Source: a virus. From it: DNA of 64,000 nt. The stretch lies in IMG/VR virus record IMGVR_UViG_3300042549_002989, positions 5,195 through 69,194 of that record. One strand, written 5' to 3'. The position numbers and the translations under genes were made by a program. Numbering within the stretch: the stretch's first letter is position 1; each line of letters begins with the position of its first letter. The notes beneath the pieces are model-generated. The model searched no databases. It worked only from the letters and a program-made list of their open reading frames with translations, and was not told the DNA's origin. Below, piece by piece: positions 1 through 64,000 of the stretch.

Positions 1-1
1 T

Positions 2-313
2 GAGGTTTTACCCATCTCGTCTGATTCAAAGGCTCAGAACGAGCGCTGGGTGCATCTGACGGAACTTATTCAAAGAGACCAATTGATTCTTCCAGGACAT
101 TCTAAGGCTCGCCGTACTCGTACATGGAAGCGTTTTAACCAGCAGATGTCTGACCTTGAAAAAATCTATAAAGGACCGTACTTATTAGCGGCGGCTCCTA
201 ACGAGCGTGGTGCATTTGACGACTATCCAGATTCTTTGGCTATTGCCTGTTCTTTGACAGTTATGGACACAATGCCACAGGTGCAAGCGTCCAATAGCCC
301 GTTTTTCAGATAG
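2..313 (+). CDS. Terminase large subunit, C-terminal nuclease end (partial, runs off window)
   Basis: Frame open from the window edge; GAFDDYPDSLAIA matches the C-terminal DD..D..A motif of TerL RNase H-like domains; lies upstream of portal. Confidence 0.75.
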   Translation, partial: EVLPISSDSKAQNERWVHLTELIQRDQLILPGHSKARRTRTWKRFNQQMSDLEKIYKGPYLLAAAPNERGAFDDYPDSLAIACSLTVMDTMPQVQASNSPFFR

Positions 314-326
314 ACCCTTTAAAAAA

Positions 327-335
327 TGGTATTCT
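327..335 (+). promoter_or_regulatory. Extended -10 promoter (TGgTATTCT)
   Basis: TG-N-TANNNT in the intergenic gap, followed by GGAGG SD before the GTG at 375. Confidence 0.45.
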
Positions 336-374
336 TGTAGAAAGTCAATACCCCTTTTATGGAGGAATAACAAA

Positions 375-776
375 GTGCCAGTTTCACCAGTTCCAATGTT
401 CCCAGAGCGTGGAGAACATATTTTTGAGCGTGGGTTTGCTCCAAGCATTCCAATGAACAAAGGTCCTCTTCGTTTTGAAGAGGGAATCGCCACCGATACC
501 GATGTCCCTAATGATTTCGCTCAAGGTGCATACATGGACACCGCTCCATCTCCAATGCGTATGAACCACAACAACCCTGAGATGTTCTACAAGCATGCAG
601 AGCAGACAATGCAGGAGCGTGCCCATGTGGGTGCAGCATCTTGGATTGAGGCTCCTACTGTTCTCAGCGAGTTTGTTCAAGGTTCAGTTGCAGGCGACTC
701 AATGCCATACTTTGAGTACGAGTACAACACGGGTGGACACATGAACCGTCCGAACCCAACTGTCGTTTACGACTGA
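375..776 (+). CDS. Hypothetical protein, possibly virion-associated
   Basis: 133 aa ORF with strong GGAGG SD, in the head gene region. Confidence 0.7.
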   Translation: MPVSPVPMFPERGEHIFERGFAPSIPMNKGPLRFEEGIATDTDVPNDFAQGAYMDTAPSPMRMNHNNPEMFYKHAEQTMQERAHVGAASWIEAPTVLSEFVQGSVAGDSMPYFEYEYNTGGHMNRPNPTVVYD

Positions 777-781
777 TACTC

Positions 782-1222
782 GTGGAGGGCGCATCAAACA
801 GCGCTCCTGCACAGGACAGTAGCGGTCCTACCTCTACGGCTAGTATGCCTATTGCTCCTGTGTATGCAGGAGCCATGGTCTCTTATAACTTCTCACCTGT
901 TTTGCGTACCAGCAAAAAAGAGTTTATGAGTGAACAATTTTATCAACGACCCGAATATGGGACTGATTACCCTAGCCCATTTGTTCCTACACCAATGGGT
1001 CCTCGTGGTGGTATTGATGTTCAGCGCCATATGTCTGGAATTGGTATCCCTTACACCGATCCTTTAGACAACTTCAAACCAGGTCGTCTGGACATTGATA
1101 AGAAGCAACAGCCAGTGCGCCGTCCTTCCCGACCAGTTGACTCTAGTCGCCAGCGTAAGCGTGGTTCTGCCGCTTATCGTAAGGTAAATAAAGAAAACGC
1201 TGATTACGGTCAGGAAATGTAA
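782..1222 (+). CDS. Hypothetical low-complexity protein
   Basis: 146 aa ORF; TAATG coupling to the next gene; start uncertain. Confidence 0.6.
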   Translation: MEGASNSAPAQDSSGPTSTASMPIAPVYAGAMVSYNFSPVLRTSKKEFMSEQFYQRPEYGTDYPSPFVPTPMGPRGGIDVQRHMSGIGIPYTDPLDNFKPGRLDIDKKQQPVRRPSRPVDSSRQRKRGSAAYRKVNKENADYGQEM

Positions 1223-2100
1223 TGGCTCGTAAAACTGAAAGTGGATTAGTTGTTTCAGATGAAATGGGACTTTCTTATACTCCACAAACTATGCCTACAT
1301 CGGCCTTTAGTCATGCATTTCCAAAAGAACCACATACAAATCCTGAAACTGGTAGGACTACCCAACGCAACAGTATGACGCCTGATTGGGACGCTCTCAT
1401 GCGTAGCCCAGAAGTTAGAAGGGGTGCAGAAAATTTAGTTGGACTTTATTCCACTGCTGTTAAAAATCCTGAAATGCTTCAGCAAGGCCGTGAATACTAT
1501 CCAAAAGAAAATAGACGACTTACACATATTGGTGAACAGTTTAATGAAGTTCGTGCAAAGCGGGGACTACAAACATACTCAGAAGATGACCCTGCCGTTG
1601 CTGGTCTTCTTTTAGCAGGTGCTTTTAGTCAAAATAACACAGAAGCAAACAGAGAACGACTTATTGATAAAACTATTACTACTGGTGATGTTGCAGCACA
1701 CTTGGGTACAGAAACTATAAATAATGCAATTAAAACAGGCACTCACGCCATGGATGTTTTTGCAAATATGGGTCAAAATCAAGGCTTAAAACTATACGAT
1801 TACAGTGGTTCTATATACCACCCAGGAGCATGGCGTGGAGATTGGCGTGGAGTTAATCGTGGTCCTGGATATACAATTGATCGTCATCAACACGATGCTG
1901 TCATGGGTCAACCAATGGGTGACTTTCAAAGACCACTTTCTAGTAGTGGAACTAATGCTCGCCGTTATCGTTCTTTTCAAGCGGCTCACCTATTAGCACA
2001 CCATGGTCCTGGTGGCGCAGAAGAATTGTATGGTCATGGAGATTCTCCTGATACATTCCAAGCCATCACATGGGGACCTTGGCGTGGAGGTTATACCTGA
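1222..2100 (+). CDS. Hypothetical phage protein with glycosylase/HhH-like C-terminal motifs
   Basis: YTIDRH...RRY...A....FQAITW pattern recalls a widespread phage family with VTIDxH/QAxxW motifs. Confidence 0.55.
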   Translation: MARKTESGLVVSDEMGLSYTPQTMPTSAFSHAFPKEPHTNPETGRTTQRNSMTPDWDALMRSPEVRRGAENLVGLYSTAVKNPEMLQQGREYYPKENRRLTHIGEQFNEVRAKRGLQTYSEDDPAVAGLLLAGAFSQNNTEANRERLIDKTITTGDVAAHLGTETINNAIKTGTHAMDVFANMGQNQGLKLYDYSGSIYHPGAWRGDWRGVNRGPGYTIDRHQHDAVMGQPMGDFQRPLSSSGTNARRYRSFQAAHLLAHHGPGGAEELYGHGDSPDTFQAITWGPWRGGYT

Positions 2101-2101
2101 T

Positions 2102-2311
2102 ATGGACCCAGCAATCGCTTCTATCATTGTCGCCGTTATTGGTGCATTTGTAACTCTTGTAGGTATTGCAATTAAAGAGTTTAAATCAATGAAACAAACT
2201 AACAGTGTTGACCACGATCAAGTAATGCACAGATTGGACAAAGTGCAGTCCAGTGTTGACCATGTAGGTGTGCGTCTTGACGACCATATTGATTGGCATT
2301 TGACGAAGTAG
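2102..2311 (+). CDS. Small single-TM protein with coiled-coil tail (lysis-accessory/holin-like)
   Basis: MDPAIASIIVAVIGAFVTLVGIAI hydrophobic helix, then RLDDHIDWH; GGAGG SD. Confidence 0.65.
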   Translation: MDPAIASIIVAVIGAFVTLVGIAIKEFKSMKQTNSVDHDQVMHRLDKVQSSVDHVGVRLDDHIDWHLTK

Positions 2312-2396
2312 GGTCTTAGCATTGTGCGTCAGTTCATGCTACGATGCACAATAAGTTCTTGAATAGAACTTTGCATAGATACCCCAGGGAGTCAAG

Positions 2397-2690
2397 ATGA
2401 CAAACAAAGACAAAAGGTCTTTGTATGACGATTTGATGGCACCTCGCTTGAACGCTAACCAAGTTCATTGCAAGTTGTCCGTCATGATGTCAGACATGGA
2501 AGAAAAAGATATTGAGGCTCTTAATAAAGCCATTGAATTGATTAAAGCCGATAGAGGTCAAGGTCGTTCAAAAACTTACAGTGCGTCATGGCTCACACAA
2601 AACTTGCGTAAGCACGGTCATTCCGTCAGCATCAGTACAATTCAACGACACATAAATGGAGAGTGCCCTTGTGAGCGACTTGGCGAGTGA
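2397..2690 (+). CDS. Small HTH-like DNA-binding protein
   Basis: SASWLTQNLRKHGHSVSISTIQRHINGECPC helix-turn-helix-like pattern with a CxC end. Confidence 0.55.
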   Translation: MTNKDKRSLYDDLMAPRLNANQVHCKLSVMMSDMEEKDIEALNKAIELIKADRGQGRSKTYSASWLTQNLRKHGHSVSISTIQRHINGECPCERLGE

Positions 2691-3819
2691 TCTTAATAAA
2701 CCAGCAAACAATGCGAAGGCTCTTGGTAAGTTGCTTGAAGTATTAGAACGACAAAACATTGATATCAATGAAATTGGTTCTGTCAAGCGTGTATCTATTT
2801 ACCAATCTTTAACAAAAGATGCTGACGGTGAAGCACAAATACATGACTTAAGTGCTATTCAGTTCTCACCCAAGTGGGCAGAAGGTCCTGAATGGAATCC
2901 TGTTCATCAGGGACCAGCAGTTAAGTTGCCACCTGTAAAAGTTACAAAAAGTAACAAGCAAACAGAATGGAACACAGCAGTAGTTCTTCCTGATATGCAG
3001 ATTGGTTATTTCCGTAACTCACACGGTGAGTTAGAGCCGATACATGATGAAGCGGCTATTGACATTTGTATTGCAATGATTAAGGATTTGAAGCCTGAAA
3101 AAGTTGTTATGCATGGTGACAACTTGGATTTTGCTGAGTTTGGTAAATACCGACTTAGTCCTGCTTATGCATTGACGACTCAAAAGTCCATTGATTACGC
3201 CACTATTTTGTGTGCTCGCCTTCGTGCAGTAGCACCTGATGCTGAAATTGTTTGGCTTGCAGGTAACCACGAAGAACGACTTGTTAACTACACATTGGAC
3301 AATGCTAAGGCTTCGTTTGGTCTGAGGCGTGGAGACACCCCAGATAACTGGCCTGTGTTATCTGTTCCATTCTTGTGTCGTTTTGATGACTTTAATGTTA
3401 AGTATGTTCCTGGCTACCCTGCTGGTTACTACTGGATTAACCAGAAGTTGAAAGTTATCCACGGTACTCGTGTTAAGAGCAATGGCTCTACAGCACACAT
3501 GTATTTGGCTAATGAGAAGACATCAGTTCTTTATGGACATATTCATCGCCGTGAATGGGCTGAAGTAACTCGTGAAGACTACGATGGTCGCAAAACTATT
3601 CTTGCCGCCTCCGCTGGTTGTCTTGCTCGTGTAGATGGTGTTGTACCTTCCACTAAGGGTGGTATTGACCTTGATGGTCGTCCAATGACTATCACTGAGA
3701 ATTGGCAACAAGGTCTCTGTGTGGTGACATACAAAGACGGTGACGCCGAATTCAATCTTGAGATGATCCCTATTCGTGATGGTTGGGCGATGTACCACAA
3801 CAAGGAATACAAAGCATAA
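2656..3819 (+). CDS. Calcineurin-like metallophosphoesterase
   Basis: PDMQ, GDNLD, GNHE, IHG and GHIH motifs in canonical order. Confidence 0.85.
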   Translation: MESALVSDLASDLNKPANNAKALGKLLEVLERQNIDINEIGSVKRVSIYQSLTKDADGEAQIHDLSAIQFSPKWAEGPEWNPVHQGPAVKLPPVKVTKSNKQTEWNTAVVLPDMQIGYFRNSHGELEPIHDEAAIDICIAMIKDLKPEKVVMHGDNLDFAEFGKYRLSPAYALTTQKSIDYATILCARLRAVAPDAEIVWLAGNHEERLVNYTLDNAKASFGLRRGDTPDNWPVLSVPFLCRFDDFNVKYVPGYPAGYYWINQKLKVIHGTRVKSNGSTAHMYLANEKTSVLYGHIHRREWAEVTREDYDGRKTILAASAGCLARVDGVVPSTKGGIDLDGRPMTITENWQQGLCVVTYKDGDAEFNLEMIPIRDGWAMYHNKEYKA

Positions 3820-4436
3820 TGACAACTATCGTAGGTATTCAGGGTGACAACTACGCTGTTATTTGTACTGACAGTCGTATATCGTCTTTTGACGAATCAG
3901 GTATGGCATATCAAGTAACTACACTTGGGGCAGGTTCTAGCAAGATTGCCGCAAATGGTAAATACATTCTTGGAGCCGCAGGTGATGTGAGAGCCATCAA
4001 CATCCTTCATCACGCTTTCACACCACCTCCTCCACCCTTGCATGCCTACGGTAAAAAGTTAGACCAGTTCATTACCCGACAGTTCATCCCAGCATTACGA
4101 ACTTGCTTTGACGAACAGGGGTACTCCGTCCCAGAGCGTGAAGGATCTGAGCATATGGCTGAACATGGGTCCACCATTATTTTGGTGGTTCATGGAACCC
4201 TCTATATTATTGACGGAGACTACTCGTGGACATCGGACACGGCTGGAATCTATGCCATTGGTACAGGGTCTTCCTATGCTCTTGGTGCCCTACAGACCCT
4301 TGCAGGGGGTAAGAAACTGAGTGCGCAACAGGCAAAAACTATTGCTAACAAGGCTCTTGCTGTAGCCAGCAAATTTGACCCATATACGGGTTCACCCTTC
4401 CAAGCCTTTACGCAAGAACGAGAAGTAAAAAAATAG
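3819..4436 (+). CDS. Ntn-hydrolase, proteasome beta-subunit/HslV-like peptidase
   Basis: ATG at 3819 (TAATG overlap) gives MTTIVGI..; DSR, K and GAAG motifs and AIGTGSSYALGAL match the Thr1 protease fold. Confidence 0.85.
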   Translation: MTTIVGIQGDNYAVICTDSRISSFDESGMAYQVTTLGAGSSKIAANGKYILGAAGDVRAINILHHAFTPPPPPLHAYGKKLDQFITRQFIPALRTCFDEQGYSVPEREGSEHMAEHGSTIILVVHGTLYIIDGDYSWTSDTAGIYAIGTGSSYALGALQTLAGGKKLSAQQAKTIANKALAVASKFDPYTGSPFQAFTQEREVKK

Positions 4437-4467
4437 TATCATTAAGTGACCCATTTAAGGAGCACTA

Positions 4468-4791
4468 ATGGCTACAAAGAACCAGCAGGTCGCAGACCAG
4501 ACTCTAAAAGGTGCCGTTGTCGGCGCACTTTCGTTTTTTCTTGCTAAGGCAAATATTGACCCAGGCGCACAGGCTGCAATCATGCCTCTTGTTATCACAG
4601 GTCTTGCCTATGCAAGCACCATGATCGGTGACAGGGGTACAGCAAACTTTCTTGCCAAGGCTTCGGAAGAACTTCCAGAACTTGTAGAAGAAGTTCAGGC
4701 AGAAGTGGCTAAAAAGAAAGCCACTGCTAAAAAGGCTTCTGCTAAGAAAGTGGCTCCTGCTAAGAAAGCGGCTTCAAAGGCTGGCAATTAA
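4468..4791 (+). CDS. Membrane protein with Lys/Ala-rich histone-like tail (holin-like)
   Basis: Two hydrophobic segments, then KKATAKKASAKKVAPAKK. Confidence 0.55.
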   Translation: MATKNQQVADQTLKGAVVGALSFFLAKANIDPGAQAAIMPLVITGLAYASTMIGDRGTANFLAKASEELPELVEEVQAEVAKKKATAKKASAKKVAPAKKAASKAGN

Positions 4792-5471
4792 TGCCCGCTG
4801 ATGAAATTGTTAATCCTGACAGTTTTGAATACAACAAGGTTAACAAGGTTAACCCTAGCACAGTAGCCGAAACTACCAAAAAATATGGTGGGTCTACTAC
4901 TTTTGCATTAACAGGTGAGCCTGCTGAATCGGGAACTTCTGTATCACTTGGTGGCTTTGAAGACCGTGTTCCTGTAGATGACTTTGGTGTGAGTGATGTT
5001 ACCCGCTATATGCATACTCCAGAACACCACGCCGCTTTGACAGGCCGTCCACATAGAGCACTTGGCACTTGGATTGACGAAGACGAGAACGAAACTCCAC
5101 AGGTTTTCCTAGATGTTTCTAAAGTGTACCCAGAAACTTCTCAAGGAAACAAGGAAGCCCGTGGTGCTACTGTTGCTGGGAATCAGATGGGTAATTTTAA
5201 CCTTCGTACATTTACTACTGAATATAACCCATTACACCCCGATGTACTAAAGCGTGCAGGTGGTAATGTGGAGTTACAACCAGGTGAAGCAGAACGATAT
5301 ACTACTTCTGACGCACCTATTGGTGATGAAGTAGTATTTGGAAACACAACAGAACGACAAACTTTTTCCCGTGGTCGTGGTAAGAAAAAGGCAGTGGTGC
5401 CAGCAGGTCAAGGAAACTTTATTTTTCTTGGAACTGGTAGTCAATTGAAACCACCACCAAAGAAAAAGTAG
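4791..5471 (+). CDS. Hypothetical protein (LGTW...FLDVS...Q motif)
   Basis: 226 aa ORF, TAATG-coupled. Confidence 0.6.
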   Translation: MPADEIVNPDSFEYNKVNKVNPSTVAETTKKYGGSTTFALTGEPAESGTSVSLGGFEDRVPVDDFGVSDVTRYMHTPEHHAALTGRPHRALGTWIDEDENETPQVFLDVSKVYPETSQGNKEARGATVAGNQMGNFNLRTFTTEYNPLHPDVLKRAGGNVELQPGEAERYTTSDAPIGDEVVFGNTTERQTFSRGRGKKKAVVPAGQGNFIFLGTGSQLKPPPKKK

Positions 5472-5484
5472 TAAGGTCTAACTT

Positions 5485-7173
5485 ATGGCAATGGACTTTT
5501 GGTCCCCATCTTATAGAGCGGCATCTAGCGACCTTACAGTTGCTATTTCTCCTCTTGGATTGGTAGAACTCGCAGACGAAGAATTTGAGGTTCATGGCCC
5601 ACGCCTGAACCGTTACTCTGCGGCATGGGCTTGGTACCTTGGTCACCACTGGTCATATCGCCGTGAGATGGGTGAATCTCAGTTCTACATGAACTATGTC
5701 CGTGTAATGTCGGACTACATCACCAACTTCTGCTTTGGTAAAGGTATTCAATTCCGTTGTCCTGAGCAAAATGCCGCAATTATTCCACATCTATTGGCTC
5801 AAGTATGGGAAAACCATAACTCAAAGCATTATGTTCTTTGGGAAATGGGTCAATTAGCATCTGTAACTGGTGACTGTTTTGTCAAAGTTGCTTATGAAGA
5901 GCCTTATGTGGACTCCGTAGGTGTTCCCATTGAAGGAAGAATTCGTATTATTCCTTTGAACCCAGCGCATTGTTTTCCTGAGTATCACCCACATGACCGT
6001 GATCGTTTGTTGCGCTTTAAACTTAAATACCGTTTCTGGGGTACCTCTCCTGAAGGAACTCGTCAGGTATATACCTTCACTGAAATCCTTTCTGACGACA
6101 TGATTCAACAGTTCATCAATGACGAATTGATTGACCAATATCCAAATGCTTTGGGCACAATTCCTGTTGTACATATTCCAAATACTTCTATCTCATCATC
6201 TCCTTGGGGTCAGTCAGACATCTGGGACATCATCCCATTGAACCGTGAACTTAACGAAAAGATGGTTGAAGTTTCTGACATCATCAACTACCACGCCGCA
6301 CCTGTCACTATCATCACTGGTGCTAAGGCTTCCCAGTTGGAGCGTGGACCTAAAAAAGTGTGGGCAGGTCTTCCTAAAGATGCCAGCGTTTTCAACCTTG
6401 AGTCTCGTGGTGAGATGTCAGGAGCCTTGGAGTACATCCAGTTCCTAAAGCGCACTATGCACGAAATGACTGGTGTTCCTGAAACTGCACTTGGTCAATT
6501 CCAGCCCGTGTCTAACACATCTGGCGTTGCTTTGGCTATTCAATACCAGCCAATGATGAACCGTTTTATGATGAAAAAGGTTCACTTTACTAAGGGTCTT
6601 GAGCGTGTCAACGAAATTGTTATCCGTACAGCGGCTGTATTTGAGCCACAAATGCTCCAGTACAACCCAAGCAAATCGGCTATGCCTGAGCGTGACCAAG
6701 CAACTCAATTAGATCCTGCTGACCCTTTGACCTATAAGACAACTGTCCACTGGCCTGAGCCATTGCCTGTTGACCAACTTATTAAACTCAATGAGGTTCA
6801 AGCAAAGATGGCACTTGGTTTGGAATCCAAGCGTGGTGCCTTGCGTATTCTTGGCGAAGAATTCCCGAATGAAAAGATGGACGAAATCTTTGAGGAATTG
6901 CAAGATGACGCTATGGATCAAGGCGCTCTTGACATGCTAAATGCTCAAATCCAGATGGCAGTAATGCTTGCCACTGGTATGGTTCCAGGACCTGACGGTC
7001 CTGAAATGACTTCGGCTGGAGGTGCTAGTGTATCTTCAGCAGGAGGCTCTCCTGATGGGGGACCAATGCCTGGTCCAGTCATTACCCCCCAAGAAGAGCA
7101 GATGGTAAATCAACTTGTAAGCAAGGCATACGGAGCAAGGTTCGCCCAGCGCCGTGTGCCTGACGAAGAATAA
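5485..7173 (+). CDS. Portal protein (SPP1 gp6-like)
   Basis: Size and position; PNALGTIPVVHIPN..WGQSDI and SNTSGVAL motifs typical of SPP1-type portals. Confidence 0.9.
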   Translation: MAMDFWSPSYRAASSDLTVAISPLGLVELADEEFEVHGPRLNRYSAAWAWYLGHHWSYRREMGESQFYMNYVRVMSDYITNFCFGKGIQFRCPEQNAAIIPHLLAQVWENHNSKHYVLWEMGQLASVTGDCFVKVAYEEPYVDSVGVPIEGRIRIIPLNPAHCFPEYHPHDRDRLLRFKLKYRFWGTSPEGTRQVYTFTEILSDDMIQQFINDELIDQYPNALGTIPVVHIPNTSISSSPWGQSDIWDIIPLNRELNEKMVEVSDIINYHAAPVTIITGAKASQLERGPKKVWAGLPKDASVFNLESRGEMSGALEYIQFLKRTMHEMTGVPETALGQFQPVSNTSGVALAIQYQPMMNRFMMKKVHFTKGLERVNEIVIRTAAVFEPQMLQYNPSKSAMPERDQATQLDPADPLTYKTTVHWPEPLPVDQLIKLNEVQAKMALGLESKRGALRILGEEFPNEKMDEIFEELQDDAMDQGALDMLNAQIQMAVMLATGMVPGPDGPEMTSAGGASVSSAGGSPDGGPMPGPVITPQEEQMVNQLVSKAYGARFAQRRVPDEE

Positions 7174-7227
7174 ATAGTCATATCAATTAAGACCCTAAAA
7201 GCCAAACTAACAAAGTAGGTAACACTC

Positions 7228-8031
7228 ATGGCAAAGAACAGTAGTCCCGAAGGGGACATTATTTCCGTCCCAATGGATGCTCCAATGGTGGAGCAATTTG
7301 TAGAAGACGCAATGTCTAAAACAAATGGAAAAGTATTTTCTGAGGACGATGTTGAAAACATCCGCAAACAGGAAAAAGACAAGATGTACAAGCGTCTTGA
7401 AGAAGCAGATACCCGTGTAAAAAGCATGGAAGAGCAAATGGCTGTTATTGCCGCAGAGCGTGAAGCCGCTCGCAAAGAAGCAGAATTGCGTGCCAACAAA
7501 GAGGCAGAAATCATCCGTCAGCGTGAAATTGACGAAATGAGCGCAAAAGAACTTCTTCTAAAGAAAGAAGACGAGTTCAATCAGCGCATTAACTCTGTTG
7601 AGGCAGAGTGGCAGGAACGCCTTAATGTCATTGAACAACAGCGCCAAGCACAGGAAGCACTTCTTGATAAAGAGCGCCAAATGCAGGCTTTGATCCATTA
7701 TCGCAACAACAGACTCCAAGCAGAGCAGGAAGCCATCATTCCTGAACTCATTGACTTGGTGTCAGGAAACAGCGAGGAAGAGATTGAGCAATCAATTGCT
7801 GTACTTCGTGAGCGTTCATCTGCTATTATTGAATCAATCCAACAAGCGACTGCGCAACAGCAAGGTCGTTTGCGGGGGGCGCCAGTAACGGCTCCTCCTG
7901 TTGGGCCAATGGAAACTCAGACGGAATATCAACAGTTAAATGCGGATGACATCCGCAATATGTCAATGGATCAGTATTCAAAAATGCGGGACAGGCTCCT
8001 AAATGCACGGTCTTCACGAGGCCGTTTCTAA
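7228..8031 (+). CDS. Capsid scaffolding protein
   Basis: Charged coiled coil between portal and capsid genes; ends IRNMSMDQYSKMRDRLL. Confidence 0.8.
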   Translation: MAKNSSPEGDIISVPMDAPMVEQFVEDAMSKTNGKVFSEDDVENIRKQEKDKMYKRLEEADTRVKSMEEQMAVIAAEREAARKEAELRANKEAEIIRQREIDEMSAKELLLKKEDEFNQRINSVEAEWQERLNVIEQQRQAQEALLDKERQMQALIHYRNNRLQAEQEAIIPELIDLVSGNSEEEIEQSIAVLRERSSAIIESIQQATAQQQGRLRGAPVTAPPVGPMETQTEYQQLNADDIRNMSMDQYSKMRDRLLNARSSRGRF

Positions 8032-8070
8032 AAACCCATACAAACCCCTATCCACGGAGGATAATAAATC

Positions 8071-9153
8071 ATGGCCCTTCCAGGTCCCGCAGGTGGTGCA
8101 GTAACAACGGCAGGTGCAACAAGTGCAACTGGCTATACCGTTGGAGGCACCGCTCTCTCCCCAGCAATCCAGACTATCTGGTCCAAAGAAATCCTTTTCC
8201 AAGCGATGCCAGTGCTTCGCTTTGAGCAGTTTGCCGTCAAGAAGACGGAACTGGGCGTTATGCCAGGTCTCACTATCAACTTCATGCGTTACAACAACCT
8301 TGCAACTGACGAATCAGCAGGCGCTGAATTGACAGAAGGTACCCGTATGGAGCCAGTGGCTTTGTCCGCTAGTCAAATCCAGATCACCGTTAAAGAGCAG
8401 GGTAAGGCAGTTTCGGTTACCGAACTTCTTCTCAACGCTTCGTTTGACGATGTTATGGCATCATCTTCTCGCCTTCTTGGTCGTCACATGGCACAGTCTA
8501 TGGACATCCAGGCTCGCAACACGCTTTACCAGGCTGGTGTTCCTTTTGGTGGCGGCGCTGCCGTTGCACCATCGGTTGTCTTCGGACGCACTGCTCCTTC
8601 TACTCGTGGTCCTCGTGCTCCTTATGAGTATGCAGCCGCTGGTAACTCAGGTGCTCCTGGCTACATGTCACCTGCAACCGTTAAGGACGCAGTTGAGATC
8701 TTGGCTAACCAGAACATCCCACGCCTTGGTGATACCTATGTGTGCTTCGTTCACCCATCACAGAGCCGTTCCATCCGTGACTGGCCAGAGTTCATTGAAG
8801 TAACGAAGTATGCCGCTCCAGGTAACTTCATGCTTGGTGAAATTGGTCGCTTGTACGATGTGGTCTTCATTGAAACCACTCAGGTCAAGTCAGGTCTCGG
8901 CAAGGTTGACTCCAACCCAGCAACAAGTACCCAAGACGCAGTTCTTAGCAACTCGTACTCATCCATCATGATCGGTGATAACGCCTTCGGACAAGCCATT
9001 GCATTGCCAGTGGAACTCCGTGACGGTGGAGTCATTGACTTTGGTCGTGAGCACGGCTTGTCATGGTACGCAATCTGGGGCTTCGGTGTAATCACACACG
9101 AATCTCGTGTCATCATCAACACCCTCGGTGGCGCCGTACCTGTTGCGGCCTAA
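8071..9153 (+). CDS. Major capsid protein (N4 gp56-like, HK97 fold)
   Basis: LTEG, YVCFVHP, GEIGRLYDVVFIET and DFGREHGLSWY motifs; strong SD. Confidence 0.9.
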   Translation: MALPGPAGGAVTTAGATSATGYTVGGTALSPAIQTIWSKEILFQAMPVLRFEQFAVKKTELGVMPGLTINFMRYNNLATDESAGAELTEGTRMEPVALSASQIQITVKEQGKAVSVTELLLNASFDDVMASSSRLLGRHMAQSMDIQARNTLYQAGVPFGGGAAVAPSVVFGRTAPSTRGPRAPYEYAAAGNSGAPGYMSPATVKDAVEILANQNIPRLGDTYVCFVHPSQSRSIRDWPEFIEVTKYAAPGNFMLGEIGRLYDVVFIETTQVKSGLGKVDSNPATSTQDAVLSNSYSSIMIGDNAFGQAIALPVELRDGGVIDFGREHGLSWYAIWGFGVITHESRVIINTLGGAVPVAA

Positions 9154-9164
9154 TCCACTACTAT

Positions 9165-9219
9165 AACTTCCTAGTGGGGGAACGGCGAAAGCCTAGTACC
9201 CCACTTTAAGTTGTTTTTC
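9165..9219 (+). terminator. Hairpin after the capsid gene with internal GAA/AGUA loop and GAAA tetraloop, then a U-rich tail
   Basis: AGTGGGG-GAAC-GGC-GAAA-GCC-TAGTA-CCCCACT followed by TTGTTTTT. Confidence 0.65.
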
Positions 9220-9242
9220 AATCACTACCAAAAGGAGTAGCC

Positions 9243-9512
9243 ATGGCTACAAAGAAAACAAATGTTACAACCACAGACATCTTCTCAGAGCCAGAGGAAA
9301 CAACCACAGAGGTTGTAGAGACAGAAGTACCTGCAAAGGCTTCTGTTGTCGCTCCTGGAGCACCTGAGTCCAAGAAAGGCCGTGTTAAAGGCACTTGGAA
9401 AATGTACTGGGGTCAAGACACTTTTGATTTTGAAGATGGGAAGACATACACGCTTCCTGTAGGTCTCTATGACCACCTCAAAAACCACGGGAACATCTAC
9501 GACACTCTTTAA
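9243..9512 (+). CDS. Small head-associated protein
   Basis: 89 aa, AGGAG SD, immediately after the capsid gene. Confidence 0.65.
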   Translation: MATKKTNVTTTDIFSEPEETTTEVVETEVPAKASVVAPGAPESKKGRVKGTWKMYWGQDTFDFEDGKTYTLPVGLYDHLKNHGNIYDTL

Positions 9513-9519
9513 GGAATAA

Positions 9520-10929
9520 ATGTCTGGCTTTACAATTCCAAACACGCCTGATTCATTCAATCAAAATCAGGCAGAGCCAGACTCCCTAGACTTCCAAATT
9601 TTAGGAAATCAAAGAAGTGGTGTAGTCAGTGGCTGTGCTGTTAGCACTAATGCTACTGCTCAAAAAGTAACTGTTGCCGCTGGTGAGGTACTCATCAATG
9701 GCTCGTACTACCCATACGCTGGTGGAGTAGTTGATTTAACTGCTTACACATCACCTGCCTTCTTTGATGTTATATACGCCCGTTTATCGGGATCAACCGT
9801 TACTTGTTATGCAGTTGCCCCTGCAACTGGTAGCACAAACCCTAGATTCCCATCATCTGGTTCTGGTGCAAACCAAGTAAACCTTGACACGACAGATGTT
9901 GTATTGGCGTCTGTATACCGTGTTGATAATAGTGTTGTAGATTCAGGAGCCATCGTTGACAAGCGTGTCTTTGTGCGTTCTACCACAAACCGTACCCTTG
10001 GGGATACTGTCTCTGCTAACAGAGGTTCTGCTGGTGACACCTTCGTCAATACTTCATGGACACCTGGAAGCACGACTGCTTCTCCGTTTTCAGTAAAAGT
10101 TGGGGCAACTTGGTACAACCTTGCATACTGGACGGCTAACAGTAACATCTCTACTTCTGGCACCATTACAGCAGGTTCTTTTGTAGGACCACTGTCAGGT
10201 AATGCAACTACTGCTACAAGTGCCACAAGCGCTACAAGTGCAGGCACCGTTCCTTGGTCGGGTGTTTCTGGAAAACCATCTCTAGTAGAAAATAACAATG
10301 GAACTTATTCCATTAACATCAGTGGTTCTGCTGGTTATGCTTCTAATGCTGGTTATGCTAATTCTACAAATCTTGCTGCAACTGCTTCAAGACTTCAATA
10401 TGGTACCACCCTCTTTATGGCGCAAAACTATCCGAATCACAATGGGAATGATTTCTGGGATGTTTTTGGTGACATGGATTTGAATGGAACCGTTTTCTAT
10501 ATAAACCCAGGACCGTCTTCAGTGACAGAGGGCATAGTTCGTACTTCTACAGGCGAGTTAAAAAAGAACAGCGCTTCTGGAGTTTCTCTTCGTGACTACA
10601 AAGAAGACATTGTTCCAATGGAAAACGCCTTGGCTAAATTGTCATTGCTTCAACCAAGAAACTTCAGATTTAAAGAAGAAATATTGGTTCCAAATGAACC
10701 ATATGATATTTTTAATAGGCGCACACAACTTCAATATGGTTTTGTCATGGAAGAAGTACAGGAGTCTGTACCTGACTTGGTGATGCACAAATCATCTGAT
10801 GGCATAAACCACGAGGCAATGTACTGGAAAGAGCCTGGCATGATTGCTTTGGCTATTGGAGCAATACAAGAATTGTTAGCGAAAGTTGATTTACTAGAAG
10901 CACGAGTTGAAGCCTTAGAGGGTAAATGA
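9520..10929 (+). CDS. Fibre protein with C-terminal intramolecular chaperone (peptidase S74-like)
   Basis: GNATTATSATSA fibre repeats; SLRDYKEDI Ser-Lys autocleavage motif, YGFVMEEV, terminal coiled coil AIQELLAKVDLLE. Confidence 0.8.
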   Translation: MSGFTIPNTPDSFNQNQAEPDSLDFQILGNQRSGVVSGCAVSTNATAQKVTVAAGEVLINGSYYPYAGGVVDLTAYTSPAFFDVIYARLSGSTVTCYAVAPATGSTNPRFPSSGSGANQVNLDTTDVVLASVYRVDNSVVDSGAIVDKRVFVRSTTNRTLGDTVSANRGSAGDTFVNTSWTPGSTTASPFSVKVGATWYNLAYWTANSNISTSGTITAGSFVGPLSGNATTATSATSATSAGTVPWSGVSGKPSLVENNNGTYSINISGSAGYASNAGYANSTNLAATASRLQYGTTLFMAQNYPNHNGNDFWDVFGDMDLNGTVFYINPGPSSVTEGIVRTSTGELKKNSASGVSLRDYKEDIVPMENALAKLSLLQPRNFRFKEEILVPNEPYDIFNRRTQLQYGFVMEEVQESVPDLVMHKSSDGINHEAMYWKEPGMIALAIGAIQELLAKVDLLEARVEALEGK

Positions 10930-11084
10930 GTGAAGAACCACGCCCTCTACCCACACCAACAGGGTCGGTAACTGACATCACTCGTGTGCGTTCTGTTATG
11001 TCCCACAGACACCGTGAACAACAGCCACAAGTCAACCAACCATACCAAGACACCCTTCCAGGTGCGGGTTCAGGAGATCAATAA
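10926..11084 (+). CDS. Small hypothetical protein (52 aa, not in ORF track)
   Basis: ATGA overlap upstream and TAATG overlap downstream; MSEEPRPLPTPTGSV... Confidence 0.6.
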   Translation: MSEEPRPLPTPTGSVTDITRVRSVMSHRHREQQPQVNQPYQDTLPGAGSGDQ

Positions 11085-11902
11085 TGGCGTCTACAACTAG
11101 CACTGGATTAACAGTCCTTGAACATACCATTCAATTGGCTCGCAACTACCTTCGTGATTTCCCTAAGTTCTTTCAAGTATCGTTTGACACTATTGGTCGC
11201 ACCTACGAGTTGGGTCAAGTAAACATTGACCCAGACAGCATTTGGGTGGCTACAGTTACCAGCAATGTTGTTACCCAATTAACCACGGCGCAATACAGCC
11301 TTGACCACCGTAATGGAATTATGCGCCTTGCCAGCACCCCTGCGGCTAATACCACCATAATGATTGAAGGGTATTACTACGAGTGGGTTCTTCCTGAAGA
11401 TTTACAGTTTTACGCAGAGCGTTCAATTAACTTCCATAAACCTACTATTGACATTCCTTTAGAGCAGGCTAACCAAGCAGTATTGGATGTAATCGGCTTA
11501 GGCGCTCTTATAGAGGCTCTACAAGCCCTTATGACAGAGTACGCCCGTGATATTGATGTCATGACATCAGAATCCATCCACATACCTGGATCTCAGCGTT
11601 TCCGTATGCTCCAGAGCCTGTGCCAGCAATGGGAGGTTGAGTACCACAAGCACGCCAATAACCTCAACATTGGTCCTGAGCGTATTTCTCAATTCAGCCT
11701 TCGCCGTATTTCTCGCACAACCAATCGTTATGTACCTCTATACAAGGGTAAGGAAATTGGCGAATATGGTCCAATTGAGCGTATCTTTATTGAAGATACG
11801 GAAGGACATATCCTTATTACAGAGGCGGATGAGCCACTGCGTGAAGATGTGTTTATTGACGGTGAACCCCCAACTGCTTACTCAAGCAACGCTTTTTACT
11901 AA
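11084..11902 (+). CDS. Head-tail adaptor/neck protein
   Basis: Position in the neck module; IHIPGSQRFRML motif. Confidence 0.6.
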   Translation: MASTTSTGLTVLEHTIQLARNYLRDFPKFFQVSFDTIGRTYELGQVNIDPDSIWVATVTSNVVTQLTTAQYSLDHRNGIMRLASTPAANTTIMIEGYYYEWVLPEDLQFYAERSINFHKPTIDIPLEQANQAVLDVIGLGALIEALQALMTEYARDIDVMTSESIHIPGSQRFRMLQSLCQQWEVEYHKHANNLNIGPERISQFSLRRISRTTNRYVPLYKGKEIGEYGPIERIFIEDTEGHILITEADEPLREDVFIDGEPPTAYSSNAFY

Positions 11903-12438
11903 TGGAAATCCGCAGAGAACTAGGAAACATTAGAAAGCACTACCGTAGGTACCAGCAAGCCTATGGTGAGTCTGTGGTCTGGTTTGAGTTCACTCCACTA
12001 GGCACAAACACCTCAACCCAGTCCGTGTATGACGATGTGTACGATGAAGGCGTTCCTGGTACTGGTGGACGCAGATACAAAAATGGTGTTGTAGTCCCTA
12101 TCTTGATGGTTACTGAGGCTGAAGACCAAAAGCGTGCTATTCCAGAAGGCCGTCAGGCTGTGGAATTGGCTAACTTTGTGGCGTCTATCCAAGACTTCCG
12201 AGAGGCTGGGGTTACCTCCCCATACGAATATAAAAGCCATTTAAATGATATGTTTTTATATGACGGGCGCTACTTTTCAGTGGTGTCCTACCGTGTCCGT
12301 GGACGAGCCTCTGACGATGTTATTGTCGTGGTTGAAGGTATTGAAGTCTATATTAATCAAGAAATGCCTTTTGATGTGGGACCAGCAGCGACCTCTTCAC
12401 AGAACCTTCCTTGGCCTTCTGCGTTACCTCAACTCTGA
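11902..12438 (+). CDS. Head closure/stopper-like protein
   Basis: Position; DMFLYDGRYFSV beta-barrel pattern. Confidence 0.55.
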   Translation: MEIRRELGNIRKHYRRYQQAYGESVVWFEFTPLGTNTSTQSVYDDVYDEGVPGTGGRRYKNGVVVPILMVTEAEDQKRAIPEGRQAVELANFVASIQDFREAGVTSPYEYKSHLNDMFLYDGRYFSVVSYRVRGRASDDVIVVVEGIEVYINQEMPFDVGPAATSSQNLPWPSALPQL

Positions 12439-12502
12439 TAAACTGTATATAACCTTAGTAAGCACTAAGGGGTACAACGCCTAGAGTCCCGTGGGAGAAG
12501 TA

Positions 12503-12904
12503 ATGACTTCTGCACAACTGCATACATCCAAGGACTCTAAGGGTATTATTCACGGTGAGTTTCCTTTTATTTTTGCTCTAGAAACCCTTGTGGCAAAATA
12601 CCCAGAAGCCGTAGCGGAAGCAGTCGCTGAGACCCTAAGCAATGAACAAACTCATTTATCTAATGTGATGTCTGACCACCCAGACTGGGCGCATTTATCT
12701 GACAAAGCACAAGTCAGTATTTCTGATGGCAGTTTAGAATATGGTGTAAATGAACCATCTGATGAAACAAACATGCTTGAATTTGGTGATCCTAGTAAGA
12801 GAGTAGTGGCTACTGGTCTCCTTCGTTCTACAGCGTTTAAGCGCTCACAAGATATTAAAAAACAACTTACTGAGGCTGTATCCCGTAAGTTGGGTGGCTT
12901 CTAA
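12503..12904 (+). CDS. Neck/tail completion protein (HK97 gp10-like position)
   Basis: LEFGD...TGLLR pattern; position. Confidence 0.45.
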   Translation: MTSAQLHTSKDSKGIIHGEFPFIFALETLVAKYPEAVAEAVAETLSNEQTHLSNVMSDHPDWAHLSDKAQVSISDGSLEYGVNEPSDETNMLEFGDPSKRVVATGLLRSTAFKRSQDIKKQLTEAVSRKLGGF

Positions 12905-13584
12905 TGCCAAATAAGGGTTTCCTTCTTGCTGAAGATGCGGCTCTTAAAGCACGCTTTTCTACTTTGACAGTATCCGATGACCGTAATGGCGCTCGTCCTG
13001 TACAAGTGTTCTACCGTTATCCAGAGGCAGAAACTGAGCGTGCTTATCCTTTCATGACTATTGAAATGATTGACCTAGTCCACGCTAAAAATCGTCAGCA
13101 TTCTGAAAATCAATTGGTGTATGCAAAGCCTGGGGTACCACAACGCAGTAGATTCAACAATGGTCCTACCTCTATGAACTACTGGCCTAGCCGTCTTTCT
13201 GACATGAGCACTATTACAAACATTGGCACAAACGAGTTTGTAGTCAGTAACGAATTTGTACCTGTAGACCTTTTATACCAAGTTTCTACATTTACTCGTA
13301 GTGCTCTCCATGATCGCCAACTTAGCAGTCAAATGTTGAGTACAATTGTTCCATTCCGAAAGGGCTTTATTGAAGTCCCAGAGGATGGCACAATGCGGAG
13401 ATTAGATCTTTTGGATTGGACAACTGCGGACCTTTTGGACTCTGAGTCTGGATACCGTAAGCGTATTTTCCGAAAGATTTACACACTTCAAATGTCGGCT
13501 GAGATACCCTCACTTGACATGTTTGGTCTACAACAAATCACTTCAATTGTTCCAACAGTTGAACCAATCACAAGTAACTCGTAA
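12904..13584 (+). CDS. Tail terminator / sheath-stabiliser-like protein
   Basis: YPFMTIE and PVDLLYQV motifs; directly before the sheath gene. Confidence 0.6.
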   Translation: MPNKGFLLAEDAALKARFSTLTVSDDRNGARPVQVFYRYPEAETERAYPFMTIEMIDLVHAKNRQHSENQLVYAKPGVPQRSRFNNGPTSMNYWPSRLSDMSTITNIGTNEFVVSNEFVPVDLLYQVSTFTRSALHDRQLSSQMLSTIVPFRKGFIEVPEDGTMRRLDLLDWTTADLLDSESGYRKRIFRKIYTLQMSAEIPSLDMFGLQQITSIVPTVEPITSNS

Positions 13585-13610
13585 CCCCCGTTTATTGCTA
13601 AGGAGCAACA

Positions 13611-15194
13611 ATGGCAACATATACTCGCCCAGGTGTATACATCACCGAAGGTCCATTTTCTACAGCCACAGCAGTTGGTACTGAGGTAACGCCCACAGCG
13701 TTCCTTGGTACTGTATCTCGTGGACCAATTGTCCCAACACGAATTGATTCGTGGGGTCAATACAAGACACTTTACGGTGACCTAACCAACTCATCTGACC
13801 TTGGTTACGCTGTTTACCACTTCTTTTCAAACGGTGGTCGCACTGCTTATGTCAACCGTGTTGCACATACAACAACCACAGGTGGAGCCGCTGATCTCAA
13901 AGCAAAATCTGGGTCAATTACAGGAACCATTGCTGGTGGTGCTAACACAACATTGTTCAGAGTACAAGCAAAAAATGTTGGTACTTGGGCAAACTATGCA
14001 GCCGCTACAGGAACCACCACTGAAGTTGGTCTTAAAGTAATTATCACTGCGGGATTGCGTAATGGTGTTGCTGAAAGCATTGGTGGAACAGGTGCACCTC
14101 TTACTTTCAACCTTGCTGTTGTGTTTAACGGTTCTGAAGTAGAGCGCTGGAATGAAGTATCCCTTGATCCAGACTCCCCACAGTACATCACTACTATTGT
14201 TAACTCTTATTCAACTTTTGTAGATGTTTATGAAGTAGATGCCACACTTGTTGCTGGCGTGGTTTACACCATCACTGCTGCAACATACCCTCTAGGAGTC
14301 ACTGCGGGAACCAACGGCACTGTTGTAGATGGCGACTGGACAGCCGCTATTGATACATTAGAAAGTGTTGAAGGTGCCTTGTTGATCAACCTTGTTGGTC
14401 AATCAACTGCTTCACGAGTTAACTATGCCCTTACCTACGCTGAAACTCGTGGAAATGGTTTTGTCATTATTGATCCAGACCCAACACAACTTTTGACTGC
14501 TGGTATTACTGGTATTACCAACACTTATAACAAGTCTTCCTATGGTGCTGTGTACTACCCAATGATCAAGATGCCAGACCCTGCTCGTTCAGGAACTGCC
14601 ACCCTTCGTAATACCTATCCAGGTGGGGCAGTCGCTGGATTGTTTACTCGTGTTGAGGCAGAGCGTTCAGTTGGCAAAGCCCCAGCAGGGTACGCCTATG
14701 ATGTTCGTGGTTCTTATGGTCTTGCCAAGAACTTTACTAACACTGAGACAGGATTGTTGTATGACGCACATGTCAACAGCCTAAAGAACATTCCTGGCGG
14801 TGGAGTCATTATCAATGGCTCTCGTACTCTCAAGCGCACCGATATCACAAAGTATGTTCCTGTTCGCCGTACCTTGAACTATGTCAAGTCCAATGTTGAA
14901 AACATTGCACAATACGCATTGTTTGAACCAAACGGTGAGCGTACATGGACACAACTTAATAGCCGTCTTTCACGCTTCCTTTCGGACTTGTGGGGAGCAG
15001 GCGCTCTCAAGGGACGCAACGCTGTTGAGTCGTTCTACATTATTTGTGATGCCACAAACAATCCTGATTATGCAGTACAAAATGGTGAACTTCATGTAGA
15101 GGTAGGTGTAGCACTACAAGCACCTGCTGAATTTATCGTTATCAATATCAGCCAGTTCTCTGGCGGAACCAACACCACCGTAGAAACGGTTTAA
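13611..15194 (+). CDS. Contractile tail sheath protein
   Basis: RPGVYITE N-terminus, FFSNGG, KAPAG, YVPVRR, FEPN and PAEFIVI motifs. Confidence 0.95.
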   Translation: MATYTRPGVYITEGPFSTATAVGTEVTPTAFLGTVSRGPIVPTRIDSWGQYKTLYGDLTNSSDLGYAVYHFFSNGGRTAYVNRVAHTTTTGGAADLKAKSGSITGTIAGGANTTLFRVQAKNVGTWANYAAATGTTTEVGLKVIITAGLRNGVAESIGGTGAPLTFNLAVVFNGSEVERWNEVSLDPDSPQYITTIVNSYSTFVDVYEVDATLVAGVVYTITAATYPLGVTAGTNGTVVDGDWTAAIDTLESVEGALLINLVGQSTASRVNYALTYAETRGNGFVIIDPDPTQLLTAGITGITNTYNKSSYGAVYYPMIKMPDPARSGTATLRNTYPGGAVAGLFTRVEAERSVGKAPAGYAYDVRGSYGLAKNFTNTETGLLYDAHVNSLKNIPGGGVIINGSRTLKRTDITKYVPVRRTLNYVKSNVENIAQYALFEPNGERTWTQLNSRLSRFLSDLWGAGALKGRNAVESFYIICDATNNPDYAVQNGELHVEVGVALQAPAEFIVINISQFSGGTNTTVETV

Positions 15195-15207
15195 GGAGTA
15201 AATAAAA

Positions 15208-15825
15208 ATGACAATTGCACAACGCACCGACCCACTTCGTAACTTTAAGTTTCAAGTAACAATTGAGCCTAATGGGTCTGCTTTAAAAACAATGACCCCT
15301 AATATTGCACAACTTGGGTTTTCCACCATGAGTGGTTTAAGTGTTACCAACGATTTGCTTGCATATCGTGAAGGTGGTATGAACACTCACACACATAAAA
15401 TGGTTGGTCTATCTGACTTTAGCGCCGTATCGTTTGTTCGTGGTGTTTTTGCTGAAGGAAACGAACTATGGAAATGGCAACAGTTTATCCATTCATGGGA
15501 AAGTGGTGTACCTAACGGTAGCAAAGGCACAGATTCAGGACACGATTATCGTTGTGACATCACTGTTGCTGTGTATGACCACCCAACAACTTCAAATGCG
15601 TACACCTACTCAAATGGTGAGAGCCTGAACACAACATCTTCAAAAGCAATTGGTAACAAGCGCTTAATGATGAAACTGTTTAACTGCTGGCCTGGAGCAT
15701 TCAACCTTGGTGGTTTGAGTGCTGGAGACAGTGGTCTTATGGTACAAGAACTTACAGTTCACCATGAAGGATTTGTGTTAGCATTCTCCGCAGCAGAGGC
15801 TTCTAATTACTCTCTGATTTGGTAA
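15208..15825 (+). CDS. Tail tube protein (T4 gp19-like)
   Basis: DPLRNFKF, YREGG, WP and ELTVHHEG motifs. Confidence 0.9.
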   Translation: MTIAQRTDPLRNFKFQVTIEPNGSALKTMTPNIAQLGFSTMSGLSVTNDLLAYREGGMNTHTHKMVGLSDFSAVSFVRGVFAEGNELWKWQQFIHSWESGVPNGSKGTDSGHDYRCDITVAVYDHPTTSNAYTYSNGESLNTTSSKAIGNKRLMMKLFNCWPGAFNLGGLSAGDSGLMVQELTVHHEGFVLAFSAAEASNYSLIW

Positions 15826-15846
15826 AACTAAAAGAAAGATTACAAA

Positions 15847-16647
15847 ATGTCAGACAACTTATCCTCACTTGTACAAAGTGCAAACGCCGCTCTTGAAGAC
15901 CCAGCACCATTTATTGACTCAACTCCACCGACTGATGTTCAGTTGATTAAAGGTTTATTTAATGAAGAAACACGGGAATGGGAAACAACGGCAGTTGTAA
16001 GAGAACTAACGGGAGAAGACGAGGAAGCCTTAGCAACTTTTGACGCAAAGGAAGATATTACTTATGGTGAATATCTAGTCCATCTTCTTCAGCGTGCTGT
16101 AGTAAGCATTGGTTCACAAGAAGTAAAGAACAACAAAGACATCATTGATAAGTTAATTATTGGTGATCGTGATGTTCTATTCTTGGCAGTAATTCGTGCA
16201 ACATACGGTAGGACTCGTGAAGTTCAATTAACATGTGGAAATTGTGGTGGAAGTAATGATGTCACAATTGATTTAGAAGAAGACTTCAAAATGGAAAAAA
16301 CAGACAGAGATTTGTCTGCTCCATTTGTTGTCACTTTAAAAAATGGAAAAGTTGCATCTTTTAATATGCCAACTACTGGTGACAGTCGTTATGCATCTAA
16401 AAAGGGTAAGACTGCGGCAGAACAAAATACATGCATCATTGCCCGATGTTTACAACTTGATGAGGGTAACCACCTTTCTCGTGAAGATTGGGCAAAGAAA
16501 CTAAGTGTTGCAGATCGTAAAAAGATTATAAAAGAAATTACCTCGGTACAACCAGGTCCTCGTATGGGGGAGGTGGAGACTCAGTGTGCCCATTGTGAAC
16601 AAGAATTAATAGTGGTGTTGGATTGGGTCTCACTTTTATTCAGTTAA
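15847..16647 (+). CDS. Tail/baseplate-hub assembly chaperone
   Basis: VRELTGEDEE, IGDRD and two CxxC pairs; between tube and tape measure genes. Confidence 0.75.
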   Translation: MSDNLSSLVQSANAALEDPAPFIDSTPPTDVQLIKGLFNEETREWETTAVVRELTGEDEEALATFDAKEDITYGEYLVHLLQRAVVSIGSQEVKNNKDIIDKLIIGDRDVLFLAVIRATYGRTREVQLTCGNCGGSNDVTIDLEEDFKMEKTDRDLSAPFVVTLKNGKVASFNMPTTGDSRYASKKGKTAAEQNTCIIARCLQLDEGNHLSREDWAKKLSVADRKKIIKEITSVQPGPRMGEVETQCAHCEQELIVVLDWVSLLFS

Positions 16648-16780
16648 TCTGAAGTTTATTTATTGGGAATATGAAAAGATTGCCTCTGCGTACAGAGGCT
16701 TTGGTCTAAATGACCTTAAGTCAATGTCCGTGCGTCAGCGTGCCTACTGGTTTGGTATGGCAAAGTGGCGTAATAAATAA
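16613..16780 (+). CDS. Frameshift extension of the tail assembly chaperone (+1 frame, no plausible start of its own)
   Basis: +1 frame is open only from 16613 and reads ...YWEYEKIASAYRGFGLNDLKSMSVRQRAYW...; fills the gap before the tape measure gene. Confidence 0.65.
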   Translation, partial: WCWIGSHFYSVNLKFIYWEYEKIASAYRGFGLNDLKSMSVRQRAYWFGMAKWRNK

Positions 16781-16794
16781 AGAAATAATAAATA

Positions 16795-19119
16795 ATGGCT
16801 CCAAGAATCCCAGATAATCAAGGTGGTGAAGTTCCACTTGACCGTACAGGTAACCCGTCATCGGGTGCCGCTGGGCGTACTTCTCTTGGACTAGATGCTC
16901 GTGAAGTTGATCGTCTTGTATCTGGTATTGACAAAATCACTAGTGCTGTTACCAGACTTAAGGACACAGCCACAGGAGCCGTTAAAGCACTAGGTGGTAT
17001 TGGTAGCAACACTGTCGGTGGTGGTGGTGGTGTAGGTGGTTCACCAACTTCTAGAGGCTCTGTTGGTGGCTCTATGTCTTCAGCCATGGGTCTTATGGCA
17101 AACGCTCGTGGTGGTAGTGCCGCCCGTGGTGGTGGTGGCGGTGGTAGTGCCATCCCTACAAGCACAGGTGGTGCTGGAGGAGGAGGGGGTGGTGGTAGCG
17201 GTCTTGGCGCAAGTGCCATGAAGTTAATAAACACTATGGGACAGCCAGCACAGGATTTTTCAAATTACATGAGTAGCCGTATTGGTCAAGGTGCTGATTA
17301 CTCATTACAAGCAGACAGAATGTCTACTCAACTACAACAGATGTATGGTATGTCTAATAGTCAAGTGCGCAACCAGATGCGTATGCCGTTGACTAGTCAT
17401 TACCTTTTGGGTGGTGGCACAGCCATTAATGATTTGTTAGGAATGCAAGCAAACACAGGGTTGTCTGCATCCAAGAATGCTTCGTCTGTAGAGGCTATGC
17501 GTGCTGTATCTGGGTTCTCATATGGCTCAGGTGACATTACCAAAATGCTTTCTACAATGGGTTCCCCTGATGTAGCCAACCGTATGTTCATGATGGGTGG
17601 CACAGGCATGTACAAAATGGGTGGAGAACAACGCTCAGGAATGCAGAGTATCCAAGACATAGTACGCCGTACTGGATTAACAAACCCTGAAGCCCTTAAG
17701 GGTGCTCTTCAGCAAGGTTCTAACACACGACAGCGACTAAACGCTATGGGTGTTCCACAGGACATGCAAGACATGGTTATTCAATATGCCATGCAAAACT
17801 CTCAATTTCAGAAAAAGACTGGTGGGGAAACAATGTATGACCCATCAGTTGAAGCAGACCGTAAGACTATGGGTATTGAAGACAACTATGCAGTGTCCCA
17901 TGAAAAGACTTCGGGAGAACGAATTAAGCGTGAAGAAAAATTCTATGGTCGTCAAACAGATAACTTTTCACGGTTTGAAAAAAACCTTAGAACTTCTACA
18001 AAAATGCTTTCAATGTTTGAAGATGCATTGTCAGGCATTATTGGATTAGGTATTTCTGCAAAAGGACATCCAATTACTAACACCGTTTCATACGGTATGA
18101 ACGCTTTTAAAAATTTTCAGATGGCTGCTCTTGAAACAGGAATAGATGCCGCTGCTGCTATGGGTCCTGGTGGTGACCCTGTGGATTCTAAAAAATCAAC
18201 AGGGACATCAGCAAATGTTGGCTCTAGTGGTTCTGCACAAAATGTTAAATTAAATAAAGAGGACGAATCAAAACTAGCAACTCTTGATCCTCGGTTGGCT
18301 GTGCCACTACGCAGAATGATGGAAGCAAATCCCAATCTTCATATCGGTGATGCTCGCCGTTCTACTGCGCAACAAGAACAAGGTTTTAGAGATAGATATC
18401 GCCCTACTAACAAACCTGTATCTGAAAAAGGTGAAACAGATAGAATCTGGAAGGGTGTTGTATGGGAAATGAAACCAGGAGAAAAAAGACCACCAATGGC
18501 TCCTCCAGGACAATCTTTCCATGAACGAGGACTAGCAGTTGACTTGTCTCAATCGGAAAGTGAATGGCTTAGGAACAACGCATCTAGGTTTGGCTTAGAA
18601 ACAGGTGCTACTACTAAGGGTGCCCGAAGTGATGAACCATTCCACATTCAGCCAGCAGGAACCTTGGGGTACTCAGGACCAAACTCAGCGTCTAGTTCTG
18701 CAAAAGCGGCATCTGGTGCAGGTGTATCAAAATCATCCGTGCGTAAATTGAGTTCTGTTGTTTCACCTCTTGCAACAAATAGTTTAACAAGTGCCCCAGC
18801 AACCCTTAAAAATGCTGGTTCAATGGCTAGTGAATTTCTGCGTAGTGGTGGTTGGAAGACCGAAAGTTCTTCCATTGGATCAACAGAAAAAATTGGAACA
18901 CTAAGCAACTATGGCAACTCTGTTGCCCAAGGTGGTGACCCTGTAGACCGTGGTAATTACTCTATGGGCGGCTCACAAGGAGCAGGGTCCATTGTTATTT
19001 CTCCAAATATCTATCTGAATGGAGGACAAGATATGACATCTGATTTACGCCGTATTGCAAAAGAAGTAGGTGCCCTACTTGAGCAAGAAGTTAAATTGAA
19101 AATGATGAGGACCTCATAA
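16795..19119 (+). CDS. Tape measure protein with M15/VanY-like peptidoglycan peptidase domain
   Basis: Position; Gly-rich and helical N-half; R..., APPGQSFHERGLAVD and EPFH zinc-peptidase motifs. Confidence 0.85.
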   Translation: MAPRIPDNQGGEVPLDRTGNPSSGAAGRTSLGLDAREVDRLVSGIDKITSAVTRLKDTATGAVKALGGIGSNTVGGGGGVGGSPTSRGSVGGSMSSAMGLMANARGGSAARGGGGGGSAIPTSTGGAGGGGGGGSGLGASAMKLINTMGQPAQDFSNYMSSRIGQGADYSLQADRMSTQLQQMYGMSNSQVRNQMRMPLTSHYLLGGGTAINDLLGMQANTGLSASKNASSVEAMRAVSGFSYGSGDITKMLSTMGSPDVANRMFMMGGTGMYKMGGEQRSGMQSIQDIVRRTGLTNPEALKGALQQGSNTRQRLNAMGVPQDMQDMVIQYAMQNSQFQKKTGGETMYDPSVEADRKTMGIEDNYAVSHEKTSGERIKREEKFYGRQTDNFSRFEKNLRTSTKMLSMFEDALSGIIGLGISAKGHPITNTVSYGMNAFKNFQMAALETGIDAAAAMGPGGDPVDSKKSTGTSANVGSSGSAQNVKLNKEDESKLATLDPRLAVPLRRMMEANPNLHIGDARRSTAQQEQGFRDRYRPTNKPVSEKGETDRIWKGVVWEMKPGEKRPPMAPPGQSFHERGLAVDLSQSESEWLRNNASRFGLETGATTKGARSDEPFHIQPAGTLGYSGPNSASSSAKAASGAGVSKSSVRKLSSVVSPLATNSLTSAPATLKNAGSMASEFLRSGGWKTESSSIGSTEKIGTLSNYGNSVAQGGDPVDRGNYSMGGSQGAGSIVISPNIYLNGGQDMTSDLRRIAKEVGALLEQEVKLKMMRTS

Positions 19120-20720
19120 TGGGAGTATCACCCCCTTCCCGTGACCCCTTTCTTACCGATGCGGAAGCGCAACGCATAGTAAATGAAGAACGGTCAAGAC
19201 TTCTCCAAAGATCAATGGGACAGTCATTTGCAACAGATCAATTTTTTGGAATTACTGACAATGAACCATTTTATTTAGCACATAGGGATGTAGACAACCC
19301 TAAATTTGCTTGGCCTTCTAAACAATACACAGATATTGAGGGAACAACTCATAGAGTTCAGCGTGGGTACATGCGCAGTTTAATTACTGACCCCAATGTA
19401 GACCCTTATGCAAAAAATCGTAGATTGTTTTTTCAATTTAACCCTACGGTACTTGTTCGTCAAGTACAACAAACTCCAGGAGCAATGCTTCCACTATTGC
19501 AAAGTCCTGAACAATTACTGCAACCAGTTCCAGGTACTGCTACATTTGGGTTTGAATTAATGTTTAACAGAGAACATGAAGTAAACACTGGAGATAATCC
19601 TCCTGATGTATTGCAAGAGACCTTGTTATTACCAAATAATCAAAAAGGATTTGTGTCTGAAGTAGGGGTGCTGGCTGACATTATGGTGCTAGACCTTATT
19701 ACAGGTCAAGGAATTTCACAAGACTTATTGGCTACTTTAGCCAAGCGTCAATCTGAATTTATCCTAAAACAAGACGCTGAGGAACAAAAATACATTGATT
19801 CATTAGTAGGGGAAGAAGGGGAAAAAATTAGAGAGTCATATATCCCTACATATGACGAAAGTGATTCTAATCAAGCAAACCTTGCAGAAATTTTTACAAA
19901 ACAAATAGGAAACTCTGCATTTCTTAACCCGTTACCATTCCGAGTAATGTTTTCTTCATTATTTATGGTTGAAGGAATTGCAACAAGTGTTGATGTAAAA
20001 TTTACAAAATTTAGTCAAAAGATGGTACCTGTGCAATGTACAGTCACTATCAATATGTATGCGTTGTACATTGGTTTTGCAAAAAAGAATACATTTTTGT
20101 ATGACAATCTTGTTCAAGGTGCTATTGATGATAAAACACAACAAGTAAAAGATGAAGAAGTTGCCAACAAATTAAAGGCTGGATTAGATAAAGTTGTCTT
20201 TGATTCTACTACTTTTGGTGGCACCCTTCGCTATGCTAATACAACTGGAAAAAATGCTTTTAAAGTAACTATTAATGCAGACCGCACATCTACTTTTACA
20301 AAACAAATAGAAAAAAAAGAAATTACAGATGTAATACTTCGTGTAAAAATGGAATATGCTTTTACTACAGGAACCTCAACAGAACCTACATTTTTAAAAG
20401 ACAACCATGTTTATTTAATGTATAAAGATAGCGCTGATATTCCATTAGAAAAGGTTACTGAAAAAATTAACGAGGGGTTGAGTGCTCCTGATCTTGTAAA
20501 TTTGCTTCTTACTGAAAGCAAAAAACCAGGTGGAGAACAAAAACAATATTTAAGTTACAGGTATGTTGTAGAAATTGCAGGAAAAGGAGACAATGGTTCA
20601 GTAGTTGCATCTCCGTCACCATTTAACAGTGAAACAAAAAAATTTGCACAGGTGCTAAACCTAGAAGAAGAAAAGTATGAAAGACTTACTGCTAACAATC
20701 CTTTTAAAAACAAAGAGTAA
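19119..20720 (+). CDS. Tube initiator/baseplate hub-associated protein
   Basis: FQFNP and FTKFSQKMVPVQCTV motifs of contractile-system tube initiators. Confidence 0.65.
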   Translation: MGVSPPSRDPFLTDAEAQRIVNEERSRLLQRSMGQSFATDQFFGITDNEPFYLAHRDVDNPKFAWPSKQYTDIEGTTHRVQRGYMRSLITDPNVDPYAKNRRLFFQFNPTVLVRQVQQTPGAMLPLLQSPEQLLQPVPGTATFGFELMFNREHEVNTGDNPPDVLQETLLLPNNQKGFVSEVGVLADIMVLDLITGQGISQDLLATLAKRQSEFILKQDAEEQKYIDSLVGEEGEKIRESYIPTYDESDSNQANLAEIFTKQIGNSAFLNPLPFRVMFSSLFMVEGIATSVDVKFTKFSQKMVPVQCTVTINMYALYIGFAKKNTFLYDNLVQGAIDDKTQQVKDEEVANKLKAGLDKVVFDSTTFGGTLRYANTTGKNAFKVTINADRTSTFTKQIEKKEITDVILRVKMEYAFTTGTSTEPTFLKDNHVYLMYKDSADIPLEKVTEKINEGLSAPDLVNLLLTESKKPGGEQKQYLSYRYVVEIAGKGDNGSVVASPSPFNSETKKFAQVLNLEEEKYERLTANNPFKNKE

Positions 20721-20725
20721 CTATA

Positions 20726-20980
20726 ATGATTCAAGTTCTTTCTAGATACACAATTACTTCAGAAGAGCGTGATGGTAATGTTGCCATTATCGCCGTGCGC
20801 AAATCTGCACCAACTACTAGTTACAGTAGTCACCGTGCTCGTAATGGAGACACCTTTGAAAACCTTGCGGCTCGCTACCTTGGGTCTTCTTTGTTCTATT
20901 GGAAAATTGCAGATTTAAATCCTCAAGTACCTTTTCCAGACTACATTCCAGCAGGAACAAACATCCGTATCCCTAGATGA
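20726..20980 (+). CDS. LysM-like baseplate protein
   Basis: GDTFENLAARYLG...WKIADLNP...IPAGTNIRIP. Confidence 0.85.
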   Translation: MIQVLSRYTITSEERDGNVAIIAVRKSAPTTSYSSHRARNGDTFENLAARYLGSSLFYWKIADLNPQVPFPDYIPAGTNIRIPR

Positions 20981-22137
20981 TTACTACAGGTGCGTCCCCT
21001 CTTGATATTCGCTTTGAGGTTGTAGTCAATGGTATGTACCTTGATTACGCCTCAGTCAAGCGTGTCAACATTGAGTTGCAAGAGAATATGCACAACCTTG
21101 CTGTATTAGAGGTTGGTGGTATACCACCACATAATTTAACTGATTTTATTGACCTTCCTATTTCTATTAAAATTAGTGTTGGACAAATCCGTATGTACGG
21201 TTTTGCTGGGTACATTACATACTTGGAACCAGAGTCAATTAATAAGAATGGTCTTATTGATAAAAGTCCATTTCAACTTACTCGCATCCATTGCCTTGGT
21301 GCGTCCTACCCAATGCGTAGTCGTAAAACAAAGGTATGGAACAATAGAACCCTTGCGCAAATTGCAACTGAGATTGCAAAAGACTACTCATTGACGGTAT
21401 CTGTTCCAAATGATCCTTATGTATTTCCACGCTTGGTTCAATCAGGTAAATCAGACTGGGAACTTCTCACAAATGCCGCTAACTACCTTGGTTATCAAGT
21501 TCTTGTGCGTGGTGTACACATAGATATTTGGGACCCATTTGCTGTTTTTAGTCGTACTGGTTCAATACCTTTATATGCAATGTCTGGTAACAGGGGTCGG
21601 TTAAACGCTTCACCTGGACAAGTTATTAAGTTTCATGGTGTCATTGGGGCTGTAACACCACTGTCCGCACGCACCACTGAAACAGTGCATTCACTGGTTG
21701 GTAACCAAATTGTAACAACAAGTCTAAGCACATCTACTGGATACGGCGAAACTGTGGAGTCTATATTCCAAGATGAGGTTGGGGCAAACGCCCAATCAGT
21801 TGAAATGGCTAATGCTTTACTACAAGGTCGTAGTCGTAAAAAACTTCCTTATATTGCTCATGTAGATGTTGTGGGTGACCCTGTGATACAGCCTGGGATG
21901 GCAGTTAAGATTGATAGGTACAATTCAGCGTTAGATGGTTTATGGATTGTGCAAGCAGTTCGCCATGAAGTCTCTCGTGGAATGGCAATGTCCTACTTAA
22001 CTTTGGCAAAAGACTCCAATGATATTGACTCAATTAATAGCACCGTAAGGGCTGCTGTCATGCCTGAGTTAACAGAACCAGTTCTTAAAAATAACCGTTG
22101 GGTGACAGGTACGGAAATGGTACATGTATATGCATAA
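20977..22137 (+). CDS. Baseplate hub (gp27/late control D-like)
   Basis: QSGKSDWELL, GDPVIQPG and GLWIVQAVRH motifs. Confidence 0.8.
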   Translation: MITTGASPLDIRFEVVVNGMYLDYASVKRVNIELQENMHNLAVLEVGGIPPHNLTDFIDLPISIKISVGQIRMYGFAGYITYLEPESINKNGLIDKSPFQLTRIHCLGASYPMRSRKTKVWNNRTLAQIATEIAKDYSLTVSVPNDPYVFPRLVQSGKSDWELLTNAANYLGYQVLVRGVHIDIWDPFAVFSRTGSIPLYAMSGNRGRLNASPGQVIKFHGVIGAVTPLSARTTETVHSLVGNQIVTTSLSTSTGYGETVESIFQDEVGANAQSVEMANALLQGRSRKKLPYIAHVDVVGDPVIQPGMAVKIDRYNSALDGLWIVQAVRHEVSRGMAMSYLTLAKDSNDIDSINSTVRAAVMPELTEPVLKNNRWVTGTEMVHVYA

Positions 22138-22149
22138 AGGAATTATCTA

Positions 22150-22560
22150 ATGAAATCTATCTCTATACCTTTTCGCTTTGAGAATGGAAAAATAGCCGAT
22201 ACTACAGATCTTGGTACTATTGCTCGCCAACGCATTGGGGATGTTTTGGCTACTAGAGGGTATGAACGAGTCATGCAACCTGGATATGGTGCTGGTATCA
22301 GTGAACTTTTGTTTGAACCCCTTGACCCACTTGTGTTTGCTGATTACAAGGTAGATGCTTTGAGTGCTATCAACGATAATGTTAGTGTTGCTACTATTAA
22401 TGATATGCGTGTTCAAGCAGGCGATTCTTTACAGTACAATGATGAGGGGCAATCTACATTAAAGGTTTCTGTTGTGTATTCTGTTCCAAACTTAGGAACG
22501 GCTACTTACACAGTAACTGTAAACACAAATAAGATCTTGACAGAGGAAAGCGCTTTTTAA
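22150..22560 (+). CDS. Baseplate wedge gp25/GPW-like protein
   Basis: ISIPF, TRGYERVMQPGYG and LLFEP motifs. Confidence 0.85.
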   Translation: MKSISIPFRFENGKIADTTDLGTIARQRIGDVLATRGYERVMQPGYGAGISELLFEPLDPLVFADYKVDALSAINDNVSVATINDMRVQAGDSLQYNDEGQSTLKVSVVYSVPNLGTATYTVTVNTNKILTEESAF

Positions 22561-22562
22561 TC

Positions 22563-24134
22563 ATGGCTACATTTGACTACACCAGCAGAGACTATCTGTC
22601 TATCCGACAGGACTTGCTTAACCGTGCGGCTAAGACCATCCCAGAGTGGAATGGCACAGACACCTCAGAGTTTGCCAACATGTTTGTTGACTTGTGGGCG
22701 TATATGGGAGATGTTTTGCACTTTTATGTAGACCGTGCCGCTGGTGAAACTTTTTTAGATACAGCCACACAGCGCTCGTCTGTTTTAGCCATTGCTAACT
22801 TGTTGGATTATATCCCAGCATCTCCTCGTGCGGCCCGTGGTCTTGTGACTATCCAACTAAACTCATTACCCTCTGGTGAAACAAGTTATGTAGTTCCTCA
22901 GTACACAACATTTAAAGGTTTTGATGCAGATAATAATTCATATGATTACTATTTGTTAAATGATTCTCCTGCTCTTGATCTAACAACAACGACACAATCA
23001 ACAGGTACAGTCGTTCAAGGAACCTTAGTGTTTAATGAAGTGGTTGGGACAAGCGCAGGATTTACAAATCAAAACTTTACATTGTTTAATTCAAGTGTAG
23101 ATATTGACAGTATTACAGTCCTTGTATATGAGGGACCACTAAGTAGTGGCGCTCCTACCGCAGTTGAATATCAATATGTTGCCCAATTGTCTAATGCAAC
23201 TTACACAGATAAAGTATTTACTGCTCGTACAACATCTAGTGGTTATACACAACTTATTTTTGGTAATGGTTTTAATGGAACTGTGCCTACAACTAACGCA
23301 AGTATTACAGCATCGTATCGTACTACTGTTGGTTCATTAGGAAACATACCCGCCAACGGTATTAAATTAGTGGCATCATCTCCACAGTCAACGCATATTA
23401 GTGTTGTGTCATCTGGAACTATGGGTGGTGGAGCAAACACTGAATCTATTGATTCTATTAAGAGTAATGTGTCCCGCTTGTACCGTACACAAGATAGAGC
23501 AGTATCTCTTCAAGATTACAAAGACCTTACTCTCCAAATACCTGGAGTTAGCAAAGCCACTGCTACATACAGCGACCCAACAGTAACTCTGTACCCAGTT
23601 CCTTACCAAAGCACTTATCCACCTGCACCCATTACTTCTGGTACACAAAAGGTTGTGATTGAAATACCTACATCAATGGTTGAATCTATTGAAAGTTATT
23701 TTTCTACACGATCAATGCTAGGAGTAACAGCAAGTGTTGTTAATCCTGCTAACCATGGGTCTATTGATAAGTACATTGAGTGCACACCTATTTATGTAGG
23801 TATTCAAGTATATGTAAAAAGTACATATGTACAAAGTTGGGTACAAGCACAAGTAAACATTGCTATTCGTGCACTTTTATCATTTGACAAAGTATCGTTT
23901 GGACAAATTGTTACGGTTGGTGAGGTCTACCGAGCGGCTCTTTCAGTAGAGGGTGTTGATTATGTTATATTGACAAACTTAAGCACTACTTATGATGCAA
24001 CACCAGCAACAGTAAGCACTGTGGCAAATGTGTCCGTAGCGTCAACAAAGTTGCCATGCTTTACTGACCTTATGACATCTGCACCAACGGCAGTGAACTT
24101 TGATATGGTCGGTGGATTGACTGGTAGTAACTAA
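22563..24134 (+). CDS. Baseplate J / gp6-like wedge protein
   Basis: DYTSRDY, FLDTA, FGNG and RAVSLQDY motifs. Confidence 0.9.
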   Translation: MATFDYTSRDYLSIRQDLLNRAAKTIPEWNGTDTSEFANMFVDLWAYMGDVLHFYVDRAAGETFLDTATQRSSVLAIANLLDYIPASPRAARGLVTIQLNSLPSGETSYVVPQYTTFKGFDADNNSYDYYLLNDSPALDLTTTTQSTGTVVQGTLVFNEVVGTSAGFTNQNFTLFNSSVDIDSITVLVYEGPLSSGAPTAVEYQYVAQLSNATYTDKVFTARTTSSGYTQLIFGNGFNGTVPTTNASITASYRTTVGSLGNIPANGIKLVASSPQSTHISVVSSGTMGGGANTESIDSIKSNVSRLYRTQDRAVSLQDYKDLTLQIPGVSKATATYSDPTVTLYPVPYQSTYPPAPITSGTQKVVIEIPTSMVESIESYFSTRSMLGVTASVVNPANHGSIDKYIECTPIYVGIQVYVKSTYVQSWVQAQVNIAIRALLSFDKVSFGQIVTVGEVYRAALSVEGVDYVILTNLSTTYDATPATVSTVANVSVASTKLPCFTDLMTSAPTAVNFDMVGGLTGSN

Positions 24135-25927
24135 TGGCTTTAGTTTCCTTTACAGTTCGTAATACTATTGCTAATGGTGGCTCGGCTCTTCGCCGTACCA
24201 ATGTCACACAAAACTCAGGAACACCTGGTGGGTCTGGCACAGCCGTATATGACAGTGCTCTTCGTGCTGACGGATATTTTCCTCCTGCACCCCAGGCTTA
24301 TCTTCAGTCTAGTTTTTCCGCAAATATTTATGTGCGTGGAGAAATTGAATTGCAATGGGAACTAGAAACTGCTTTAGTAAGTATTGTTTCTGGATCAGAT
24401 TTTGAACCTGTTGAATTACTAATCCGTGCGTCTGAAGATGGTGAACCAGTAACCCCAGCAGATGGATTTGAAATAGTGCGCCTAACGGCTGACTCAGACC
24501 CGTACTTTGAGTCGTACATAGATGTGGCTGGACCATCACGCCCCTATATCGCAGAGGGCAAGTGGGCTTACTATTCTTTGTTTATTAAGTATGCCAATAA
24601 CACTGGTGATTCTTATTACGAAAATTTGGCTGACTTGTCTGTACAAACTCCTATTAACTTTGGGTCTACAGAAGAATTATGGAAACATATTCCTGAGTAT
24701 TACCGACAAACAGATGAAGAGTACATGCTTGCAACAGAGAACTACTCATATGACAACGGCCCTTTGTATCGTTTCATAGAACTTTTTGGTTGGGAACTTG
24801 ACAAAATGCGTACAACTATCTATGACACAATGCGGATTAATGACCCTTCTGTAGTGCATAGTTCAGCAATTGACTCACTGGCTAACCAAACTGGTGTTGA
24901 ATTTAACAAGTCTGCTTTAGGTACTGCCAAACTTCGTGCCATTCTTAATAACATTGGTTATTTGCGCCGTACTAAAGGAACAATTAATAGTATTGAAGCG
25001 TACATTTCAGCAATGTCTGGTTGTGGTGTAACCACCAATACTGCCGTATCACCCATAGAGTTTAATGTGCACCCAATGCGTGTCAACTTGTTTAGTGATC
25101 CATTTTTTGCACAGAGTTCTACTACAACTGACACAACAGGAGTAATTAGAAGAAAGTTTGGCGCATACAATGCCAGTGGTCGTCAATACGGTTGGGGTGT
25201 GTTCTCTAACCAACCCGCTGGGATTGCTACAGGAAACATTATTGATGTAACAGACGGCGTAGTTACAGTTACATTAGCGGCTGGTAGTGGTACAAGTAAT
25301 ATATACATTTACAGCCGTGGTGCATTTACATACAATAATAATTTGACATACTACGCTTCTGCTCAATCTTCACATGACTTTGTTACTCGTTTTACTACTG
25401 CGGCTAATATGCTTTCAATTTTAGAAACAGCATCTGATAGCAGTACCACTGACTTTGTAGCCTTTGATGACTGGAATGATGTAGCAGTTGCTAGTGCATT
25501 CCCTACTTTTTTAAATCCAGGGGATACAACACGAAAAATTACTGCAAGTATTCCTAATACCACAACTGTTTCCCCTACTTCTGTAGTAGGTGTATTTAAA
25601 TTGTCTGTGGCACACCCTGCATCTGGTACTACTACCATTACTTTTTCAAAGCCACTATTTGAGTATAAAAACTCTAGTGGTGTATTCTTTACTGGTAGTG
25701 AACCTATGGGTGGATTTATTCCACGAGCAGGGGTTGCGGGAGATGGTCTATACGACTACCACTGGGGATCAAACGCAGTCAGTTCTCTCAATACAGACTT
25801 TTCATATTACACACTTGATTATCACCGCACTAAAGTAATTACTGACAACATTGTCACAAATTATGTTGCACCAGTTACTTTGGTGTATGGTGTGGACTAC
25901 GAAATCAATTGGGAAGTCCTTGAGTGA
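24134..25927 (+). CDS. Baseplate wedge (gp7/P2 gpI-like) protein
   Basis: IPEYYRQ.D, LYRF and KGTINSIE motifs; follows the J gene. Confidence 0.7.
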   Translation: MALVSFTVRNTIANGGSALRRTNVTQNSGTPGGSGTAVYDSALRADGYFPPAPQAYLQSSFSANIYVRGEIELQWELETALVSIVSGSDFEPVELLIRASEDGEPVTPADGFEIVRLTADSDPYFESYIDVAGPSRPYIAEGKWAYYSLFIKYANNTGDSYYENLADLSVQTPINFGSTEELWKHIPEYYRQTDEEYMLATENYSYDNGPLYRFIELFGWELDKMRTTIYDTMRINDPSVVHSSAIDSLANQTGVEFNKSALGTAKLRAILNNIGYLRRTKGTINSIEAYISAMSGCGVTTNTAVSPIEFNVHPMRVNLFSDPFFAQSSTTTDTTGVIRRKFGAYNASGRQYGWGVFSNQPAGIATGNIIDVTDGVVTVTLAAGSGTSNIYIYSRGAFTYNNNLTYYASAQSSHDFVTRFTTAANMLSILETASDSSTTDFVAFDDWNDVAVASAFPTFLNPGDTTRKITASIPNTTTVSPTSVVGVFKLSVAHPASGTTTITFSKPLFEYKNSSGVFFTGSEPMGGFIPRAGVAGDGLYDYHWGSNAVSSLNTDFSYYTLDYHRTKVITDNIVTNYVAPVTLVYGVDYEINWEVLE

Positions 25928-26178
25928 ATTATCTGATAAGTGCACTAGCCGTATACAAAGTGATGCAGTTTTTAAACATCATGACCCCAAAGGAAGCGAT
26001 GCCTTGGGTTAAGGTTCTTGTAGGAATACTGTTAGGTTACAGTGTGTCCTTCGTCACAAATTTGCCTGATAAGTGGGTATCTGGATTAGTGGTTGCTACA
26101 CTCGCTAGTGCCTGCCACGGTGTCCTACGAATCATTACACTTCATGGAGATTTAGCGGCTCGCAAAACACTTAAATAA
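25924..26178 (+). CDS. Small membrane protein
   Basis: Three hydrophobic segments, GTGA overlap. Confidence 0.6.
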   Translation: MNYLISALAVYKVMQFLNIMTPKEAMPWVKVLVGILLGYSVSFVTNLPDKWVSGLVVATLASACHGVLRIITLHGDLAARKTLK

Positions 26179-26190
26179 CAGGAGCAACAC

Positions 26191-26973
26191 ATGAAGTATG
26201 GCATTCTTGGCAGTGGTACTGCCAACTCAAAGGTAACACAAGACGGTTTAATAGACATTAGGGAAAATGATCCCAAGGCAATTTTTGTTGTTCACGCTCG
26301 CCGTGCACCACAAGGTTCAGTAAGTGATGTATACGATTTTTTAGTAGACAATGAAGTGCCATTTATTGCTGTAACTCGTGTAGATGACAAGGCACCAAAA
26401 GCGCTAGTTAATTGCGCCATTGATGTTGTTACTACAGACGATCCTGCCAAAGAAATCTTGGCACAATGTGACATAGTTTTGTTACTGTGGGACGAAGAAA
26501 ATGAAGAGTCATCTAACCGTCTAGCCACTATGTCACACGATGCAGGAAAAGGAATTAAAGATTTAACTATGGCGCTTACACCAATCATTGTTGAGGGTGC
26601 TGAACCAGTGGAAGAAGTAGTGCCTGTAAAAGTTGGCACTGAGGAAGAGTACGCCATCGTTGGTTTTACTCGTGACGAACTACTGAACATGAACATTGGT
26701 GTTCTTCGCCGTCAGGCTAAATCACTTGGTGTTGAGAATGTTGGTAAGACCAAGCAAGAAATTGTTGACAGCATCTGTGCAATAAGCAATGACAACAGAG
26801 AAGTTGACATTGATACAGACATGTCTGGGGAGTTTGTTGTGGCTACAGATGTGCACAACCCCAGTGATATTGGTAACGGTTTCTTTACATGGCTTGAAAA
26901 TGGTGAAGTACAGTGCCACCCACTCCCACCAATTATGGTCAAGTGGCTTATAGAGGAACTAAAAACCGCTTAG
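26191..26973 (+). CDS. Hypothetical protein with Rossmann-like N-terminus and Rho-N-like helical motif
   Basis: ILGSG start; LLNMNIGVLRRQAKSLGV..GKTKQEIV. Confidence 0.55.
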   Translation: MKYGILGSGTANSKVTQDGLIDIRENDPKAIFVVHARRAPQGSVSDVYDFLVDNEVPFIAVTRVDDKAPKALVNCAIDVVTTDDPAKEILAQCDIVLLLWDEENEESSNRLATMSHDAGKGIKDLTMALTPIIVEGAEPVEEVVPVKVGTEEEYAIVGFTRDELLNMNIGVLRRQAKSLGVENVGKTKQEIVDSICAISNDNREVDIDTDMSGEFVVATDVHNPSDIGNGFFTWLENGEVQCHPLPPIMVKWLIEELKTA

Positions 26974-27411
26974 TTATTTAGTGGAGGCAGTGAGTTGCCA
27001 GCGCCACTTCTTATGCATGTCATCACGACTTGCTAAGAAATCCATAATGCCTTGTTCGCCTGCTTTTTCGGCAGACTTAAAAGCCTTGTTGATTGTTTCA
27101 ATAACACCATCGTTGACTTTCAACAGGGCTTTTGCCATTGCTTTAGGTTCTGGCTTAACCTCTACTGACTCAACAGTGCGAAGGTCAATGAACTTGCTAA
27201 GGGTAAACGGAGCGTATTCATCCAACTTGCGAAGACCTTCTGCAATGGTGTCAAGGCTCCCATAAACATCTTCGTAAATATCAGCAAATAGGTTGTGATA
27301 TTGAGAGAAATCAGGACCTTCAACATTCCAATGATAACCATGTGCCACAAAGTACATTGTGACAACATCGGACATTAGTGTCTTTAGATCATTTGTGAGA
27401 GTGCTCACCAT
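26974..27411 (-). CDS. dps: Dps family ferritin-like DNA protection protein
   Basis: AHGYHWNVEGPDFSQYH.LF...DTIAE ferroxidase signature; HKKWRWQL C-terminus. Confidence 0.92.
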   Translation of the reverse strand: MVSTLTNDLKTLMSDVVTMYFVAHGYHWNVEGPDFSQYHNLFADIYEDVYGSLDTIAEGLRKLDEYAPFTLSKFIDLRTVESVEVKPEPKAMAKALLKVNDGVIETINKAFKSAEKAGEQGIMDFLASRDDMHKKWRWQLTASTK

Positions 27412-27671
27412 TTTTCCTTGTTGGCCCAATAAGCAGCACTCATTTTTCCTTTAGCAATATTTTTTGCATGGCGAGCCTTAAAGGAATCATTTCGTGCAGA
27501 ACCATCAGGAGAACCTTGTACACCCTGTTGACCAAAGCGAATAGTTTTAATCTTGTCGCCTTCTTTGGCAACAACAATATGTGATTTGGTTGGATGGTCA
27601 GGTGTTGCTTTTGGTTTGTTGAAACCCGATACACCTGCACGCTCTAGGCGTGGGTCTTTTTTACTAGCCAT
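27405..27671 (-). CDS. Small basic phage protein
   Basis: 88 aa; IRFGQQG, SFKARH and SAAYWA motifs; overlaps the dps start. Confidence 0.75.
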   Translation of the reverse strand: MASKKDPRLERAGVSGFNKPKATPDHPTKSHIVVAKEGDKIKTIRFGQQGVQGSPDGSARNDSFKARHAKNIAKGKMSAAYWANKEKW

Positions 27672-27838
27672 TACTTTTTGCCTTTCTTAGAAACTGCCAT
27701 ATTGTCCACTAGATTTGGATAAGGACGACCTGCTTTTTTAGCACGGGCTTTTGCTTCTGATTTTTGGTCAGGCGTCAACTTCTTGTCTTTTTTGGATGGG
27801 TCTGGTGTATCCCAGACTTCTTTTTTCTTTGTAGCCAT
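27671..27838 (-). CDS. Small Lys-rich protein (55 aa, not in ORF track)
   Basis: MATKKKEVWDTPDP...AGRPYPNLVDNMAVSKKGKK; TAATG coupling; leaderless -10 TAAAAT 6 nt upstream. Confidence 0.75.
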   Translation of the reverse strand: MATKKKEVWDTPDPSKKDKKLTPDQKSEAKARAKKAGRPYPNLVDNMAVSKKGKK

Positions 27839-27854
27839 AGAATCATTTTACCCT

Positions 27855-27930
27855 ATAAACGACTAATGCTGGAGGCGTTAACCCCCAGCACTAATCTAAG
27901 CAACCAACACAAGGACGACCAAGTATTGAA
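27855..27930 (-). ncRNA. Candidate small antisense RNA (~75 nt)
   Basis: Minus-strand -10 TACACT at 27941-27936; single-stranded UUGGUCGUCCUUGUGUUGGUUG; 15-bp hairpin (27861-27896) whose G-U pairs form only on the minus strand; then GUUUAU. Confidence 0.5.
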
Positions 27931-27979
27931 TTTATAGTGTATCCTCTAAACCCCAACCAATCAACACACGGAGCAACAT

Positions 27980-28480
27980 ATGTCAACAAAATTTGGCGGT
28001 CCTTTCCTAGCCTTTCCCCGATGGGTACTGCCCTACCTTCAGGGAGATTCCACGGCAAAAGCAGTCCTTTTGGAGTTGTTGACTTATATGAAAGCCGAGT
28101 CCCAGAGCACCACCACCTCGTACAAATACATTGCTGATCAGGTGGGGTGTGACCGAAGGACTGTCATTCGTGCTATCGCCCGTCTAGAGGCCACAGGAGT
28201 GCTCATACGGCGTCATAGAGGCACCAATGGTCACAATATGACCAATAGGTTCATAATCAACTTTAACAACCCTGCTGTGCTTTTGGCTGAGGAGGTAGTG
28301 TCACCCATGACACTAGGTGGTGACACCCATGACACTACCCCTAGTGACACCAGTGACACTACCCCTAGTGTCACCCATGACACCCAAATAAGAACTAATA
28401 ACAAGAGTTATAAAAAGAGTAACCATAACAAGAGACCGATTCAGGACTATGAAGACCTAGAGGTGGATAATCGGATATGA
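27980..28480 (+). CDS. Replication initiator with winged HTH (lambda O-like organisation)
   Basis: SYKYIADQVGCDRRTVIRAIARLEATG wHTH; contains iterons; upstream of a DnaC-like gene. Confidence 0.8.
   Translation: MSTKFGGPFLAFPRWVLPYLQGDSTAKAVLLELLTYMKAESQSTTTSYKYIADQVGCDRRTVIRAIARLEATGVLIRRHRGTNGHNMTNRFIINFNNPAVLLAEEVVSPMTLGGDTHDTTPSDTSDTTPSVTHDTQIRTNNKSYKKSNHNKRPIQDYEDLEVDNRI
28298..28435. repeat. Putative replication origin: four 16-bp iterons plus an A-rich tract
   Basis: GTG(T/A)CA-N4-TGACAC at 28298, 28320, 28344 and 28368, followed by A-rich 28386-28435. Confidence 0.8.
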
Positions 28481-28890
28481 AGGCTCGCCCCGAAGATGAT
28501 TGGGGTAAGCCGTTGGGGTCAGACCCCGATGCACCAGCCCCAGTTGCCAAGAAGAAACCCGTCCGTCAAGAAACCTTGACAAGTCTTATTTATTACTTCA
28601 ACGACATTCTCCCACAAGATGTTTGGGGAAACCTTAACTCTCCCGTAAATGCAAAAGCATTGTTGGTTGGATTGCGCAAACTAAAAAATGCTGGGCATAG
28701 TATTGCTGACATCAAGTCAATGATGAATTCATTTGTTGCTGGCTTACAAGTAAAACCATTACCAGTTGGTGTTGCACCATGGCGTGGATTTCTTGCTAAT
28801 CTTGACGCTCTCGCCTCAAAGGTGCAAGCAACCAGTCTTAAGGAGCCTGACACATATGATGACCTCCAACCAGATACACGAATTGTCTAA
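28477..28890 (+). CDS. Hypothetical replication-module protein
   Basis: ATGA-coupled; ends in YDDLQPDTRI, resembling the YEDLEVDNRI end of the initiator. Confidence 0.65.
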   Translation: MKARPEDDWGKPLGSDPDAPAPVAKKKPVRQETLTSLIYYFNDILPQDVWGNLNSPVNAKALLVGLRKLKNAGHSIADIKSMMNSFVAGLQVKPLPVGVAPWRGFLANLDALASKVQATSLKEPDTYDDLQPDTRIV

Positions 28891-28905
28891 CAAGGACTTA
28901 TTGCG

Positions 28906-29559
28906 ATGAGCGAGTTGCGTAGTCAAAAATACTGGCGTAACCGTGATCCTGAAGAGCGTGTGCGTAACACACACATACCTAAACGCTTTCGCCAAGACAC
29001 ACTAGACAACTACAAGACCACAGCAAACAATGCGACCACCTTGCAGTTGATTAACAAATGGCTGGAGTCTGTAGAAACTTATGTTGAAGACGGACAAGGT
29101 TTATACATTGTTGGTGGTAGTGGTTCGGGTAAGACACACTTAGCACAAGCAGTTCTTAAGCGTGCTGTGTACAAATACAACTTGTCAGGAATGTTCATTA
29201 CTGCTGACAAGTACATCCAGATGGCATACAACGAAATCAAGTTTGGTGATGAACTTCCTGAAGGTTACGAAGACCCAAACACAATGAAGTACCTACAAGA
29301 GACTTTTGACATTGTGGTTATTGACTCACTTGGTTCAGAGCGACCAACTGACTTTACAAAGCGCACAATTATTTCTTTGATTGAAAGTCGTTACCACGAG
29401 AAGTTAACCACCATTGTTACAACAACAATGAAACCATCAGCACTTGAACAGATGTATAGCGCAAGTGTTGCGTCAATTATTAAATCATGTTGTTATGTTG
29501 CCCCACTTAAAGGAGATGACTACCGCATTAGTCAGTGGATTGAAGAGAATGCAGGGTAA
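28906..29559 (+). CDS. DnaC/IstB-like AAA+ helicase loader
   Basis: IPKRF, Walker A GGSGSGKT, VVIDSLGSE, TIVTT and GDDYR motifs. Confidence 0.88.
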   Translation: MSELRSQKYWRNRDPEERVRNTHIPKRFRQDTLDNYKTTANNATTLQLINKWLESVETYVEDGQGLYIVGGSGSGKTHLAQAVLKRAVYKYNLSGMFITADKYIQMAYNEIKFGDELPEGYEDPNTMKYLQETFDIVVIDSLGSERPTDFTKRTIISLIESRYHEKLTTIVTTTMKPSALEQMYSASVASIIKSCCYVAPLKGDDYRISQWIEENAG

Positions 29560-29989
29560 CGACATATCAGAATTTGCATCCATTGCACAAGGCGTTGTTT
29601 TTGATGGGCTACTTGCGTCACCACCAGAAGGTGGTAGAGCATTTCTTGAATCAGTGCAACGCAGGCGCAACAACTGGGACGCAGTTATTCGTATGTGGGA
29701 ACCTAATGACATGCCATTGAAAGCATTGTCTGATTGTGTTAACCGTTTAGGTCTTGGCACAGATGTTTACACTTTTACACATCCAGATGCTGTGGATGCA
29801 ATTGATCGGTGGTTAATACGCAAAGGTATTAATTGCCCAGTGTATTATTATGAATCACCAGAAATGTTGGAATACGACTTGCGTTTTCAAAGAGCAGTGC
29901 GTATCATCTACACCTCTGATGAAGAAATTGCTCGCACCCTGGGAATTAGGTCCACTGTTGTTAGCCCTGACAAAGCATGGACACCATAA
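29549..29989 (+). CDS. Hypothetical protein (degenerate HAD-like fold)
   Basis: VVFDGLLA near the N-terminus; coupled to the helicase gene. Confidence 0.55.
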   Translation: MQGNDISEFASIAQGVVFDGLLASPPEGGRAFLESVQRRRNNWDAVIRMWEPNDMPLKALSDCVNRLGLGTDVYTFTHPDAVDAIDRWLIRKGINCPVYYYESPEMLEYDLRFQRAVRIIYTSDEEIARTLGIRSTVVSPDKAWTP

Positions 29990-31245
29990 TGGCAAGTAGC
30001 GAGCATCTTCTCTTAAGCAAGATAATTCAAACAGCAAGCCTGTCTGAAGTTATTGATGCAGGAGTTCGCCCCGACCATTTCAACTCAGATCTTGCAAATG
30101 TATTTATTTGGGTGCTTAGTTACTGGCGTGAGTACAGCGCTGTTCCTACACCCCGTGTCATTAAGCAAGAGTACGCAGACCTTCAATTACTAAACGCTGA
30201 GGCAGAACCATTCCCACGACTCATTGATGAGTTGTTCATGGCATACAAGCACAAGCATCTTGTACTTGCAGTAACTGCGGCTACGCCATCACTTAACAAT
30301 CAGCACACAGATGAAGCCGCAAAGATTCTTTCTGAAGGATTACAAAAAGCGGCTCTTGAAGTTGCACACCTTCGTGATGTTGACATTATTCAAACTTGGG
30401 AAAAGCGTATGGAGCGTTATCGCATTATGCGAGATACCCCAAACTCATTGCGAGGAATACCATCTGGCTTTGGTGGGCTAGACAAAATTACAGCAGGGTT
30501 TCGCCCACAGCAGTTGATTACCTTTGTTGGTGAAGCAAAGAAAGGTAAGTCATTGATGACACTCATCATGGCTAATGCGGCTCACAACCACGGCATTACG
30601 CCTATGTATGTTTCTTTTGAAATGAGTATTGAAGAGCAAGAGGCTCGCTATGACGCCATCGTTGCTGGCGTATCCCACACAAGAATTATGCGTGGCGATT
30701 TAAGCATGCAAGAACTAGAACGAATTGAAAAAGCCATTAAGGTTCGCAAAAACATGCACCCATTTATCATGACCGAAGATGCTTCGTCATTGACAACGGT
30801 CAGCGCAATCGCAGGGAAGATTCAGCAATACCGACCAGGTTTGGTAATTGTTGACGGTGTGTACTTGATGGATGATGAGAACGGTGAACCAAAAGGAAGC
30901 CCACAAGCGCTTACCAATATTACTCGTTCGCTTAAGCGCCTAGCACAGAAGTTTGATGTCCCACTTATCGGAACCACACAGGTACTATCGTGGAAACTTG
31001 GCAACAAGAAGTCTCGTCAGATATCTGCCGATTCAATTGGTTACACATCATCATTTGCTCAAGACTCAGATTTAATCTTGGGTGTTGAGTCAGACCCAGA
31101 TATTGATAACCAAGCAATCGTGCGTGTAGTTCTCGCAAGAACTGCACCTAAAGGTGAGATTCGTATTAAATGGGATTGGGACACAATGGACTTCACTGAA
31201 GTCGGAGAGGAAGGCAAGGATGGCAATGATGGCTGGTACTACTGA
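29989..31245 (+). CDS. DnaB-like replicative helicase
   Basis: GEAKKGKS Walker A, SFEMS, IVDGVYL and QDSD motifs. Confidence 0.92.
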   Translation: MASSEHLLLSKIIQTASLSEVIDAGVRPDHFNSDLANVFIWVLSYWREYSAVPTPRVIKQEYADLQLLNAEAEPFPRLIDELFMAYKHKHLVLAVTAATPSLNNQHTDEAAKILSEGLQKAALEVAHLRDVDIIQTWEKRMERYRIMRDTPNSLRGIPSGFGGLDKITAGFRPQQLITFVGEAKKGKSLMTLIMANAAHNHGITPMYVSFEMSIEEQEARYDAIVAGVSHTRIMRGDLSMQELERIEKAIKVRKNMHPFIMTEDASSLTTVSAIAGKIQQYRPGLVIVDGVYLMDDENGEPKGSPQALTNITRSLKRLAQKFDVPLIGTTQVLSWKLGNKKSRQISADSIGYTSSFAQDSDLILGVESDPDIDNQAIVRVVLARTAPKGEIRIKWDWDTMDFTEVGEEGKDGNDGWYY

Positions 31246-32119
31246 TCTTGGAGACTTTCTACTATCTATCGGAGTAGATGTTCGTAGAGCAGGTCAAGAA
31301 ATTTCTGCTCGGTGTCCTGTACACCTAGCACGCACAGGTAAAGAAGATAACTCCCCTTCGTGGTCTATGAACGCTGAGACAGGTCTATGGATTTGTTACT
31401 CGTGTGGTGCACGAGGCACTTTGCCACAACTCATTATGGAACTAACAGGTAAAGAAGATTTTGCTGTTACTGAAATGATTATGAACAACAATGTCCAACG
31501 GTTGCAGATGCCTGAATGGGAGCGCCGACCTGAAGTTGACCACCAGATGTACTTGCACTACCCAGAGGTTCCTAAAAACCGTTTAGCAAGTCGCAACATC
31601 ACAGCAGAAGCGGCTCGTAAACATGGTCTGCGTTGGAATGATAAAAACAACTCGTGGATTATCCCAATGGTTTCTTCCGAGGGAGATCTATTGGGCTGGC
31701 AAGAAAAAGGATTGAACTCCACATACAACCACCCAACAGGGGTACGCAAAGGTGACACCTTGTTCGGTATTGAACAGTTCAAGAGCACAACAGCAATACT
31801 CGTGGAATCACCATTAGATGTTGTTCGCTTTGCATCATCCTTTTCTGGCATTCAATGTCTAGGAACTTTTGGCGCACAAATTACAAAGAACCAATTACAA
31901 CTGGCGTACAGTGTTGCAGACAAAGTAATTGTTGCGATGGACAATGATGAAGCAGGTATTGCCAGCGCAAAAAAGATATTTAAAGATATGCCATTACTTA
32001 AAGGTGGTGTCTACTGGCTTCACTATGGTCATACAAAAGCAAAAGACCTTGGTGACATGACAGATGACGAGATTGAAATAGCAGTGGTTAACGCTTCCGT
32101 AATACCTTGGTGGCTGTAA
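31226..32119 (+). CDS. DNA primase (CHC2 zinc finger + TOPRIM)
   Basis: CPVH...CYSC; VESPLD; MDNDEAG; KDLGD. Confidence 0.9.
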   Translation: MMAGTTDLGDFLLSIGVDVRRAGQEISARCPVHLARTGKEDNSPSWSMNAETGLWICYSCGARGTLPQLIMELTGKEDFAVTEMIMNNNVQRLQMPEWERRPEVDHQMYLHYPEVPKNRLASRNITAEAARKHGLRWNDKNNSWIIPMVSSEGDLLGWQEKGLNSTYNHPTGVRKGDTLFGIEQFKSTTAILVESPLDVVRFASSFSGIQCLGTFGAQITKNQLQLAYSVADKVIVAMDNDEAGIASAKKIFKDMPLLKGGVYWLHYGHTKAKDLGDMTDDEIEIAVVNASVIPWWL

Positions 32120-33663
32120 TGTTTACAGGAAACTTATACCCATTTCAAGAAGAAGCCAGCCAGCGTATGGTTGACAAAGGACAGATGCTTTTAGCCATGG
32201 TTATGGGTGCTGGTAAAACAGTTACCACTATCTCTGCTTTAGAAGAATTGTTTGATTTAGGTGAGTTGGACAGAGTATTGATTGTTGTTCCAAGCAGTCT
32301 CAAGTATCAGTGGTTACGAGAAATTAAAAAGTTTACAAACTCGTCAGCCTGCGTTATTGACGGCCCACCTAAGCACCGTGAAATTATTTGGCGTTCAGCA
32401 TTGCGCTGTAAGTATGTCATTGTCAACCCAGAGACACTTCTTAACGATCAAACTTACTTGACACATCTTGGTGCAAACGCCATAGTAATTGACGAAGCCA
32501 CCATCATTAAGTCTCCTCGTGCCAAGCGTTCTAAGATGCTAAAGAAACTAGGAAAGAAGTTTCAATACAGATTTGCACTTACAGGTCAACCTATTGAAAA
32601 CAAGCCAGAAGAACTATTTTCAATAATGGAATTTGTTGACCCCAATGTGCTGGGTCGCTTTGATATCTTTGACCGTACTTTTATTGTGAGGAATCACTAC
32701 GGCGCTCCAATTCGTTATCGCAATTTAAGTTCTTTAAATGATTCTCTTTCTGAAGTGATGGTTCGCAAAACTCGTGAAGACATTCAAGACCAACTACCCA
32801 ATGTGATTACGCAGGTAGTGCCCATTCGGTTTGATACTGCTGGTGCGGCAATCTATGAGAAAATATGTAAAGACTTAATTGATGAAATCAATAAAGCAAT
32901 AACAAGTCACGGTCAAGGGTTTGACTTGTGGTCACACTACAACGGCGCAGGAGGTAATGATGCGCAAGGTCAAATCATGGCTAGGCTTACTGTACTTCGC
33001 ATGCTTTGCGATAATCCTCAGTTGGTGTTGGAATCTGCTAAGGCATATGATGATCCTTCACAGACGACAGAAGGTAGTCAGTACGCTTCAAACATTGTCA
33101 AAGCAGGCTGGCTCCCCCAGACCGTTAAGGCACCCAAACTAGACGCAGTCATAACCTACATTAAGGATGTATTAGATGAAGACCCGAATAACAAAGTGGT
33201 TCTATTCTCGTTCTTTAAAAAGAACCTACGGCTTATCCAGAAAGCAACTGAAGGATTTACGCAAAGCGTACTCTTCATGGGTGGTATGGACGCAAGCCAG
33301 AGAGACCTTGCCAAGCAAAGATTTGCCACCGATCCTGATGTTCGGCTCTTTCTATCGTCTGATGCGGGAGGTTATGGCGTGGACTTACCACAGGCCAATT
33401 ACCTTATCTCTTACGACCTCCCTTGGTCGGCTGGAAAACTGGACCAAAGAGAAGCCCGAATAATCAGATTATCTTCAACACACCCCCATGTCACAATTAC
33501 AGCATTCGTAATGAAGGGATCTATTGAAGAAAGGCAGTATGAAATGCTGATGCAAAAGCGTGGAATTAACTCTGCATTCCTTGATGGAAATTATGACAAT
33601 CAAGGTAAGTTTGAACTCTCATTGGGCACCTTGTCCGATTTTTTAAAAAACACAGAGGTATAA
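32119..33663 (+). CDS. SNF2-family helicase/ATPase
   Basis: MGAGKT, DEAT, LTGQP, GGYGVDL and QREARI motifs. Confidence 0.9.
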   Translation: MFTGNLYPFQEEASQRMVDKGQMLLAMVMGAGKTVTTISALEELFDLGELDRVLIVVPSSLKYQWLREIKKFTNSSACVIDGPPKHREIIWRSALRCKYVIVNPETLLNDQTYLTHLGANAIVIDEATIIKSPRAKRSKMLKKLGKKFQYRFALTGQPIENKPEELFSIMEFVDPNVLGRFDIFDRTFIVRNHYGAPIRYRNLSSLNDSLSEVMVRKTREDIQDQLPNVITQVVPIRFDTAGAAIYEKICKDLIDEINKAITSHGQGFDLWSHYNGAGGNDAQGQIMARLTVLRMLCDNPQLVLESAKAYDDPSQTTEGSQYASNIVKAGWLPQTVKAPKLDAVITYIKDVLDEDPNNKVVLFSFFKKNLRLIQKATEGFTQSVLFMGGMDASQRDLAKQRFATDPDVRLFLSSDAGGYGVDLPQANYLISYDLPWSAGKLDQREARIIRLSSTHPHVTITAFVMKGSIEERQYEMLMQKRGINSAFLDGNYDNQGKFELSLGTLSDFLKNTEV

Positions 33664-33668
33664 GAAAT

Positions 33669-33896
33669 ATGAATACGCTTTCAACACACGAATATCCAGA
33701 AGTTCTTAGGGATTTGTCCGATTGGTTGGACGAAAGTCAAACCGCAGAACTCTTTGATTTGGATACACCAGAACTTCCACATTCCAAAGAAATCATTCTT
33801 GAAGTTCTTACAGAACTTGTTTGCCAAGTGTATGGTTCAGTATCAATCGCTACAGAACATGACGGTTCCTTTACTTTGGTAGGTTCAGCAGAATGA
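33669..33896 (+). CDS. Small acidic hypothetical protein
   Basis: 75 aa, ATGA overlap with the next gene. Confidence 0.55.
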   Translation: MNTLSTHEYPEVLRDLSDWLDESQTAELFDLDTPELPHSKEIILEVLTELVCQVYGSVSIATEHDGSFTLVGSAE

Positions 33897-34279
33897 CTAC
33901 TCCAGACTATTACGAGAAACTTGCACAAGAGTTTAAGAAGTCTAAAGAAGCAATTGATAACTTAACCAAGCGTCAGAATGCTATGAAGGCAGAACTCATT
34001 GATGCCATCCAAACAAACGGCTACGAAGACAACAAGGGTCACAAGTGGTTCAAAGTTGGAGACTTGGAGTTGAAATATGAACGCCGTGTTTCTCGCTCGT
34101 TTGATATGGATGAAGCAACTGCTTGGGCAAAAGAAAATGGTCATTGGGATGCAATCAAAGAAGTTGTAGAAATGCTGAGTGAAGACAAACTTCTAGGACT
34201 TGCTTGGAACAACAAAGAATTAGAAGAAGTGATTCAAGGTTTTTATTACGAAAAAGAATCTTGGGCTTTTAAAGCATGA
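33893..34279 (+). CDS. Gam/Gp157-like coiled-coil protein
   Basis: N-terminal coiled coil followed by a beta region; resembles 51717-52106. Confidence 0.5.
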   Translation: MTTPDYYEKLAQEFKKSKEAIDNLTKRQNAMKAELIDAIQTNGYEDNKGHKWFKVGDLELKYERRVSRSFDMDEATAWAKENGHWDAIKEVVEMLSEDKLLGLAWNNKELEEVIQGFYYEKESWAFKA

Positions 34280-34725
34280 AAGATGTTCTTGATCTTTTTG
34301 GGGAACTTCCAGATTTTCCTGGAAAAACTAAACCAAAAAATAGACCTGAAGGTATTCCAAAGAAAGCAATGGATGACCCATTCGTGGGTGTTCCTAAAAA
34401 GACAGCAGTTATTAATGGTAAAACAATTGATTTGTACACCATTGGAGCGCTTGCAAGTATTGTTGGGCGCAAGTCACAAACAGTACGCAAATGGGAACGC
34501 AAAGGTTGGATTCCTTCACCGACATATCGGACATCAAAAGCATCTGGTGCCGAGTTGTTAAACACAGATCGTAAGGGCTATCGTCTTTACTCCCGTGAAC
34601 AAGTTGAAACAGTGCTTGAAGCACTAGAACTTAACGGGCTACTAGGTACTCGCAATGGGAGTTGGCAAGAAGCCAATAACTGGGTATCTTTCATATCACA
34701 CATACAGGCCAACTGGCCAAAATAA
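34276..34725 (+). CDS. MerR-like HTH DNA-binding protein
   Basis: YTIGALASIVGRKSQTVRKWERKGWIP...YRLYS. Confidence 0.85.
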   Translation: MKDVLDLFGELPDFPGKTKPKNRPEGIPKKAMDDPFVGVPKKTAVINGKTIDLYTIGALASIVGRKSQTVRKWERKGWIPSPTYRTSKASGAELLNTDRKGYRLYSREQVETVLEALELNGLLGTRNGSWQEANNWVSFISHIQANWPK

Positions 34726-34745
34726 TAAACACAGGAGAGCAAACA

Positions 34746-35477
34746 ATGCCAAACTTAGATAACACAAAGGGAAGATGGGATGACGAATTTGAGGACGATG
34801 AGCAAGAGTTCACCGCACCAGCAAAAGCGCCACAATCAACTGGGCTAACACGCACAGCACGACCAGAATCAACAGATTCCGATGAACAAGCGCCACGCAA
34901 AGTTGTGCGCAGTGGTTGGGGCAGTGCAGACCGTACTTCTTCAAGCAGTGATGAGTTTGCAAAGCGTCTTAAAGTTACTGATGAGATTCAAATCATTAAG
35001 TTCATTGAAGACCAACCATACGCTCGTTACCGTCAGCATTGGGTAGAGCGCAAAGGACAGATGTCGTTTACTTGCATTTCCGATGCAGACACCACATGCC
35101 CACTCTGCGAAGCAGGGAATCGCCCATCATGGCGCTTCAACTTCAATGTGGTTCTCTTGACCCCAGGAGAAGAGCCAGTGCTTCGTTCATACGAAGTTGG
35201 TGCACGAGTAATTGACTCACTTAAGAACTTCAACGATCACCCAGCAATGGGACCACTCTCTAAGCACTACTGGACAGTGTCTCGTAGTGGTAAGGGTGCA
35301 ACCACCTCAACCAACCACCAGATGGTGCGTGAGACTGACTTGGGTGATTGGAGCCTTGAGGCGCTAACTAAAGAGGAACTTAAGCATTTCTCTGGTACTG
35401 CCTACACAGACGACATCATCAGAACGCCATCTCGTAAGACATTGGCAGAAGTGGCTCTTGAAGTCCAGTCTGACTGA
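34746..35477 (+). CDS. Single-stranded DNA-binding protein (T4 gp32-like)
   Basis: QHW...C...CPLC zinc motif, SRSGKG; directly before the polymerase. Confidence 0.75.
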   Translation: MPNLDNTKGRWDDEFEDDEQEFTAPAKAPQSTGLTRTARPESTDSDEQAPRKVVRSGWGSADRTSSSSDEFAKRLKVTDEIQIIKFIEDQPYARYRQHWVERKGQMSFTCISDADTTCPLCEAGNRPSWRFNFNVVLLTPGEEPVLRSYEVGARVIDSLKNFNDHPAMGPLSKHYWTVSRSGKGATTSTNHQMVRETDLGDWSLEALTKEELKHFSGTAYTDDIIRTPSRKTLAEVALEVQSD

Positions 35478-37522
35478 TGAACTACAGCGTTGTTAAAACG
35501 CTTGATGAAGTACGGGAAGCCGTAGCCGTTATTCAAGCCCACGGGTCTTTTGCATTTGATGTGGAGACCCGTGGTAACTTGGAGCGACACCCCGATCTCA
35601 TTGAGTTTGTGGACAAGGAGTGGAAAGAACACTTGTCCAAGTTAAAGAGTCCTACACCTGAAATTGCACGAAAGGCTCGTGACATTGTAGAGGCTCGCTA
35701 CCGTGGCAATCTTGCCCTTGACCCAAAGCGTAATGAAGTCTTTTGGATTGCATTAGCCACACATGGTCATTCATGGGCAATACCTATGGGTCATAATCTT
35801 GGTGTCATTTTGATACCAGAAGAAGTTGGTGACGGTACAACTATTCCACCTGTGGGCTACCGTAAGTTGCTTAAAAACGGTGAAGAATCAATAGCGAAAT
35901 CTCGTTATGTGATTCCTGCTGTACATGATGAACCACCAGAGCAGTTAAACCGAACAGAAGTTTTAGAGGTACTGCGTCCTTTGTTCTTTAGCGATCTTAT
36001 AAAAATTGGGCACAATGTTAAGTTTGATGCTCGTTCCATTGGTAAGTATTACGGAGAACTACCACACGGACCATTTGCTGACACTATCTTGATGCAACAC
36101 ATCCTTGACGAAAACCTAATGAGTTACTCAATGGAACAGGTTGTCAAGAATGTCTACAAGACTAACTCCCATGGTCGTGAAGGCAAGTTGGGCGCAATTA
36201 TTGACAGAGTTCCTTTTGACAAAGCGGCTAGGTATGTACACCTTGACGCTCGTTGGACATGGTTGTTGTACACCCACTTATGGCGTGGAATTGCTAACCA
36301 AGAAGATTTACTGTCAGCATTTGAACTTGACTCAAAGGTGCTTCGTGTCCTCATGGAGATGGAAGATAACGGCATCTTGGTTGACAGTCGTGCCCTTAAG
36401 AAATTGGGTAAGGAACTAGACACAAAACTTCGTGAAATTATCTTGGGCATCAGCGAGTATGCCTTTATTGGTTTTAACCCTGACTCCAACCCACACAAGC
36501 AAGCACTGTTGTTTAACAAGAAGCGTGAAGGTGGCTTGGCACTAAAGCCAGTTAAGAAGACTGCTAAGGGTGCACCATCTGTAGATGAAGAATCACTACA
36601 GAAGTTAAAGACACATCACCCAGTAGTTCCATTGTTGTTGGAATACTCTGAAACTCAAAAACTAAAAACAACATATGTAGAAAGCCTTATACCAAAGTTA
36701 AACCAAAGCAGGCTTCACCCATCATTTCACCTGCATCGCACTGCTACAGGTCGCTTGTCCTCAAGTAACCCAAACCTTCAGAACATCCCACGATCATCTA
36801 GCATTCGCAGTTTGTTTGTGGCACCTGAAGGACACCAGTTGCTAGTGGCTGACTATGACCAAATTGAACTTCGTGTAATGGCAATGTTCTCACAAGATAA
36901 ACAAATGGTGCGTATCTTTAATAACAATGAAGACATTCACACAGGAGCCGCCGCTCTGTTGTTTAAGAAGACCCAGTCGGAAGTAACTGACGAAGAGCGC
37001 CAGATTGGTAAGGGAGTTAACTTCTTAACAGCGTATGGTGGTGGACCACATAAGTTAGCCAACCTCACAGGAATTGAGGTAGATGATGCTCGCAACATGA
37101 TTGACCAGTATTACAAACAGTTTTCTGGGTTGACAGAATGGAAACGGCGCATTATTGAGACAGGTCGCAGAACAGGTTATGTATCCACCATTTCAGGACG
37201 CAGACGCAGATTGACAGACTTGAGTTCATCAGATGATTTCACCCGTTCTCGTGCAGAGCGCCAAGCAGTTAACGCTGTAGTGCAGGGATCAGCGGCTGAT
37301 ATCTGTAAACAAGCAATGATTGACATTGCAGAGATGTTGAAAGGAACTGGTGCTAACCTTCTAGTACAAGTGCATGACGAACTGGTGGTATCTGTGCCTG
37401 AAGACATTCTTGAAGACCTTAAGCCAAAGTTCATTACGGCTATGGGACATGACCGAATCATTGATGGCGTGCCATTACTTGTGTCTTGTGACTCTGCCTA
37501 CAGTTGGGCAGATGCCAAGTGA
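35477..37522 (+). CDS. polA: DNA polymerase family A (3'-5' exonuclease + polymerase)
   Basis: DVET, HNVKFD, TGRLSSSNPNLQNIP, ADYDQIELR, KGVNFLTAYG and QVHDE motifs. Confidence 0.95.
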   Translation: MNYSVVKTLDEVREAVAVIQAHGSFAFDVETRGNLERHPDLIEFVDKEWKEHLSKLKSPTPEIARKARDIVEARYRGNLALDPKRNEVFWIALATHGHSWAIPMGHNLGVILIPEEVGDGTTIPPVGYRKLLKNGEESIAKSRYVIPAVHDEPPEQLNRTEVLEVLRPLFFSDLIKIGHNVKFDARSIGKYYGELPHGPFADTILMQHILDENLMSYSMEQVVKNVYKTNSHGREGKLGAIIDRVPFDKAARYVHLDARWTWLLYTHLWRGIANQEDLLSAFELDSKVLRVLMEMEDNGILVDSRALKKLGKELDTKLREIILGISEYAFIGFNPDSNPHKQALLFNKKREGGLALKPVKKTAKGAPSVDEESLQKLKTHHPVVPLLLEYSETQKLKTTYVESLIPKLNQSRLHPSFHLHRTATGRLSSSNPNLQNIPRSSSIRSLFVAPEGHQLLVADYDQIELRVMAMFSQDKQMVRIFNNNEDIHTGAAALLFKKTQSEVTDEERQIGKGVNFLTAYGGGPHKLANLTGIEVDDARNMIDQYYKQFSGLTEWKRRIIETGRRTGYVSTISGRRRRLTDLSSSDDFTRSRAERQAVNAVVQGSAADICKQAMIDIAEMLKGTGANLLVQVHDELVVSVPEDILEDLKPKFITAMGHDRIIDGVPLLVSCDSAYSWADAK

Positions 37523-37869
37523 GCGCCTTAGACAAGAGAATGTACTACCTCATGCTTTCACCAGCGTTAGGACAGTCTTTTGCAAACAGTGCTGGGTTCT
37601 CTATTCCTTCTGAAGAAGTACAGGAAGCAGAAACCTACGAAGTTATTTCCCGTTGGGCATTACTCACATCAATGGGATTACTTGAAAGTATAATTCAAGC
37701 GTCTGATTGGTTTTGCGAACTACGAGAACTTAGTGATGTACCACTAGATGACAAAGAAGAATTTCATCGCACTTTGGTGTCACATGGTGTTTCTTTAGTT
37801 AATAATTTATTGGATTCCGAAAAAGTTATTTTAGTAATGGAAATAGACGAGGAGATTGACGATGAGTGA
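37519..37869 (+). CDS. Hypothetical protein
   Basis: GTGA-coupled ORF. Confidence 0.6.
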   Translation: MSALDKRMYYLMLSPALGQSFANSAGFSIPSEEVQEAETYEVISRWALLTSMGLLESIIQASDWFCELRELSDVPLDDKEEFHRTLVSHGVSLVNNLLDSEKVILVMEIDEEIDDE

Positions 37870-38254
37870 CTGGTGGTCAAAAAAACTTGTTGGGCAACAA
37901 CCAACACCACAGAGGACTTACCAAACTCCACCTGTATCCCCACCGATGACCATACCTATGCAATCACCTCAACAACAGGCGCCTGCACAGCAACAGTCTG
38001 GTAGACAAGACCTTCTTGATCCGTCAAGAGCACCCACGGACAACATCACTATGGGTGAAGCACTTCGTTTGTGGCAAGGTGGGGAAGCGATGCGCAAAGA
38101 AGGTAACATGTCCTGCCCTGACTGTGGAAGCATTTATGTATTCTCCCGTACAGGCAGGGGACACAACACAATGGTTAACGGAGCCAGTCCAGCACCACGC
38201 TGTTATGAGTGTGGTTGGAATGGAATGTATGACCAAGCACAACCAAGAGGATAA
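37862..38254 (+). CDS. Zinc-ribbon protein
   Basis: CPDCGS...RCYECG. Confidence 0.7.
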   Translation: MSDWWSKKLVGQQPTPQRTYQTPPVSPPMTIPMQSPQQQAPAQQQSGRQDLLDPSRAPTDNITMGEALRLWQGGEAMRKEGNMSCPDCGSIYVFSRTGRGHNTMVNGASPAPRCYECGWNGMYDQAQPRG

Positions 38255-38255
38255 A

Positions 38256-39275
38256 ATGGCAGACTACGAATCACTACAATCAATAATTGCATCTATTAAC
38301 AAGAAGAGTGGGGCAGGAAGCATTGTCCGTGGCTCTGACATTCGTGAGATGATCCCTCGCATTACAACAGGTGTATTGTCATACGACCTTATGCTTGGGG
38401 GTGGCTGGCCTGTAAACCAATGGAGTGAAATCATTGGTGAAGAGTCATCAGGTAAGACTGCTATGGCATACAAGACAATTGCGGCTAACCAAGCACTTGA
38501 CCCTGAGTTCTGCGCTTTATGGATTGCGGCTGAAGACTTCGTGCCTGACTATGCAAAATCAATTGGTGTAGACCTTGACCGTCTTTGGATTGTTGAGAAC
38601 AACATCATGGAGCAGGTGTATGACCTTGCTATTCGTGCATTGGACAACCGTGCTGTTGACATGATTGTTATTGACTCATTGCCTGCTCTTATTCCAGACG
38701 CAGAAGCAGAGAAGATGATGGAAGAGTTCACCATGGGTCTTGGTGCTCGTCTTACTGGAAAGTTCTTCCGTAAGTCCTCTAAGTCACAGAAGCGCTCTCT
38801 TGTTGATGAAGATCGTGGGTGTACAGGTCTTATCATTAACCAATGGCGTGAGAAGATTGGTGTCATGTGGGGAGACAATCGCACAACACCAGGTGGCAAG
38901 GCAAAGAACTTCCATTACTTCTGCCGTGTAGAAGTTAAGCGTGATGAGTGGCTCAAAGAGAAAGACGAAACTGTGGGTCAAACCATCAAGGGTCGTACTA
39001 TTAAGAACAAGACACACCGTCCTCAACAGAGTGCCGTTGTTGACTTCTACTTCACAGATTCAGAACACTTTTCATTTGGTTCATTTGATGTTATTAAAGA
39101 CATGGTGAATATTGGTATTGCATCTGGTCTCATTGAGCGTGCAGGTGCATTTTACTCGTATGACGGACAACGCTGGCAAGGTAAAGAAAAAGTGCTAGAC
39201 GGTATCCGTGAGGATCTTGACTTACAAGCCAAACTACACGATGAAGTGTTTAACAAATACGGTATTGAATCATGA
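38256..39275 (+). CDS. recA: RecA-like recombinase
   Basis: GEESSGKT, VIDSL, INQWREKIGV, TTPGG and GAFYSY motifs. Confidence 0.93.
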   Translation: MADYESLQSIIASINKKSGAGSIVRGSDIREMIPRITTGVLSYDLMLGGGWPVNQWSEIIGEESSGKTAMAYKTIAANQALDPEFCALWIAAEDFVPDYAKSIGVDLDRLWIVENNIMEQVYDLAIRALDNRAVDMIVIDSLPALIPDAEAEKMMEEFTMGLGARLTGKFFRKSSKSQKRSLVDEDRGCTGLIINQWREKIGVMWGDNRTTPGGKAKNFHYFCRVEVKRDEWLKEKDETVGQTIKGRTIKNKTHRPQQSAVVDFYFTDSEHFSFGSFDVIKDMVNIGIASGLIERAGAFYSYDGQRWQGKEKVLDGIREDLDLQAKLHDEVFNKYGIES

Positions 39276-39604
39276 CATTCGGCGCTGATGAAAAGCGCAG
39301 TATCATGAAGCAATCTAAGAAGCAGGAACAGCGTACTGCCAACACTTACAAAGGTAGTCGCAATGCTGGTTCAGGTAGTGGTTGGTTGCGAAAGAATGAT
39401 GTTCGTTCTATAGAGTTTTTATTTGAAAACAAACTGACTATTAATAAGAAATCAATTACCTTAAAAGAAATTGACCTTCGTGAATTAATAGCGCGAGCCA
39501 TTACAGAAGACCGTACCCCTGTGTTGCAGTTTGATCTTGCTGGGCGTAGGTATGTTGTTTTAACCGAAGACGACTTTGTAGAAATGATTGGTAAAAATGA
39601 TTAA
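39272..39604 (+). CDS. PD-(D/E)XK Holliday junction resolvase-like nuclease
   Basis: QE...GSGSG..KNDV...ENK. Confidence 0.75.
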   Translation: MTFGADEKRSIMKQSKKQEQRTANTYKGSRNAGSGSGWLRKNDVRSIEFLFENKLTINKKSITLKEIDLRELIARAITEDRTPVLQFDLAGRRYVVLTEDDFVEMIGKND

Positions 39605-40496
39605 GCCAGAGGACATGAAGCGCCTATTAAACAGCCCCTACAGGCTCCTAGCGCCCGTAGAACGCCTTCTGTTGGAGAACAACGCTAGAACCACTGACGA
39701 GCGTGACAGCCTCCACCTACACCCTTCTGAGATCTGTAAGAAGGATTGGTGCCCTCGTTCATCATGGTACAAAATCAAGGGCTACCCAGAACCTATTGAG
39801 TCGTTCACTCTTCAACGATTAAACATCTTTGCTGAAGGTCATCTTATTCACCAGAAGTGGCAGAACTGGTTGACTGAAGCAGGTGTAATGGAAGCCGTTG
39901 AAGTTCCTGTGATTGATGAAGACCATTTGATTATGGGACACGCTGATGGAATCATTAGCGACAAGAATGGTCGTGCAGTTCTTGAGATTAAAAGTCTTGG
40001 CGTAGGAACCATCCGTATGGAAGATTACGGATTGTTTGCTCCTTACGGTAAAAAAGAAATAACCATTGATGAATTGTGGAATCGCATTAAGAAACCGTTT
40101 GATTCACATGTTCGTCAAACACAGTTGTACATGCACTGTCTCGGTATACATGAAGCATTGATTTTGTACGAATGGAAAGCAACTCAAGATGTCAAAGAGT
40201 TTTCTATTCAGTTCCAACCCGATATAGTTGATGGCATCCTTGCTTCGTGCCACACAGTGGTTCGTGCATTAGAAGATAAAGCACCACCAGAGAGACCTAC
40301 ATGGTTGTCTCAGGATCATCGTGTTTGTAAAAATTGTAAATTCAAGAAGGAGTGTTGGAGTGACACGAATAGTACCGATGAATCGTCCAGTAGACCCCGT
40401 GGTAGCGAAGTTCCAACAGAAGTTCGGGTTACCAGAGCGTCCAGTGTCGGAGATTCCGTCACTTCCCAATTTCCTAGACGAGTTACCAGACAATAA
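39597..40496 (+). CDS. Cas4-like PD-(D/E)XK exonuclease
   Basis: HPSE..WCPR, GHADG, LEIKS, QTQLY and C-terminal CKNC...C. Confidence 0.85.
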   Translation: MIKPEDMKRLLNSPYRLLAPVERLLLENNARTTDERDSLHLHPSEICKKDWCPRSSWYKIKGYPEPIESFTLQRLNIFAEGHLIHQKWQNWLTEAGVMEAVEVPVIDEDHLIMGHADGIISDKNGRAVLEIKSLGVGTIRMEDYGLFAPYGKKEITIDELWNRIKKPFDSHVRQTQLYMHCLGIHEALILYEWKATQDVKEFSIQFQPDIVDGILASCHTVVRALEDKAPPERPTWLSQDHRVCKNCKFKKECWSDTNSTDESSSRPRGSEVPTEVRVTRASSVGDSVTSQFPRRVTRQ

Positions 40497-40860
40497 GTTA
40501 ATGTCTTTGTACAGTGAGTTTATGGCGTGGGTTTCTTACGCCAAGGCTGACTATGTGCAGGCAGAGATTGCCGAAGAGCGTGCGGCTAACCAGTTGCGCA
40601 TTACTGAATCTATGGTGTTGATCACACAGTGGGGAACTAAAGAAAAGGGTGACACAGTCACTTTGGCTAAAGCACACCGTGACATCAACCCAGAAGTGAT
40701 TGAAGCACAAACTGTATACAGTGAATGTAGGGCATATCGCAAGTTGGTTGAGTCTGTCTTTGAGCGTTGCGAGCGTGGTGCTCAAGTGTTGAGTCGTGAG
40801 TTAAGTCGCCGTATTGGTTTGGCACCAAAAGAATACAAACAAGCACGGTACATCTCATGA
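40360..40860 (+). CDS. Helical protein, possible recombination mediator (UvsY-like)
   Basis: All-helical, ends LSRELSRR; in the RecA module; start uncertain. Confidence 0.5.
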   Translation: MTRIVPMNRPVDPVVAKFQQKFGLPERPVSEIPSLPNFLDELPDNKLMSLYSEFMAWVSYAKADYVQAEIAEERAANQLRITESMVLITQWGTKEKGDTVTLAKAHRDINPEVIEAQTVYSECRAYRKLVESVFERCERGAQVLSRELSRRIGLAPKEYKQARYIS

Positions 40861-41117
40861 TAAAACCACCACGAATAACCTATGGTGGTGCGGCTCACTG
40901 TGCTCTACGGTACGCCACTATGAAAAAGAAGTCTGTAACGGCTGAAGAAATGCTGACTATGTTTCCTCACAAGTTCCGTAACTTGTCTCGTGTAAAAGAA
41001 GTTATGGTCATGCTTGCAAAGTACCAACTTCTAACTACCACACCAACTGGTTGGAAGATTAACTATTTTGGGTCTGAGTACCTCCGAGTAACTGCAAAAG
41101 GTTACAGAGGCGACTAA
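40857..41117 (+). CDS. Small winged-helix-like protein
   Basis: 86 aa; GWKINYFG wing pattern. Confidence 0.5.
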   Translation: MIKPPRITYGGAAHCALRYATMKKKSVTAEEMLTMFPHKFRNLSRVKEVMVMLAKYQLLTTTPTGWKINYFGSEYLRVTAKGYRGD

Positions 41118-41245
41118 TGGGGGATGATGAGAAGCCAGCACCAGATCCACGCACTACCCTTAAATATTGGGTAGACCTCTGTAGAAAACTACAAGAAGAA
41201 AATGAAAGGTTAAAGGAAAAAATTAGAGCCTTTTATGGTCACTAA
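41117..41245 (+). CDS. Small coiled-coil protein (42 aa)
   Basis: TAATG-coupled; MGDDEKPAPDPRTTLKYW... Confidence 0.5.
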   Translation: MGDDEKPAPDPRTTLKYWVDLCRKLQEENERLKEKIRAFYGH

Positions 41246-41295
41246 TTTTAAAAACCCCGATAAAGTGGTTTTCCAACCAACCAAAGGAGTACCCC

Positions 41296-41391
41296 ATGGG
41301 TGACTTTATAGTCCAAATAATTATGCTTACAGCAGTTTTTCTCTGTGGCGTGTTAATTGCAGATTCATACCACACGAAGAGGAAACCATAA
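41296..41391 (+). CDS. Small single-TM peptide (31 aa)
   Basis: AAAGGAG SD; MGDFIVQIIMLTAVFLCGVLIADSYHTKRKP; TAATG coupling. Confidence 0.55.
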   Translation: MGDFIVQIIMLTAVFLCGVLIADSYHTKRKP

Positions 41392-41651
41392 TGGTCAAGT
41401 TTAAATGTGTAGATGAATGCTCGGCATCATCTTTAAATGAAAAGTTAATACAAGCCCTATCAGAGCGAGATGAGTTAAAAAAGAAACTTGAATCTGTGCA
41501 ATCTGAATTAGATGTGACTCGTAAAGAAGTAGGCGTTTGGCGTAACGAAGCCAAGAGAGAAGAAGCCAATGCAAAGCGTTGGTATCGGGAATGGTCTCAT
41601 GTACTAGACCTGTACAACAACTTGACAAATAAGAGTACCGTCAATGGCTGA
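41391..41651 (+). CDS. Coiled-coil hypothetical protein
   Basis: Coupled ORF, heptad pattern. Confidence 0.55.
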   Translation: MVKFKCVDECSASSLNEKLIQALSERDELKKKLESVQSELDVTRKEVGVWRNEAKREEANAKRWYREWSHVLDLYNNLTNKSTVNG

Positions 41652-41874
41652 AGGATCTGTTCCGTACTCTCAACACCTACAAGTTGTGACTGACCGTGAC
41701 CGTCTTGAAAGGACAGTGAAGTCTATGAGAGAGACCAGTCACGAAAGCGACCTTCTAATGAGAGATTTAGATACGCAAGTTGAAAACCTTCTAAACGAGC
41801 GCACTCGCTTGCAAACCACGATTAAGTCTCTTGAAGCAGAGATTTCACGGTTAGAACACTTGACCTATGGGTAA
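41644..41874 (+). CDS. Coiled-coil hypothetical protein
   Basis: Overlapping ORF, heptad pattern. Confidence 0.55.
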   Translation: MAEGSVPYSQHLQVVTDRDRLERTVKSMRETSHESDLLMRDLDTQVENLLNERTRLQTTIKSLEAEISRLEHLTYG

Positions 41875-42232
41875 CAAGGCTAAAGCCAAGGGAACTTCTT
41901 TTGAGGTACTTGTAAGAGACTATTTAATCAATAAAGGTTTTATACACGCTCACAGACCTGCCCTGTCAGGTGGAAACGACACTGGAGATGTCAACGGTCT
42001 TGCCCGAAAGTCTGACATGCGAAAAGTAGCCGTCCAGTGCAAAAATCAAAAAGCCTTCCAACTGAGCCAATGGCTTAATGACACAGTAGAGCAAGCCAAG
42101 CGTTTGGGTGACGCAGTTCCTGTGCTGGTTGTCAAAAGGGCAGGTAAAGGTGAAAAAGCGTTAGGTGAGTCTTACGCCGTACTTCGGTTAGATGATTTGG
42201 TTCAACTGCTAGAAGACGCTGGTTTCAACTAG
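41867..42232 (+). CDS. Hjc-like Holliday junction resolvase
   Basis: KAKGTSFE..V, DTGDV and VQCKN motifs. Confidence 0.8.
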   Translation: MGNKAKAKGTSFEVLVRDYLINKGFIHAHRPALSGGNDTGDVNGLARKSDMRKVAVQCKNQKAFQLSQWLNDTVEQAKRLGDAVPVLVVKRAGKGEKALGESYAVLRLDDLVQLLEDAGFN

Positions 42233-42266
42233 AATAGGTGTACAACTTATAACAAGGAGTACAACT

Positions 42267-42557
42267 GTGTCACAAGAATTGAACACAACTATTGACGATG
42301 TCCTGAAGGTATCGGGGTCTAGTAACCCCCAATCCGTGGGATCACTACTGGCTCGTGCTATTAACGCTGGTCAATTGCCTAAAATGCGTGCTATTGGCGC
42401 ATCGGCAGTAAACCAAGCCGCAAAAGCAGCCGCAATTGCCCGTGGGTTTGTTGCGCCTCGTGGGACTGACCTGTCATTCATTATTGGTTTTGACGACATT
42501 GTGGGGGAAAACGGAGAAACCATTTCTGCGATATCATTTAAACCAGTAATTAAATAA
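42267..42557 (+). CDS. spoVS: SpoVS-family (Alba-like) nucleic-acid-binding protein
   Basis: LKVS..SNP.SVG...RAIGASAVNQAAKA.AIARGFVAP.G, close to the SpoVS consensus. Confidence 0.9.
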   Translation: MSQELNTTIDDVLKVSGSSNPQSVGSLLARAINAGQLPKMRAIGASAVNQAAKAAAIARGFVAPRGTDLSFIIGFDDIVGENGETISAISFKPVIK

Positions 42558-42565
42558 GGAGATTT

Positions 42566-42826
42566 ATGCCTTTACCATTAGCCGCATTAGCCGCTGGAAG
42601 CGCAGGAGCAGGAGCAACTGCTGGCGCAGGAGCCGCAACTGGTGCTAGAGCACTTGCTGGTAATTTGCTTAAATCCTCTGTAAAAAACTACGCTGTAAGA
42701 CAAGTGGTAAACCGTTCCGCTGAGAGCAACGGACACAGTGTCAGTAGTTCACAGTTCCCTGTTTCTTCTCCTGACTTTGCCCCCTCTCCAAATAATTATG
42801 TTGACAACGAAACGGCACGGTGGTAA
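42566..42826 (+). CDS. Ala/Gly-rich small protein
   Basis: AGGAG SD; MPLPLAALAAG... Confidence 0.6.
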   Translation: MPLPLAALAAGSAGAGATAGAGAATGARALAGNLLKSSVKNYAVRQVVNRSAESNGHSVSSSQFPVSSPDFAPSPNNYVDNETARW

Positions 42827-42828
42827 AA

Positions 42829-43191
42829 ATGGCTACTGAATCTTATGAAGTTAGAGATGGCAAAAAAGTAATTAATCTTACTGATGGCATCCCTGAACGA
42901 CCAGAGATGAGTAAGCGCCAAGCAAAGCGCCAAGAGCGTGCATGGAATAATCTTCGTAGTGAAGGTACGGCTATCCGTGGACGCCTTGCAGGTGCAGATT
43001 ATGCCACAGCAAAGCATGCCGAGCAGATTATGTCAGGTGCATTTGGCACTAAAGGCAAGAAGTTTGAAAGACATATTGACGAGTTTGTTAGAAACTCTGG
43101 TATGCACCCCAGCACTGCCGTAGCCCGATTTATGCAATATGGTCATTTGGGCACAGCATCAAACATTGAGATTACTGGTGGTGAAGAATAA
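42829..43191 (+). CDS. Hypothetical protein
   Basis: Coupled ORF in the small-gene array. Confidence 0.6.
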   Translation: MATESYEVRDGKKVINLTDGIPERPEMSKRQAKRQERAWNNLRSEGTAIRGRLAGADYATAKHAEQIMSGAFGTKGKKFERHIDEFVRNSGMHPSTAVARFMQYGHLGTASNIEITGGEE

Positions 43192-43469
43192 TGCCAAGTT
43201 ATAACGGACAGAAAGTATTTCGGCGTCAAGGATCTACTAGAAACCAGCCAGACACAGAATGGTCTAAAACGGCTTCTAAGGCTATTTCACAGGGCGCTAA
43301 GGTATTTCAGGACGATTCAGGCGCACAGCACCTTGTAAGCCCTTCTGGAGCGCACTGGGGTACATATAAGCGCCGTGAAGGACTCTACGAAGGTGGAACA
43401 TTGAGTAAGTTTAATCCTGATGACTCAGCACAAGACATTACGAACGCTTACACTCAAAATGGCTACTAA
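43191..43469 (+). CDS. Small protein, N-terminus MPSYNGQKV (paralogous to 45161)
   Basis: TAATG-coupled. Confidence 0.65.
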   Translation: MPSYNGQKVFRRQGSTRNQPDTEWSKTASKAISQGAKVFQDDSGAQHLVSPSGAHWGTYKRREGLYEGGTLSKFNPDDSAQDITNAYTQNGY

Positions 43470-43614
43470 AAAGAACCCTCGTTCTAAATCACGAACAAGC
43501 CAACGCTACGAGCGTAAAAAAGCAATTACTCGTTCTGCACGCCCTGTTTCCACTATTGGTGGAGGTGGTGGCGTACTAGGTCCATCTATGTCAGCAGGAG
43601 GTATGTGGGGATAA
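43459..43614 (+). CDS. Small basic protein
   Basis: MATKKNPRSKSR...GGGGG; coupled. Confidence 0.55.
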   Translation: MATKKNPRSKSRTSQRYERKKAITRSARPVSTIGGGGGVLGPSMSAGGMWG

Positions 43615-44111
43615 TGGCACAGCAAACACCTACATTCACATCATGGAATAGCCCAGCGCAAGCCCCTGGAGTTGGTACTGCCGTCACCATGGGTCCTGAG
43701 CCAGTATTTCGCAACGGTAAAGACGCACAACTTTCAGGTTTTCGCACAGCAGTAGACGCTCAATACCCAGACGGTTATCTTGGAACAATGGACGCCAACA
43801 GGCGTCAAGACAAGGTTCTGGGCACTCTTAGCCGTATGAACGCACGCCAATACAGCCGTGGTGTTCACAAAGGCGAAAGAGTTAATACAAGTGATTACTT
43901 CTGGCCTGAAGAGTTCAACCTGTACACAGCACTAGAAATGGAAGCACAAGGTAAGAAGTTCGCTCCTGTAGGAGCAGAGCCTGTGCGCCTCACCAACGAT
44001 GGTAAAGTCGGTCCTCGTGGTATCCCACGGGGTGATGAACCCAATCAGGCTACACAAATCAGCCCTGAGCGCCGTTCTCAACTAAAATCACTGGCTCCAC
44101 GCTGGCGCTAA
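43614..44111 (+). CDS. Hypothetical protein
   Basis: YPDGYLGT...RGVHKGER...YFWP; coupled. Confidence 0.7.
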   Translation: MAQQTPTFTSWNSPAQAPGVGTAVTMGPEPVFRNGKDAQLSGFRTAVDAQYPDGYLGTMDANRRQDKVLGTLSRMNARQYSRGVHKGERVNTSDYFWPEEFNLYTALEMEAQGKKFAPVGAEPVRLTNDGKVGPRGIPRGDEPNQATQISPERRSQLKSLAPRWR

Positions 44112-44129
44112 ATGAAGTAAAATATTTGT

Positions 44130-44549
44130 ATGGCTTACCGTTGGCAACCAGAAGAATATAGAAAACCACACAACGGTCAGAGCGTTTTTGGTGGAGGGAT
44201 GATCCCTACTATTAAACACCCTGACACTACACAGGCTGACTGGCGTACACCAGTTTCAATGGGTAATCAGGGTTCTCAACACAGTCGTCTATCATCAGCC
44301 CCTGTGTATATGCAACCATGGAGTGGAGAAGATGAAACGGGTAACTTCACACAAATTGGTGCAAATAAACAGTACACCTTTACAAAACCTACTCCAAAGA
44401 GTCCTTACCTTGACACCGAGAATGACGGTGACGGACCAGACGATGATTTTAAGCCACTAGGTGGCTCAACTGTCCCTCGCAAACCAAAACCCAATCCCAA
44501 GTCACCCTCTGGTGGCATGGCATTACCACTTCCACAGAAAGTAAAGTGA
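44130..44549 (+). CDS. Pro-rich hypothetical protein (leaderless)
   Basis: -10 TAAAAT 6 nt before the ATG. Confidence 0.65.
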   Translation: MAYRWQPEEYRKPHNGQSVFGGGMIPTIKHPDTTQADWRTPVSMGNQGSQHSRLSSAPVYMQPWSGEDETGNFTQIGANKQYTFTKPTPKSPYLDTENDGDGPDDDFKPLGGSTVPRKPKPNPKSPSGGMALPLPQKVK

Positions 44550-44556
44550 ATATCTA

Positions 44557-44883
44557 ATGGCACATGACCACCGCATGAACCCAATTGCAGACCCATACAT
44601 CAATCAGCGTAATGCAACAATGCGCCAAATGGAACAATTAGCATACATTCAAAATTATGATGCTGACAGCGTTCGTACTGCGTTAGGTATGCATTCAACT
44701 AACTCACCAGGTCTTGAAGGTCGTAGCAATATGCAAGACGACTATGACGATAACGAAGAACAAGGCACTATAACTGATGCTGACCTTATGCCAGATACCA
44801 ACATTCCGATTAATCCAGCAATTCGTGCATTCCAAGGGTCTGGACATGGCGTTCAGATTAAAAAGGGTAAAGAAGGTCAGTAA
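44557..44883 (+). CDS. Small protein, N-terminal motif MAHxHR..IADP.IN.RN
   Basis: Motif shared with 44883. Confidence 0.7.
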   Translation: MAHDHRMNPIADPYINQRNATMRQMEQLAYIQNYDADSVRTALGMHSTNSPGLEGRSNMQDDYDDNEEQGTITDADLMPDTNIPINPAIRAFQGSGHGVQIKKGKEGQ

Positions 44884-45161
44884 TGGCACATAACCATAGG
44901 GGACAGTACATTGCTGACCCATTCATCAATATGCGCAATGACATGATTGCTCAACAAGAAATGCTTGCACAGCGCAATGCAGGTCTTCGTGGCATCAATT
45001 ATGACCCTGAACAGTCAGACTATGATGAGGCGTATGGTCCTGCTGACCGTACACGCCGTACCGTACCTAGTGGTGGTGTAACTGGTGGGGTACCTAGCGA
45101 GAGCGAATACAACGATCAACAGACTATTGCGCAAGAGCGCCGTGTAAGAGGACAAAACTAA
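44883..45161 (+). CDS. Small protein, N-terminal motif MAHxHR..IADP.IN.RN
   Basis: Motif shared with 44557; TAATG-coupled. Confidence 0.7.
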   Translation: MAHNHRGQYIADPFINMRNDMIAQQEMLAQRNAGLRGINYDPEQSDYDEAYGPADRTRRTVPSGGVTGGVPSESEYNDQQTIAQERRVRGQN

Positions 45162-45343
45162 TGCCAAGTTTTAGAGGTAAAAGAGTAACTCACAAAGGTT
45201 ATTTTTCACCACCAAAGGGAACTCCATTAAGTGATGAATCAGCAAGAATCATGGACGAGAAGCGCATGGGCATGAAGCGCATGCCCGATGGTGGCAAAGA
45301 ACAACCACCAAACCTTGACGAGTACCCACGGGGGAACAACTAA
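45161..45343 (+). CDS. Small protein, N-terminus MPSFRGKRV
   Basis: TAATG-coupled on both sides. Confidence 0.65.
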   Translation: MPSFRGKRVTHKGYFSPPKGTPLSDESARIMDEKRMGMKRMPDGGKEQPPNLDEYPRGNN

Positions 45344-45630
45344 TGCCTAATGGACAAGATACCCGTTTCCACTCAGGTCGCTTAGTAGGTCGTGAATATC
45401 GGGCTATGACTAGGGGCACGCTTGCTCAAAACCAACAAGATGGTTACACCCATCCAACAGGTCCAACTACCATTTTTGGAGAAGAAGGCGCAGGAATGGC
45501 TCGTAGGTTATACCGTCAATCCCGTAGGACTGGAGCAAACGAGCAGGACGCCAGATCTCTTGCTATCCGTTATTCCATTATCGGCGCTCGTGATTCCTCT
45601 CAAGGTGCAAAAGGCTACGGAGGTAGATAA
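45343..45630 (+). CDS. Small protein with GxDTxxHxxRxV N-terminal motif
   Basis: MPNGQDTRFHSGRLVGR. Confidence 0.7.
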   Translation: MPNGQDTRFHSGRLVGREYRAMTRGTLAQNQQDGYTHPTGPTTIFGEEGAGMARRLYRQSRRTGANEQDARSLAIRYSIIGARDSSQGAKGYGGR

Positions 45631-45842
45631 TGGCTCGTGGAGAAGATACTCGCTTTCACTCAGGTCGTGGTGTAAGTCGTGGCGCATATGCCCAACTTGC
45701 TCGTGAACTTTCTAAAGGGTTTCCACAGATGAGTGATAATGATGGTCCTCGCCCTACAACGCATGGGTGTAATTCGTGTAACGAACCAACCTCCACAGAT
45801 CATGGTATTTGCGCTGACTGTCGTTCAAAAGGTTACAAATAA
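45630..45842 (+). CDS. Small protein with GxDTxxHxxRxV motif and zinc finger
   Basis: MARGEDTRFHSGRGVSR; CNSC...CADC. Confidence 0.7.
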   Translation: MARGEDTRFHSGRGVSRGAYAQLARELSKGFPQMSDNDGPRPTTHGCNSCNEPTSTDHGICADCRSKGYK

Positions 45843-46219
45843 TGCCTCGTGGACAAGATACTAGTAAGCACCCTAATCGTGGTGTAGACCGTGGAGCATT
45901 TGCACGACTTGGTCGCTCTGACCTTCCTCGGCTTTCGGAAGCCCTTGCAAATCATTTAAATGATTCTTTAGAAGGAATGAAGGAAGACTACGAAGACAGC
46001 GACACCGTTGAAGACGAGTTTGTCATGAGTCACTCCATGCCTAGCCTTATTAGAAAACCTTTTACGGGCAATAATTCCTACACCCAACCTTTTTCTGAAG
46101 GTGACGCATCTAACGCTCTTCAGGCATATCGCCAACGCCGTGATTCAGGAAAAATGGATTCTGACGATAAAGAGTTGTACGGAAACGATATTAAAGAAGC
46201 ATACAGGAATAGGGGTTAA
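45842..46219 (+). CDS. Small acidic protein with GxDTxxHxxRxV motif
   Basis: MPRGQDTSKHPNRGVDR. Confidence 0.7.
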   Translation: MPRGQDTSKHPNRGVDRGAFARLGRSDLPRLSEALANHLNDSLEGMKEDYEDSDTVEDEFVMSHSMPSLIRKPFTGNNSYTQPFSEGDASNALQAYRQRRDSGKMDSDDKELYGNDIKEAYRNRG

Positions 46220-46221
46220 CC

Positions 46222-46530
46222 ATTCCTCAATATCCGAATAAGCCGTGGCAGTCACGCCAAGAGATGCTTGTTGACCAAGCACTCAAGTCTGCTATTTCCA
46301 CGCCTGAAGATATACGCAAGATTCGTCCTGTAGTTCCACAAGGATTGTTTCCACAAACTCGTGGTATTAAAAAGCAACCAATGAGTGTGTCCGATTGTTT
46401 AACACTAGATCGTAACTTCCCGACATACCGTTCGTGGATGTCTGGCGCTCCTGTGATGTTTCGTGATGGATTCATGGAAGCAAACTCAGAAGCAACAAGT
46501 CGTTACTCAATGCAAGGATTGTGGACATAA
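46222..46530 (+). CDS. Hypothetical protein, possible ATT start (first ATG at 46264)
   Basis: In-frame ATT CCT CAA directly after the previous stop, with a purine-rich SD. Confidence 0.55.
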   Translation: MPQYPNKPWQSRQEMLVDQALKSAISTPEDIRKIRPVVPQGLFPQTRGIKKQPMSVSDCLTLDRNFPTYRSWMSGAPVMFRDGFMEANSEATSRYSMQGLWT

Positions 46531-46889
46531 TGGCAAGGTACCAACAAGGTATTGGCATACCAGAAACTCTCGGACCAAAACTTGGTGTGTGGAAAGAGCC
46601 AACAGCACCTGCATTTAAACCGTTTGCTATGCCAAACATTACTGCTGGCACAAACCGTAACTACGGTGATGCACCACAGTATGTAGACACTTGGAAAAGC
46701 CGTTGGGAACCCAAGCAAGGTGACTTGATGGCTCCCACAGGACGAACCAAGGCGTGGGGTCGTTCACAAGCACGAGCAAGTAGTCGTGGTACTGACCCCG
46801 ATGAACCTGTCACACGACCACCAACAAGCCGTACATTTAGCCGTGACCCTGCACACTCTCCAGATACTCGGAGAAGCATGTGGGACTAG
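46530..46889 (+). CDS. Disordered Pro/Arg-rich protein
   Basis: TAATG-coupled; ends PDTRRSMWD. Confidence 0.6.
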   Translation: MARYQQGIGIPETLGPKLGVWKEPTAPAFKPFAMPNITAGTNRNYGDAPQYVDTWKSRWEPKQGDLMAPTGRTKAWGRSQARASSRGTDPDEPVTRPPTSRTFSRDPAHSPDTRRSMWD

Positions 46890-47158
46890 ATAAACCAATT
46901 CGCCGTGCTGGTAGCACAGGTTCTGAACCTATCACTACTGCCCCACGGTCTCGCACACATGACCGTGCCAGCAATCCTGATATTCGCCGTGCTCTATGGG
47001 GTGCACCACAACCAGTATCTGATGTTTCTCCAATGTGGACAGATGTACAGCGCCAGCGCCGAGAAGTTTGGACACAACAACCCAAAGAAAAAAGCAGTTA
47101 TGGTTCTCCTGTTGAGACCTTTGCACAGCGCAGACATCGTGAAGTCTGGGAAGACTAA
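46880..47158 (+). CDS. Arg-rich small protein
   Basis: Contains PDIRRALWG, similar to the previous ORF. Confidence 0.5.
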   Translation: MGLDKPIRRAGSTGSEPITTAPRSRTHDRASNPDIRRALWGAPQPVSDVSPMWTDVQRQRREVWTQQPKEKSSYGSPVETFAQRRHREVWED

Positions 47159-47176
47159 ATAAGGTAAACTGTATAT

Positions 47177-47383
47177 ATGGCTGTTAATGATTCACGCTCA
47201 ATGAACCGAGACCTTCGTCTTGGTACAACCGATGGTAAGTTTAAGTCGCTTACCCCAGACCGTGGTGGTGAGGTTGACCCAACTTCTGCTACTGCTCGTA
47301 TGGCTGTCACTAAGTCATTGTTCCCAACTGGTGAGGTTTACTCTTTTACTGACCGTCACCCACTCGCTGACGCTGGTCTGTAA
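47177..47383 (+). CDS. Small hypothetical protein (leaderless)
   Basis: -10 TAAACT 6 nt before the ATG. Confidence 0.65.
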   Translation: MAVNDSRSMNRDLRLGTTDGKFKSLTPDRGGEVDPTSATARMAVTKSLFPTGEVYSFTDRHPLADAGL

Positions 47384-47385
47384 CT

Positions 47386-47658
47386 ATGTTTGGTGCAAAT
47401 AAAACACCAAAAGAAAACCCCACAACGGCAAAAAATCCGTGGTCGTTGGAGCGAGTTGGACACCCACACCAAAATATTACGATACGACATTTTGACGATA
47501 TTGGTGTTTCTCAAGTTTTTTCGGATGACAAACTAGTTGGACATTTTGCAGGCACAAACTCTCAACAGGAAGCACGGCGTCATGCGTGGGTTACATCTTC
47601 GTCTAGTTACAAGACAAAGGGAAATCCTAACGGTGACGAGTACAGCCGTCAATTCTGA
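47386..47658 (+). CDS. Small hypothetical protein
   Basis: 90 aa ORF following closely. Confidence 0.55.
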   Translation: MFGANKTPKENPTTAKNPWSLERVGHPHQNITIRHFDDIGVSQVFSDDKLVGHFAGTNSQQEARRHAWVTSSSSYKTKGNPNGDEYSRQF

Positions 47659-47705
47659 TTAAAAATATGTGCTAGGCTCCCTAGTAACTATCTAAGGAGT
47701 ACCAA

Positions 47706-48170
47706 ATGGCTGAAACCGACTTTGACCGAATCCTCGTGTGTAAAACACACGGTGTGATGTGGAAACTGCGTCCCTATGACGGACCTCCTGAGTACGACCA
47801 AGAGTTAATTGAACTGTGTAATCGTCACAACGCTCAAGTACCTGACCCTGATAATTGTCGTGCATCTATTTTCCGTACTGATCCTGAAACAGCATCTAAA
47901 TTGGATATGGAAACAGTCCTTAAGAATGAACTTAAAGAAATGGATGTGTACATCCGTGACTTCCGTGATGAACTTAAAGTAGACGCTCTTAAATGCTTCA
48001 ACAAACATGACCGACCTAAAGGTGGTTGTGGTGATTGGTGCACAGAGGAAAAAACTATTGGTCGCAAGATTGGTGTCCCACCAAATAAGCGCCAATATCT
48101 CTGCATGTACTGCCCCGTTGGTTCATGGGTTGCAGAACAAGAACGCATCCAAATGGGTATGTATAAGTAA
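47706..48170 (+). CDS. Cys/His-rich metal-binding protein
   Basis: CKTH, C..H..P...C and YLCMYCP motifs; AAGGAG SD; upstream TGcTAGGCT extended -10. Confidence 0.7.
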   Translation: MAETDFDRILVCKTHGVMWKLRPYDGPPEYDQELIELCNRHNAQVPDPDNCRASIFRTDPETASKLDMETVLKNELKEMDVYIRDFRDELKVDALKCFNKHDRPKGGCGDWCTEEKTIGRKIGVPPNKRQYLCMYCPVGSWVAEQERIQMGMYK

Positions 48171-48646
48171 TGGTTGTCATTACCTTTGATGTTCTTGCAC
48201 AAGAAGGCGAAGAACTTGGAGCACGACAACCACTTATAGAAGGTAAAAAAATATGGAACATGTTATTTTCTGCATACGAAGGACGCATATGTGTACTTGC
48301 CACAGGAATAGAGAACAACAAAACACCTATACTTATGGAGTGGCTAAAGCGTGAAGGCTACAGAGCAGGATCAATTGATTTAACTTATGAAACATCTGCC
48401 GATGCCAAACTGGAGCGTATTCGTAGTATCCAAGCAGGATATGGACGAGTTGAATGGTTCGTTGACAACGATCCATCCACCATTGCTAAAACCCTTCATG
48501 AAGGAGTTGCATCCCTCCTTGTCTCTTCCCCTAGAATTGCCCGACCAGAGTGGACTGACGGAAGAGTCATCAAAGGATGGGACGAACTTTCTAAAGAAAT
48601 TAATGCCCAAGCACTTGCAAAAGCAGAAAGAGTTTGGCATGATTGA
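48170..48646 (+). CDS. Degenerate HAD-fold protein
   Basis: ITFDVL start, WL...G and FVDNDP. Confidence 0.55.
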   Translation: MVVITFDVLAQEGEELGARQPLIEGKKIWNMLFSAYEGRICVLATGIENNKTPILMEWLKREGYRAGSIDLTYETSADAKLERIRSIQAGYGRVEWFVDNDPSTIAKTLHEGVASLLVSSPRIARPEWTDGRVIKGWDELSKEINAQALAKAERVWHD

Positions 48647-48911
48647 TTTTATGAAAGAAATTGATTTTGACACTTGGATGGAAATTGGGCTAGAAAAAGG
48701 ATGGTGTGGACCTCCTGTATGTTATGTCCACGATGGGTTGCCCATGTCAGAAGAAGAGTGGATAGAAGAAGAAGCCAACGGCGAGCCTCCTTGTATGCAT
48801 ATTATTCGCTTGTATGAAGATGACGAGCACCGTCTAGAGATTGAAGAGTCACACTCTCCATCCATCTGGAGAAAGCCCTACAATATGAGGGATAATTCTT
48901 CAGAGAAATGA
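48639..48911 (+). CDS. Small acidic hypothetical protein
   Basis: GWCGPPVC..HDG...PCMHIIR. Confidence 0.6.
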   Translation: MIDFMKEIDFDTWMEIGLEKGWCGPPVCYVHDGLPMSEEEWIEEEANGEPPCMHIIRLYEDDEHRLEIEESHSPSIWRKPYNMRDNSSEK

Positions 48912-48918
48912 GTACCTC

Positions 48919-49098
48919 GTGGCAAGCCGTCCTTTCATTAATCAGGTTCGTATAGCGTTAGTTATTACGCAGTCTTTATTGCGCAAAGCGATCCAAGACA
49001 GGGACATACCTGTTAATGAAGGTGATGCTGTGTTAACTCATCTTGACGATTCTTTGGATATTATTCGTCCACACATTAAGAAACAGGACAAGATTTGA
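48919..49098 (+). CDS. Small hypothetical protein (59 aa)
   Basis: GTG start; TTGA overlap with the next gene. Confidence 0.45.
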   Translation: MASRPFINQVRIALVITQSLLRKAIQDRDIPVNEGDAVLTHLDDSLDIIRPHIKKQDKI

Positions 49099-50534
49099 AA
49101 GTATTTTTTGGTGGAGCCGAAAAGGGTTCTTACCGTTCACTGCTTCTGAGTGCAGGGGTGGATAAGTTTGCTATTAACCTAACCCACTACGCTGTTCCTA
49201 AGCGCAAAGTTCTTGATCTCGCAACGGTGTTTCAGGGGCATGATATCATCCTCTACACATCAGAGAATGACGAAGACCTATCTCGGTACGACTCATTTGT
49301 TCGTGAACACATTGATAGTTTGACTTATGTGATTGGACGCCCAGACTACGATGGGGCATGGATGGGTGACAAGTATGTGCCCATCTGGAATGACGGCTCT
49401 GACCTAGAGAGACTGACATGGCTATGTCAGAAGTATGGTCGTGTAGCGATTAGTGACAAGGCAATTACAGGTCGCAATGTGGCTCGTATCGGTCAGATTG
49501 CCTTGCGTTGGGGAACCAACCTCATTGGGCTTACATCCAAGCCAGACATCATTGAGCGTGTCGGCTGGGAGGCTGTAGTAGTGGGTTCATGGTCTAGTGC
49601 CGTGCGCTATGGAGAGACACAGGTGTGGGATGGTCACGCCTTACACAGATACCCAGCACAACAAAAAGAAACTGCCCGTAAGAGACACAGAGCAGACATA
49701 CAGCGCTTAGGTGTGGACTACGATGGCGTCATCAACGATGAAGTTGGTGCAGTCGCACACCTTGCTATCCAGTCATGGAAAGCATGGGAAACTAAAAACT
49801 TTGGGGGCTATGACCTTATGAATGACGATGACGAGACAGAGTTTGATGACTCTTCAGAAAGCCAAATCATTATGATTTCGGGTGATAGCGATAGTACCCC
49901 AAGTGTGGCACCAAGGGGTACCAACATTGTTACTAACCCCCCCAACAGACGGCACGCAAACGAAAAAACATTGCTCCCGATTATGGGTATTGACACCATC
50001 ACTTCAATGGGTACTCAAACAGCAGATGAGCACGGAAATGCAATAGAAATTGACCCTGAACAGGTACCAGTTCTTCGCTATAACGCTAACCCATTACGCC
50101 AATGCAATCATTGTTACTTGGCAAGCCGTTGTCCCCAGTTTCAAGAAAATAGTGAGTGTGCGTTTTCTTTGCCTATTGAGATTCGCACAAAGGATCAACT
50201 TCAGTCTGCACTGCGTGCTCTTGTAGAGATGCAAGTAGGTCGTGTGATGTTTGCTCGCTTCGCAGAAGAACTAGAAGGACAGGGTCTTGACTCCACTCTT
50301 TCTGGTGAGATTGACCGTCTGTTTAATCTAGTTGAGCGCTTTAAGAGCATCAATGACAACAGAGATCTTGTGCGCTTTGAAGTTGAGGCACGAGGCTCTA
50401 GTGGCGTGCTGTCTCGTCTGTTTGGAGCCAAGGCTGGAGACCAAGCACGAATGCTTCCCAATGGTGGTCTAGACCAATCTGGTGCTGACGCCATGTACGC
50501 AGACATTATTGATTTATCTGACGACACTCGTTGA
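49095..50534 (+). CDS. Two-domain protein: degenerate TIM-barrel-like N-half plus Cys4 C-terminal domain
   Basis: KVFFGGAE start, SWSSAVRYG; acidic linker; CNHC....RC...EC; GVLSRLFG. Confidence 0.6.
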   Translation: MKVFFGGAEKGSYRSLLLSAGVDKFAINLTHYAVPKRKVLDLATVFQGHDIILYTSENDEDLSRYDSFVREHIDSLTYVIGRPDYDGAWMGDKYVPIWNDGSDLERLTWLCQKYGRVAISDKAITGRNVARIGQIALRWGTNLIGLTSKPDIIERVGWEAVVVGSWSSAVRYGETQVWDGHALHRYPAQQKETARKRHRADIQRLGVDYDGVINDEVGAVAHLAIQSWKAWETKNFGGYDLMNDDDETEFDDSSESQIIMISGDSDSTPSVAPRGTNIVTNPPNRRHANEKTLLPIMGIDTITSMGTQTADEHGNAIEIDPEQVPVLRYNANPLRQCNHCYLASRCPQFQENSECAFSLPIEIRTKDQLQSALRALVEMQVGRVMFARFAEELEGQGLDSTLSGEIDRLFNLVERFKSINDNRDLVRFEVEARGSSGVLSRLFGAKAGDQARMLPNGGLDQSGADAMYADIIDLSDDTR

Positions 50535-50560
50535 CATAGGTACTACTTAGGGCGTACAAT
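50531..50560 (+). promoter_or_regulatory. Near-consensus housekeeping-sigma promoter
   Basis: TTGACA-18 nt-TACAAT. Confidence 0.75.
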
Positions 50561-50585
50561 GAGCGCCTAACAAGAAGGAGCGCAT

Positions 50586-50759
50586 ATGGAAAACGATTAT
50601 GTTGATTACATCGTTGTTGATATGGGTAATGCTGAATGGATTATTGCCCGTTCTTACCGTATAGGGTCAACCTCTTACGACAGGATTGCTACTTGTCGCA
50701 GTTATCCAGAAGCCTGTGATATAGCAAACATTCTAAACAAACACGAGGGTGCCAAATGA
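50586..50759 (+). CDS. Small hypothetical protein (57 aa)
   Basis: AAGGAG SD; ATGA overlap with the next gene. Confidence 0.6.
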   Translation: MENDYVDYIVVDMGNAEWIIARSYRIGSTSYDRIATCRSYPEACDIANILNKHEGAK

Positions 50760-51367
50760 TTACCGATGTTGCTGTAGACATTGATGGAGTTCTCTTTGAC
50801 TTCGCTACAACTGTTCAGAAACATTTTTCTGAGTATTTCCAAACAGAGTTTCCCAGACCAACTAATTGGGAGTTTTACGAGCAGTGGAACTTGTCTGCCA
50901 AAAAGTTTTATGACACCCTAGATATTTTGACTTACGAGCGTGACTTGTTTAATGATTCTGCCCCACTGCCAAAGACAATGGTTGGTTGGCAGGCATTGCG
51001 TGAACAGGGACTTCGTATCCACATCATCACACACCGTTCTCCTACAGCCTATGCCCAGACCATTAAGTGGCTGGAGCGCTACAGGCTCACTCCTGACACA
51101 CTTCATTTCAGTGGTCAGAAAGCAGACATCATCAATGCACTGGCAGTAGATGAGTGCGCTTCCATTGATGACCATGTCTTCCAATACAACGAGTATCGGG
51201 ACGCTGGTGTCCACGGATACCTATACACACAGCCATGGAACGCTCAATACGCAGGTCGGCGTGTAAATACACTTCCTGAGTTTGCGAACATCATTAAGAC
51301 TCACAACGAGTATTGGCAAATGGAACACAACAACACACTCATGGAAATAGGCAACGGTGTCAGATAA
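50756..51367 (+). CDS. HAD-family 5'(3')-deoxyribonucleotidase-like protein
   Basis: DIDGVLFD, IITHR, K, IDD and PWN motifs. Confidence 0.85.
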   Translation: MITDVAVDIDGVLFDFATTVQKHFSEYFQTEFPRPTNWEFYEQWNLSAKKFYDTLDILTYERDLFNDSAPLPKTMVGWQALREQGLRIHIITHRSPTAYAQTIKWLERYRLTPDTLHFSGQKADIINALAVDECASIDDHVFQYNEYRDAGVHGYLYTQPWNAQYAGRRVNTLPEFANIIKTHNEYWQMEHNNTLMEIGNGVR

Positions 51368-51737
51368 CTACAGAACTTCTATTTTAGAAGAAGCAATTCA
51401 ACTTATTAATGGTGACCGTAACGATGCTTACGGCGATCCTGTGGACGACTTTAAGACCACAGCATCACTGTGGCAAACATACTTGTCTCGCACTATGGAG
51501 GCACGAGGTCATTTGGTATTGATGCCACATGACATAGCAGTCATGATGGACTTGTTAAAGATTGCACGAATCTCGTGGTCTCCTGAAAAAAGAGACCATT
51601 GGGCTGACCTTGGGGGATACACAGGTCTTGGCTGGGATTGCGTTAATCGCCAAGAGGTACCCATCGCCTGCTTCTACTGCGACAACGGGTACCTCTGTGA
51701 CTGTGGTGGGGCTGAATCAGCGCAGGAACGGCTTTGA
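51357..51737 (+). CDS. DUF6378-like all-alpha protein (nucleotide pyrophosphatase-like fold)
   Basis: ILEEA..LINGDR..YGDP..F...W...LKIAR...D..GY. Confidence 0.75.
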   Translation: MSDNYRTSILEEAIQLINGDRNDAYGDPVDDFKTTASLWQTYLSRTMEARGHLVLMPHDIAVMMDLLKIARISWSPEKRDHWADLGGYTGLGWDCVNRQEVPIACFYCDNGYLCDCGGAESAQERL

Positions 51738-52106
51738 TTGCTTGATTGACTTAGCGACATCCACTTCGTCTTCGCTGATGCGTCCAACGAGTAGTTCTGC
51801 TTCAAGTCGTGTTTTGTCAACCTTCTCAACAACAATGCGTTTCCATTGAGCAGGCTTCAGGAGTCCTTTAAGGACTTCCTCATTCCACGCAACGGTGTTG
51901 GACTGCACAAGATTGAGTTTGCCGATCTCGGTCTCAACCTTTGTGAGACCAGCAGACTGAAACTCAGCAATGATGATGGAGTCAAGAGATTTAAGTCTCT
52001 CGGTAAGTTGCTCAAGTTCATCCTTCATACGGATGCGCTCAGAAACGATGGTGGACAGGGACGGGTTGACTTCCGTAATACGGTCAGTCGTTGGGTTAGT
52101 TGCCAT
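51717..52106 (-). CDS. Gam/Gp157-like protein, lone minus-strand gene (leaderless)
   Basis: Coiled coil plus EKVDK..L..L; -10 TAAGGT 7 nt upstream. Confidence 0.6.
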   Translation of the reverse strand: MATNPTTDRITEVNPSLSTIVSERIRMKDELEQLTERLKSLDSIIIAEFQSAGLTKVETEIGKLNLVQSNTVAWNEEVLKGLLKPAQWKRIVVEKVDKTRLEAELLVGRISEDEVDVAKSIKQSKPFLR

Positions 52107-52167
52107 AGGAGCAACCTTATCTGGGGAGTGTGTCATTACACAACCTCACTTTCTATTTGGAGATTTA

Positions 52168-52572
52168 ATGGATACAGAATGGCGTAGAGAGGCTCTATGC
52201 CTTAAGAGGAACAATGTGTTTTGGTTTCCACCTGTTGAGGCAGAGGCACCAGAGCACTATTACGCCGTAGCACGAGAGGTCTGTAAGCACTGCCCTGTGT
52301 GGAAACTGTGTCTAGAAGACGGTCAGAACGAACGCTGGGGCATGTGGGGTGGTCTAACGCCCAAAGATAGGCAGGGAGTCAAAGACAACAAACAGTCGTT
52401 GCTGAAGGCTCATGGATCGTGGGTGCGCTATCGCCAAGGCTGTGGCTGTGAATTATGCACTAACGACCACAATGAACAAATGGAGAATGTAAAACTGAAC
52501 ATGTCGTGTATTCCGTACATGAATGAGCCAGTGGAAGATATATCAACAGTTAGGTATGGGCTTCTCTACTAA
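52168..52572 (+). CDS. whiB: WhiB-family transcription factor with extra C-terminal HG..Y..GCxCxxC motif
   Basis: W...ALC, CKHCPVWKLC and GMWGGLT motifs. Confidence 0.9.
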   Translation: MDTEWRREALCLKRNNVFWFPPVEAEAPEHYYAVAREVCKHCPVWKLCLEDGQNERWGMWGGLTPKDRQGVKDNKQSLLKAHGSWVRYRQGCGCELCTNDHNEQMENVKLNMSCIPYMNEPVEDISTVRYGLLY

Positions 52573-52591
52573 ACCCCTATAGACTTGATAC

Positions 52592-52656
52592 AGAGACCCA
52601 TACCAAGGCTTTACCCCTGAGCACCCCCCTGCTCTCTTGGTGTGGGTCTCTTGTTA
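52592..52656 (+). ncRNA. Candidate structured RNA/leader with C-rich loops
   Basis: -10 TAGACT at 52580; 16-bp stem 52592-52607/52636-52651 enclosing UUUACCCCU and GAGCA-CCCCCC-UGCUC. Confidence 0.5.
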
Positions 52657-52680
52657 TATCCACCGACATAGGAGTCTTCA

Positions 52681-53265
52681 TTGCTGTTTGTTCGTTTAGG
52701 TTTAATCGCCACACTTTCTCTACCCACTATTCCAGTTTCTCTGGATGCTGAACCCGTAGAACAAGAGGTGATAGCCGTAACGACAACGACAACGACAGTA
52801 CCTACTGACCTAGCAAACAAGGTCAAAGCAATGAGCCTAGAGGTGTTACCAGAAGAGTTACAGACTCAAATGCGTAAGAAGAAGACAATGCCTATTGCAT
52901 ACTGGGAGGCAGTTGCTGTGTGCGAGACAGATGCAGGCAGGCGTGGATGGACGGACAAAGGTAAGTGGGCTGGTGGTCTAGGTATCTATGTTGGTACATG
53001 GAATAACTGGGGTGGTCGTCAGTTTGCACCAACACCTGACAAGGCAACTAAGCACGAGCAAATTATTGTTGCGAACAGAATCAGTGTCTTTGGGTTTCAA
53101 ACAAAGAATAAGTTTCGGACACTTGATGACAGGATCAATAACCGTCCGTGGTTCCAACATAAAGTTGGATATTTTGGGTGGGGTTGTATAGCGAACAACC
53201 GATACTTACACCCTGAAGTGTGGAAGAAAAACCACAGCAAAAAGAAAGTACACTCTAATAAGTGA
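52681..53265 (+). CDS. Secreted Rpf-like lytic transglycosylase
   Basis: Signal peptide, Thr linker, WEAVAVCET...GGL.I...TW...GG...AT..EQI.VA...WGC. Confidence 0.85.
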   Translation: MLFVRLGLIATLSLPTIPVSLDAEPVEQEVIAVTTTTTTVPTDLANKVKAMSLEVLPEELQTQMRKKKTMPIAYWEAVAVCETDAGRRGWTDKGKWAGGLGIYVGTWNNWGGRQFAPTPDKATKHEQIIVANRISVFGFQTKNKFRTLDDRINNRPWFQHKVGYFGWGCIANNRYLHPEVWKKNHSKKKVHSNK

Positions 53266-53480
53266 GCACAGAGAGCATACTTATATCAGACATACTGGGC
53301 ACCTCAGAGGTTGCCACAGTTCTCGGTGTGAGTAAGCAACGCATCCACTCACTGAGGAAGATGGCAGAGTTTCCAGAACCATTCGTGACTCTTGCGTCAA
53401 CCCCTTTGTGGAATCGTATAGAGATTGTAGAGTTCTTGACGCAATGGCGTCCTTGGAAGGTTCTAGGTAATGAAGTTTGA
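53262..53480 (+). CDS. AlpA/excisionase-like HTH protein
   Basis: GTSEVATVLGVSKQRIHSL...FPEP...PLW. Confidence 0.8.
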   Translation: MSTESILISDILGTSEVATVLGVSKQRIHSLRKMAEFPEPFVTLASTPLWNRIEIVEFLTQWRPWKVLGNEV

Positions 53481-53622
53481 GCGATACACATGTCCTGACT
53501 GTCGTCAGTTTGTAGAGGTCGGCGTAAAGTTAGTGGCACCACCAACACACAAGTGCCCACGACACGCCAACAAGGTGCGTGTAATGACTCCAGTGACAGA
53601 AGAAAAGCCCCCCACCGATTAG
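53470..53622 (+). CDS. Small zinc-ribbon protein (50 aa)
   Basis: CPDC...HKC..H. Confidence 0.55.
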   Translation: MKFERYTCPDCRQFVEVGVKLVAPPTHKCPRHANKVRVMTPVTEEKPPTD

Positions 53623-53640
53623 GCAGGGGGCTACTTCTTG
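53601..53640. terminator. Bidirectional intrinsic terminator between convergent blocks
   Basis: AGCCCCC/GGGGGCT stem with an A-run on the left and a T-rich run on the right. Confidence 0.65.
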
Positions 53641-53647
53641 TAGTGGG

Positions 53648-54025
53648 TTAATCAATGCTGTCGGGTAATGGTGATAGTCGTGGAGAGTCACTAGACACAA
53701 AGAAGTCAACACCACCCCAGACGCCATATCTGAGGTCGTTTTTTCTTGCGAAGTTGTAGCACTCTTTACGAACATCACACTTACTACATAGTTTCTGTAC
53801 CTCTGCAATCATCATCGCTCGTGTGTTACTGCGATTGGCATTTTCGGTAAAGAACAATGAAAGCAAGTGTGGTTGACCTTTGCAAAACGCTTTGTCCCTC
53901 CATTGACCACCATCGTCATACTTGAGATGTGGTAGTTCAATAAAGTTCGTAGTGTCGTAGTCAGTTAGTCGTTGTCCACGGGAAACGAGGGGCTTTACGC
54001 CCCCCGTTACCTCCACCTGTTCCAT
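53648..54025 (-). CDS. whiB: Second WhiB-family transcription factor
   Basis: WRDKAFC, CSKCDVRKEC and GVWGG motifs. Confidence 0.88.
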   Translation of the reverse strand: MEQVEVTGGVKPLVSRGQRLTDYDTTNFIELPHLKYDDGGQWRDKAFCKGQPHLLSLFFTENANRSNTRAMMIAEVQKLCSKCDVRKECYNFARKNDLRYGVWGGVDFFVSSDSPRLSPLPDSID

Positions 54026-55071
54026 CAGGCTGGTACCAACTGCTTGATTGCCTCAAGCACTTGACGATCATTGTCTTGTGTCTTTCCGAGGACACCATTC
54101 AACTTGTTGCGCTCTGAACGGTTTGTATCCGTACCAGCGAACCAGTGGTTGTAGGTGTTCCATGCTTGCAGTACACCAAGAGATGTGCCCTTCCATGGCG
54201 AGACACGAGGGTCATTCTTGTAGATGTGGTTGATGAGTTCCTGCTTGTTGTTAATACGAGCCTGAACCTGTGGACGCACATTCACTTCCAACGATGGTGG
54301 TACAAGACGGTCAACGATTAACTTGAACTGAGTGTCGGTGACAACCTGTGTTGACAAGCGCTCAAGTTCAAGAGTTAATTCATCGGTGTACTCATGCACC
54401 AGAGTCAGTGCATCACGGACGCTCTGAATCTTGTCAATGGAATGCTTGCTGTGACGCACCTTGTGCTGTGGTGTCTGCTCACCGAGAGCACCAGCAAGCG
54501 TGTTGTCACACACCACGATGGTTGAGACCAACTGGTAGGTGGTTGACAGCGTGCCGTCATGCGAGGTGCAAGCAAGCAAGTGTGGTCGGATGTCAAACCC
54601 TGACGGTGTCTTGACAGTTTCAGGCAACTCAATGGTCACATAAGCCTTACCACCTTGACGCAAGAGACCAGCAGTACCGATGGCAAGATCGCTGTCGTCA
54701 ATGATGTTGGCAACATTCTTGAGCAACCATTCTTGGTACTGGTGTACTTGGTATCCAGACTTGAACACTGAGAACACAACACTTGGGTCATCGCTACGCA
54801 CGATGGACTTGCGTGATGGGTCATCAATGTAACGAGATGTTCCGTCACCGTTCGGGAACTTGATAGCGCTTCCTGCTTCAACAGCGTTCCAGAAGAACAG
54901 ACGGCGAAGGACATCGTCTACTGGGATGGCGTGTGGGTAGTGGTTGTTCTCAAGACCGAGAGACTCACGCAACGATGGGTTGTCGTGCCATGCATTGCCC
55001 CGACCATAGGTGGGGTCGGTGTATCCGATGAGTTGGTCTCGGTTGAGTACGAGGTTGGTTTCTTTTGACAT
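54025..55071 (-). CDS. DUF932-family protein
   Basis: AWH, YQVHQ, AGLLRQG, TSHDG, VVCDNTL and RHS motifs. Confidence 0.85.
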   Translation of the reverse strand: MSKETNLVLNRDQLIGYTDPTYGRGNAWHDNPSLRESLGLENNHYPHAIPVDDVLRRLFFWNAVEAGSAIKFPNGDGTSRYIDDPSRKSIVRSDDPSVVFSVFKSGYQVHQYQEWLLKNVANIIDDSDLAIGTAGLLRQGGKAYVTIELPETVKTPSGFDIRPHLLACTSHDGTLSTTYQLVSTIVVCDNTLAGALGEQTPQHKVRHSKHSIDKIQSVRDALTLVHEYTDELTLELERLSTQVVTDTQFKLIVDRLVPPSLEVNVRPQVQARINNKQELINHIYKNDPRVSPWKGTSLGVLQAWNTYNHWFAGTDTNRSERNKLNGVLGKTQDNDRQVLEAIKQLVPA

Positions 55072-55129
55072 GTAATGTCTCCTTTGGTTGTTTTGTTTGT
55101 GGGGTGTAGTGCGTTGTCCCACACCAGTA

Positions 55130-55158
55130 AAACTACAGGTGTAGAGTACAACTCACAA
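55130..55158 (-). promoter_or_regulatory. Putative sigma-70-type promoter for the DUF932/WhiB genes
   Basis: TTGTGA-17 nt-TAGTTT on the minus strand. Confidence 0.45.
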
Positions 55159-55163
55159 CTTGA

Positions 55164-55523
55164 TTAAGGGTTTTGATTTTGTAGTGTTTCCATTACAGGT
55201 GGAATGAGTTCCCTCAACTCAATCCACAGTAACGCAAGGTCTAGGGGTTCAAGCACCTGACGGGTGTACGCCCCCTTAGAAGCCTCTGTGAAGGCTTCTA
55301 AGAGGTCTTCACCGTGGGTGTCAAAGGTTAGGTAGCGATTACAGCCACCGTTACCATCGTTCTCCACAGCGAAGGACGCACCATTGTCTCCGTAGACGAT
55401 TGCAGAGAACCCAACACCAGCGTCCTCTACTTGCCATTCATCCGTAATTTCTACAGAGAATGTAAGTAACAACTCTGGCTTGTCGGGTAAAGACGCAGAA
55501 ACTGGATCGTTGTTCTCGGTCAT
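55164..55523 (-). CDS. Hypothetical protein
   Basis: VENDGNGGC motif; AAGGA SD. Confidence 0.65.
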   Translation of the reverse strand: MTENNDPVSASLPDKPELLLTFSVEITDEWQVEDAGVGFSAIVYGDNGASFAVENDGNGGCNRYLTFDTHGEDLLEAFTEASKGAYTRQVLEPLDLALLWIELRELIPPVMETLQNQNP

Positions 55524-55744
55524 TTATTGTCCTTCTTTCCTTGTTTAGCGTCCCATTCGTATATGCCTACTGCACCAAACACCAACAGAATAAAAATAAT
55601 TCCTGTAACGGGCTTTCCATAGTAGAAGATATTTGCAAAGACGCCGACATACGCACAGAATGCAAAGTAGACGAACATTGACGGGACAAAGACTCTCTTT
55701 CGGAATCGTGTGTAGTTGCTGATACGGATGTTTTTCATTGGCAT
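55520..55744 (-). CDS. Two-TM membrane protein
   Basis: Two hydrophobic helices; ATGA overlap. Confidence 0.6.
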   Translation of the reverse strand: MPMKNIRISNYTRFRKRVFVPSMFVYFAFCAYVGVFANIFYYGKPVTGIIFILLVFGAVGIYEWDAKQGKKDNK

Positions 55745-56025
55745 TGGTTCCTGCTTTCGTGTATGAAGTCAACAAATGCTTCAAGGTGCCATGATTCAAC
55801 TGCATTGAATGCTCGTACAGTGTTCTCCTTACGCCATGTAACACCTGCTGGTAATTCAAGGACAAGGCTGTCTTCACCATTGACCACGGCGTGGATGGCG
55901 TCAAGAGCCAAGGGAACCATGTTCAAGGGCACTGGTGGATAGCAGTTGTAAGAGAAGTGAACCTCTAACGACTTCTCCAAGTCATTTGTTGCTAATAGTT
56001 GGTCGTATGTACTTGTGTAACCCAT
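55735..56025 (-). CDS. Hypothetical protein
   Basis: H..YNCYPPVP...WHLEAF; GGAGG SD. Confidence 0.65.
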   Translation of the reverse strand: MGYTSTYDQLLATNDLEKSLEVHFSYNCYPPVPLNMVPLALDAIHAVVNGEDSLVLELPAGVTWRKENTVRAFNAVESWHLEAFVDFIHESRNQCQ

Positions 56026-56038
56026 GTTGTTGTCCTCC

Positions 56039-56269
56039 TTAGAACAGTGTTGTTTCGGGTGAAATTACTTTGGCGTCAATTAACTGACTGATGAGAGCCA
56101 GTACAGATTCTTGAGCCTCAGTCAATGAGAATGCATCTACTGGAATGGTCACAACGATGCTGTGCCTTTCCAAGACATTGGGTGTGCCACATGAGCACAC
56201 ACCTTTGTCATCAAATGATTCGTATGAGTTGTCGCATTCACGACACCAGAGTGGTAGTTGGTTGAGCAT
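56039..56269 (-). CDS. Small zinc-binding protein
   Basis: CREC...CSCG; AGGAG SD. Confidence 0.6.
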   Translation of the reverse strand: MLNQLPLWCRECDNSYESFDDKGVCSCGTPNVLERHSIVVTIPVDAFSLTEAQESVLALISQLIDAKVISPETTLF

Positions 56270-56279
56270 TGGTTTCTCC

Positions 56280-56525
56280 TTAGAGGTATTCAGCATCGTT
56301 GATGCCAAGGTGTGTGATGTCGGGGTCTTCGGGGTCTGTGTCAAACAAACCCCACTCAGACCGTTCTAATGGTGTTGTGGACAGTTCTACGGTTAGTTCC
56401 CCTTTACCTTTACCGAAGTGGTCAATGATGGTTCCTGCGTAGATGAGTTCAAATGCTTCGTCTTCGTCTATCGCTTCCACAGATATGTCAGCGACCCACT
56501 GGACTTCAAAGTTGAATGTAGCCAT
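56280..56525 (-). CDS. Small acidic protein
   Basis: ISVEAIDEDEA pattern. Confidence 0.6.
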   Translation of the reverse strand: MATFNFEVQWVADISVEAIDEDEAFELIYAGTIIDHFGKGKGELTVELSTTPLERSEWGLFDTDPEDPDITHLGINDAEYL

Positions 56526-56527
56526 GA

Positions 56528-57274
56528 TTATTTTGCTTCCTTCTCGTATCCGTCAAACCATTCGCCCTCTTTACGAGTGTCCTCACGCCTACAGTGCGCC
56601 TTAGCCTCTTGCAAAGTAAGACCTTCCAAGATCACTTTTGAACTGCGTCCAGTGTTTGGATGGTAGTTGCGCACGACTTTGTAGGTGTACACATCCACGG
56701 GAATGTGAACCTCATACTCTTGGTCGTAACTAGGGGTGCCATTGACTACTGGGTAGGCGTAGCAGTTCCAGTTCTGCGTGTCTTCGTCCAGAACAAAGTT
56801 CAAGTCAACACGGTTATTGAATGAATGGAAGATGTCTTCGTCCTTAGATGGCTCGTTGCTAATAAATGACCGAGCGAACTCGGTGATGGCATCAATGTTC
56901 TGCTTGATGTACGCAGTAGTGACTTCGTAGTCACTGATGATTGTGTTGGTCATTGGTTTCTCTTTCTGTTGGTTGATTGGTGTTGGGTACTCGGCGCTGA
57001 ACTCTTCTTCGGTGAGAAGACGCTCAGGTGCGTACCAATCCTCATGGGTACGCACTCGGTCAGGTGTACGAAGACGGACACAGGCAAAGGAACCACGGAA
57101 TTGTGACTCTTTGTACTGTTTGTCCATCCACGCAAGTGCTTCTAACCCACTGGAAAATACGCCGTAGTAATGACGATCTCCATCGGGCATAGTTACAAAT
57201 ACAAAACACTGACCATACTCTTTGATGTACTCAGTAGTTGGTGGATAGTGAGTGTCTTCAATTTGCTCAGTCAT
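56528..57274 (-). CDS. Mosaic hypothetical protein with in-frame internal start at 56953
   Basis: TAATG-coupled start; internal A/C-rich leader plus ATG. Confidence 0.6.
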   Translation of the reverse strand: MTEQIEDTHYPPTTEYIKEYGQCFVFVTMPDGDRHYYGVFSSGLEALAWMDKQYKESQFRGSFACVRLRTPDRVRTHEDWYAPERLLTEEEFSAEYPTPINQQKEKPMTNTIISDYEVTTAYIKQNIDAITEFARSFISNEPSKDEDIFHSFNNRVDLNFVLDEDTQNWNCYAYPVVNGTPSYDQEYEVHIPVDVYTYKVVRNYHPNTGRSSKVILEGLTLQEAKAHCRREDTRKEGEWFDGYEKEAK

Positions 57275-57462
57275 TAGTATTCCTCCTCTAATAATGCAAC
57301 TTCCCATGGGCTGTCCCAGCCCACAGAGCCGTCTGAGTCTTCTGACTTCAGTTGGTCATCATCGTAAGAGTAATAAACTGCCTCGGCTTCTTCGGCTGAG
57401 TTTGCTTCAACCACATACATGTGGTTAACAGTTTCACTTACATATATTGCGTATTTGGGCAT
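57274..57462 (-). CDS. Small acidic protein
   Basis: YVVEANSAEEAE; AAAGGAG SD. Confidence 0.65.
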   Translation of the reverse strand: MPKYAIYVSETVNHMYVVEANSAEEAEAVYYSYDDDQLKSEDSDGSVGWDSPWEVALLEEEY

Positions 57463-57474
57463 GTTGTGTCTCCT

Positions 57475-58032
57475 TTATGACAATGCTTTTTGTAGTTCAT
57501 CAAGTTCTAGACCAAGCCAGTTCTTGAAAGTTTCCAGATTCTCTGGCTTTACCTCAATGCTCACTGAGGTAGAGAACAGGTTTGATGTCGGGTCAAAGAC
57601 CAAACAAATTGGGAACTCCAACCATGGTGTGTTCTCAATAAGTTCCTCCAACCAATCGTTGAACACTGCCTTACGGTTTGCAATGGGGTCACCCCAAGAG
57701 CCTGTAGTCCAGCCTCCAATGACAGATGTGAACCCGTCAATGGTGGTCTCGTAGTGACCACGCCATCCGTCAGTTGAAACATACTTACGCTCAAACTTGA
57801 TGTCTGGTGTGTCTCCGTACTCATTAATGGCAAACGCATCCCCGACTTGGTGTTTCTGTTTCTCACCGTGCTGAATAAACCACACGGTAGACGAGTGGTC
57901 AAGGTCGCTGGAATAGCACTCATCGCAGAACCAGTCTCCCTTTATCTCAGAGAACTGTCCTTCATTTTGGTTGTCAAATGTGCTTTGGCATTCTGCACAT
58001 TCGCTAGTTGTATCTGTTGTTATATCTGACAT
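57475..58032 (-). CDS. Hypothetical protein with N-terminal zinc finger
   Basis: CAEC...CDECY; STDGWRG. Confidence 0.65.
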   Translation of the reverse strand: MSDITTDTTSECAECQSTFDNQNEGQFSEIKGDWFCDECYSSDLDHSSTVWFIQHGEKQKHQVGDAFAINEYGDTPDIKFERKYVSTDGWRGHYETTIDGFTSVIGGWTTGSWGDPIANRKAVFNDWLEELIENTPWLEFPICLVFDPTSNLFSTSVSIEVKPENLETFKNWLGLELDELQKALS

Positions 58033-58034
58033 GG

Positions 58035-58940
58035 TTATCTCCATACTTTCTTGCTGAATTGTTCCAGCACTTTTAATTTGATTTCTTTGGGAATGCGTTG
58101 TTCCCAATCTTGTAACACTGCTTGAACTGTAAAGGCGTATGCCTCAACTGCTGTGTACACCCGTACATCCTTATCTACATGCATACGAAACCCACGAGGG
58201 TCATGGATGTCCACAGTTGTTTTATGCAGGTAATTTCTCATGTACACAGCGCACCATGCAACACCAGCCTTGATTGCATTATCAAAATGATCTTCTGTTG
58301 ATGCAGGTGAATCAAGTTCATGCGCTAGTTTTTCAATGGTTTCTTCTGCTAGTTGTTCAAAATAATTCTTTGTGAGATTGAACGCAGTGAGTGCCTCTAC
58401 TTTTAGTTTGTTGAGTTCCTTCTCTCGTTCAATGTCTTCCTTTCGGCTCACAATCAATCGTTTAATTTGTTCTAACTGTTGACCATTGTCCCACTGGTTG
58501 TTAACCCAACGGTACTTCTCTCGGTCGGCATTCTCTAATGAGAAGTGCCAAGACGGTGCGACCACTTCGTAGGGCGTCCTCACAATCTCACCATCAACCA
58601 GTTCAACTTTGTGACCTGCAAAGTACAGCGCCTTGTCACTAACAACCTCAACGATTACTTCGCTAGATAGGTACACAACCTCACCTGACAGGTGCACATA
58701 CTCATCAACCAATGTTTGGGGTTGAGTACCAGTGAGTGATAACTGGGTGTACCAAGTTGTCCGTGCGTATGAATCACTGGGGGTGACTTGGTAGAACACA
58801 TCAGTCGCTGTGTAGCCAGCGATGTTGTGCAGTCTTCGCACCGTCTTGCCTTCACGAGAGCGTCCATCAAATGAATGCTTTTGTGTTACTCCGTTCTGCA
58901 CTCGTTCAAGCACAGTTAGTTCTTTTGTTTCTGTTGTCAT
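58035..58940 (-). CDS. Hypothetical protein
   Basis: 301 aa, AAGGAG SD. Confidence 0.7.
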   Translation of the reverse strand: MTTETKELTVLERVQNGVTQKHSFDGRSREGKTVRRLHNIAGYTATDVFYQVTPSDSYARTTWYTQLSLTGTQPQTLVDEYVHLSGEVVYLSSEVIVEVVSDKALYFAGHKVELVDGEIVRTPYEVVAPSWHFSLENADREKYRWVNNQWDNGQQLEQIKRLIVSRKEDIEREKELNKLKVEALTAFNLTKNYFEQLAEETIEKLAHELDSPASTEDHFDNAIKAGVAWCAVYMRNYLHKTTVDIHDPRGFRMHVDKDVRVYTAVEAYAFTVQAVLQDWEQRIPKEIKLKVLEQFSKKVWR

Positions 58941-58979
58941 GTCTATTTCTCCTTGGGTTATTTGTTATTGATTGTTTAC

Positions 58980-59435
58980 TTATTCAGTTGGCACGCCATT
59001 GACCATTGTGCATGACATGGTTTCTAGGAAGTGCTCAAATAATTCGTTCTCGTCTGCTACCTCATTAGTAAAGATGACCAGCAGTCCGTCTTCGTCAGTG
59101 CCCACTTGTAGTTTTGGGAATGTCTTTTTCAATTCTAAAATTGCGTCAATCTCAACGGGAATATAAGAATCTACTTTGATCTCTATGTTGCTATCCCAAG
59201 GCTCGGTGGTCACGAAGTAACCGATGCGATTTACATGCGCTATCCCTGTGATTATGTAAGTGCCATCTTCACCGTCTACCCATGTCCACACACGGTTGTC
59301 ATGCTGATTACACACGAAGGCATACTCATCGTCATAGGTCTCAAACATGAGACCGTTCCATGAAGCGTCAGGGACTAGGTGGTTGGTGATGGGCTTGTAG
59401 ATTTCTTCCCATTGGTCGGTTGTTAGTTGTGTCAT
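58980..59435 (-). CDS. Hypothetical protein
   Basis: FETY..E...VWT...G.A.VNRIGYFVT; AAAGGA SD. Confidence 0.7.
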   Translation of the reverse strand: MTQLTTDQWEEIYKPITNHLVPDASWNGLMFETYDDEYAFVCNQHDNRVWTWVDGEDGTYIITGIAHVNRIGYFVTTEPWDSNIEIKVDSYIPVEIDAILELKKTFPKLQVGTDEDGLLVIFTNEVADENELFEHFLETMSCTMVNGVPTE

Positions 59436-59467
59436 TTGATGTTCCTTTTGTTGTGATGGTGATTGCT

Positions 59468-59550
59468 GGGCAAGTGCCCTCAGAACGCTCAGGACGGCTC
59501 CTAAGCGCTCTGAGGACACCACCGACACCCAAGGGTGCCGATGATGTCCC
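59468..59550 (-). ncRNA. Triple-hairpin leader element, copy A
   Basis: H1 16 bp (59514-59549), H2 21 bp (59474-59519), H3 GGGC/GCCC; adjacent arms overlap; G-U pairs only on the minus strand. Confidence 0.7.
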
Positions 59551-59557
59551 AAGGTCG

Positions 59558-60046
59558 TTACCAGCGTTCTGGCGTGGCGTACTCAATGCCCCAGTCAAGG
59601 TCAATGAACCATTCCTCATTGAACTGGACACGGGTGTCACCACTGCTGATTGCTCTGCCGAGGGCTTCTTGTTCCTCTGCATTGAGGTAGTAGAAGATGT
59701 CCACATCGGGTACACCGAAGATGTCTTTTTCCATTGGCTCGTTGCGATGGTCAAAGACCTCATCGGAAAATGACACATAGACATTCTGTGTGCTGTCATC
59801 ATCACTGTCGTCTGTCCAATGGATGGACACGACAGCACCGATGGCACCAGCAACGATGTAGCCATTGGAATCAGCGTGACGAGTGTTGATGTTTCGTGCG
59901 ATGCGTAGACGGCGTCCGTCCGTAGCGTCATTAATCAACTCCCATTCTCTGTCCGTCCAGTTGGTGGTGTCAAAGACACCAATGCCATCGGCATCTCCGT
60001 AGTTACCATCGCTGGCGAAATAGTGTTGTTGTTGTTGCTTGGTCAT
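59558..60046 (-). CDS. Acidic hypothetical protein
   Basis: YFASDGNYGDA...DT..WT..EW; second half D.DIFYY. Confidence 0.7.
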   Translation of the reverse strand: MTKQQQQHYFASDGNYGDADGIGVFDTTNWTDREWELINDATDGRRLRIARNINTRHADSNGYIVAGAIGAVVSIHWTDDSDDDSTQNVYVSFSDEVFDHRNEPMEKDIFGVPDVDIFYYLNAEEQEALGRAISSGDTRVQFNEEWFIDLDWGIEYATPERW

Positions 60047-60047
60047 G

Positions 60048-60488
60048 TTATTTACCTTCCTTAAAGTTGTTGAACCATTCGTGACCGTTGATGTCGGTCA
60101 GTAACTCATAGAACTGGAAGAGGTTTACACCTCGTATACCTTCTATGGATTCCACGACATCTTCTCGTGGGGAATACTCGTATTCTTCAATGATGACGAC
60201 ATCAGCAGATCCTTTCTCTACAAGAGCAAGGATGTCAGCAGGTGTAAGACCGTCTGTGATGAGGTCATCAACATTGCACAGGTGGTGTTCCAGTGAGCAC
60301 TTCAGTGCGAACTCTTTTAGTTGCTCGTATGAGTATGACTGGGGCTGAATGTCTTCGTGACGGACTGCCCAGCCTTTACCAAGGTCTGCATTGATGTCAT
60401 TGAGAACGCTCTTGATAGCGATGTCAATGAATTGGTTTGCTGGCACTTCATCGGGGTGCTCAACAGTGATTAGTAGTTGTGTTTTCAT
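60048..60488 (-). CDS. Hypothetical protein
   Basis: AGGAG SD before the ATG at 60488. Confidence 0.65.
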   Translation of the reverse strand: MKTQLLITVEHPDEVPANQFIDIAIKSVLNDINADLGKGWAVRHEDIQPQSYSYEQLKEFALKCSLEHHLCNVDDLITDGLTPADILALVEKGSADVVIIEEYEYSPREDVVESIEGIRGVNLFQFYELLTDINGHEWFNNFKEGK

Positions 60489-60524
60489 GTGGTGTTCTCC
60501 TAGTGGTTGGTTGTTGGTGCTTGT

Positions 60525-60620
60525 GGACATGCGTCCCTTGAGCACTGGGATACGGGAAAGGGGGAAACCGTACCCCAGTACCCAAGGCACGCCACGAGGG
60601 TTCACCCCGTGACGCCACCC
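60525..60620 (-). ncRNA. Triple-hairpin leader element, copy B
   Basis: H1 11 bp (60589-60615), H2 20 bp (60536-60587) with UUUCCCCCUUUC loop, H3 GGAC/GUCC. Confidence 0.7.
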
Positions 60621-60639
60621 TGAGCACCACCTCAGATTG

Positions 60640-62181
60640 TTAGCCGACCCAGTCGGACAAGAGCGCTGATACAAGAGAGTCTGTGTCAGCGTTCAAGTCT
60701 TCAGCGAAGCCGTCAAGCACTGCACTGAGCACTTCTTGCTTCGCATTGAGTAGGGCGAAAAGTCGCTCATCAATAGTGTCTGAGCCGTTCTTGCGTGCAC
60801 CAATGAGGTGATGACAAGTCACGGATGATTCCTGCGATATACGGTGGCATCTATCTTCTGCCTGTGTGAGCGATGCAGGTGTCCACGGATTCTCCACGGA
60901 CACCCACTGGTTCGCACGAGTGAGCGTAAGACCGACACCAGCAGACTCGTAGTTGCCTACGAACACTGACGCACGACCTGATTGGAAGTCGTCAACTGCT
61001 GACTGCTTGTCTGCATCTTTCATTCCACCAAGCACCGACACGACATTCCATCGTGGGTCTTTGGTAGAGCGTGCCTGACACTCATCAATGATTGCATTGA
61101 GCACTGAGCGATGGTGACCAAACACCACGACAGGTTCATCTGTTTCAATGATGGACTCAATGTAATCAATGGCGTGCTTAACCTTTGCCTTAGCGATTGC
61201 CTGACGCATTGCTGTCAACTTGGTGATGGTCTCAGCACGAGATGCCTTGAGGACAGCCTCACGACCACCCTTGTCCCATACCCAAGCGAGGAAGTCGCCC
61301 TCAATGCGTAGGTACTCACGCAACTCAACATCGCTCAACTCAATGGCAACAGATGCACGGCGCTTCGCTGGCAACTCCTTGAGCACATCTTGCTTGCGCC
61401 TACGGATGTAGCAAGTGCCACGCAACTTGGCGTGTAACTCTGCACTGTTGGTAGAGCCATTGAATGTCCACCCAAAGTCATTCTTGACTGGGTCGCAGTA
61501 GTTCCACTTGAACGAACCAGCCGAGCCGAAGACAGGCTTCAGCGTGCCGATGATGTCAAGCAGTGCTACTAACTCCACTGGACGGTTGACTGCTGGTGTA
61601 CCTGAAGCAAGCACGACATACCCATCCTTTGGAATGCCCTGTGCGATGCCATAGAGCGCCTGTGTGCGCTTGCTCTTGGGGTTCTTGAAGCGATGTGCCT
61701 CATCCACAAGCAACGCTCCGAAGGACTCTTTGGTGAGTGCCTTAGCCCAGCCGACAAGCCCAGCGTCACCAATGACGGTGACCTGAGCACCTGACAGTGC
61801 GTAGGGCTTCGTTGACTCAAGCACCTCAACAGTGACCACACTGTTGGTGAACTTGGCAATCTCACGCTCCCAGTTGAGGCGTAGTGATGGTGGCACGCTG
61901 ATGAGGACACGGTGACCCTCCTCAACAGCCTTGACAGCGACTGCGATGAGTTGTGGTGTCTTACCGAGACCCATCTCATCACCGAGCAGTACACGGCGTT
62001 GCTTGAGTGCATACGCCACGCCAGCACGCTGGTATGGCAACAGTGGCAACGCAAGATCAAAATTAAGGTCGTAGTCGTGTGCGCTGGACAGTGATGTCAG
62101 TTCGGGGCAGACATCTTGAGGTAGTTGAACCTTGACGGACTCGGCAAGCAAGTCGTCAAGGGATGAACGAAAATTAGACAT
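60640..62181 (-). CDS. SNF2/HARP-like helicase (second copy)
   Basis: LLPYQ, DEMGLGKT, DEAH, SGTP, GVGLTLT and QAEDRCHR motifs. Confidence 0.92.
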   Translation of the reverse strand: MSNFRSSLDDLLAESVKVQLPQDVCPELTSLSSAHDYDLNFDLALPLLPYQRAGVAYALKQRRVLLGDEMGLGKTPQLIAVAVKAVEEGHRVLISVPPSLRLNWEREIAKFTNSVVTVEVLESTKPYALSGAQVTVIGDAGLVGWAKALTKESFGALLVDEAHRFKNPKSKRTQALYGIAQGIPKDGYVVLASGTPAVNRPVELVALLDIIGTLKPVFGSAGSFKWNYCDPVKNDFGWTFNGSTNSAELHAKLRGTCYIRRRKQDVLKELPAKRRASVAIELSDVELREYLRIEGDFLAWVWDKGGREAVLKASRAETITKLTAMRQAIAKAKVKHAIDYIESIIETDEPVVVFGHHRSVLNAIIDECQARSTKDPRWNVVSVLGGMKDADKQSAVDDFQSGRASVFVGNYESAGVGLTLTRANQWVSVENPWTPASLTQAEDRCHRISQESSVTCHHLIGARKNGSDTIDERLFALLNAKQEVLSAVLDGFAEDLNADTDSLVSALLSDWVG

Positions 62182-62207
62182 TGTGTCTCCTTGTTGTAGT
62201 TGGTGCT

Positions 62208-62296
62208 CAACGGGCGAGGGTATCGCCCTCACCAACCACTCACAACTTGTGAATGGATAGTGAGGGCGCCACGGGCGAACCCGTGACACCCCGTTG
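62208..62296 (-). ncRNA. Triple-hairpin leader element, copy C
   Basis: H1 12 bp with UUCG loop (62264-62291), H2 21 positions (62224-62268), H3 6 bp (62212-62228), closing CAACGGG/CCCGUUG. Confidence 0.75.
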
Positions 62297-63040
62297 TCAC
62301 GCTGGCACAGAGCGATTCAGAATCTCTCGTGCCTCTTTGGTTGTTGGGTACCACCAGCCGTTGTTGCCAGCACAGGTTGCCCCGTACCCAACAGCAAGTG
62401 ATGTGTCTTCGCTGAGGTCACGACCACAGCACACACAGAAGCCATAGGTCTTGCCGAGTGATGACGCCTCTTCTTGAGTGAGAAGAGTGCCAGTCGCACG
62501 CACGATGTTGACGCCACCTTTCCAGTATTCCAGCCCACCGACACCGTCTTCAATGACAAGACGGCGCATAGCGAGATAGCCATTCTGTGTGGTGTAGGCG
62601 ATAGCGATGGTGCCGTCTTCACAACGGTACGCACGCTTCGCCTCAACCTCAATGAGATTCTCATGCACTGCTGGTGCAGGTACAGACTCAGGTGCAGGTG
62701 CACCACACGCACCAAAGGCGTGGTATGTCTGCCAGCCTGAAGCGAGTTGTACGCACCAGCCTGTCTGAGACTCTACGGAACCTTTACAGAGCGCACAGGG
62801 CTTGCTGTATCGGTTGACAATAGTGCGACCTTTGGGAAGGTGCGCATGCTCAGGGTTGTCAGGCTTCGGTATGGCGAGCAACTTCTCAATGACAGCGCTT
62901 GCTGACTGACCAGTGAGTCGGTCAATGCCCTTGTCACGGATGTATGCGTCAATGTCATCAATGCCGAGTACTGACTGACGCTCCGTGAGTAATGAGCGTA
63001 TGAATGATTGTTGCTTGGGTGTGATGGTGCTTGCTGACAT
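62297..63040 (-). CDS. Multi-zinc-finger protein with DUF6011-like C-terminus
   Basis: TPKQ..FI N-terminal helix; CALC...H..C; CVCCGRDL...S...GYG.TC. Confidence 0.75.
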   Translation of the reverse strand: MSASTITPKQQSFIRSLLTERQSVLGIDDIDAYIRDKGIDRLTGQSASAVIEKLLAIPKPDNPEHAHLPKGRTIVNRYSKPCALCKGSVESQTGWCVQLASGWQTYHAFGACGAPAPESVPAPAVHENLIEVEAKRAYRCEDGTIAIAYTTQNGYLAMRRLVIEDGVGGLEYWKGGVNIVRATGTLLTQEEASSLGKTYGFCVCCGRDLSEDTSLAVGYGATCAGNNGWWYPTTKEAREILNRSVPA

Positions 63041-63232
63041 TTATTTTCCTTTCAAGATGTCGGTAGGGATGCAGTAATGCTTGCCTTGGTATGACTGGTT
63101 GACGACAACGCCGTCACATTTTTGGTGGAACTCATACGAGTTTTTTACAACGACAAAAAGAGTCGCTAGTAAAACGCCAAGTGTGAGTAGCAGTACAGCA
63201 AGGATTGTGTTTTCGGTGGTTGATTCTTTCAT
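63041..63232 (-). CDS. Small single-TM protein
   Basis: Hydrophobic helix, then C....C; AGGAG SD. Confidence 0.6.
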   Translation of the reverse strand: MKESTTENTILAVLLLTLGVLLATLFVVVKNSYEFHQKCDGVVVNQSYQGKHYCIPTDILKGK

Positions 63233-63241
63233 TGGTTTCTC

Positions 63242-63556
63242 CTATTGGTTGATTAGTTGTGTATTGGTTGACAAGAGTTCCCATCCGATGTGGTCACACA
63301 AGTAGAGGTTGCCGTCAACCTCTACCGTGTCACCTACAGACAATGCTGTGTGCGTGCGCTTGCCGTTGTCAGGAAGAACTGGCTCCAAGATGTCCCACAG
63401 ATCACCTTCGTAAAGGTTCGTGTCACGGAACACCTTCTCGCACAGGATGATGTCGTCCACTGGTGGTGCGTCATACTGGATAGTTGCTGATGTTGCCTGT
63501 CGTGATGGTGTGTCTTCGTGGCAGAAGGCTTTCCATGTAATGGTGATGGTTTTCAT
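63242..63556 (-). CDS. YodL-like domain protein
   Basis: HTALSVGDTVEV...YLCD.IGW. Confidence 0.65.
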   Translation of the reverse strand: MKTITITWKAFCHEDTPSRQATSATIQYDAPPVDDIILCEKVFRDTNLYEGDLWDILEPVLPDNGKRTHTALSVGDTVEVDGNLYLCDHIGWELLSTNTQLINQ

Positions 63557-63573
63557 TGTTGCTCCTTTATTGG

Positions 63574-63897
63574 TTAGGCGAACACGAGTTCACCGAAGAA
63601 CCCGTACTGCCATATTTGGTCATGGTCGTAGTGGTCGGTCTCAAGGTCACGCAACTCTTCCCAGTCGCCACCGTTCTCAAGCCATTGCTCAATGCCCTTG
63701 AGAGCAGTTGCATTGTCGTACACGAATGTGAGTCCGTCAGTCTTAATGACGATGTCGTTGTTGTCATCGTAAGACACTTCGTATTCATCCTCTACCCAGT
63801 AGCGAGTGCCATTGGACAGTTTGAGGTAGGCGAGCACCTCTTCGGGCACTGTCACTGTGTAGGTGACGGTTATTTGATGTCGTGTGGTAGTGGTCAT
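63574..63897 (-). CDS. Acidic hypothetical protein
   Basis: D...D.I.QYG.FGELVF ending; AAAGGAG SD. Confidence 0.7.
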   Translation of the reverse strand: MTTTTRHQITVTYTVTVPEEVLAYLKLSNGTRYWVEDEYEVSYDDNNDIVIKTDGLTFVYDNATALKGIEQWLENGGDWEELRDLETDHYDHDQIWQYGFFGELVFA

Positions 63898-63916
63898 TGG
63901 TTCTCCTTTGTTGGTT

Positions 63917-63998
63917 GAGCAGATGCTCACAGAAGGCACCGAGCGCTAACCCGATGCCCTCTGTGAGCACCACGAGGCAGGGGGCGCCTCGTGATGCC
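63917..63998 (-). ncRNA. Triple-hairpin leader element, copy D (5' edge at window end)
   Basis: H1 12 bp (63967-63997), H2 20 bp (63924-63969), H3 GAGC/GCUC. Confidence 0.7.
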
Positions 63999-64000
63999 GT

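What the first reader, a model, noticed from the sequence alone, without database searches (positions are those of the whole stretch)
59468..63998. A repeated structured-RNA motif: four sequence-divergent, structure-identical triple-hairpin leaders
Seen: four minus-strand intergenic gaps (59468-59550, 60525-60620, 62208-62296, 63917-63998) share one architecture. Hairpin 1 is 11-16 bp and always contains RUCAY paired to GUGGY with a fixed U-G wobble. Hairpin 2 is a constant 20-21 bp. Hairpin 3 is 4-6 bp. Then come 19-36 nt of A/C-rich leader with the SD and ATG. Stem sequences differ almost completely between copies while pairing is kept (natural covariation). Nearly all non-Watson-Crick positions are G-U on the transcribed strand and would be A-C on the other, which argues for selection on single-stranded structure rather than simple DNA palindromes. 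None has a U-tract. Known: T7 places RNase III hairpins ahead of its early genes, and about 20 bp is an RNase III-sized helix. Inference: a phage-specific processing, stability or translation-control module that I cannot match to a named family.
Basis: partly seen in the sequence, partly recalled or inferred. Interest (0 to 1): 0.85.

Follow-up and report, generated by a model that had tools for sequence, protein, structure and literature searches.

The report
Three-hairpin RNA spacers between phage genes
An uncultured lake-water phage of actinobacteria separates groups of its early genes with a conserved, about 100-base, three-hairpin RNA module that most likely marks where the long early message is cut and capped, a familiar phage design in a new and untested sequence family.

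Summary
All four gaps fold far better than shuffled controls (z -4.7 to -7.3). They are the four most stable 60-nt windows of the 69-kb record, on the minus strand only.

A covariance model finds 44 copies, all on the gene strand. They occur only in the early block of about a dozen related uncultured phage contigs.

Pairing is kept through compensatory changes: 92% of cells paired against 70% in shuffles, and 20 of 23 pairs changed on both sides. G-U outnumbers A-C 142 to 8, so selection acts on the sense strand.

The copies are not "almost completely" different. The stem bases and a leader motif are conserved.

No Rfam family matches. My searches listed no paper that describes these hairpins. 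The elements carry no U-tract terminator and no promoter-like site.

Best reading, untested: intercistronic processing and stability punctuation of the early mRNA by host RNase III, as in T7 and SP82. A built-in alternative pairing could cap the cut ends.

This scan already reported the same family on other DNA (e1-6055896, e1-5844852).

It is a new variant of a known kind, of moderate interest.

The parts
63917..63998 (-). Element W1. Hairpin 1 is 63995-63969 (11 bp; base extendable to 63998/63966). Hairpin 2 is 63968-63925 (20 bp, tetraloop). Hairpin 3 is GAGC/GCUC at 63928-63917. The contig ends 2 nt upstream.
   Evidence: CM hit 65.9 bits
63895..63916 (-). W1 leader: A/C-rich, with SD AAAGGAG and ATG at 63897 of a 107-aa gene.
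62208..62296 (-). Element W2, directly after the stop of the DUF6011 gene. Hairpin 1 is 62291-62264 (12 bp). Hairpin 2 core is 62263-62229 (15 bp with one U.U mismatch at 62235). Hairpin 3 is 62228-62212 (6 bp).
   Evidence: CM hit 69.7 bits. Contigs of 4 of 4 runs carry the base that turns the U.U mismatch into U.G.
62179..62207 (-). W2 leader with the GAGCACCAAC word, SD AAGGAG and ATG at 62181 of the SNF2 helicase gene.
60525..60622 (-). Element W3, 17 nt after the SNF2 stop. Hairpin 1 is 60611-60593 (7 bp; longer in the other fold). Hairpin 2 is 60592-60531 (24 bp with one bulge, 12-nt loop). Hairpin 3 is GGAC/GUCC at about 60534-60522. An outer helix GGUGGUGCU/AGCACCAAC is possible.
   Evidence: CM hit 41.9 bits. 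The same subtype follows SNF2 in all relatives.
60486..60524 (-). W3 leader with the AAGCACCAAC word, SD UAGGAG and ATG at 60488 of a 146-aa gene.
59468..59554 (-). Element W4. Hairpin 1 is 59549-59514 (16 bp). Hairpin 2 core is 59513-59480 (15 bp; long form about 59519-59474). Hairpin 3 is 59479-59468 (4 bp).
   Evidence: CM hit 71.5 bits
59433..59467 (-). W4 leader: A/C-rich, with SD AAAGGAA and ATG at 59435 of a 151-aa gene.
53606..53632 (-). Canonical hairpin plus U-tract terminator at the end of the same minus-strand block. It is given for contrast and is not part of the element family.

Best explanation
The four elements are copies of one cis-acting RNA module of about 90-125 nt. It is transcribed as part of a long early polycistronic mRNA of an uncultured myovirus whose WhiB gene points to an actinobacterial host.

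Each copy fills the gap between a stop codon and the next ribosome-binding site, and so divides the operon into sub-messages.

Proposed mechanism (inferred):
- The central helix, about two turns long in its long form, is cut by the host's RNase III.
- The segments at the base of that helix then re-pair with their alternative partners. This lengthens hairpin 1 at the new 3' end of the upstream message and forms hairpin 3 at the new 5' end of the downstream message.
- Both products are thereby capped against exonucleases, while the A/C-rich leader and SD stay open for ribosomes.

Shown: the structure, its selection on the sense strand, its position, its restriction to the early block, and the two covarying alternative pairings.

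Inferred: transcription as one message, cleavage, the enzyme, and the refolding.
For: Structure and selection
- The folds are far more stable than shuffles, and on the sense strand only.
- RNAalifold on a plain MAFFT alignment of 23 copies gives 17 of 23 pairs with compensatory changes.
- On 36 distinct copies, 92.4% of cells pair against 70.5% in shuffles and 38-47% in slid controls. There are 180 compensatory cells against 57.7 +/- 6.7.
- G-U 142 against A-C 8.

Distribution
- All 44 strong CM hits lie on the gene strand.
- They lie in one block of about 6-7.5 kb per genome, with none elsewhere in two complete 94-95-kb records.
- 29 of 31 copies start -1 to 19 nt after a stop, and 32 of 32 end within -6 to +19 nt of the next start.

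Fit to RNase III
- The long form of hairpin 2 is 18-22 bp in 36 of 36 copies. The ideal RNase III substrate is 22 bp, two helical turns, and T7 has five such signals in its early precursor (passages of PMC3867540).
- SP82 supplies a Gram-positive precedent (passages of PMC4838370).
- The phages encode no RNase III or dsRBD of their own (0 of 5 records). The same search rings in the actinobacterium Corynebacterium glutamicum.

Two folds
- Both alternative base pairings covary.
- They are near isoenergetic: difference 0.55 +/- 1.97 kcal/mol, and 30 of 36 copies lie within 3 kcal/mol.

Not a terminator
- True operon-end terminators in these phages carry U-tracts, while the elements do not.

Population variant
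- In contigs of 4 of 4 runs, a variant repairs the single mismatch in hairpin 2 of W2.
Against: - There are no RNA data. No transcript ends, no cleavage assay and no host are known.
- Hairpin 2 is an almost perfect helix. By my recollection, the T7 signals carry an internal loop that directs a single cut. A perfect helix would be cut on both strands, and the capping model then needs the lower stem to melt.
- The substrate rules of actinobacterial RNase III are not known to me.
- The conserved sequence of hairpin 1, with its near-invariant U-G, is not explained by a pure length-ruler enzyme and hints at another partner.
- Near-isoenergetic folds follow partly automatically once the four base segments are similar.
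- The covariation alignment A5 was fitted to the model, and the copies are related, so shuffle controls overstate significance.
Confidence: 0.5

Rival explanations
1. Uncut stability barrier or insulator. The very stable hairpins are not cleaved. They block 3'-to-5' exonucleases and uncouple neighbouring cistrons, giving segment-specific mRNA half-lives, as REP/BIME elements or intercistronic stem-loops do in bacterial operons (recalled from general knowledge).
For: - Very stable structures at stop-to-SD gaps.
- Selection on the sense strand.
- No enzyme-specific feature was shown.
Against: - It does not explain why the long central helix keeps to 18-22 bp in 36 of 36 copies.
- It does not explain why two alternative base pairings covary.
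- It does not explain why three hairpins rather than one are kept.
Confidence: 0.2
2. Protein-binding regulatory RNA. Hairpin 1, with its conserved GGCRUCAC/GUGGYGCC helix and U-G wobble, is the docking site of a phage or host protein that controls elongation, translation or decay of each sub-message. It would be put/nut-like or operator-like.
For: - The primary sequence of hairpin 1 is conserved while its top varies.
- The wobble is U-G in 29 of 36 distinct copies and never U-A.
Against: - 4-7 copies are spread over about 6-7.5 kb rather than one or two next to a promoter.
- No conserved candidate partner gene lies next to the elements.
- No RNA-binding family was found in the block.
Confidence: 0.12
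3. Recombination cassettes or selfish repeats. The elements persist mainly because they mediate gene shuffling between phages, or spread by gene conversion, like PeSL cassettes of T4-type phages. The RNA fold would be secondary.
For: - Gene content between elements differs among relatives.
- W1 and its G001 counterpart are 85% identical, while blastn found no match for the genes just downstream of them.
- Two copies in L030 are identical in the aligned columns except at the last three positions, and the sequence just upstream of them and the genes that follow differ.
Against: - Compensatory changes and the G-U bias need selection on structure.
- No promoter-like hexamers lie in the elements, although PeSLs are composite terminator/promoter motifs (abstract of PMC4122927).
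- Variant contigs diverge from the window at ordinary gene junctions (63552/63575, 63251) and not at the elements. No joint between elements was seen.
Confidence: 0.08
4. DNA-level or single-stranded-DNA signal: cruciform, ssDNA priming or initiation site, or nuclease or recombinase site on the sense strand.
For: - G-T wobbles are also tolerated in ssDNA hairpins.
- All copies lie in one co-oriented block, so transcription and a strand-specific DNA process cannot be separated by orientation alone.
Against: - Exact placement between stop codon and SD in 29 of 31 and 32 of 32 cases fits a message-level role.
- The plus strand folds about 10-17 kcal/mol worse, so a double-stranded cruciform would be asymmetric.
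- No associated nuclease or transposase family was seen in the block.
Confidence: 0.05
5. Intrinsic terminators or attenuators that set a polarity gradient along the operon.
For: Strong GC-rich hairpins sit between genes.
Against: - No U-tract follows any element, and none is called terminator-like.
- The same phages end their operons with canonical hairpin plus U-tract terminators.
- There is no room for a new promoter before the next SD.
Confidence: 0.03

Closest known systems
RNase III processing signals of the phage T7 early polycistronic mRNA (five signals in a precursor of about 7000 nt; passages of PMC3867540)
   Same: - Several hairpins of about two helical turns lie between cistrons of a phage early operon transcribed by the host polymerase.
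- No terminator tail follows them.
- The next ribosome site lies just downstream.
- The host enzyme is presumed, because the phage has none.
   Different: - There is no sequence relation.
- The module has three hairpins rather than one.
- The central helix is nearly perfect, without the internal loop of T7 sites (recalled).
- Hairpin 1 has a conserved sequence.
- Two alternative base pairings covary.
- Cleavage has not been shown.
[quoted passage not shown] I saw these only as citations in passages of PMC4838370, not the papers themselves.
   Same: A repeated, conserved hairpin family in the early mRNA of a phage of a Gram-positive host, processed by host RNase III.
   Different: The SP82 sequences were not on hand, so no comparison was made. 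The host phylum differs, and the three-hairpin layout is not known to me from SP82.
PeSL (promoter-early stem-loop) cassettes of T4-type phages (abstracts of PMC4122927; PMC2839356, listing only)
   Same: - Short repeated intergenic cassettes in the variable early regions.
- Copies within one genome can be near identical.
- Neighbouring gene content is mosaic.
   Different: - PeSLs are composite terminator/promoter motifs. Here no promoter-like site and no U-tract was found.
- Here there is strong structural covariation.
- Breakpoints seen in population contigs lie at other junctions.
The same family as reported earlier by this scan (e1-6055896; probably e1-5844852)
   Same: A three-hairpin covarying module of about 100 nt, in four copies in the early arm of uncultured actinobacterial phages. 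e1-6055896 shares 45 of 114 short words with locus L021 of relative G001.
   Different: - This is another genome of the same phage group.
- This report adds the strand-bias count, whole-record censuses, the test of the two alternative pairings, the absence of a phage RNase III, and population variants.

Membership tests
T7-type RNase III processing signal | Lies between cistrons of a polycistronic phage early mRNA | tested here: met
   29 of 31 copies start -1 to 19 nt after a stop, and 32 of 32 end within -6 to +19 nt of the next start. That the block is one transcript is inferred from co-orientation, short gaps, and the single U-tract terminator at 53632-53606.
T7-type RNase III processing signal | Double-helical element of about two turns (about 20-22 bp) | tested here: met
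   The long form of hairpin 2 is 18-22 bp in 36 of 36 distinct copies. The size criterion comes from passages of PMC3867540.
T7-type RNase III processing signal | Internal loop that directs a single cut (feature recalled, not from a call) | tested here: not met
   Hairpin 2 is continuous, with at most one mismatch or bulge.
T7-type RNase III processing signal | Cleaved by host RNase III in vivo or in vitro | not testable with these tools
   No RNA run holding this DNA was listed, and the host was not identified.
Intrinsic (Rho-independent) terminator | GC-rich hairpin followed at once by a U-tract | tested here: not met
   No terminator-like call lies at any element. The block's real terminator at 53632-53606 has a U-tract.
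PeSL cassette | Composite early promoter plus stem-loop terminator | tested here: not met
   No sigma-70-like site lies on the minus strand inside any element. The region holds 6 sites against 10.9 +/- 2.8 expected. Actinobacterial promoters may escape this consensus.
PeSL cassette | Sits at indel or replacement breakpoints between related phages | tested here: inconclusive
   Gene content between elements differs among relatives. Population contigs, however, break at other junctions.
REP/BIME-type repeats | Many copies in both orientations across a genome, linked to a RAYT transposase (recalled) | tested here: not met
   44 of 44 strong hits share one orientation and one block. No transposase family was found in the ten block proteins searched.
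Any Rfam family | Score at or above the family's gathering threshold | tested here: not met
   0 matches over the 64-kb window. In E-value mode there were 5 matches, all far below threshold; the best was mir-1278 at 28.2 against 61 bits.
HK022 put / lambda nut antitermination RNA | One or two copies just downstream of the early promoters (recalled) | tested here: not met
   4-7 copies per genome are spread over about 6-7.5 kb, each after a coding gene.

The most novel reading that the evidence does not exclude
The module is a self-contained 'cut, refold and cap' device. Four short segments (a, a', a, a') at the bases of the three hairpins allow two near-isoenergetic folds.

One fold presents a helix of about 21 bp, long enough for RNase III. 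The other shortens that helix to about 16 bp and closes hairpins 1 and 3.

Cleavage, or possibly a regulator that tips the balance, would convert each junction into a 3'-capped upstream message and a 5'-capped downstream message. The phage could thus set the processing and half-life of every early sub-message from the RNA sequence alone. Two-state punctuation of this kind has not been demonstrated for any phage, as far as my searches show.
Probability: 0.25. Interest if true: 0.65.

Novelty: new variant of a known kind. Interest (0 to 1): 0.45.

Why it matters
Post-transcriptional control in phages of Actinobacteria, and in uncultured freshwater phages in general, is almost unexplored.

A strongly covarying, multi-copy RNA module that is absent from Rfam gives a clean handle on how such phages partition a long early message. 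The two covarying alternative pairings make a specific prediction about where RNA ends should map.

It also gives annotators a marker for the early operon of this phage group. It could serve as a compact insulator part for synthetic operons in actinobacteria if cleavage is confirmed.

It does not open a new category. T7 and SP82 established the principle decades ago, and this scan has met many analogous hairpin families.

Tried and rejected
Searches that led nowhere
- Rfam in gathering and E-value modes found no family.
- Megablast of the region against cultured phages found no match.
- tblastn of the SNF2 helicase against cultured phages: the best listed identity was 36%, so no cultured relative is available.
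- Sequencing runs: no RNA holder was listed. All strong holders are lake-water DNA metagenomes.
- Laying contigs of four runs showed no joints between elements.
- Host identification with WhiB found no relative. With RecA the only hit was a 34% match in a Eubacteriaceae MAG, which is uninformative.
- The metagenome scan with the SNF2 alignment added only 3 loci.
- I planned a motif scan of the genome collection and dropped it. Any pattern that fitted at least half of the copies had too few fixed bases to be specific.

Readings rejected
- Terminator and PeSL-type promoter-terminator readings.
- REP-like repeats.
- A phage-encoded RNase III or dsRBD protein: 0 of 5 records.
- A tRNA-like or RNase P reading of the ACCA-containing leader. 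I considered it by eye and dropped it because the distance from hairpin 3 is not fixed.

Literature
- Five full-text searches listed no paper that describes these hairpins. Searches targeted actinobacterial phages.
- Supplementary files were not consulted.
Full report
**Context**

The window is bases 5195-69194 of a 69,194-base IMG/VR virus record estimated 73% complete, and the window ends at the contig end. The record has 45% G+C.

It encodes an SPP1-type portal, a tail sheath, family A DNA polymerase, DnaB, RecA, WhiB, a transglycosylase-like protein and SpoVS. It is therefore a myovirus, and its WhiB gene points to an actinobacterial host. Near-identical DNA occurs in about 20 lake-water metagenome runs.

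Most genes lie on the plus strand. A minus-strand block runs from about 53255 to the contig end. That block holds an SNF2 helicase, a DUF6011 protein, a DUF932 protein and many ORFs without family. The finding lies in the upstream 4.5 kb of this block.

Yes.

- The four gaps fold with z-scores of -7.27, -5.75, -4.65 and -7.30, and 0 of 200 dinucleotide shuffles do as well.
- A 60-nt sliding fold of the whole record places the four elements as the four most stable minus-strand windows (-44.2 to -38.3 kcal/mol; next best -33.8). The same places on the plus strand reach only -25.6 to -28.2.
- Each of W2-W4 starts 0-17 nt after the upstream stop; W1 has no listed upstream ORF because the contig ends there. 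All four run to the SD of the next gene.
- Hairpin coordinates are listed under parts.

**Relatives**

The SNF2 helicase served as anchor. It led to a complete 94,013-base relative, G001 (83% identical helicase), and then to 80 viral loci.

In G001 the four strongest sense-strand hairpins of the whole genome are again four such elements.

A plain MAFFT alignment of 23 copies from six contigs aligned well, which already shows shared primary sequence. RNAalifold predicted 23 pairs on it, 17 of them with compensatory changes.

I built a covariance model from this alignment and searched 1,274,547 bases in 90 sources. It gave 68 matches at E <= 1.

- 44 are strong (E <= 5.5e-9), and all 44 lie on the gene strand, in 12 sources.
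- 20 are weak opposite-strand echoes at the same places.
- 4 are marginal: L030:3905 and L096 at 17.8 bits, and L061/L081 at 13.5 bits.
- All strong hits are in contigs whose SNF2 is at least 59% identical to the window's.
- None is in the loci at 49% identity or less (L033-L104 and L006-L008).

Whole-record searches give these gene-strand copies:

| Record | Copies |
|---|---|
| G000 | 4 |
| G001 | 4 |
| G005 | 7, plus one weak |
| G006 | 4 |
| G007 | 4 |

In every record the copies lie within one block of about 6-7.5 kb.

**Covariation and strand bias**

The 44 hits comprise 36 distinct rows.

| Measure | Observed | Shuffles | Slid controls |
|---|---|---|---|
| Cells that pair | 92.4% | 70.5 +/- 1.1% | 38-47% |
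| Compensatory cells | 180 | 57.7 +/- 6.7 | 31-53 |
| Pairs changed on both sides | 20 of 23 | 14.9 +/- 1.4 | 8-16 |

No shuffle of 500 reached the observed values.

Caveats: this alignment was fitted to the model, and the copies are related. The independent MAFFT-based result points the same way.

In the modelled pairs, G-U cells number 142 and A-C cells 8. Drift in a DNA palindrome should give the two in similar numbers. Selection therefore acts on the sense strand as a single strand.

Hairpin 3 was not in the model. It exists in all 36 copies; for four post-SNF2 copies the script found none because of an alignment offset, and GGAC/GUCC is seen by eye. It covaries as GGGC/GCCC, GAGC/GCUC and GGAC/GUCC, with longer variants.

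**Corrections to the description**

- The copies are not almost completely different. The window's four copies share 42-54% of aligned positions.
- The family keeps GGCRUCAC and GUGGYGYC in hairpin 1, CUCASAG and UGAGGGC at the base of hairpin 2, and an AGCACCAAC-like word in the leader. Only the stem tops are free to vary.
- The wobble in hairpin 1 is U-G in 29 of 36 distinct copies, C-G in 6, G-C in 1, and never U-A.
- The elements are spacers inside an operon and not 5' leaders. In G001 a divergent non-coding region of about 1 kb and a 60-codon ORF precede the first copy.

**Two folds**

The 3-5 nt at the 3' base of hairpin 1 can pair in two ways.

- They can pair with the 5' base of hairpin 1: columns 8-42 and 9-41 pair in 36 of 36 copies, and column 7-43 in 23 of 36.
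- Or they can pair with the nucleotides just after hairpin 2: columns 41-118 and 42-117 pair in 36 of 36, and column 43-116 in 31 of 36 with three Watson-Crick types.

Those later nucleotides are also the 5' arm of hairpin 3. The module therefore has two forms:

- Form A: a long hairpin 1, a 15-17-bp hairpin 2 and hairpin 3.
- Form B: a short hairpin 1 and an 18-22-bp hairpin 2.

Constrained folding puts the two forms within 0.55 +/- 1.97 kcal/mol of each other. 30 of 36 copies lie within 3 kcal/mol, on totals of -43 to -64 kcal/mol.

**What it is not**

- No Rfam family matches.
- No element carries a U-tract or is called terminator-like. The block's end, and operon ends in relatives, carry canonical hairpin plus U-tract terminators.
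- No sigma-70-like promoter lies in the elements, so they are not PeSL-type promoter-terminator cassettes (abstract of PMC4122927).
- They are not scattered in both orientations like REP repeats.
- The phages encode no RNase III domain and no dsRBD: 0 of 5 records, two of them complete. The same searches ring in bacterial control genomes, including Corynebacterium glutamicum.

**Evolution**

- The copy that follows SNF2 is a distinct subtype, kept at that position in every relative.
- The copy before SNF2 is present in the window, L028, L040 and L032, but absent in G001 and L030.
- L030 has six consecutive gene junctions with very similar copies. Two of them are identical in the aligned columns except at the last three positions, while the sequence just upstream of them and the genes that follow differ. 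Copies can therefore spread or homogenise.
- Gene content between elements is mosaic among relatives.
- Contigs from four lake metagenomes that diverge from the window do so at ordinary junctions (63552/63575, 63251), and no element-to-element joint was seen. A role in shuffling is therefore possible but not shown.
- The same contigs carry C instead of A at 62235 in 4 of 4 runs. On the RNA strand this turns the single U.U mismatch in hairpin 2 of W2 into U.G.

**Mechanism**

The best-supported reading is intercistronic punctuation of the early mRNA of the T7/SP82 type.

An ideal RNase III substrate is 22 bp, two helical turns, and T7's early precursor of about 7000 nt carries five processing signals (passages of PMC3867540). 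B. subtilis RNase III cuts phage SP82 early mRNA (citations in passages of PMC4838370).

I propose the following sequence of events.

- Form B is the substrate.
- After the cut, the freed base segments re-pair as in form A.
- This caps the upstream 3' end with a lengthened hairpin 1 and the downstream 5' end with hairpin 3, and it helps the two halves part.

This would explain why both pairings covary. It borrows the 'cut, refold and protect' idea noted by earlier agents of this scan on other phages (e1-6075576, e1-5993312).

None of this has been tested. There are no RNA data, no cultured relative and no identified host. The conserved sequence of hairpin 1 may instead mark a protein partner.

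**Novelty and verdict**

My five full-text searches listed no paper that describes these hairpins (targeted actinobacterial phages), and Rfam has no such family. The principle, however, is classical.

This scan already reported the same family on another genome: e1-6055896 shares 45 of 114 short words with L021, and e1-5844852 probably describes it too. It has also reported many analogous hairpin families.

I rate it a new variant of a known kind. The RNA-level nature is close to certain. The RNase III mechanism stands at about even odds.

Noticed in passing
In an RNAduplex scan of the whole record, the leaders of W1 (-28.6 kcal/mol) and W2 (-28.0) are among the best non-self targets (mean -13.4, sd 3.7). 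Several unrelated places score as well.
   Followed up: partly
window 63552-63575: A 3809-nt contig of run X17 carries about 307 extra bases at the junction between the 107-aa and 104-aa genes, with the 24-nt SD-bearing junction present on both sides. Contigs of three of the other runs also leave the window at 63552, 63575 or 63251. Small genes are thus swapped at ordinary gene junctions in the natural population.
   Followed up: partly
L021 2055-2141 (= G001 82055-82141), outside the window: Three GTGAC-N4-GTCAC palindromes lie within 90 bp of the divergent non-coding region upstream of the early block; 0 of 200 shuffles reach three. They look like operator sites. The window's contig ends before the equivalent region. 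The half-site resembles the GUCAC of hairpin 1, but in the opposite arrangement.
   Followed up: partly
window 52591-52650 and 53606-53632: A long hairpin that folds on both strands lies downstream of the plus-strand whiB-type gene (51970-52572), near the plus/minus strand switch. A canonical U-tract terminator ends the minus-strand block.
   Followed up: no
window 28311-28370: A cluster of interleaved direct and inverted GGTGTCAC / TAGTGTCAC words (-30.2 kcal/mol on the minus strand), near the start of the replication genes. It may be an iteron or origin-like region.
   Followed up: no
L006 5781-5840: In a distant relative (SNF2 37% identical), three tandem copies of a short hairpin (GGGGGTCAGAAGTTGACCCCC type) lie about 400 nt downstream of the helicase match. 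They fold equally on both strands, so they are a different kind of repeat.
   Followed up: no
window 51646-51705 (-) and G001 3756-3815 (+): In each genome, a strong hairpin specific to the strand of the early block (-33.8 and -35.0 kcal/mol; -17.6 on the opposite strand in G001) lies within the genes of the oppositely oriented block. The two hairpin sequences look unrelated. This may be an antisense RNA or chance.
   Followed up: no

Follow-up and report, generated by a model that had tools for sequence, protein, structure and literature searches.

The minus-strand module and its four spacers

The window, a 64,000-nt stretch of an IMG/VR viral contig (G000:C1:5195-69194; record IMGVR_UViG_3300042549_002989; CheckV completeness 73%), encodes portal, tail sheath and baseplate proteins, PolA, a DnaB-like helicase, two SNF2 helicases and a queuine-tRNA-ribosyltransferase-like protein. 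The phage DNA polymerase shares at most 32-36% identity with those of isolates, a nucleotide search of a phage isolate collection with the phage DNA returned no match, and the phage DNA is present in many lake-water metagenomes, with no RNA run found among those that contain it; the source phage is an uncultivated lake-water myovirus. The queuine tRNA-ribosyltransferase-like gene (49095-50534; phrog_887, 4e-34) hints at 7-deazaguanine modification of the phage DNA.

From approximately 53.2 kb to the end of the window all genes lie on the minus strand and are densely packed, with junctions of 0-39 nt except for one spacer of 92 nt and four long spacers, which are the elements described here. 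The module that contains them is an early, minus-strand polycistronic transcript and is closed by a canonical intrinsic terminator (53606-53632, minus strand), an 11-bp GC-rich stem followed by a U tract, and the host polymerase is therefore expected to use U-tract terminators.

Copy C (62182-62296, minus strand) makes up the entire 115-nt intercistronic spacer that separates the g4 stop codon from the start codon of an SNF2-family helicase gene. The g4 product (62297-63040, minus strand; 247 aa) has a weak match to DUF6011 that falls below the Pfam cut-off, and the UGA stop of g4 is 4-5 nt upstream of s1, the first of the four alternating segments considered below. The helicase gene (60640-62181, minus strand) lies directly 3' of copy C and encodes 513 aa with matches to PF00176 (7e-28), PF00271 (1.7e-11) and phrog_62 (6.8e-100). 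A second SNF2-family paralogue is present at 32107-33663 on the plus strand; both paralogues match phrog_62 at about 1e-100, from opposite strands. Within g4 (62597-62753), a depth spike and loose ends of GCAGGT repeats were seen in all four lake-water DNA runs; this is a short Pro-Ala-coding repeat that is common to contigs of other organisms.

An earlier note on this DNA had flagged 62208-62296 and named three further copies of the element; its coordinates were exact, its segment letters are those of the minus (coding) strand, and the three copies exist, all on the minus strand and homologous to copy C (mean column identity 52-53%). Copy A (59453-59552) is between g7 and g8; copy B (60511-60620) is directly 3' of the SNF2 gene and 5' of g6; and copy D (63905-63998) is upstream of g1, with its 5' end at the contig end and a complete counterpart at L002:1032-1129. 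L002 is a 98% relative, and this contig opens (positions 1-25) with the family tail motif and a Shine-Dalgarno (SD) sequence before an ORF, so that a fifth copy may precede copy D, outside the available contigs.

The four copies of the window and the four of a complete 94-kb relative (G001) were used to build a covariance model, which matched copy C at 62197-62294 (68.9 bits, E 4e-17) and found exactly four copies in the window and the head of its contig, four in the whole of G001 and two in G003, which is truncated; every one of these lies on the coding strand. Further lineages were sought by pattern scans of viral contigs followed by a covariance-model or nhmmer screen, which added at least four: L153/L144, L147/L123/L128, L260 (five copies) and L317 (seven copies). 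The family thus comprises at least 29 distinct copies in at least six related phage lineages. The alignment used below (A4) holds 32 matches, 29 of them distinct and 28 full length; all 32 are on the coding strand, and antisense matches scored below 23 bits. The covariance model found no copy in 22 distant SNF2-bearing loci (of roughly 77 distant loci). A search of the whole window with Rfam gave no match at gathering score and, in E-value mode, only two sub-threshold miRNA-hairpin matches; a tRNA and tmRNA search found none. The element family is lineage-specific.

All copies share an anatomy of three hairpins, Ha, Hb and a short Hc, followed by a leader with a strong ribosome-binding site. 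Ha combines a conserved lower stem (R-U-C-A-C ... G-U-G-G-Y-G) with a variable upper stem in which changes are compensatory; Hb shows many compensatory changes and recurrent G.U pairs; and an Hc of 4-7 bp could be drawn by eye in 17 of the 17 distinct copies tabulated. The leader often begins AGCACC..., continues with AAGGAG or GAGGAGG and ends at ATG, and in G001 and L317 it holds a small SD hairpin as well. There a conserved 5-bp hairpin (GACCU-UAGG/GAGG-AGGUC) just 3' of the element carries the SD in its loop; this hairpin was found in copies E2 and E4 of G001 (L014), in all copies of L317 and at L144:704, and is absent from the lineage of the window. As read from the sequences of the window and G001, the element starts 2-12 nt past the upstream stop in six of eight copies, and 24 nt past it in B-type copies. 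The motif GGTGCTCA was also considered as a stand-alone shared site; it had seven matches against 2.4 expected, a number reached by 2 of 100 shuffles, and was dropped.

Alternative pairings within one element

The minus-strand RNA of 62182-62300 has a predicted folding energy of -60.3 kcal/mol, whereas its shuffles averaged -38.5 (z -6.27) and 0 of 200 folded as well; the plus-strand RNA of the same region gave a z of -3.65. The fold is built on four segments of alternating orientation, which in copy C read GGGG(U) for s1, GCCC for s2, GGGC for s3 and GCCC for s4. Two folds of nearly the same energy can be drawn. The best fold, T, consists of three abutting hairpins of 12, 15 and 6 bp (-58.0 kcal/mol). 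In the other, J, which is 0.7 kcal/mol higher (-57.3 kcal/mol), a closing helix CAACGGG/CCCGUUG is formed, Ha is reduced to 8 bp, Hb grows to 19 bp and Hc is gone.

In T, Ha (62264-62291) has 12 bp and a UUCG loop, with s1 at 62288-62291 and s2 at 62264-62267; the family motif, (G)UCAC...GUGG(C), lies in its lower stem and includes a U.G wobble. The core of Hb (62229-62263) has 15 bp with one U.U mismatch, and is extended by GCCC/GGGC in J. Hc (62212-62228) is a 6-bp stem, GGGCGA/UCGCCC, that repeats the foot of Ha, with s3 at 62225-62228 and s4 at 62212-62215. The 3' strand of the closing helix, CCCGUUG, is at 62208-62214 and pairs in J with CAACGGG at 62290-62296; on the plus strand these positions read CAACGGG and CCCGTTG respectively. 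The remainder of the spacer (62182-62207) is an unpaired CA-rich leader (AGCACCAAC...) that contains the SD of the SNF2 gene, AAGGAG, at 62187-62192, with a predicted mean probability of being unpaired of 0.84.

The near-equality of the two states was examined in all 28 distinct full-length copies, with s2 and s3 set by alignment columns and an 8-nt 5' flank added; an earlier version of the test with segment anchors chosen by eye agrees with this column-defined test, which is the main result. In a nearest-neighbour model that leaves out coaxial stacking, the energy of J relative to T ranged from -5.1 to +4.6 kcal/mol; the two states differed by no more than 1.2 kcal/mol in 17 of 28 copies and by no more than 2.5 kcal/mol in 21, and seven copies favoured one state by 3.3-5.1 kcal/mol. 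This balance was lost when base pairs were permuted: permutation within Ha and Hc, with T given, led to gaps that averaged +1.8 to +12.0, and the observed value was reached no more than 3 times in 60; within Hb, with J given, the averages were +3.9 to +9.5, and the observed value was reached no more than 8 times in 60. The length of Hb was 19-24 bp in J (20-22 bp in 24 of 28 copies) and 11-19 bp in T.

The alignment assigns the same nucleotides to two partners. Segment s2, the 3' foot of Ha, is complementary both to s1, the 5' foot of Ha, and to s3, the 5' arm of Hc, and both pairings covary. With s1 (columns 4-9) as partner, 83.8% of the cells of s2 (columns 34-39) were paired, a value that fell to 36-65% when the partner was slid; there were 18 double-change cells, and 1 of 500 shuffles reached the covariation score of 0.347. 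With s3 (columns 112-117) as partner, 91.4% of the s2 cells were paired, as opposed to 27-60% after sliding, with 27 double-change cells and a score of 0.461 that none of 500 shuffles attained. The model to which A4 was fitted includes the J pairs and leaves out the T pairs, and, as the copies are a mixture of paralogues and orthologues, the covariation in these counts may rest on few independent events. Column 35, which is C or U, formed GC in 13, AU in 14 and another combination in 2 copies with column 8, and CG in 14 and UA in 15 with column 116; one nucleotide thus tracks two partners. The covariation and the permutation controls together show that both pairings are kept by selection.

Passage between the states also appears easy in these models. 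Predicted direct-path barriers between T and J were 3.7-10.9 kcal/mol for 15-27 changed pairs, as would be expected for stepwise exchange, and before s4 is transcribed s1 and s3 are predicted to be balanced as partners of s2 within 2 kcal/mol in seven of eight copies. The claim from which this analysis started, that segments can pair 1:2 plus 3:4 or 2:3 plus 1:4, is thus borne out by the folds and by column covariation, and so is its expectation of two near-isoenergetic states, for most copies. Its statement that the core sequence varies between copies under a constant four-fold complementarity holds for all 29 distinct homologues found, and its proposal that hairpin 2 could vary in length agrees with a predicted change from about 15 to about 21 bp. 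Neither one dominant fold nor homologues lacking the four-fold complementarity, the two outcomes it had set against itself, turned up.

Sense-strand RNA and a possible role in mRNA processing

Several features distinguish the strand and the molecule that are likely to fold. The U.G pair of the Ha lower stem (column 9 with column 34) is present in 28 of the 29 distinct copies, and a hand tally of the stems of 17 distinct copies, which left out identical rows and the 5'-truncated copy D of the window, gave about 78 G.U cells against 5 A.C cells. Among the Ha loops of 16 copies, as read from the folds, UUCG occurred four times and GNRA-type loops (GCAA, GAGA or GCGA) another four. Natural variants at 62235 and in L002 preserve or improve pairing: A>C at 62235 (plus strand), found in four of four lake-water DNA runs and in L002, replaces the Hb U.U mismatch by U.G on the minus strand; of the two further L002 changes in copy C, one exchanges A-U for G.U and one lies in a loop. 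The 62235 substitution was the sole population variant within copy C in the four lake-water DNA runs, which consist of contigs and showed no joints. With DNA parameters the two strands fold equally (z -5.3 and -5.1), and energy alone is therefore compatible with single-stranded DNA; it is the wobble, the G.U excess, the loops and the variants that argue for RNA.

The U.G wobble, the G.U excess and the tetraloops (UUCG and GNRA) favour sense-strand RNA, and the same features speak against the suggestion of the earlier note of a Holliday-like junction in single-stranded DNA that might be bound by SNF2, resolvases or SpoVS. That the elements are a sense-strand RNA family with two conserved alternative pairings is, in our assessment, very probable. 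Conserved spacers of this kind, with two predicted folds, suggest a switch built into the RNA.

Our best guess, drawn from the predicted length of Hb, is that this switch is a signal for mRNA processing and stability, comparable to the RNase III sites of T7. The toggle between T and J would proceed by branch migration, the foot of Ha and the stem of Hc being one short word and its complement; T would present three tandem hairpins, and J a closed junction with Hb extended to about 21 bp. In J, Hb would be a helix of roughly two turns and a substrate for a host endonuclease specific for double strands (RNase III type), and cleavage there would separate one block of genes from the next on the polycistronic mRNA. 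Once cleaved, the RNA would re-pair, s2 with s1 and s3 with s4. The upstream product would thereby terminate in the long Ha hairpin and be shielded from 3' exonucleases, and the downstream product would open with Hc ahead of the leader and ribosome-binding site, which would protect its 5' end. A terminating ribosome could bias the toggle.

We favour this model because Hb in J, at 20-22 bp in most copies, has the two-turn size of an ideal RNase III substrate, which for the E. coli enzyme is given as 22 bp, two A-form turns (PMC3867540). The model would also explain why the same nucleotides have to serve two helices. A search for the RNase III family in the phage genomes G000 and G001 found none encoded, so that a host enzyme must be assumed, and a cut in Hb would leave overhangs of about 10 nt, so that protection of the ends would not be immediate. 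The statement as a whole, an intercistronic RNA family that toggles between T and J by branch migration, acts by such a cut-and-cap mechanism and provides cassette joints, is given a probability of about 0.4. A stronger version, in which the spacers are a new class of RNA device, a natural branch-migrating four-way RNA junction with both folds functional, the closed one offering a two-turn helix for cleavage or for a double-strand-binding protein, the open one capping the new mRNA ends, and the shift perhaps driven by a terminating ribosome or by the transcribing polymerase, is more tentative and on balance doubtful. If both states are functional, the element would be a compact natural example of four-strand RNA exchange and a testable model of how the same nucleotides can be used both for cutting a polycistronic message and for protecting its ends; in synthetic biology it could be a ready-made intercistronic insulator.

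Gene order, alternative readings and known analogues

Close relatives differ in gene content at the elements. In L017, which is 97.6% identical over aligned DNA, a 663-nt insertion follows directly after the tail of copy B and holds a second copy of g2 (L017:4536-4891; 94.8% identical to g2 of the window, 63242-63556). In population contigs, loose ends fall at positions 63251, 63552 and 63575, suggesting that the g2 cassette is polymorphic for presence or absence. Gene order is g7'-A-g6-g8 in the G001 lineage and g6-g7-A-g8 in the window; G001 has no copy before SNF2, and its homology with the window resumes in the tail of copy C. The more diverged lineages carry five to seven copies, some approximately 380 nt apart and flanking single small genes. 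Placed as repeats at gene boundaries, the elements could also serve as recombination joints for cassette exchange, and they bear on phage genome evolution in that the same elements mark these joints.

The SNF2 gene lies between a C-type and a B-type copy in five of six lineages. The link to this gene that the earlier note had drawn is correct in that copy C precedes SNF2 and copies flank it in those lineages, but other copies precede unrelated small genes and G001 lacks a copy at that place; the link is positional only.

That the elements are recombination linkers and nothing more, with PeSL-like boundary homology, hairpins as by-products of nested palindromes or templated quasi-palindrome mutation, and two states without a role, is unlikely, although no other alternative fares better. 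The gene-order differences fall exactly at the elements, the loose ends lie beside the g2 cassette, the diverged lineages space their copies around single small genes, and there is a precedent in the PeSLs (PMC2839356). DNA-level correction, however, should erase G.T mismatches, yet the U.G wobble persists in nearly all copies; and strand asymmetry, RNA tetraloops, compensatory stems and a constant J-state Hb of about 21 bp are not needed for homology, which also leaves one nucleotide covarying with two partners unexplained.

A device at the level of translation was also considered, in which the folded spacer would insulate the ribosome-binding site 3' of it and a terminating ribosome would strip s1, s2 would move onto s3 and s4 would be freed, giving the next gene a longer unpaired landing pad and long-range translational coupling by branch migration. 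The placement of the upstream stop 2-12 nt before s1 in most of the window and G001 copies and the conserved leader with a strong SD at the end of every copy would suit such a device, and masking the first 16 nt from the stop made the long Hb the best fold in copies D, C, A and E4. The long Hb was not the best fold in E2, B and E3, however, E2 retaining a short Hb when masked; the B-type copies have their stop 24 nt upstream; and SD accessibility responded to masking inconsistently, falling from 0.84 to 0.51 in C, rising from 0.42 to 0.88 in A and remaining unchanged in four copies. We regard this reading, too, as unlikely.

HK022 put RNAs, which are two-hairpin RNAs, offer the comparison for a role in transcription, where the element would be a pause, attenuator or antitermination RNA that acts on the polymerase in the promoter-proximal part of the early operon. 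The copies do cluster in the first 5-6 kb of the operon, in G001 just after a 371-nt putative promoter region, and attenuators are typically two-state; yet no U tract follows any copy in a phage that has a canonical terminator at the end of the module, no N-like arginine-rich protein was apparent among the translated small early proteins, and four to seven copies per operon are unlike put or nut sites, and we consider the role improbable. As an intrinsic terminator the element was rejected: besides the missing U tract, 0 of 13 terminator-like sites fell within the elements, and the tails read AGCACC....

Recognition of the Ha lower stem by an RNA-binding protein of the phage or host, with the junction as scaffold only, seems quite improbable. 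The foot of Ha is conserved in sequence (UCAC/GUGG), and besides the near-constant U.G its A-U and C-G are the same in all 17 copies compared, but in two copies the motif has changed with compensation, to UCAG/CUGG (L153:3463) and to GCAC/GUGC (L147:10456), and no candidate RNA-binding protein was identified among the phage proteins examined. Least of all do we credit a DNA-level structure, a cruciform or single-stranded DNA junction for replication, recombination or packaging that perhaps involves the neighbouring SNF2 enzyme: the equal folding of both strands with DNA parameters and the copies on each side of SNF2 in most lineages would fit it, but the G.U excess would fill the opposite strand with A.C mismatches, the elements always follow the direction of transcription and sit exactly between stop codon and SD, G000 and G001 encode no integrase and no Y1 transposase, and G001 has no copy before SNF2. 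The cruciform reading was set aside on the G.U excess and strand orientation.

Phage early operons are punctuated by hairpins, of which the T7 RNase III sites and the PeSLs are examples. T7 transcripts carry RNase III processing signals between genes (R0.3, R0.5, R1.1 and others), and the elements resemble these in being a small family of homologous, irregular, sense-oriented hairpins in the spacers of a polycistronic mRNA, with a helix of about two turns (20-22 bp, by prediction, for Hb in J in 24 of 28 copies). A hairpin left on the upstream product would stabilise it, a logic that matches that of the T7 sites. The two differ in that there is no sequence relation and in that the elements have three hairpins, a mobile junction and two conserved pairings, in a fold that is predicted only.

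The elements share with PeSLs the form of repeats of about 100 nt between small early genes, with a G/C-clamped stem-loop and an SD and start codon at the end, and they likewise flank variable genes and mark the indel joints at which close relatives differ in gene content. PeSLs (promoter-early stem-loops) are cassettes of T4-type phages that contain a strong sigma-70 promoter and a stem-loop that acts as a terminator (PMC2839356); they are also treated in PMC4122927. A sigma-70 consensus scan of 53000-64000 gave six promoter-like sites (10.9 expected), none of them on the minus strand in the four spacers. The elements are thus unlike PeSLs in having neither a promoter-like site nor a U tract, and PeSLs are not described as two-state. 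Identity with a PeSL cassette in the strict sense was rejected, no promoter-like site being present within the elements.

Bistable RNA switches include designed ones that use branch migration (PMC1802593). In common with attenuators and riboswitch platforms, the elements have two mutually exclusive helices on one strand, here backed by covariation, with near-equal energies and exchange by strand displacement. They are unlike these in that four segments swap, so that all are paired in both states, and in that the SD is hidden, or a terminator formed, in neither of the two states. There is no evident ligand pocket or leader peptide, and the SD lies outside both folds, with a predicted accessibility of 0.37-0.84 that shows no consistent dependence on the state.

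Two classes of DNA repeat were also compared. REP/BIME sequences of enterobacteria occur in hundreds of copies and both orientations and are mobilised by RAYT transposases; they are, like the elements, transcribed GC-rich palindromes between the genes of operons and can stabilise upstream mRNA. REP/BIME and IS200-type palindromes were rejected, the elements occurring in four to seven copies per genome (four here), in a single orientation and with no Y1 transposase encoded (no PF01797 match in G000 or G001). Integron attC sites are structured, imperfect palindromes that separate co-oriented cassettes and conserve structure above sequence, and copy C happens to have ...CAAC/GTTGAGC ends. This identity was rejected too: the CAAC/GTTG ends are found in copy C only, the core sites not being general; a search of G000 and G001 for tyrosine recombinases (PF00589) gave no match; and the evidence favours RNA over one DNA strand.

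The T7 RNase III signals are therefore closest in function, the PeSLs in genome dynamics and the bistable strand-displacement switches in physics, and the element belongs to none of them. The literature, searched in full text (supplements aside), returned these analogues but no description of the element family. The elements are an unusual, conserved two-state junction in structured intercistronic phage RNA, and a strand that covaries with two partners in this way, its two folds being conserved in the six lineages, turned up neither in Rfam nor in the full-text literature searched.

Two other groups of repeats were noted in the window. At 45341-45915, three small adjacent ORFs open with a common repeat of 54-77 nt (69-78% identical) and thus form a small paralogous gene family. 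At 28293-28384 there are three near-tandem 22-nt repeats (about 82-100% alike), each containing a short palindrome; this region has strong predicted folds on either strand (-51.5 and -42.5 kcal/mol per 100 nt) and could be an operator or origin-like array.
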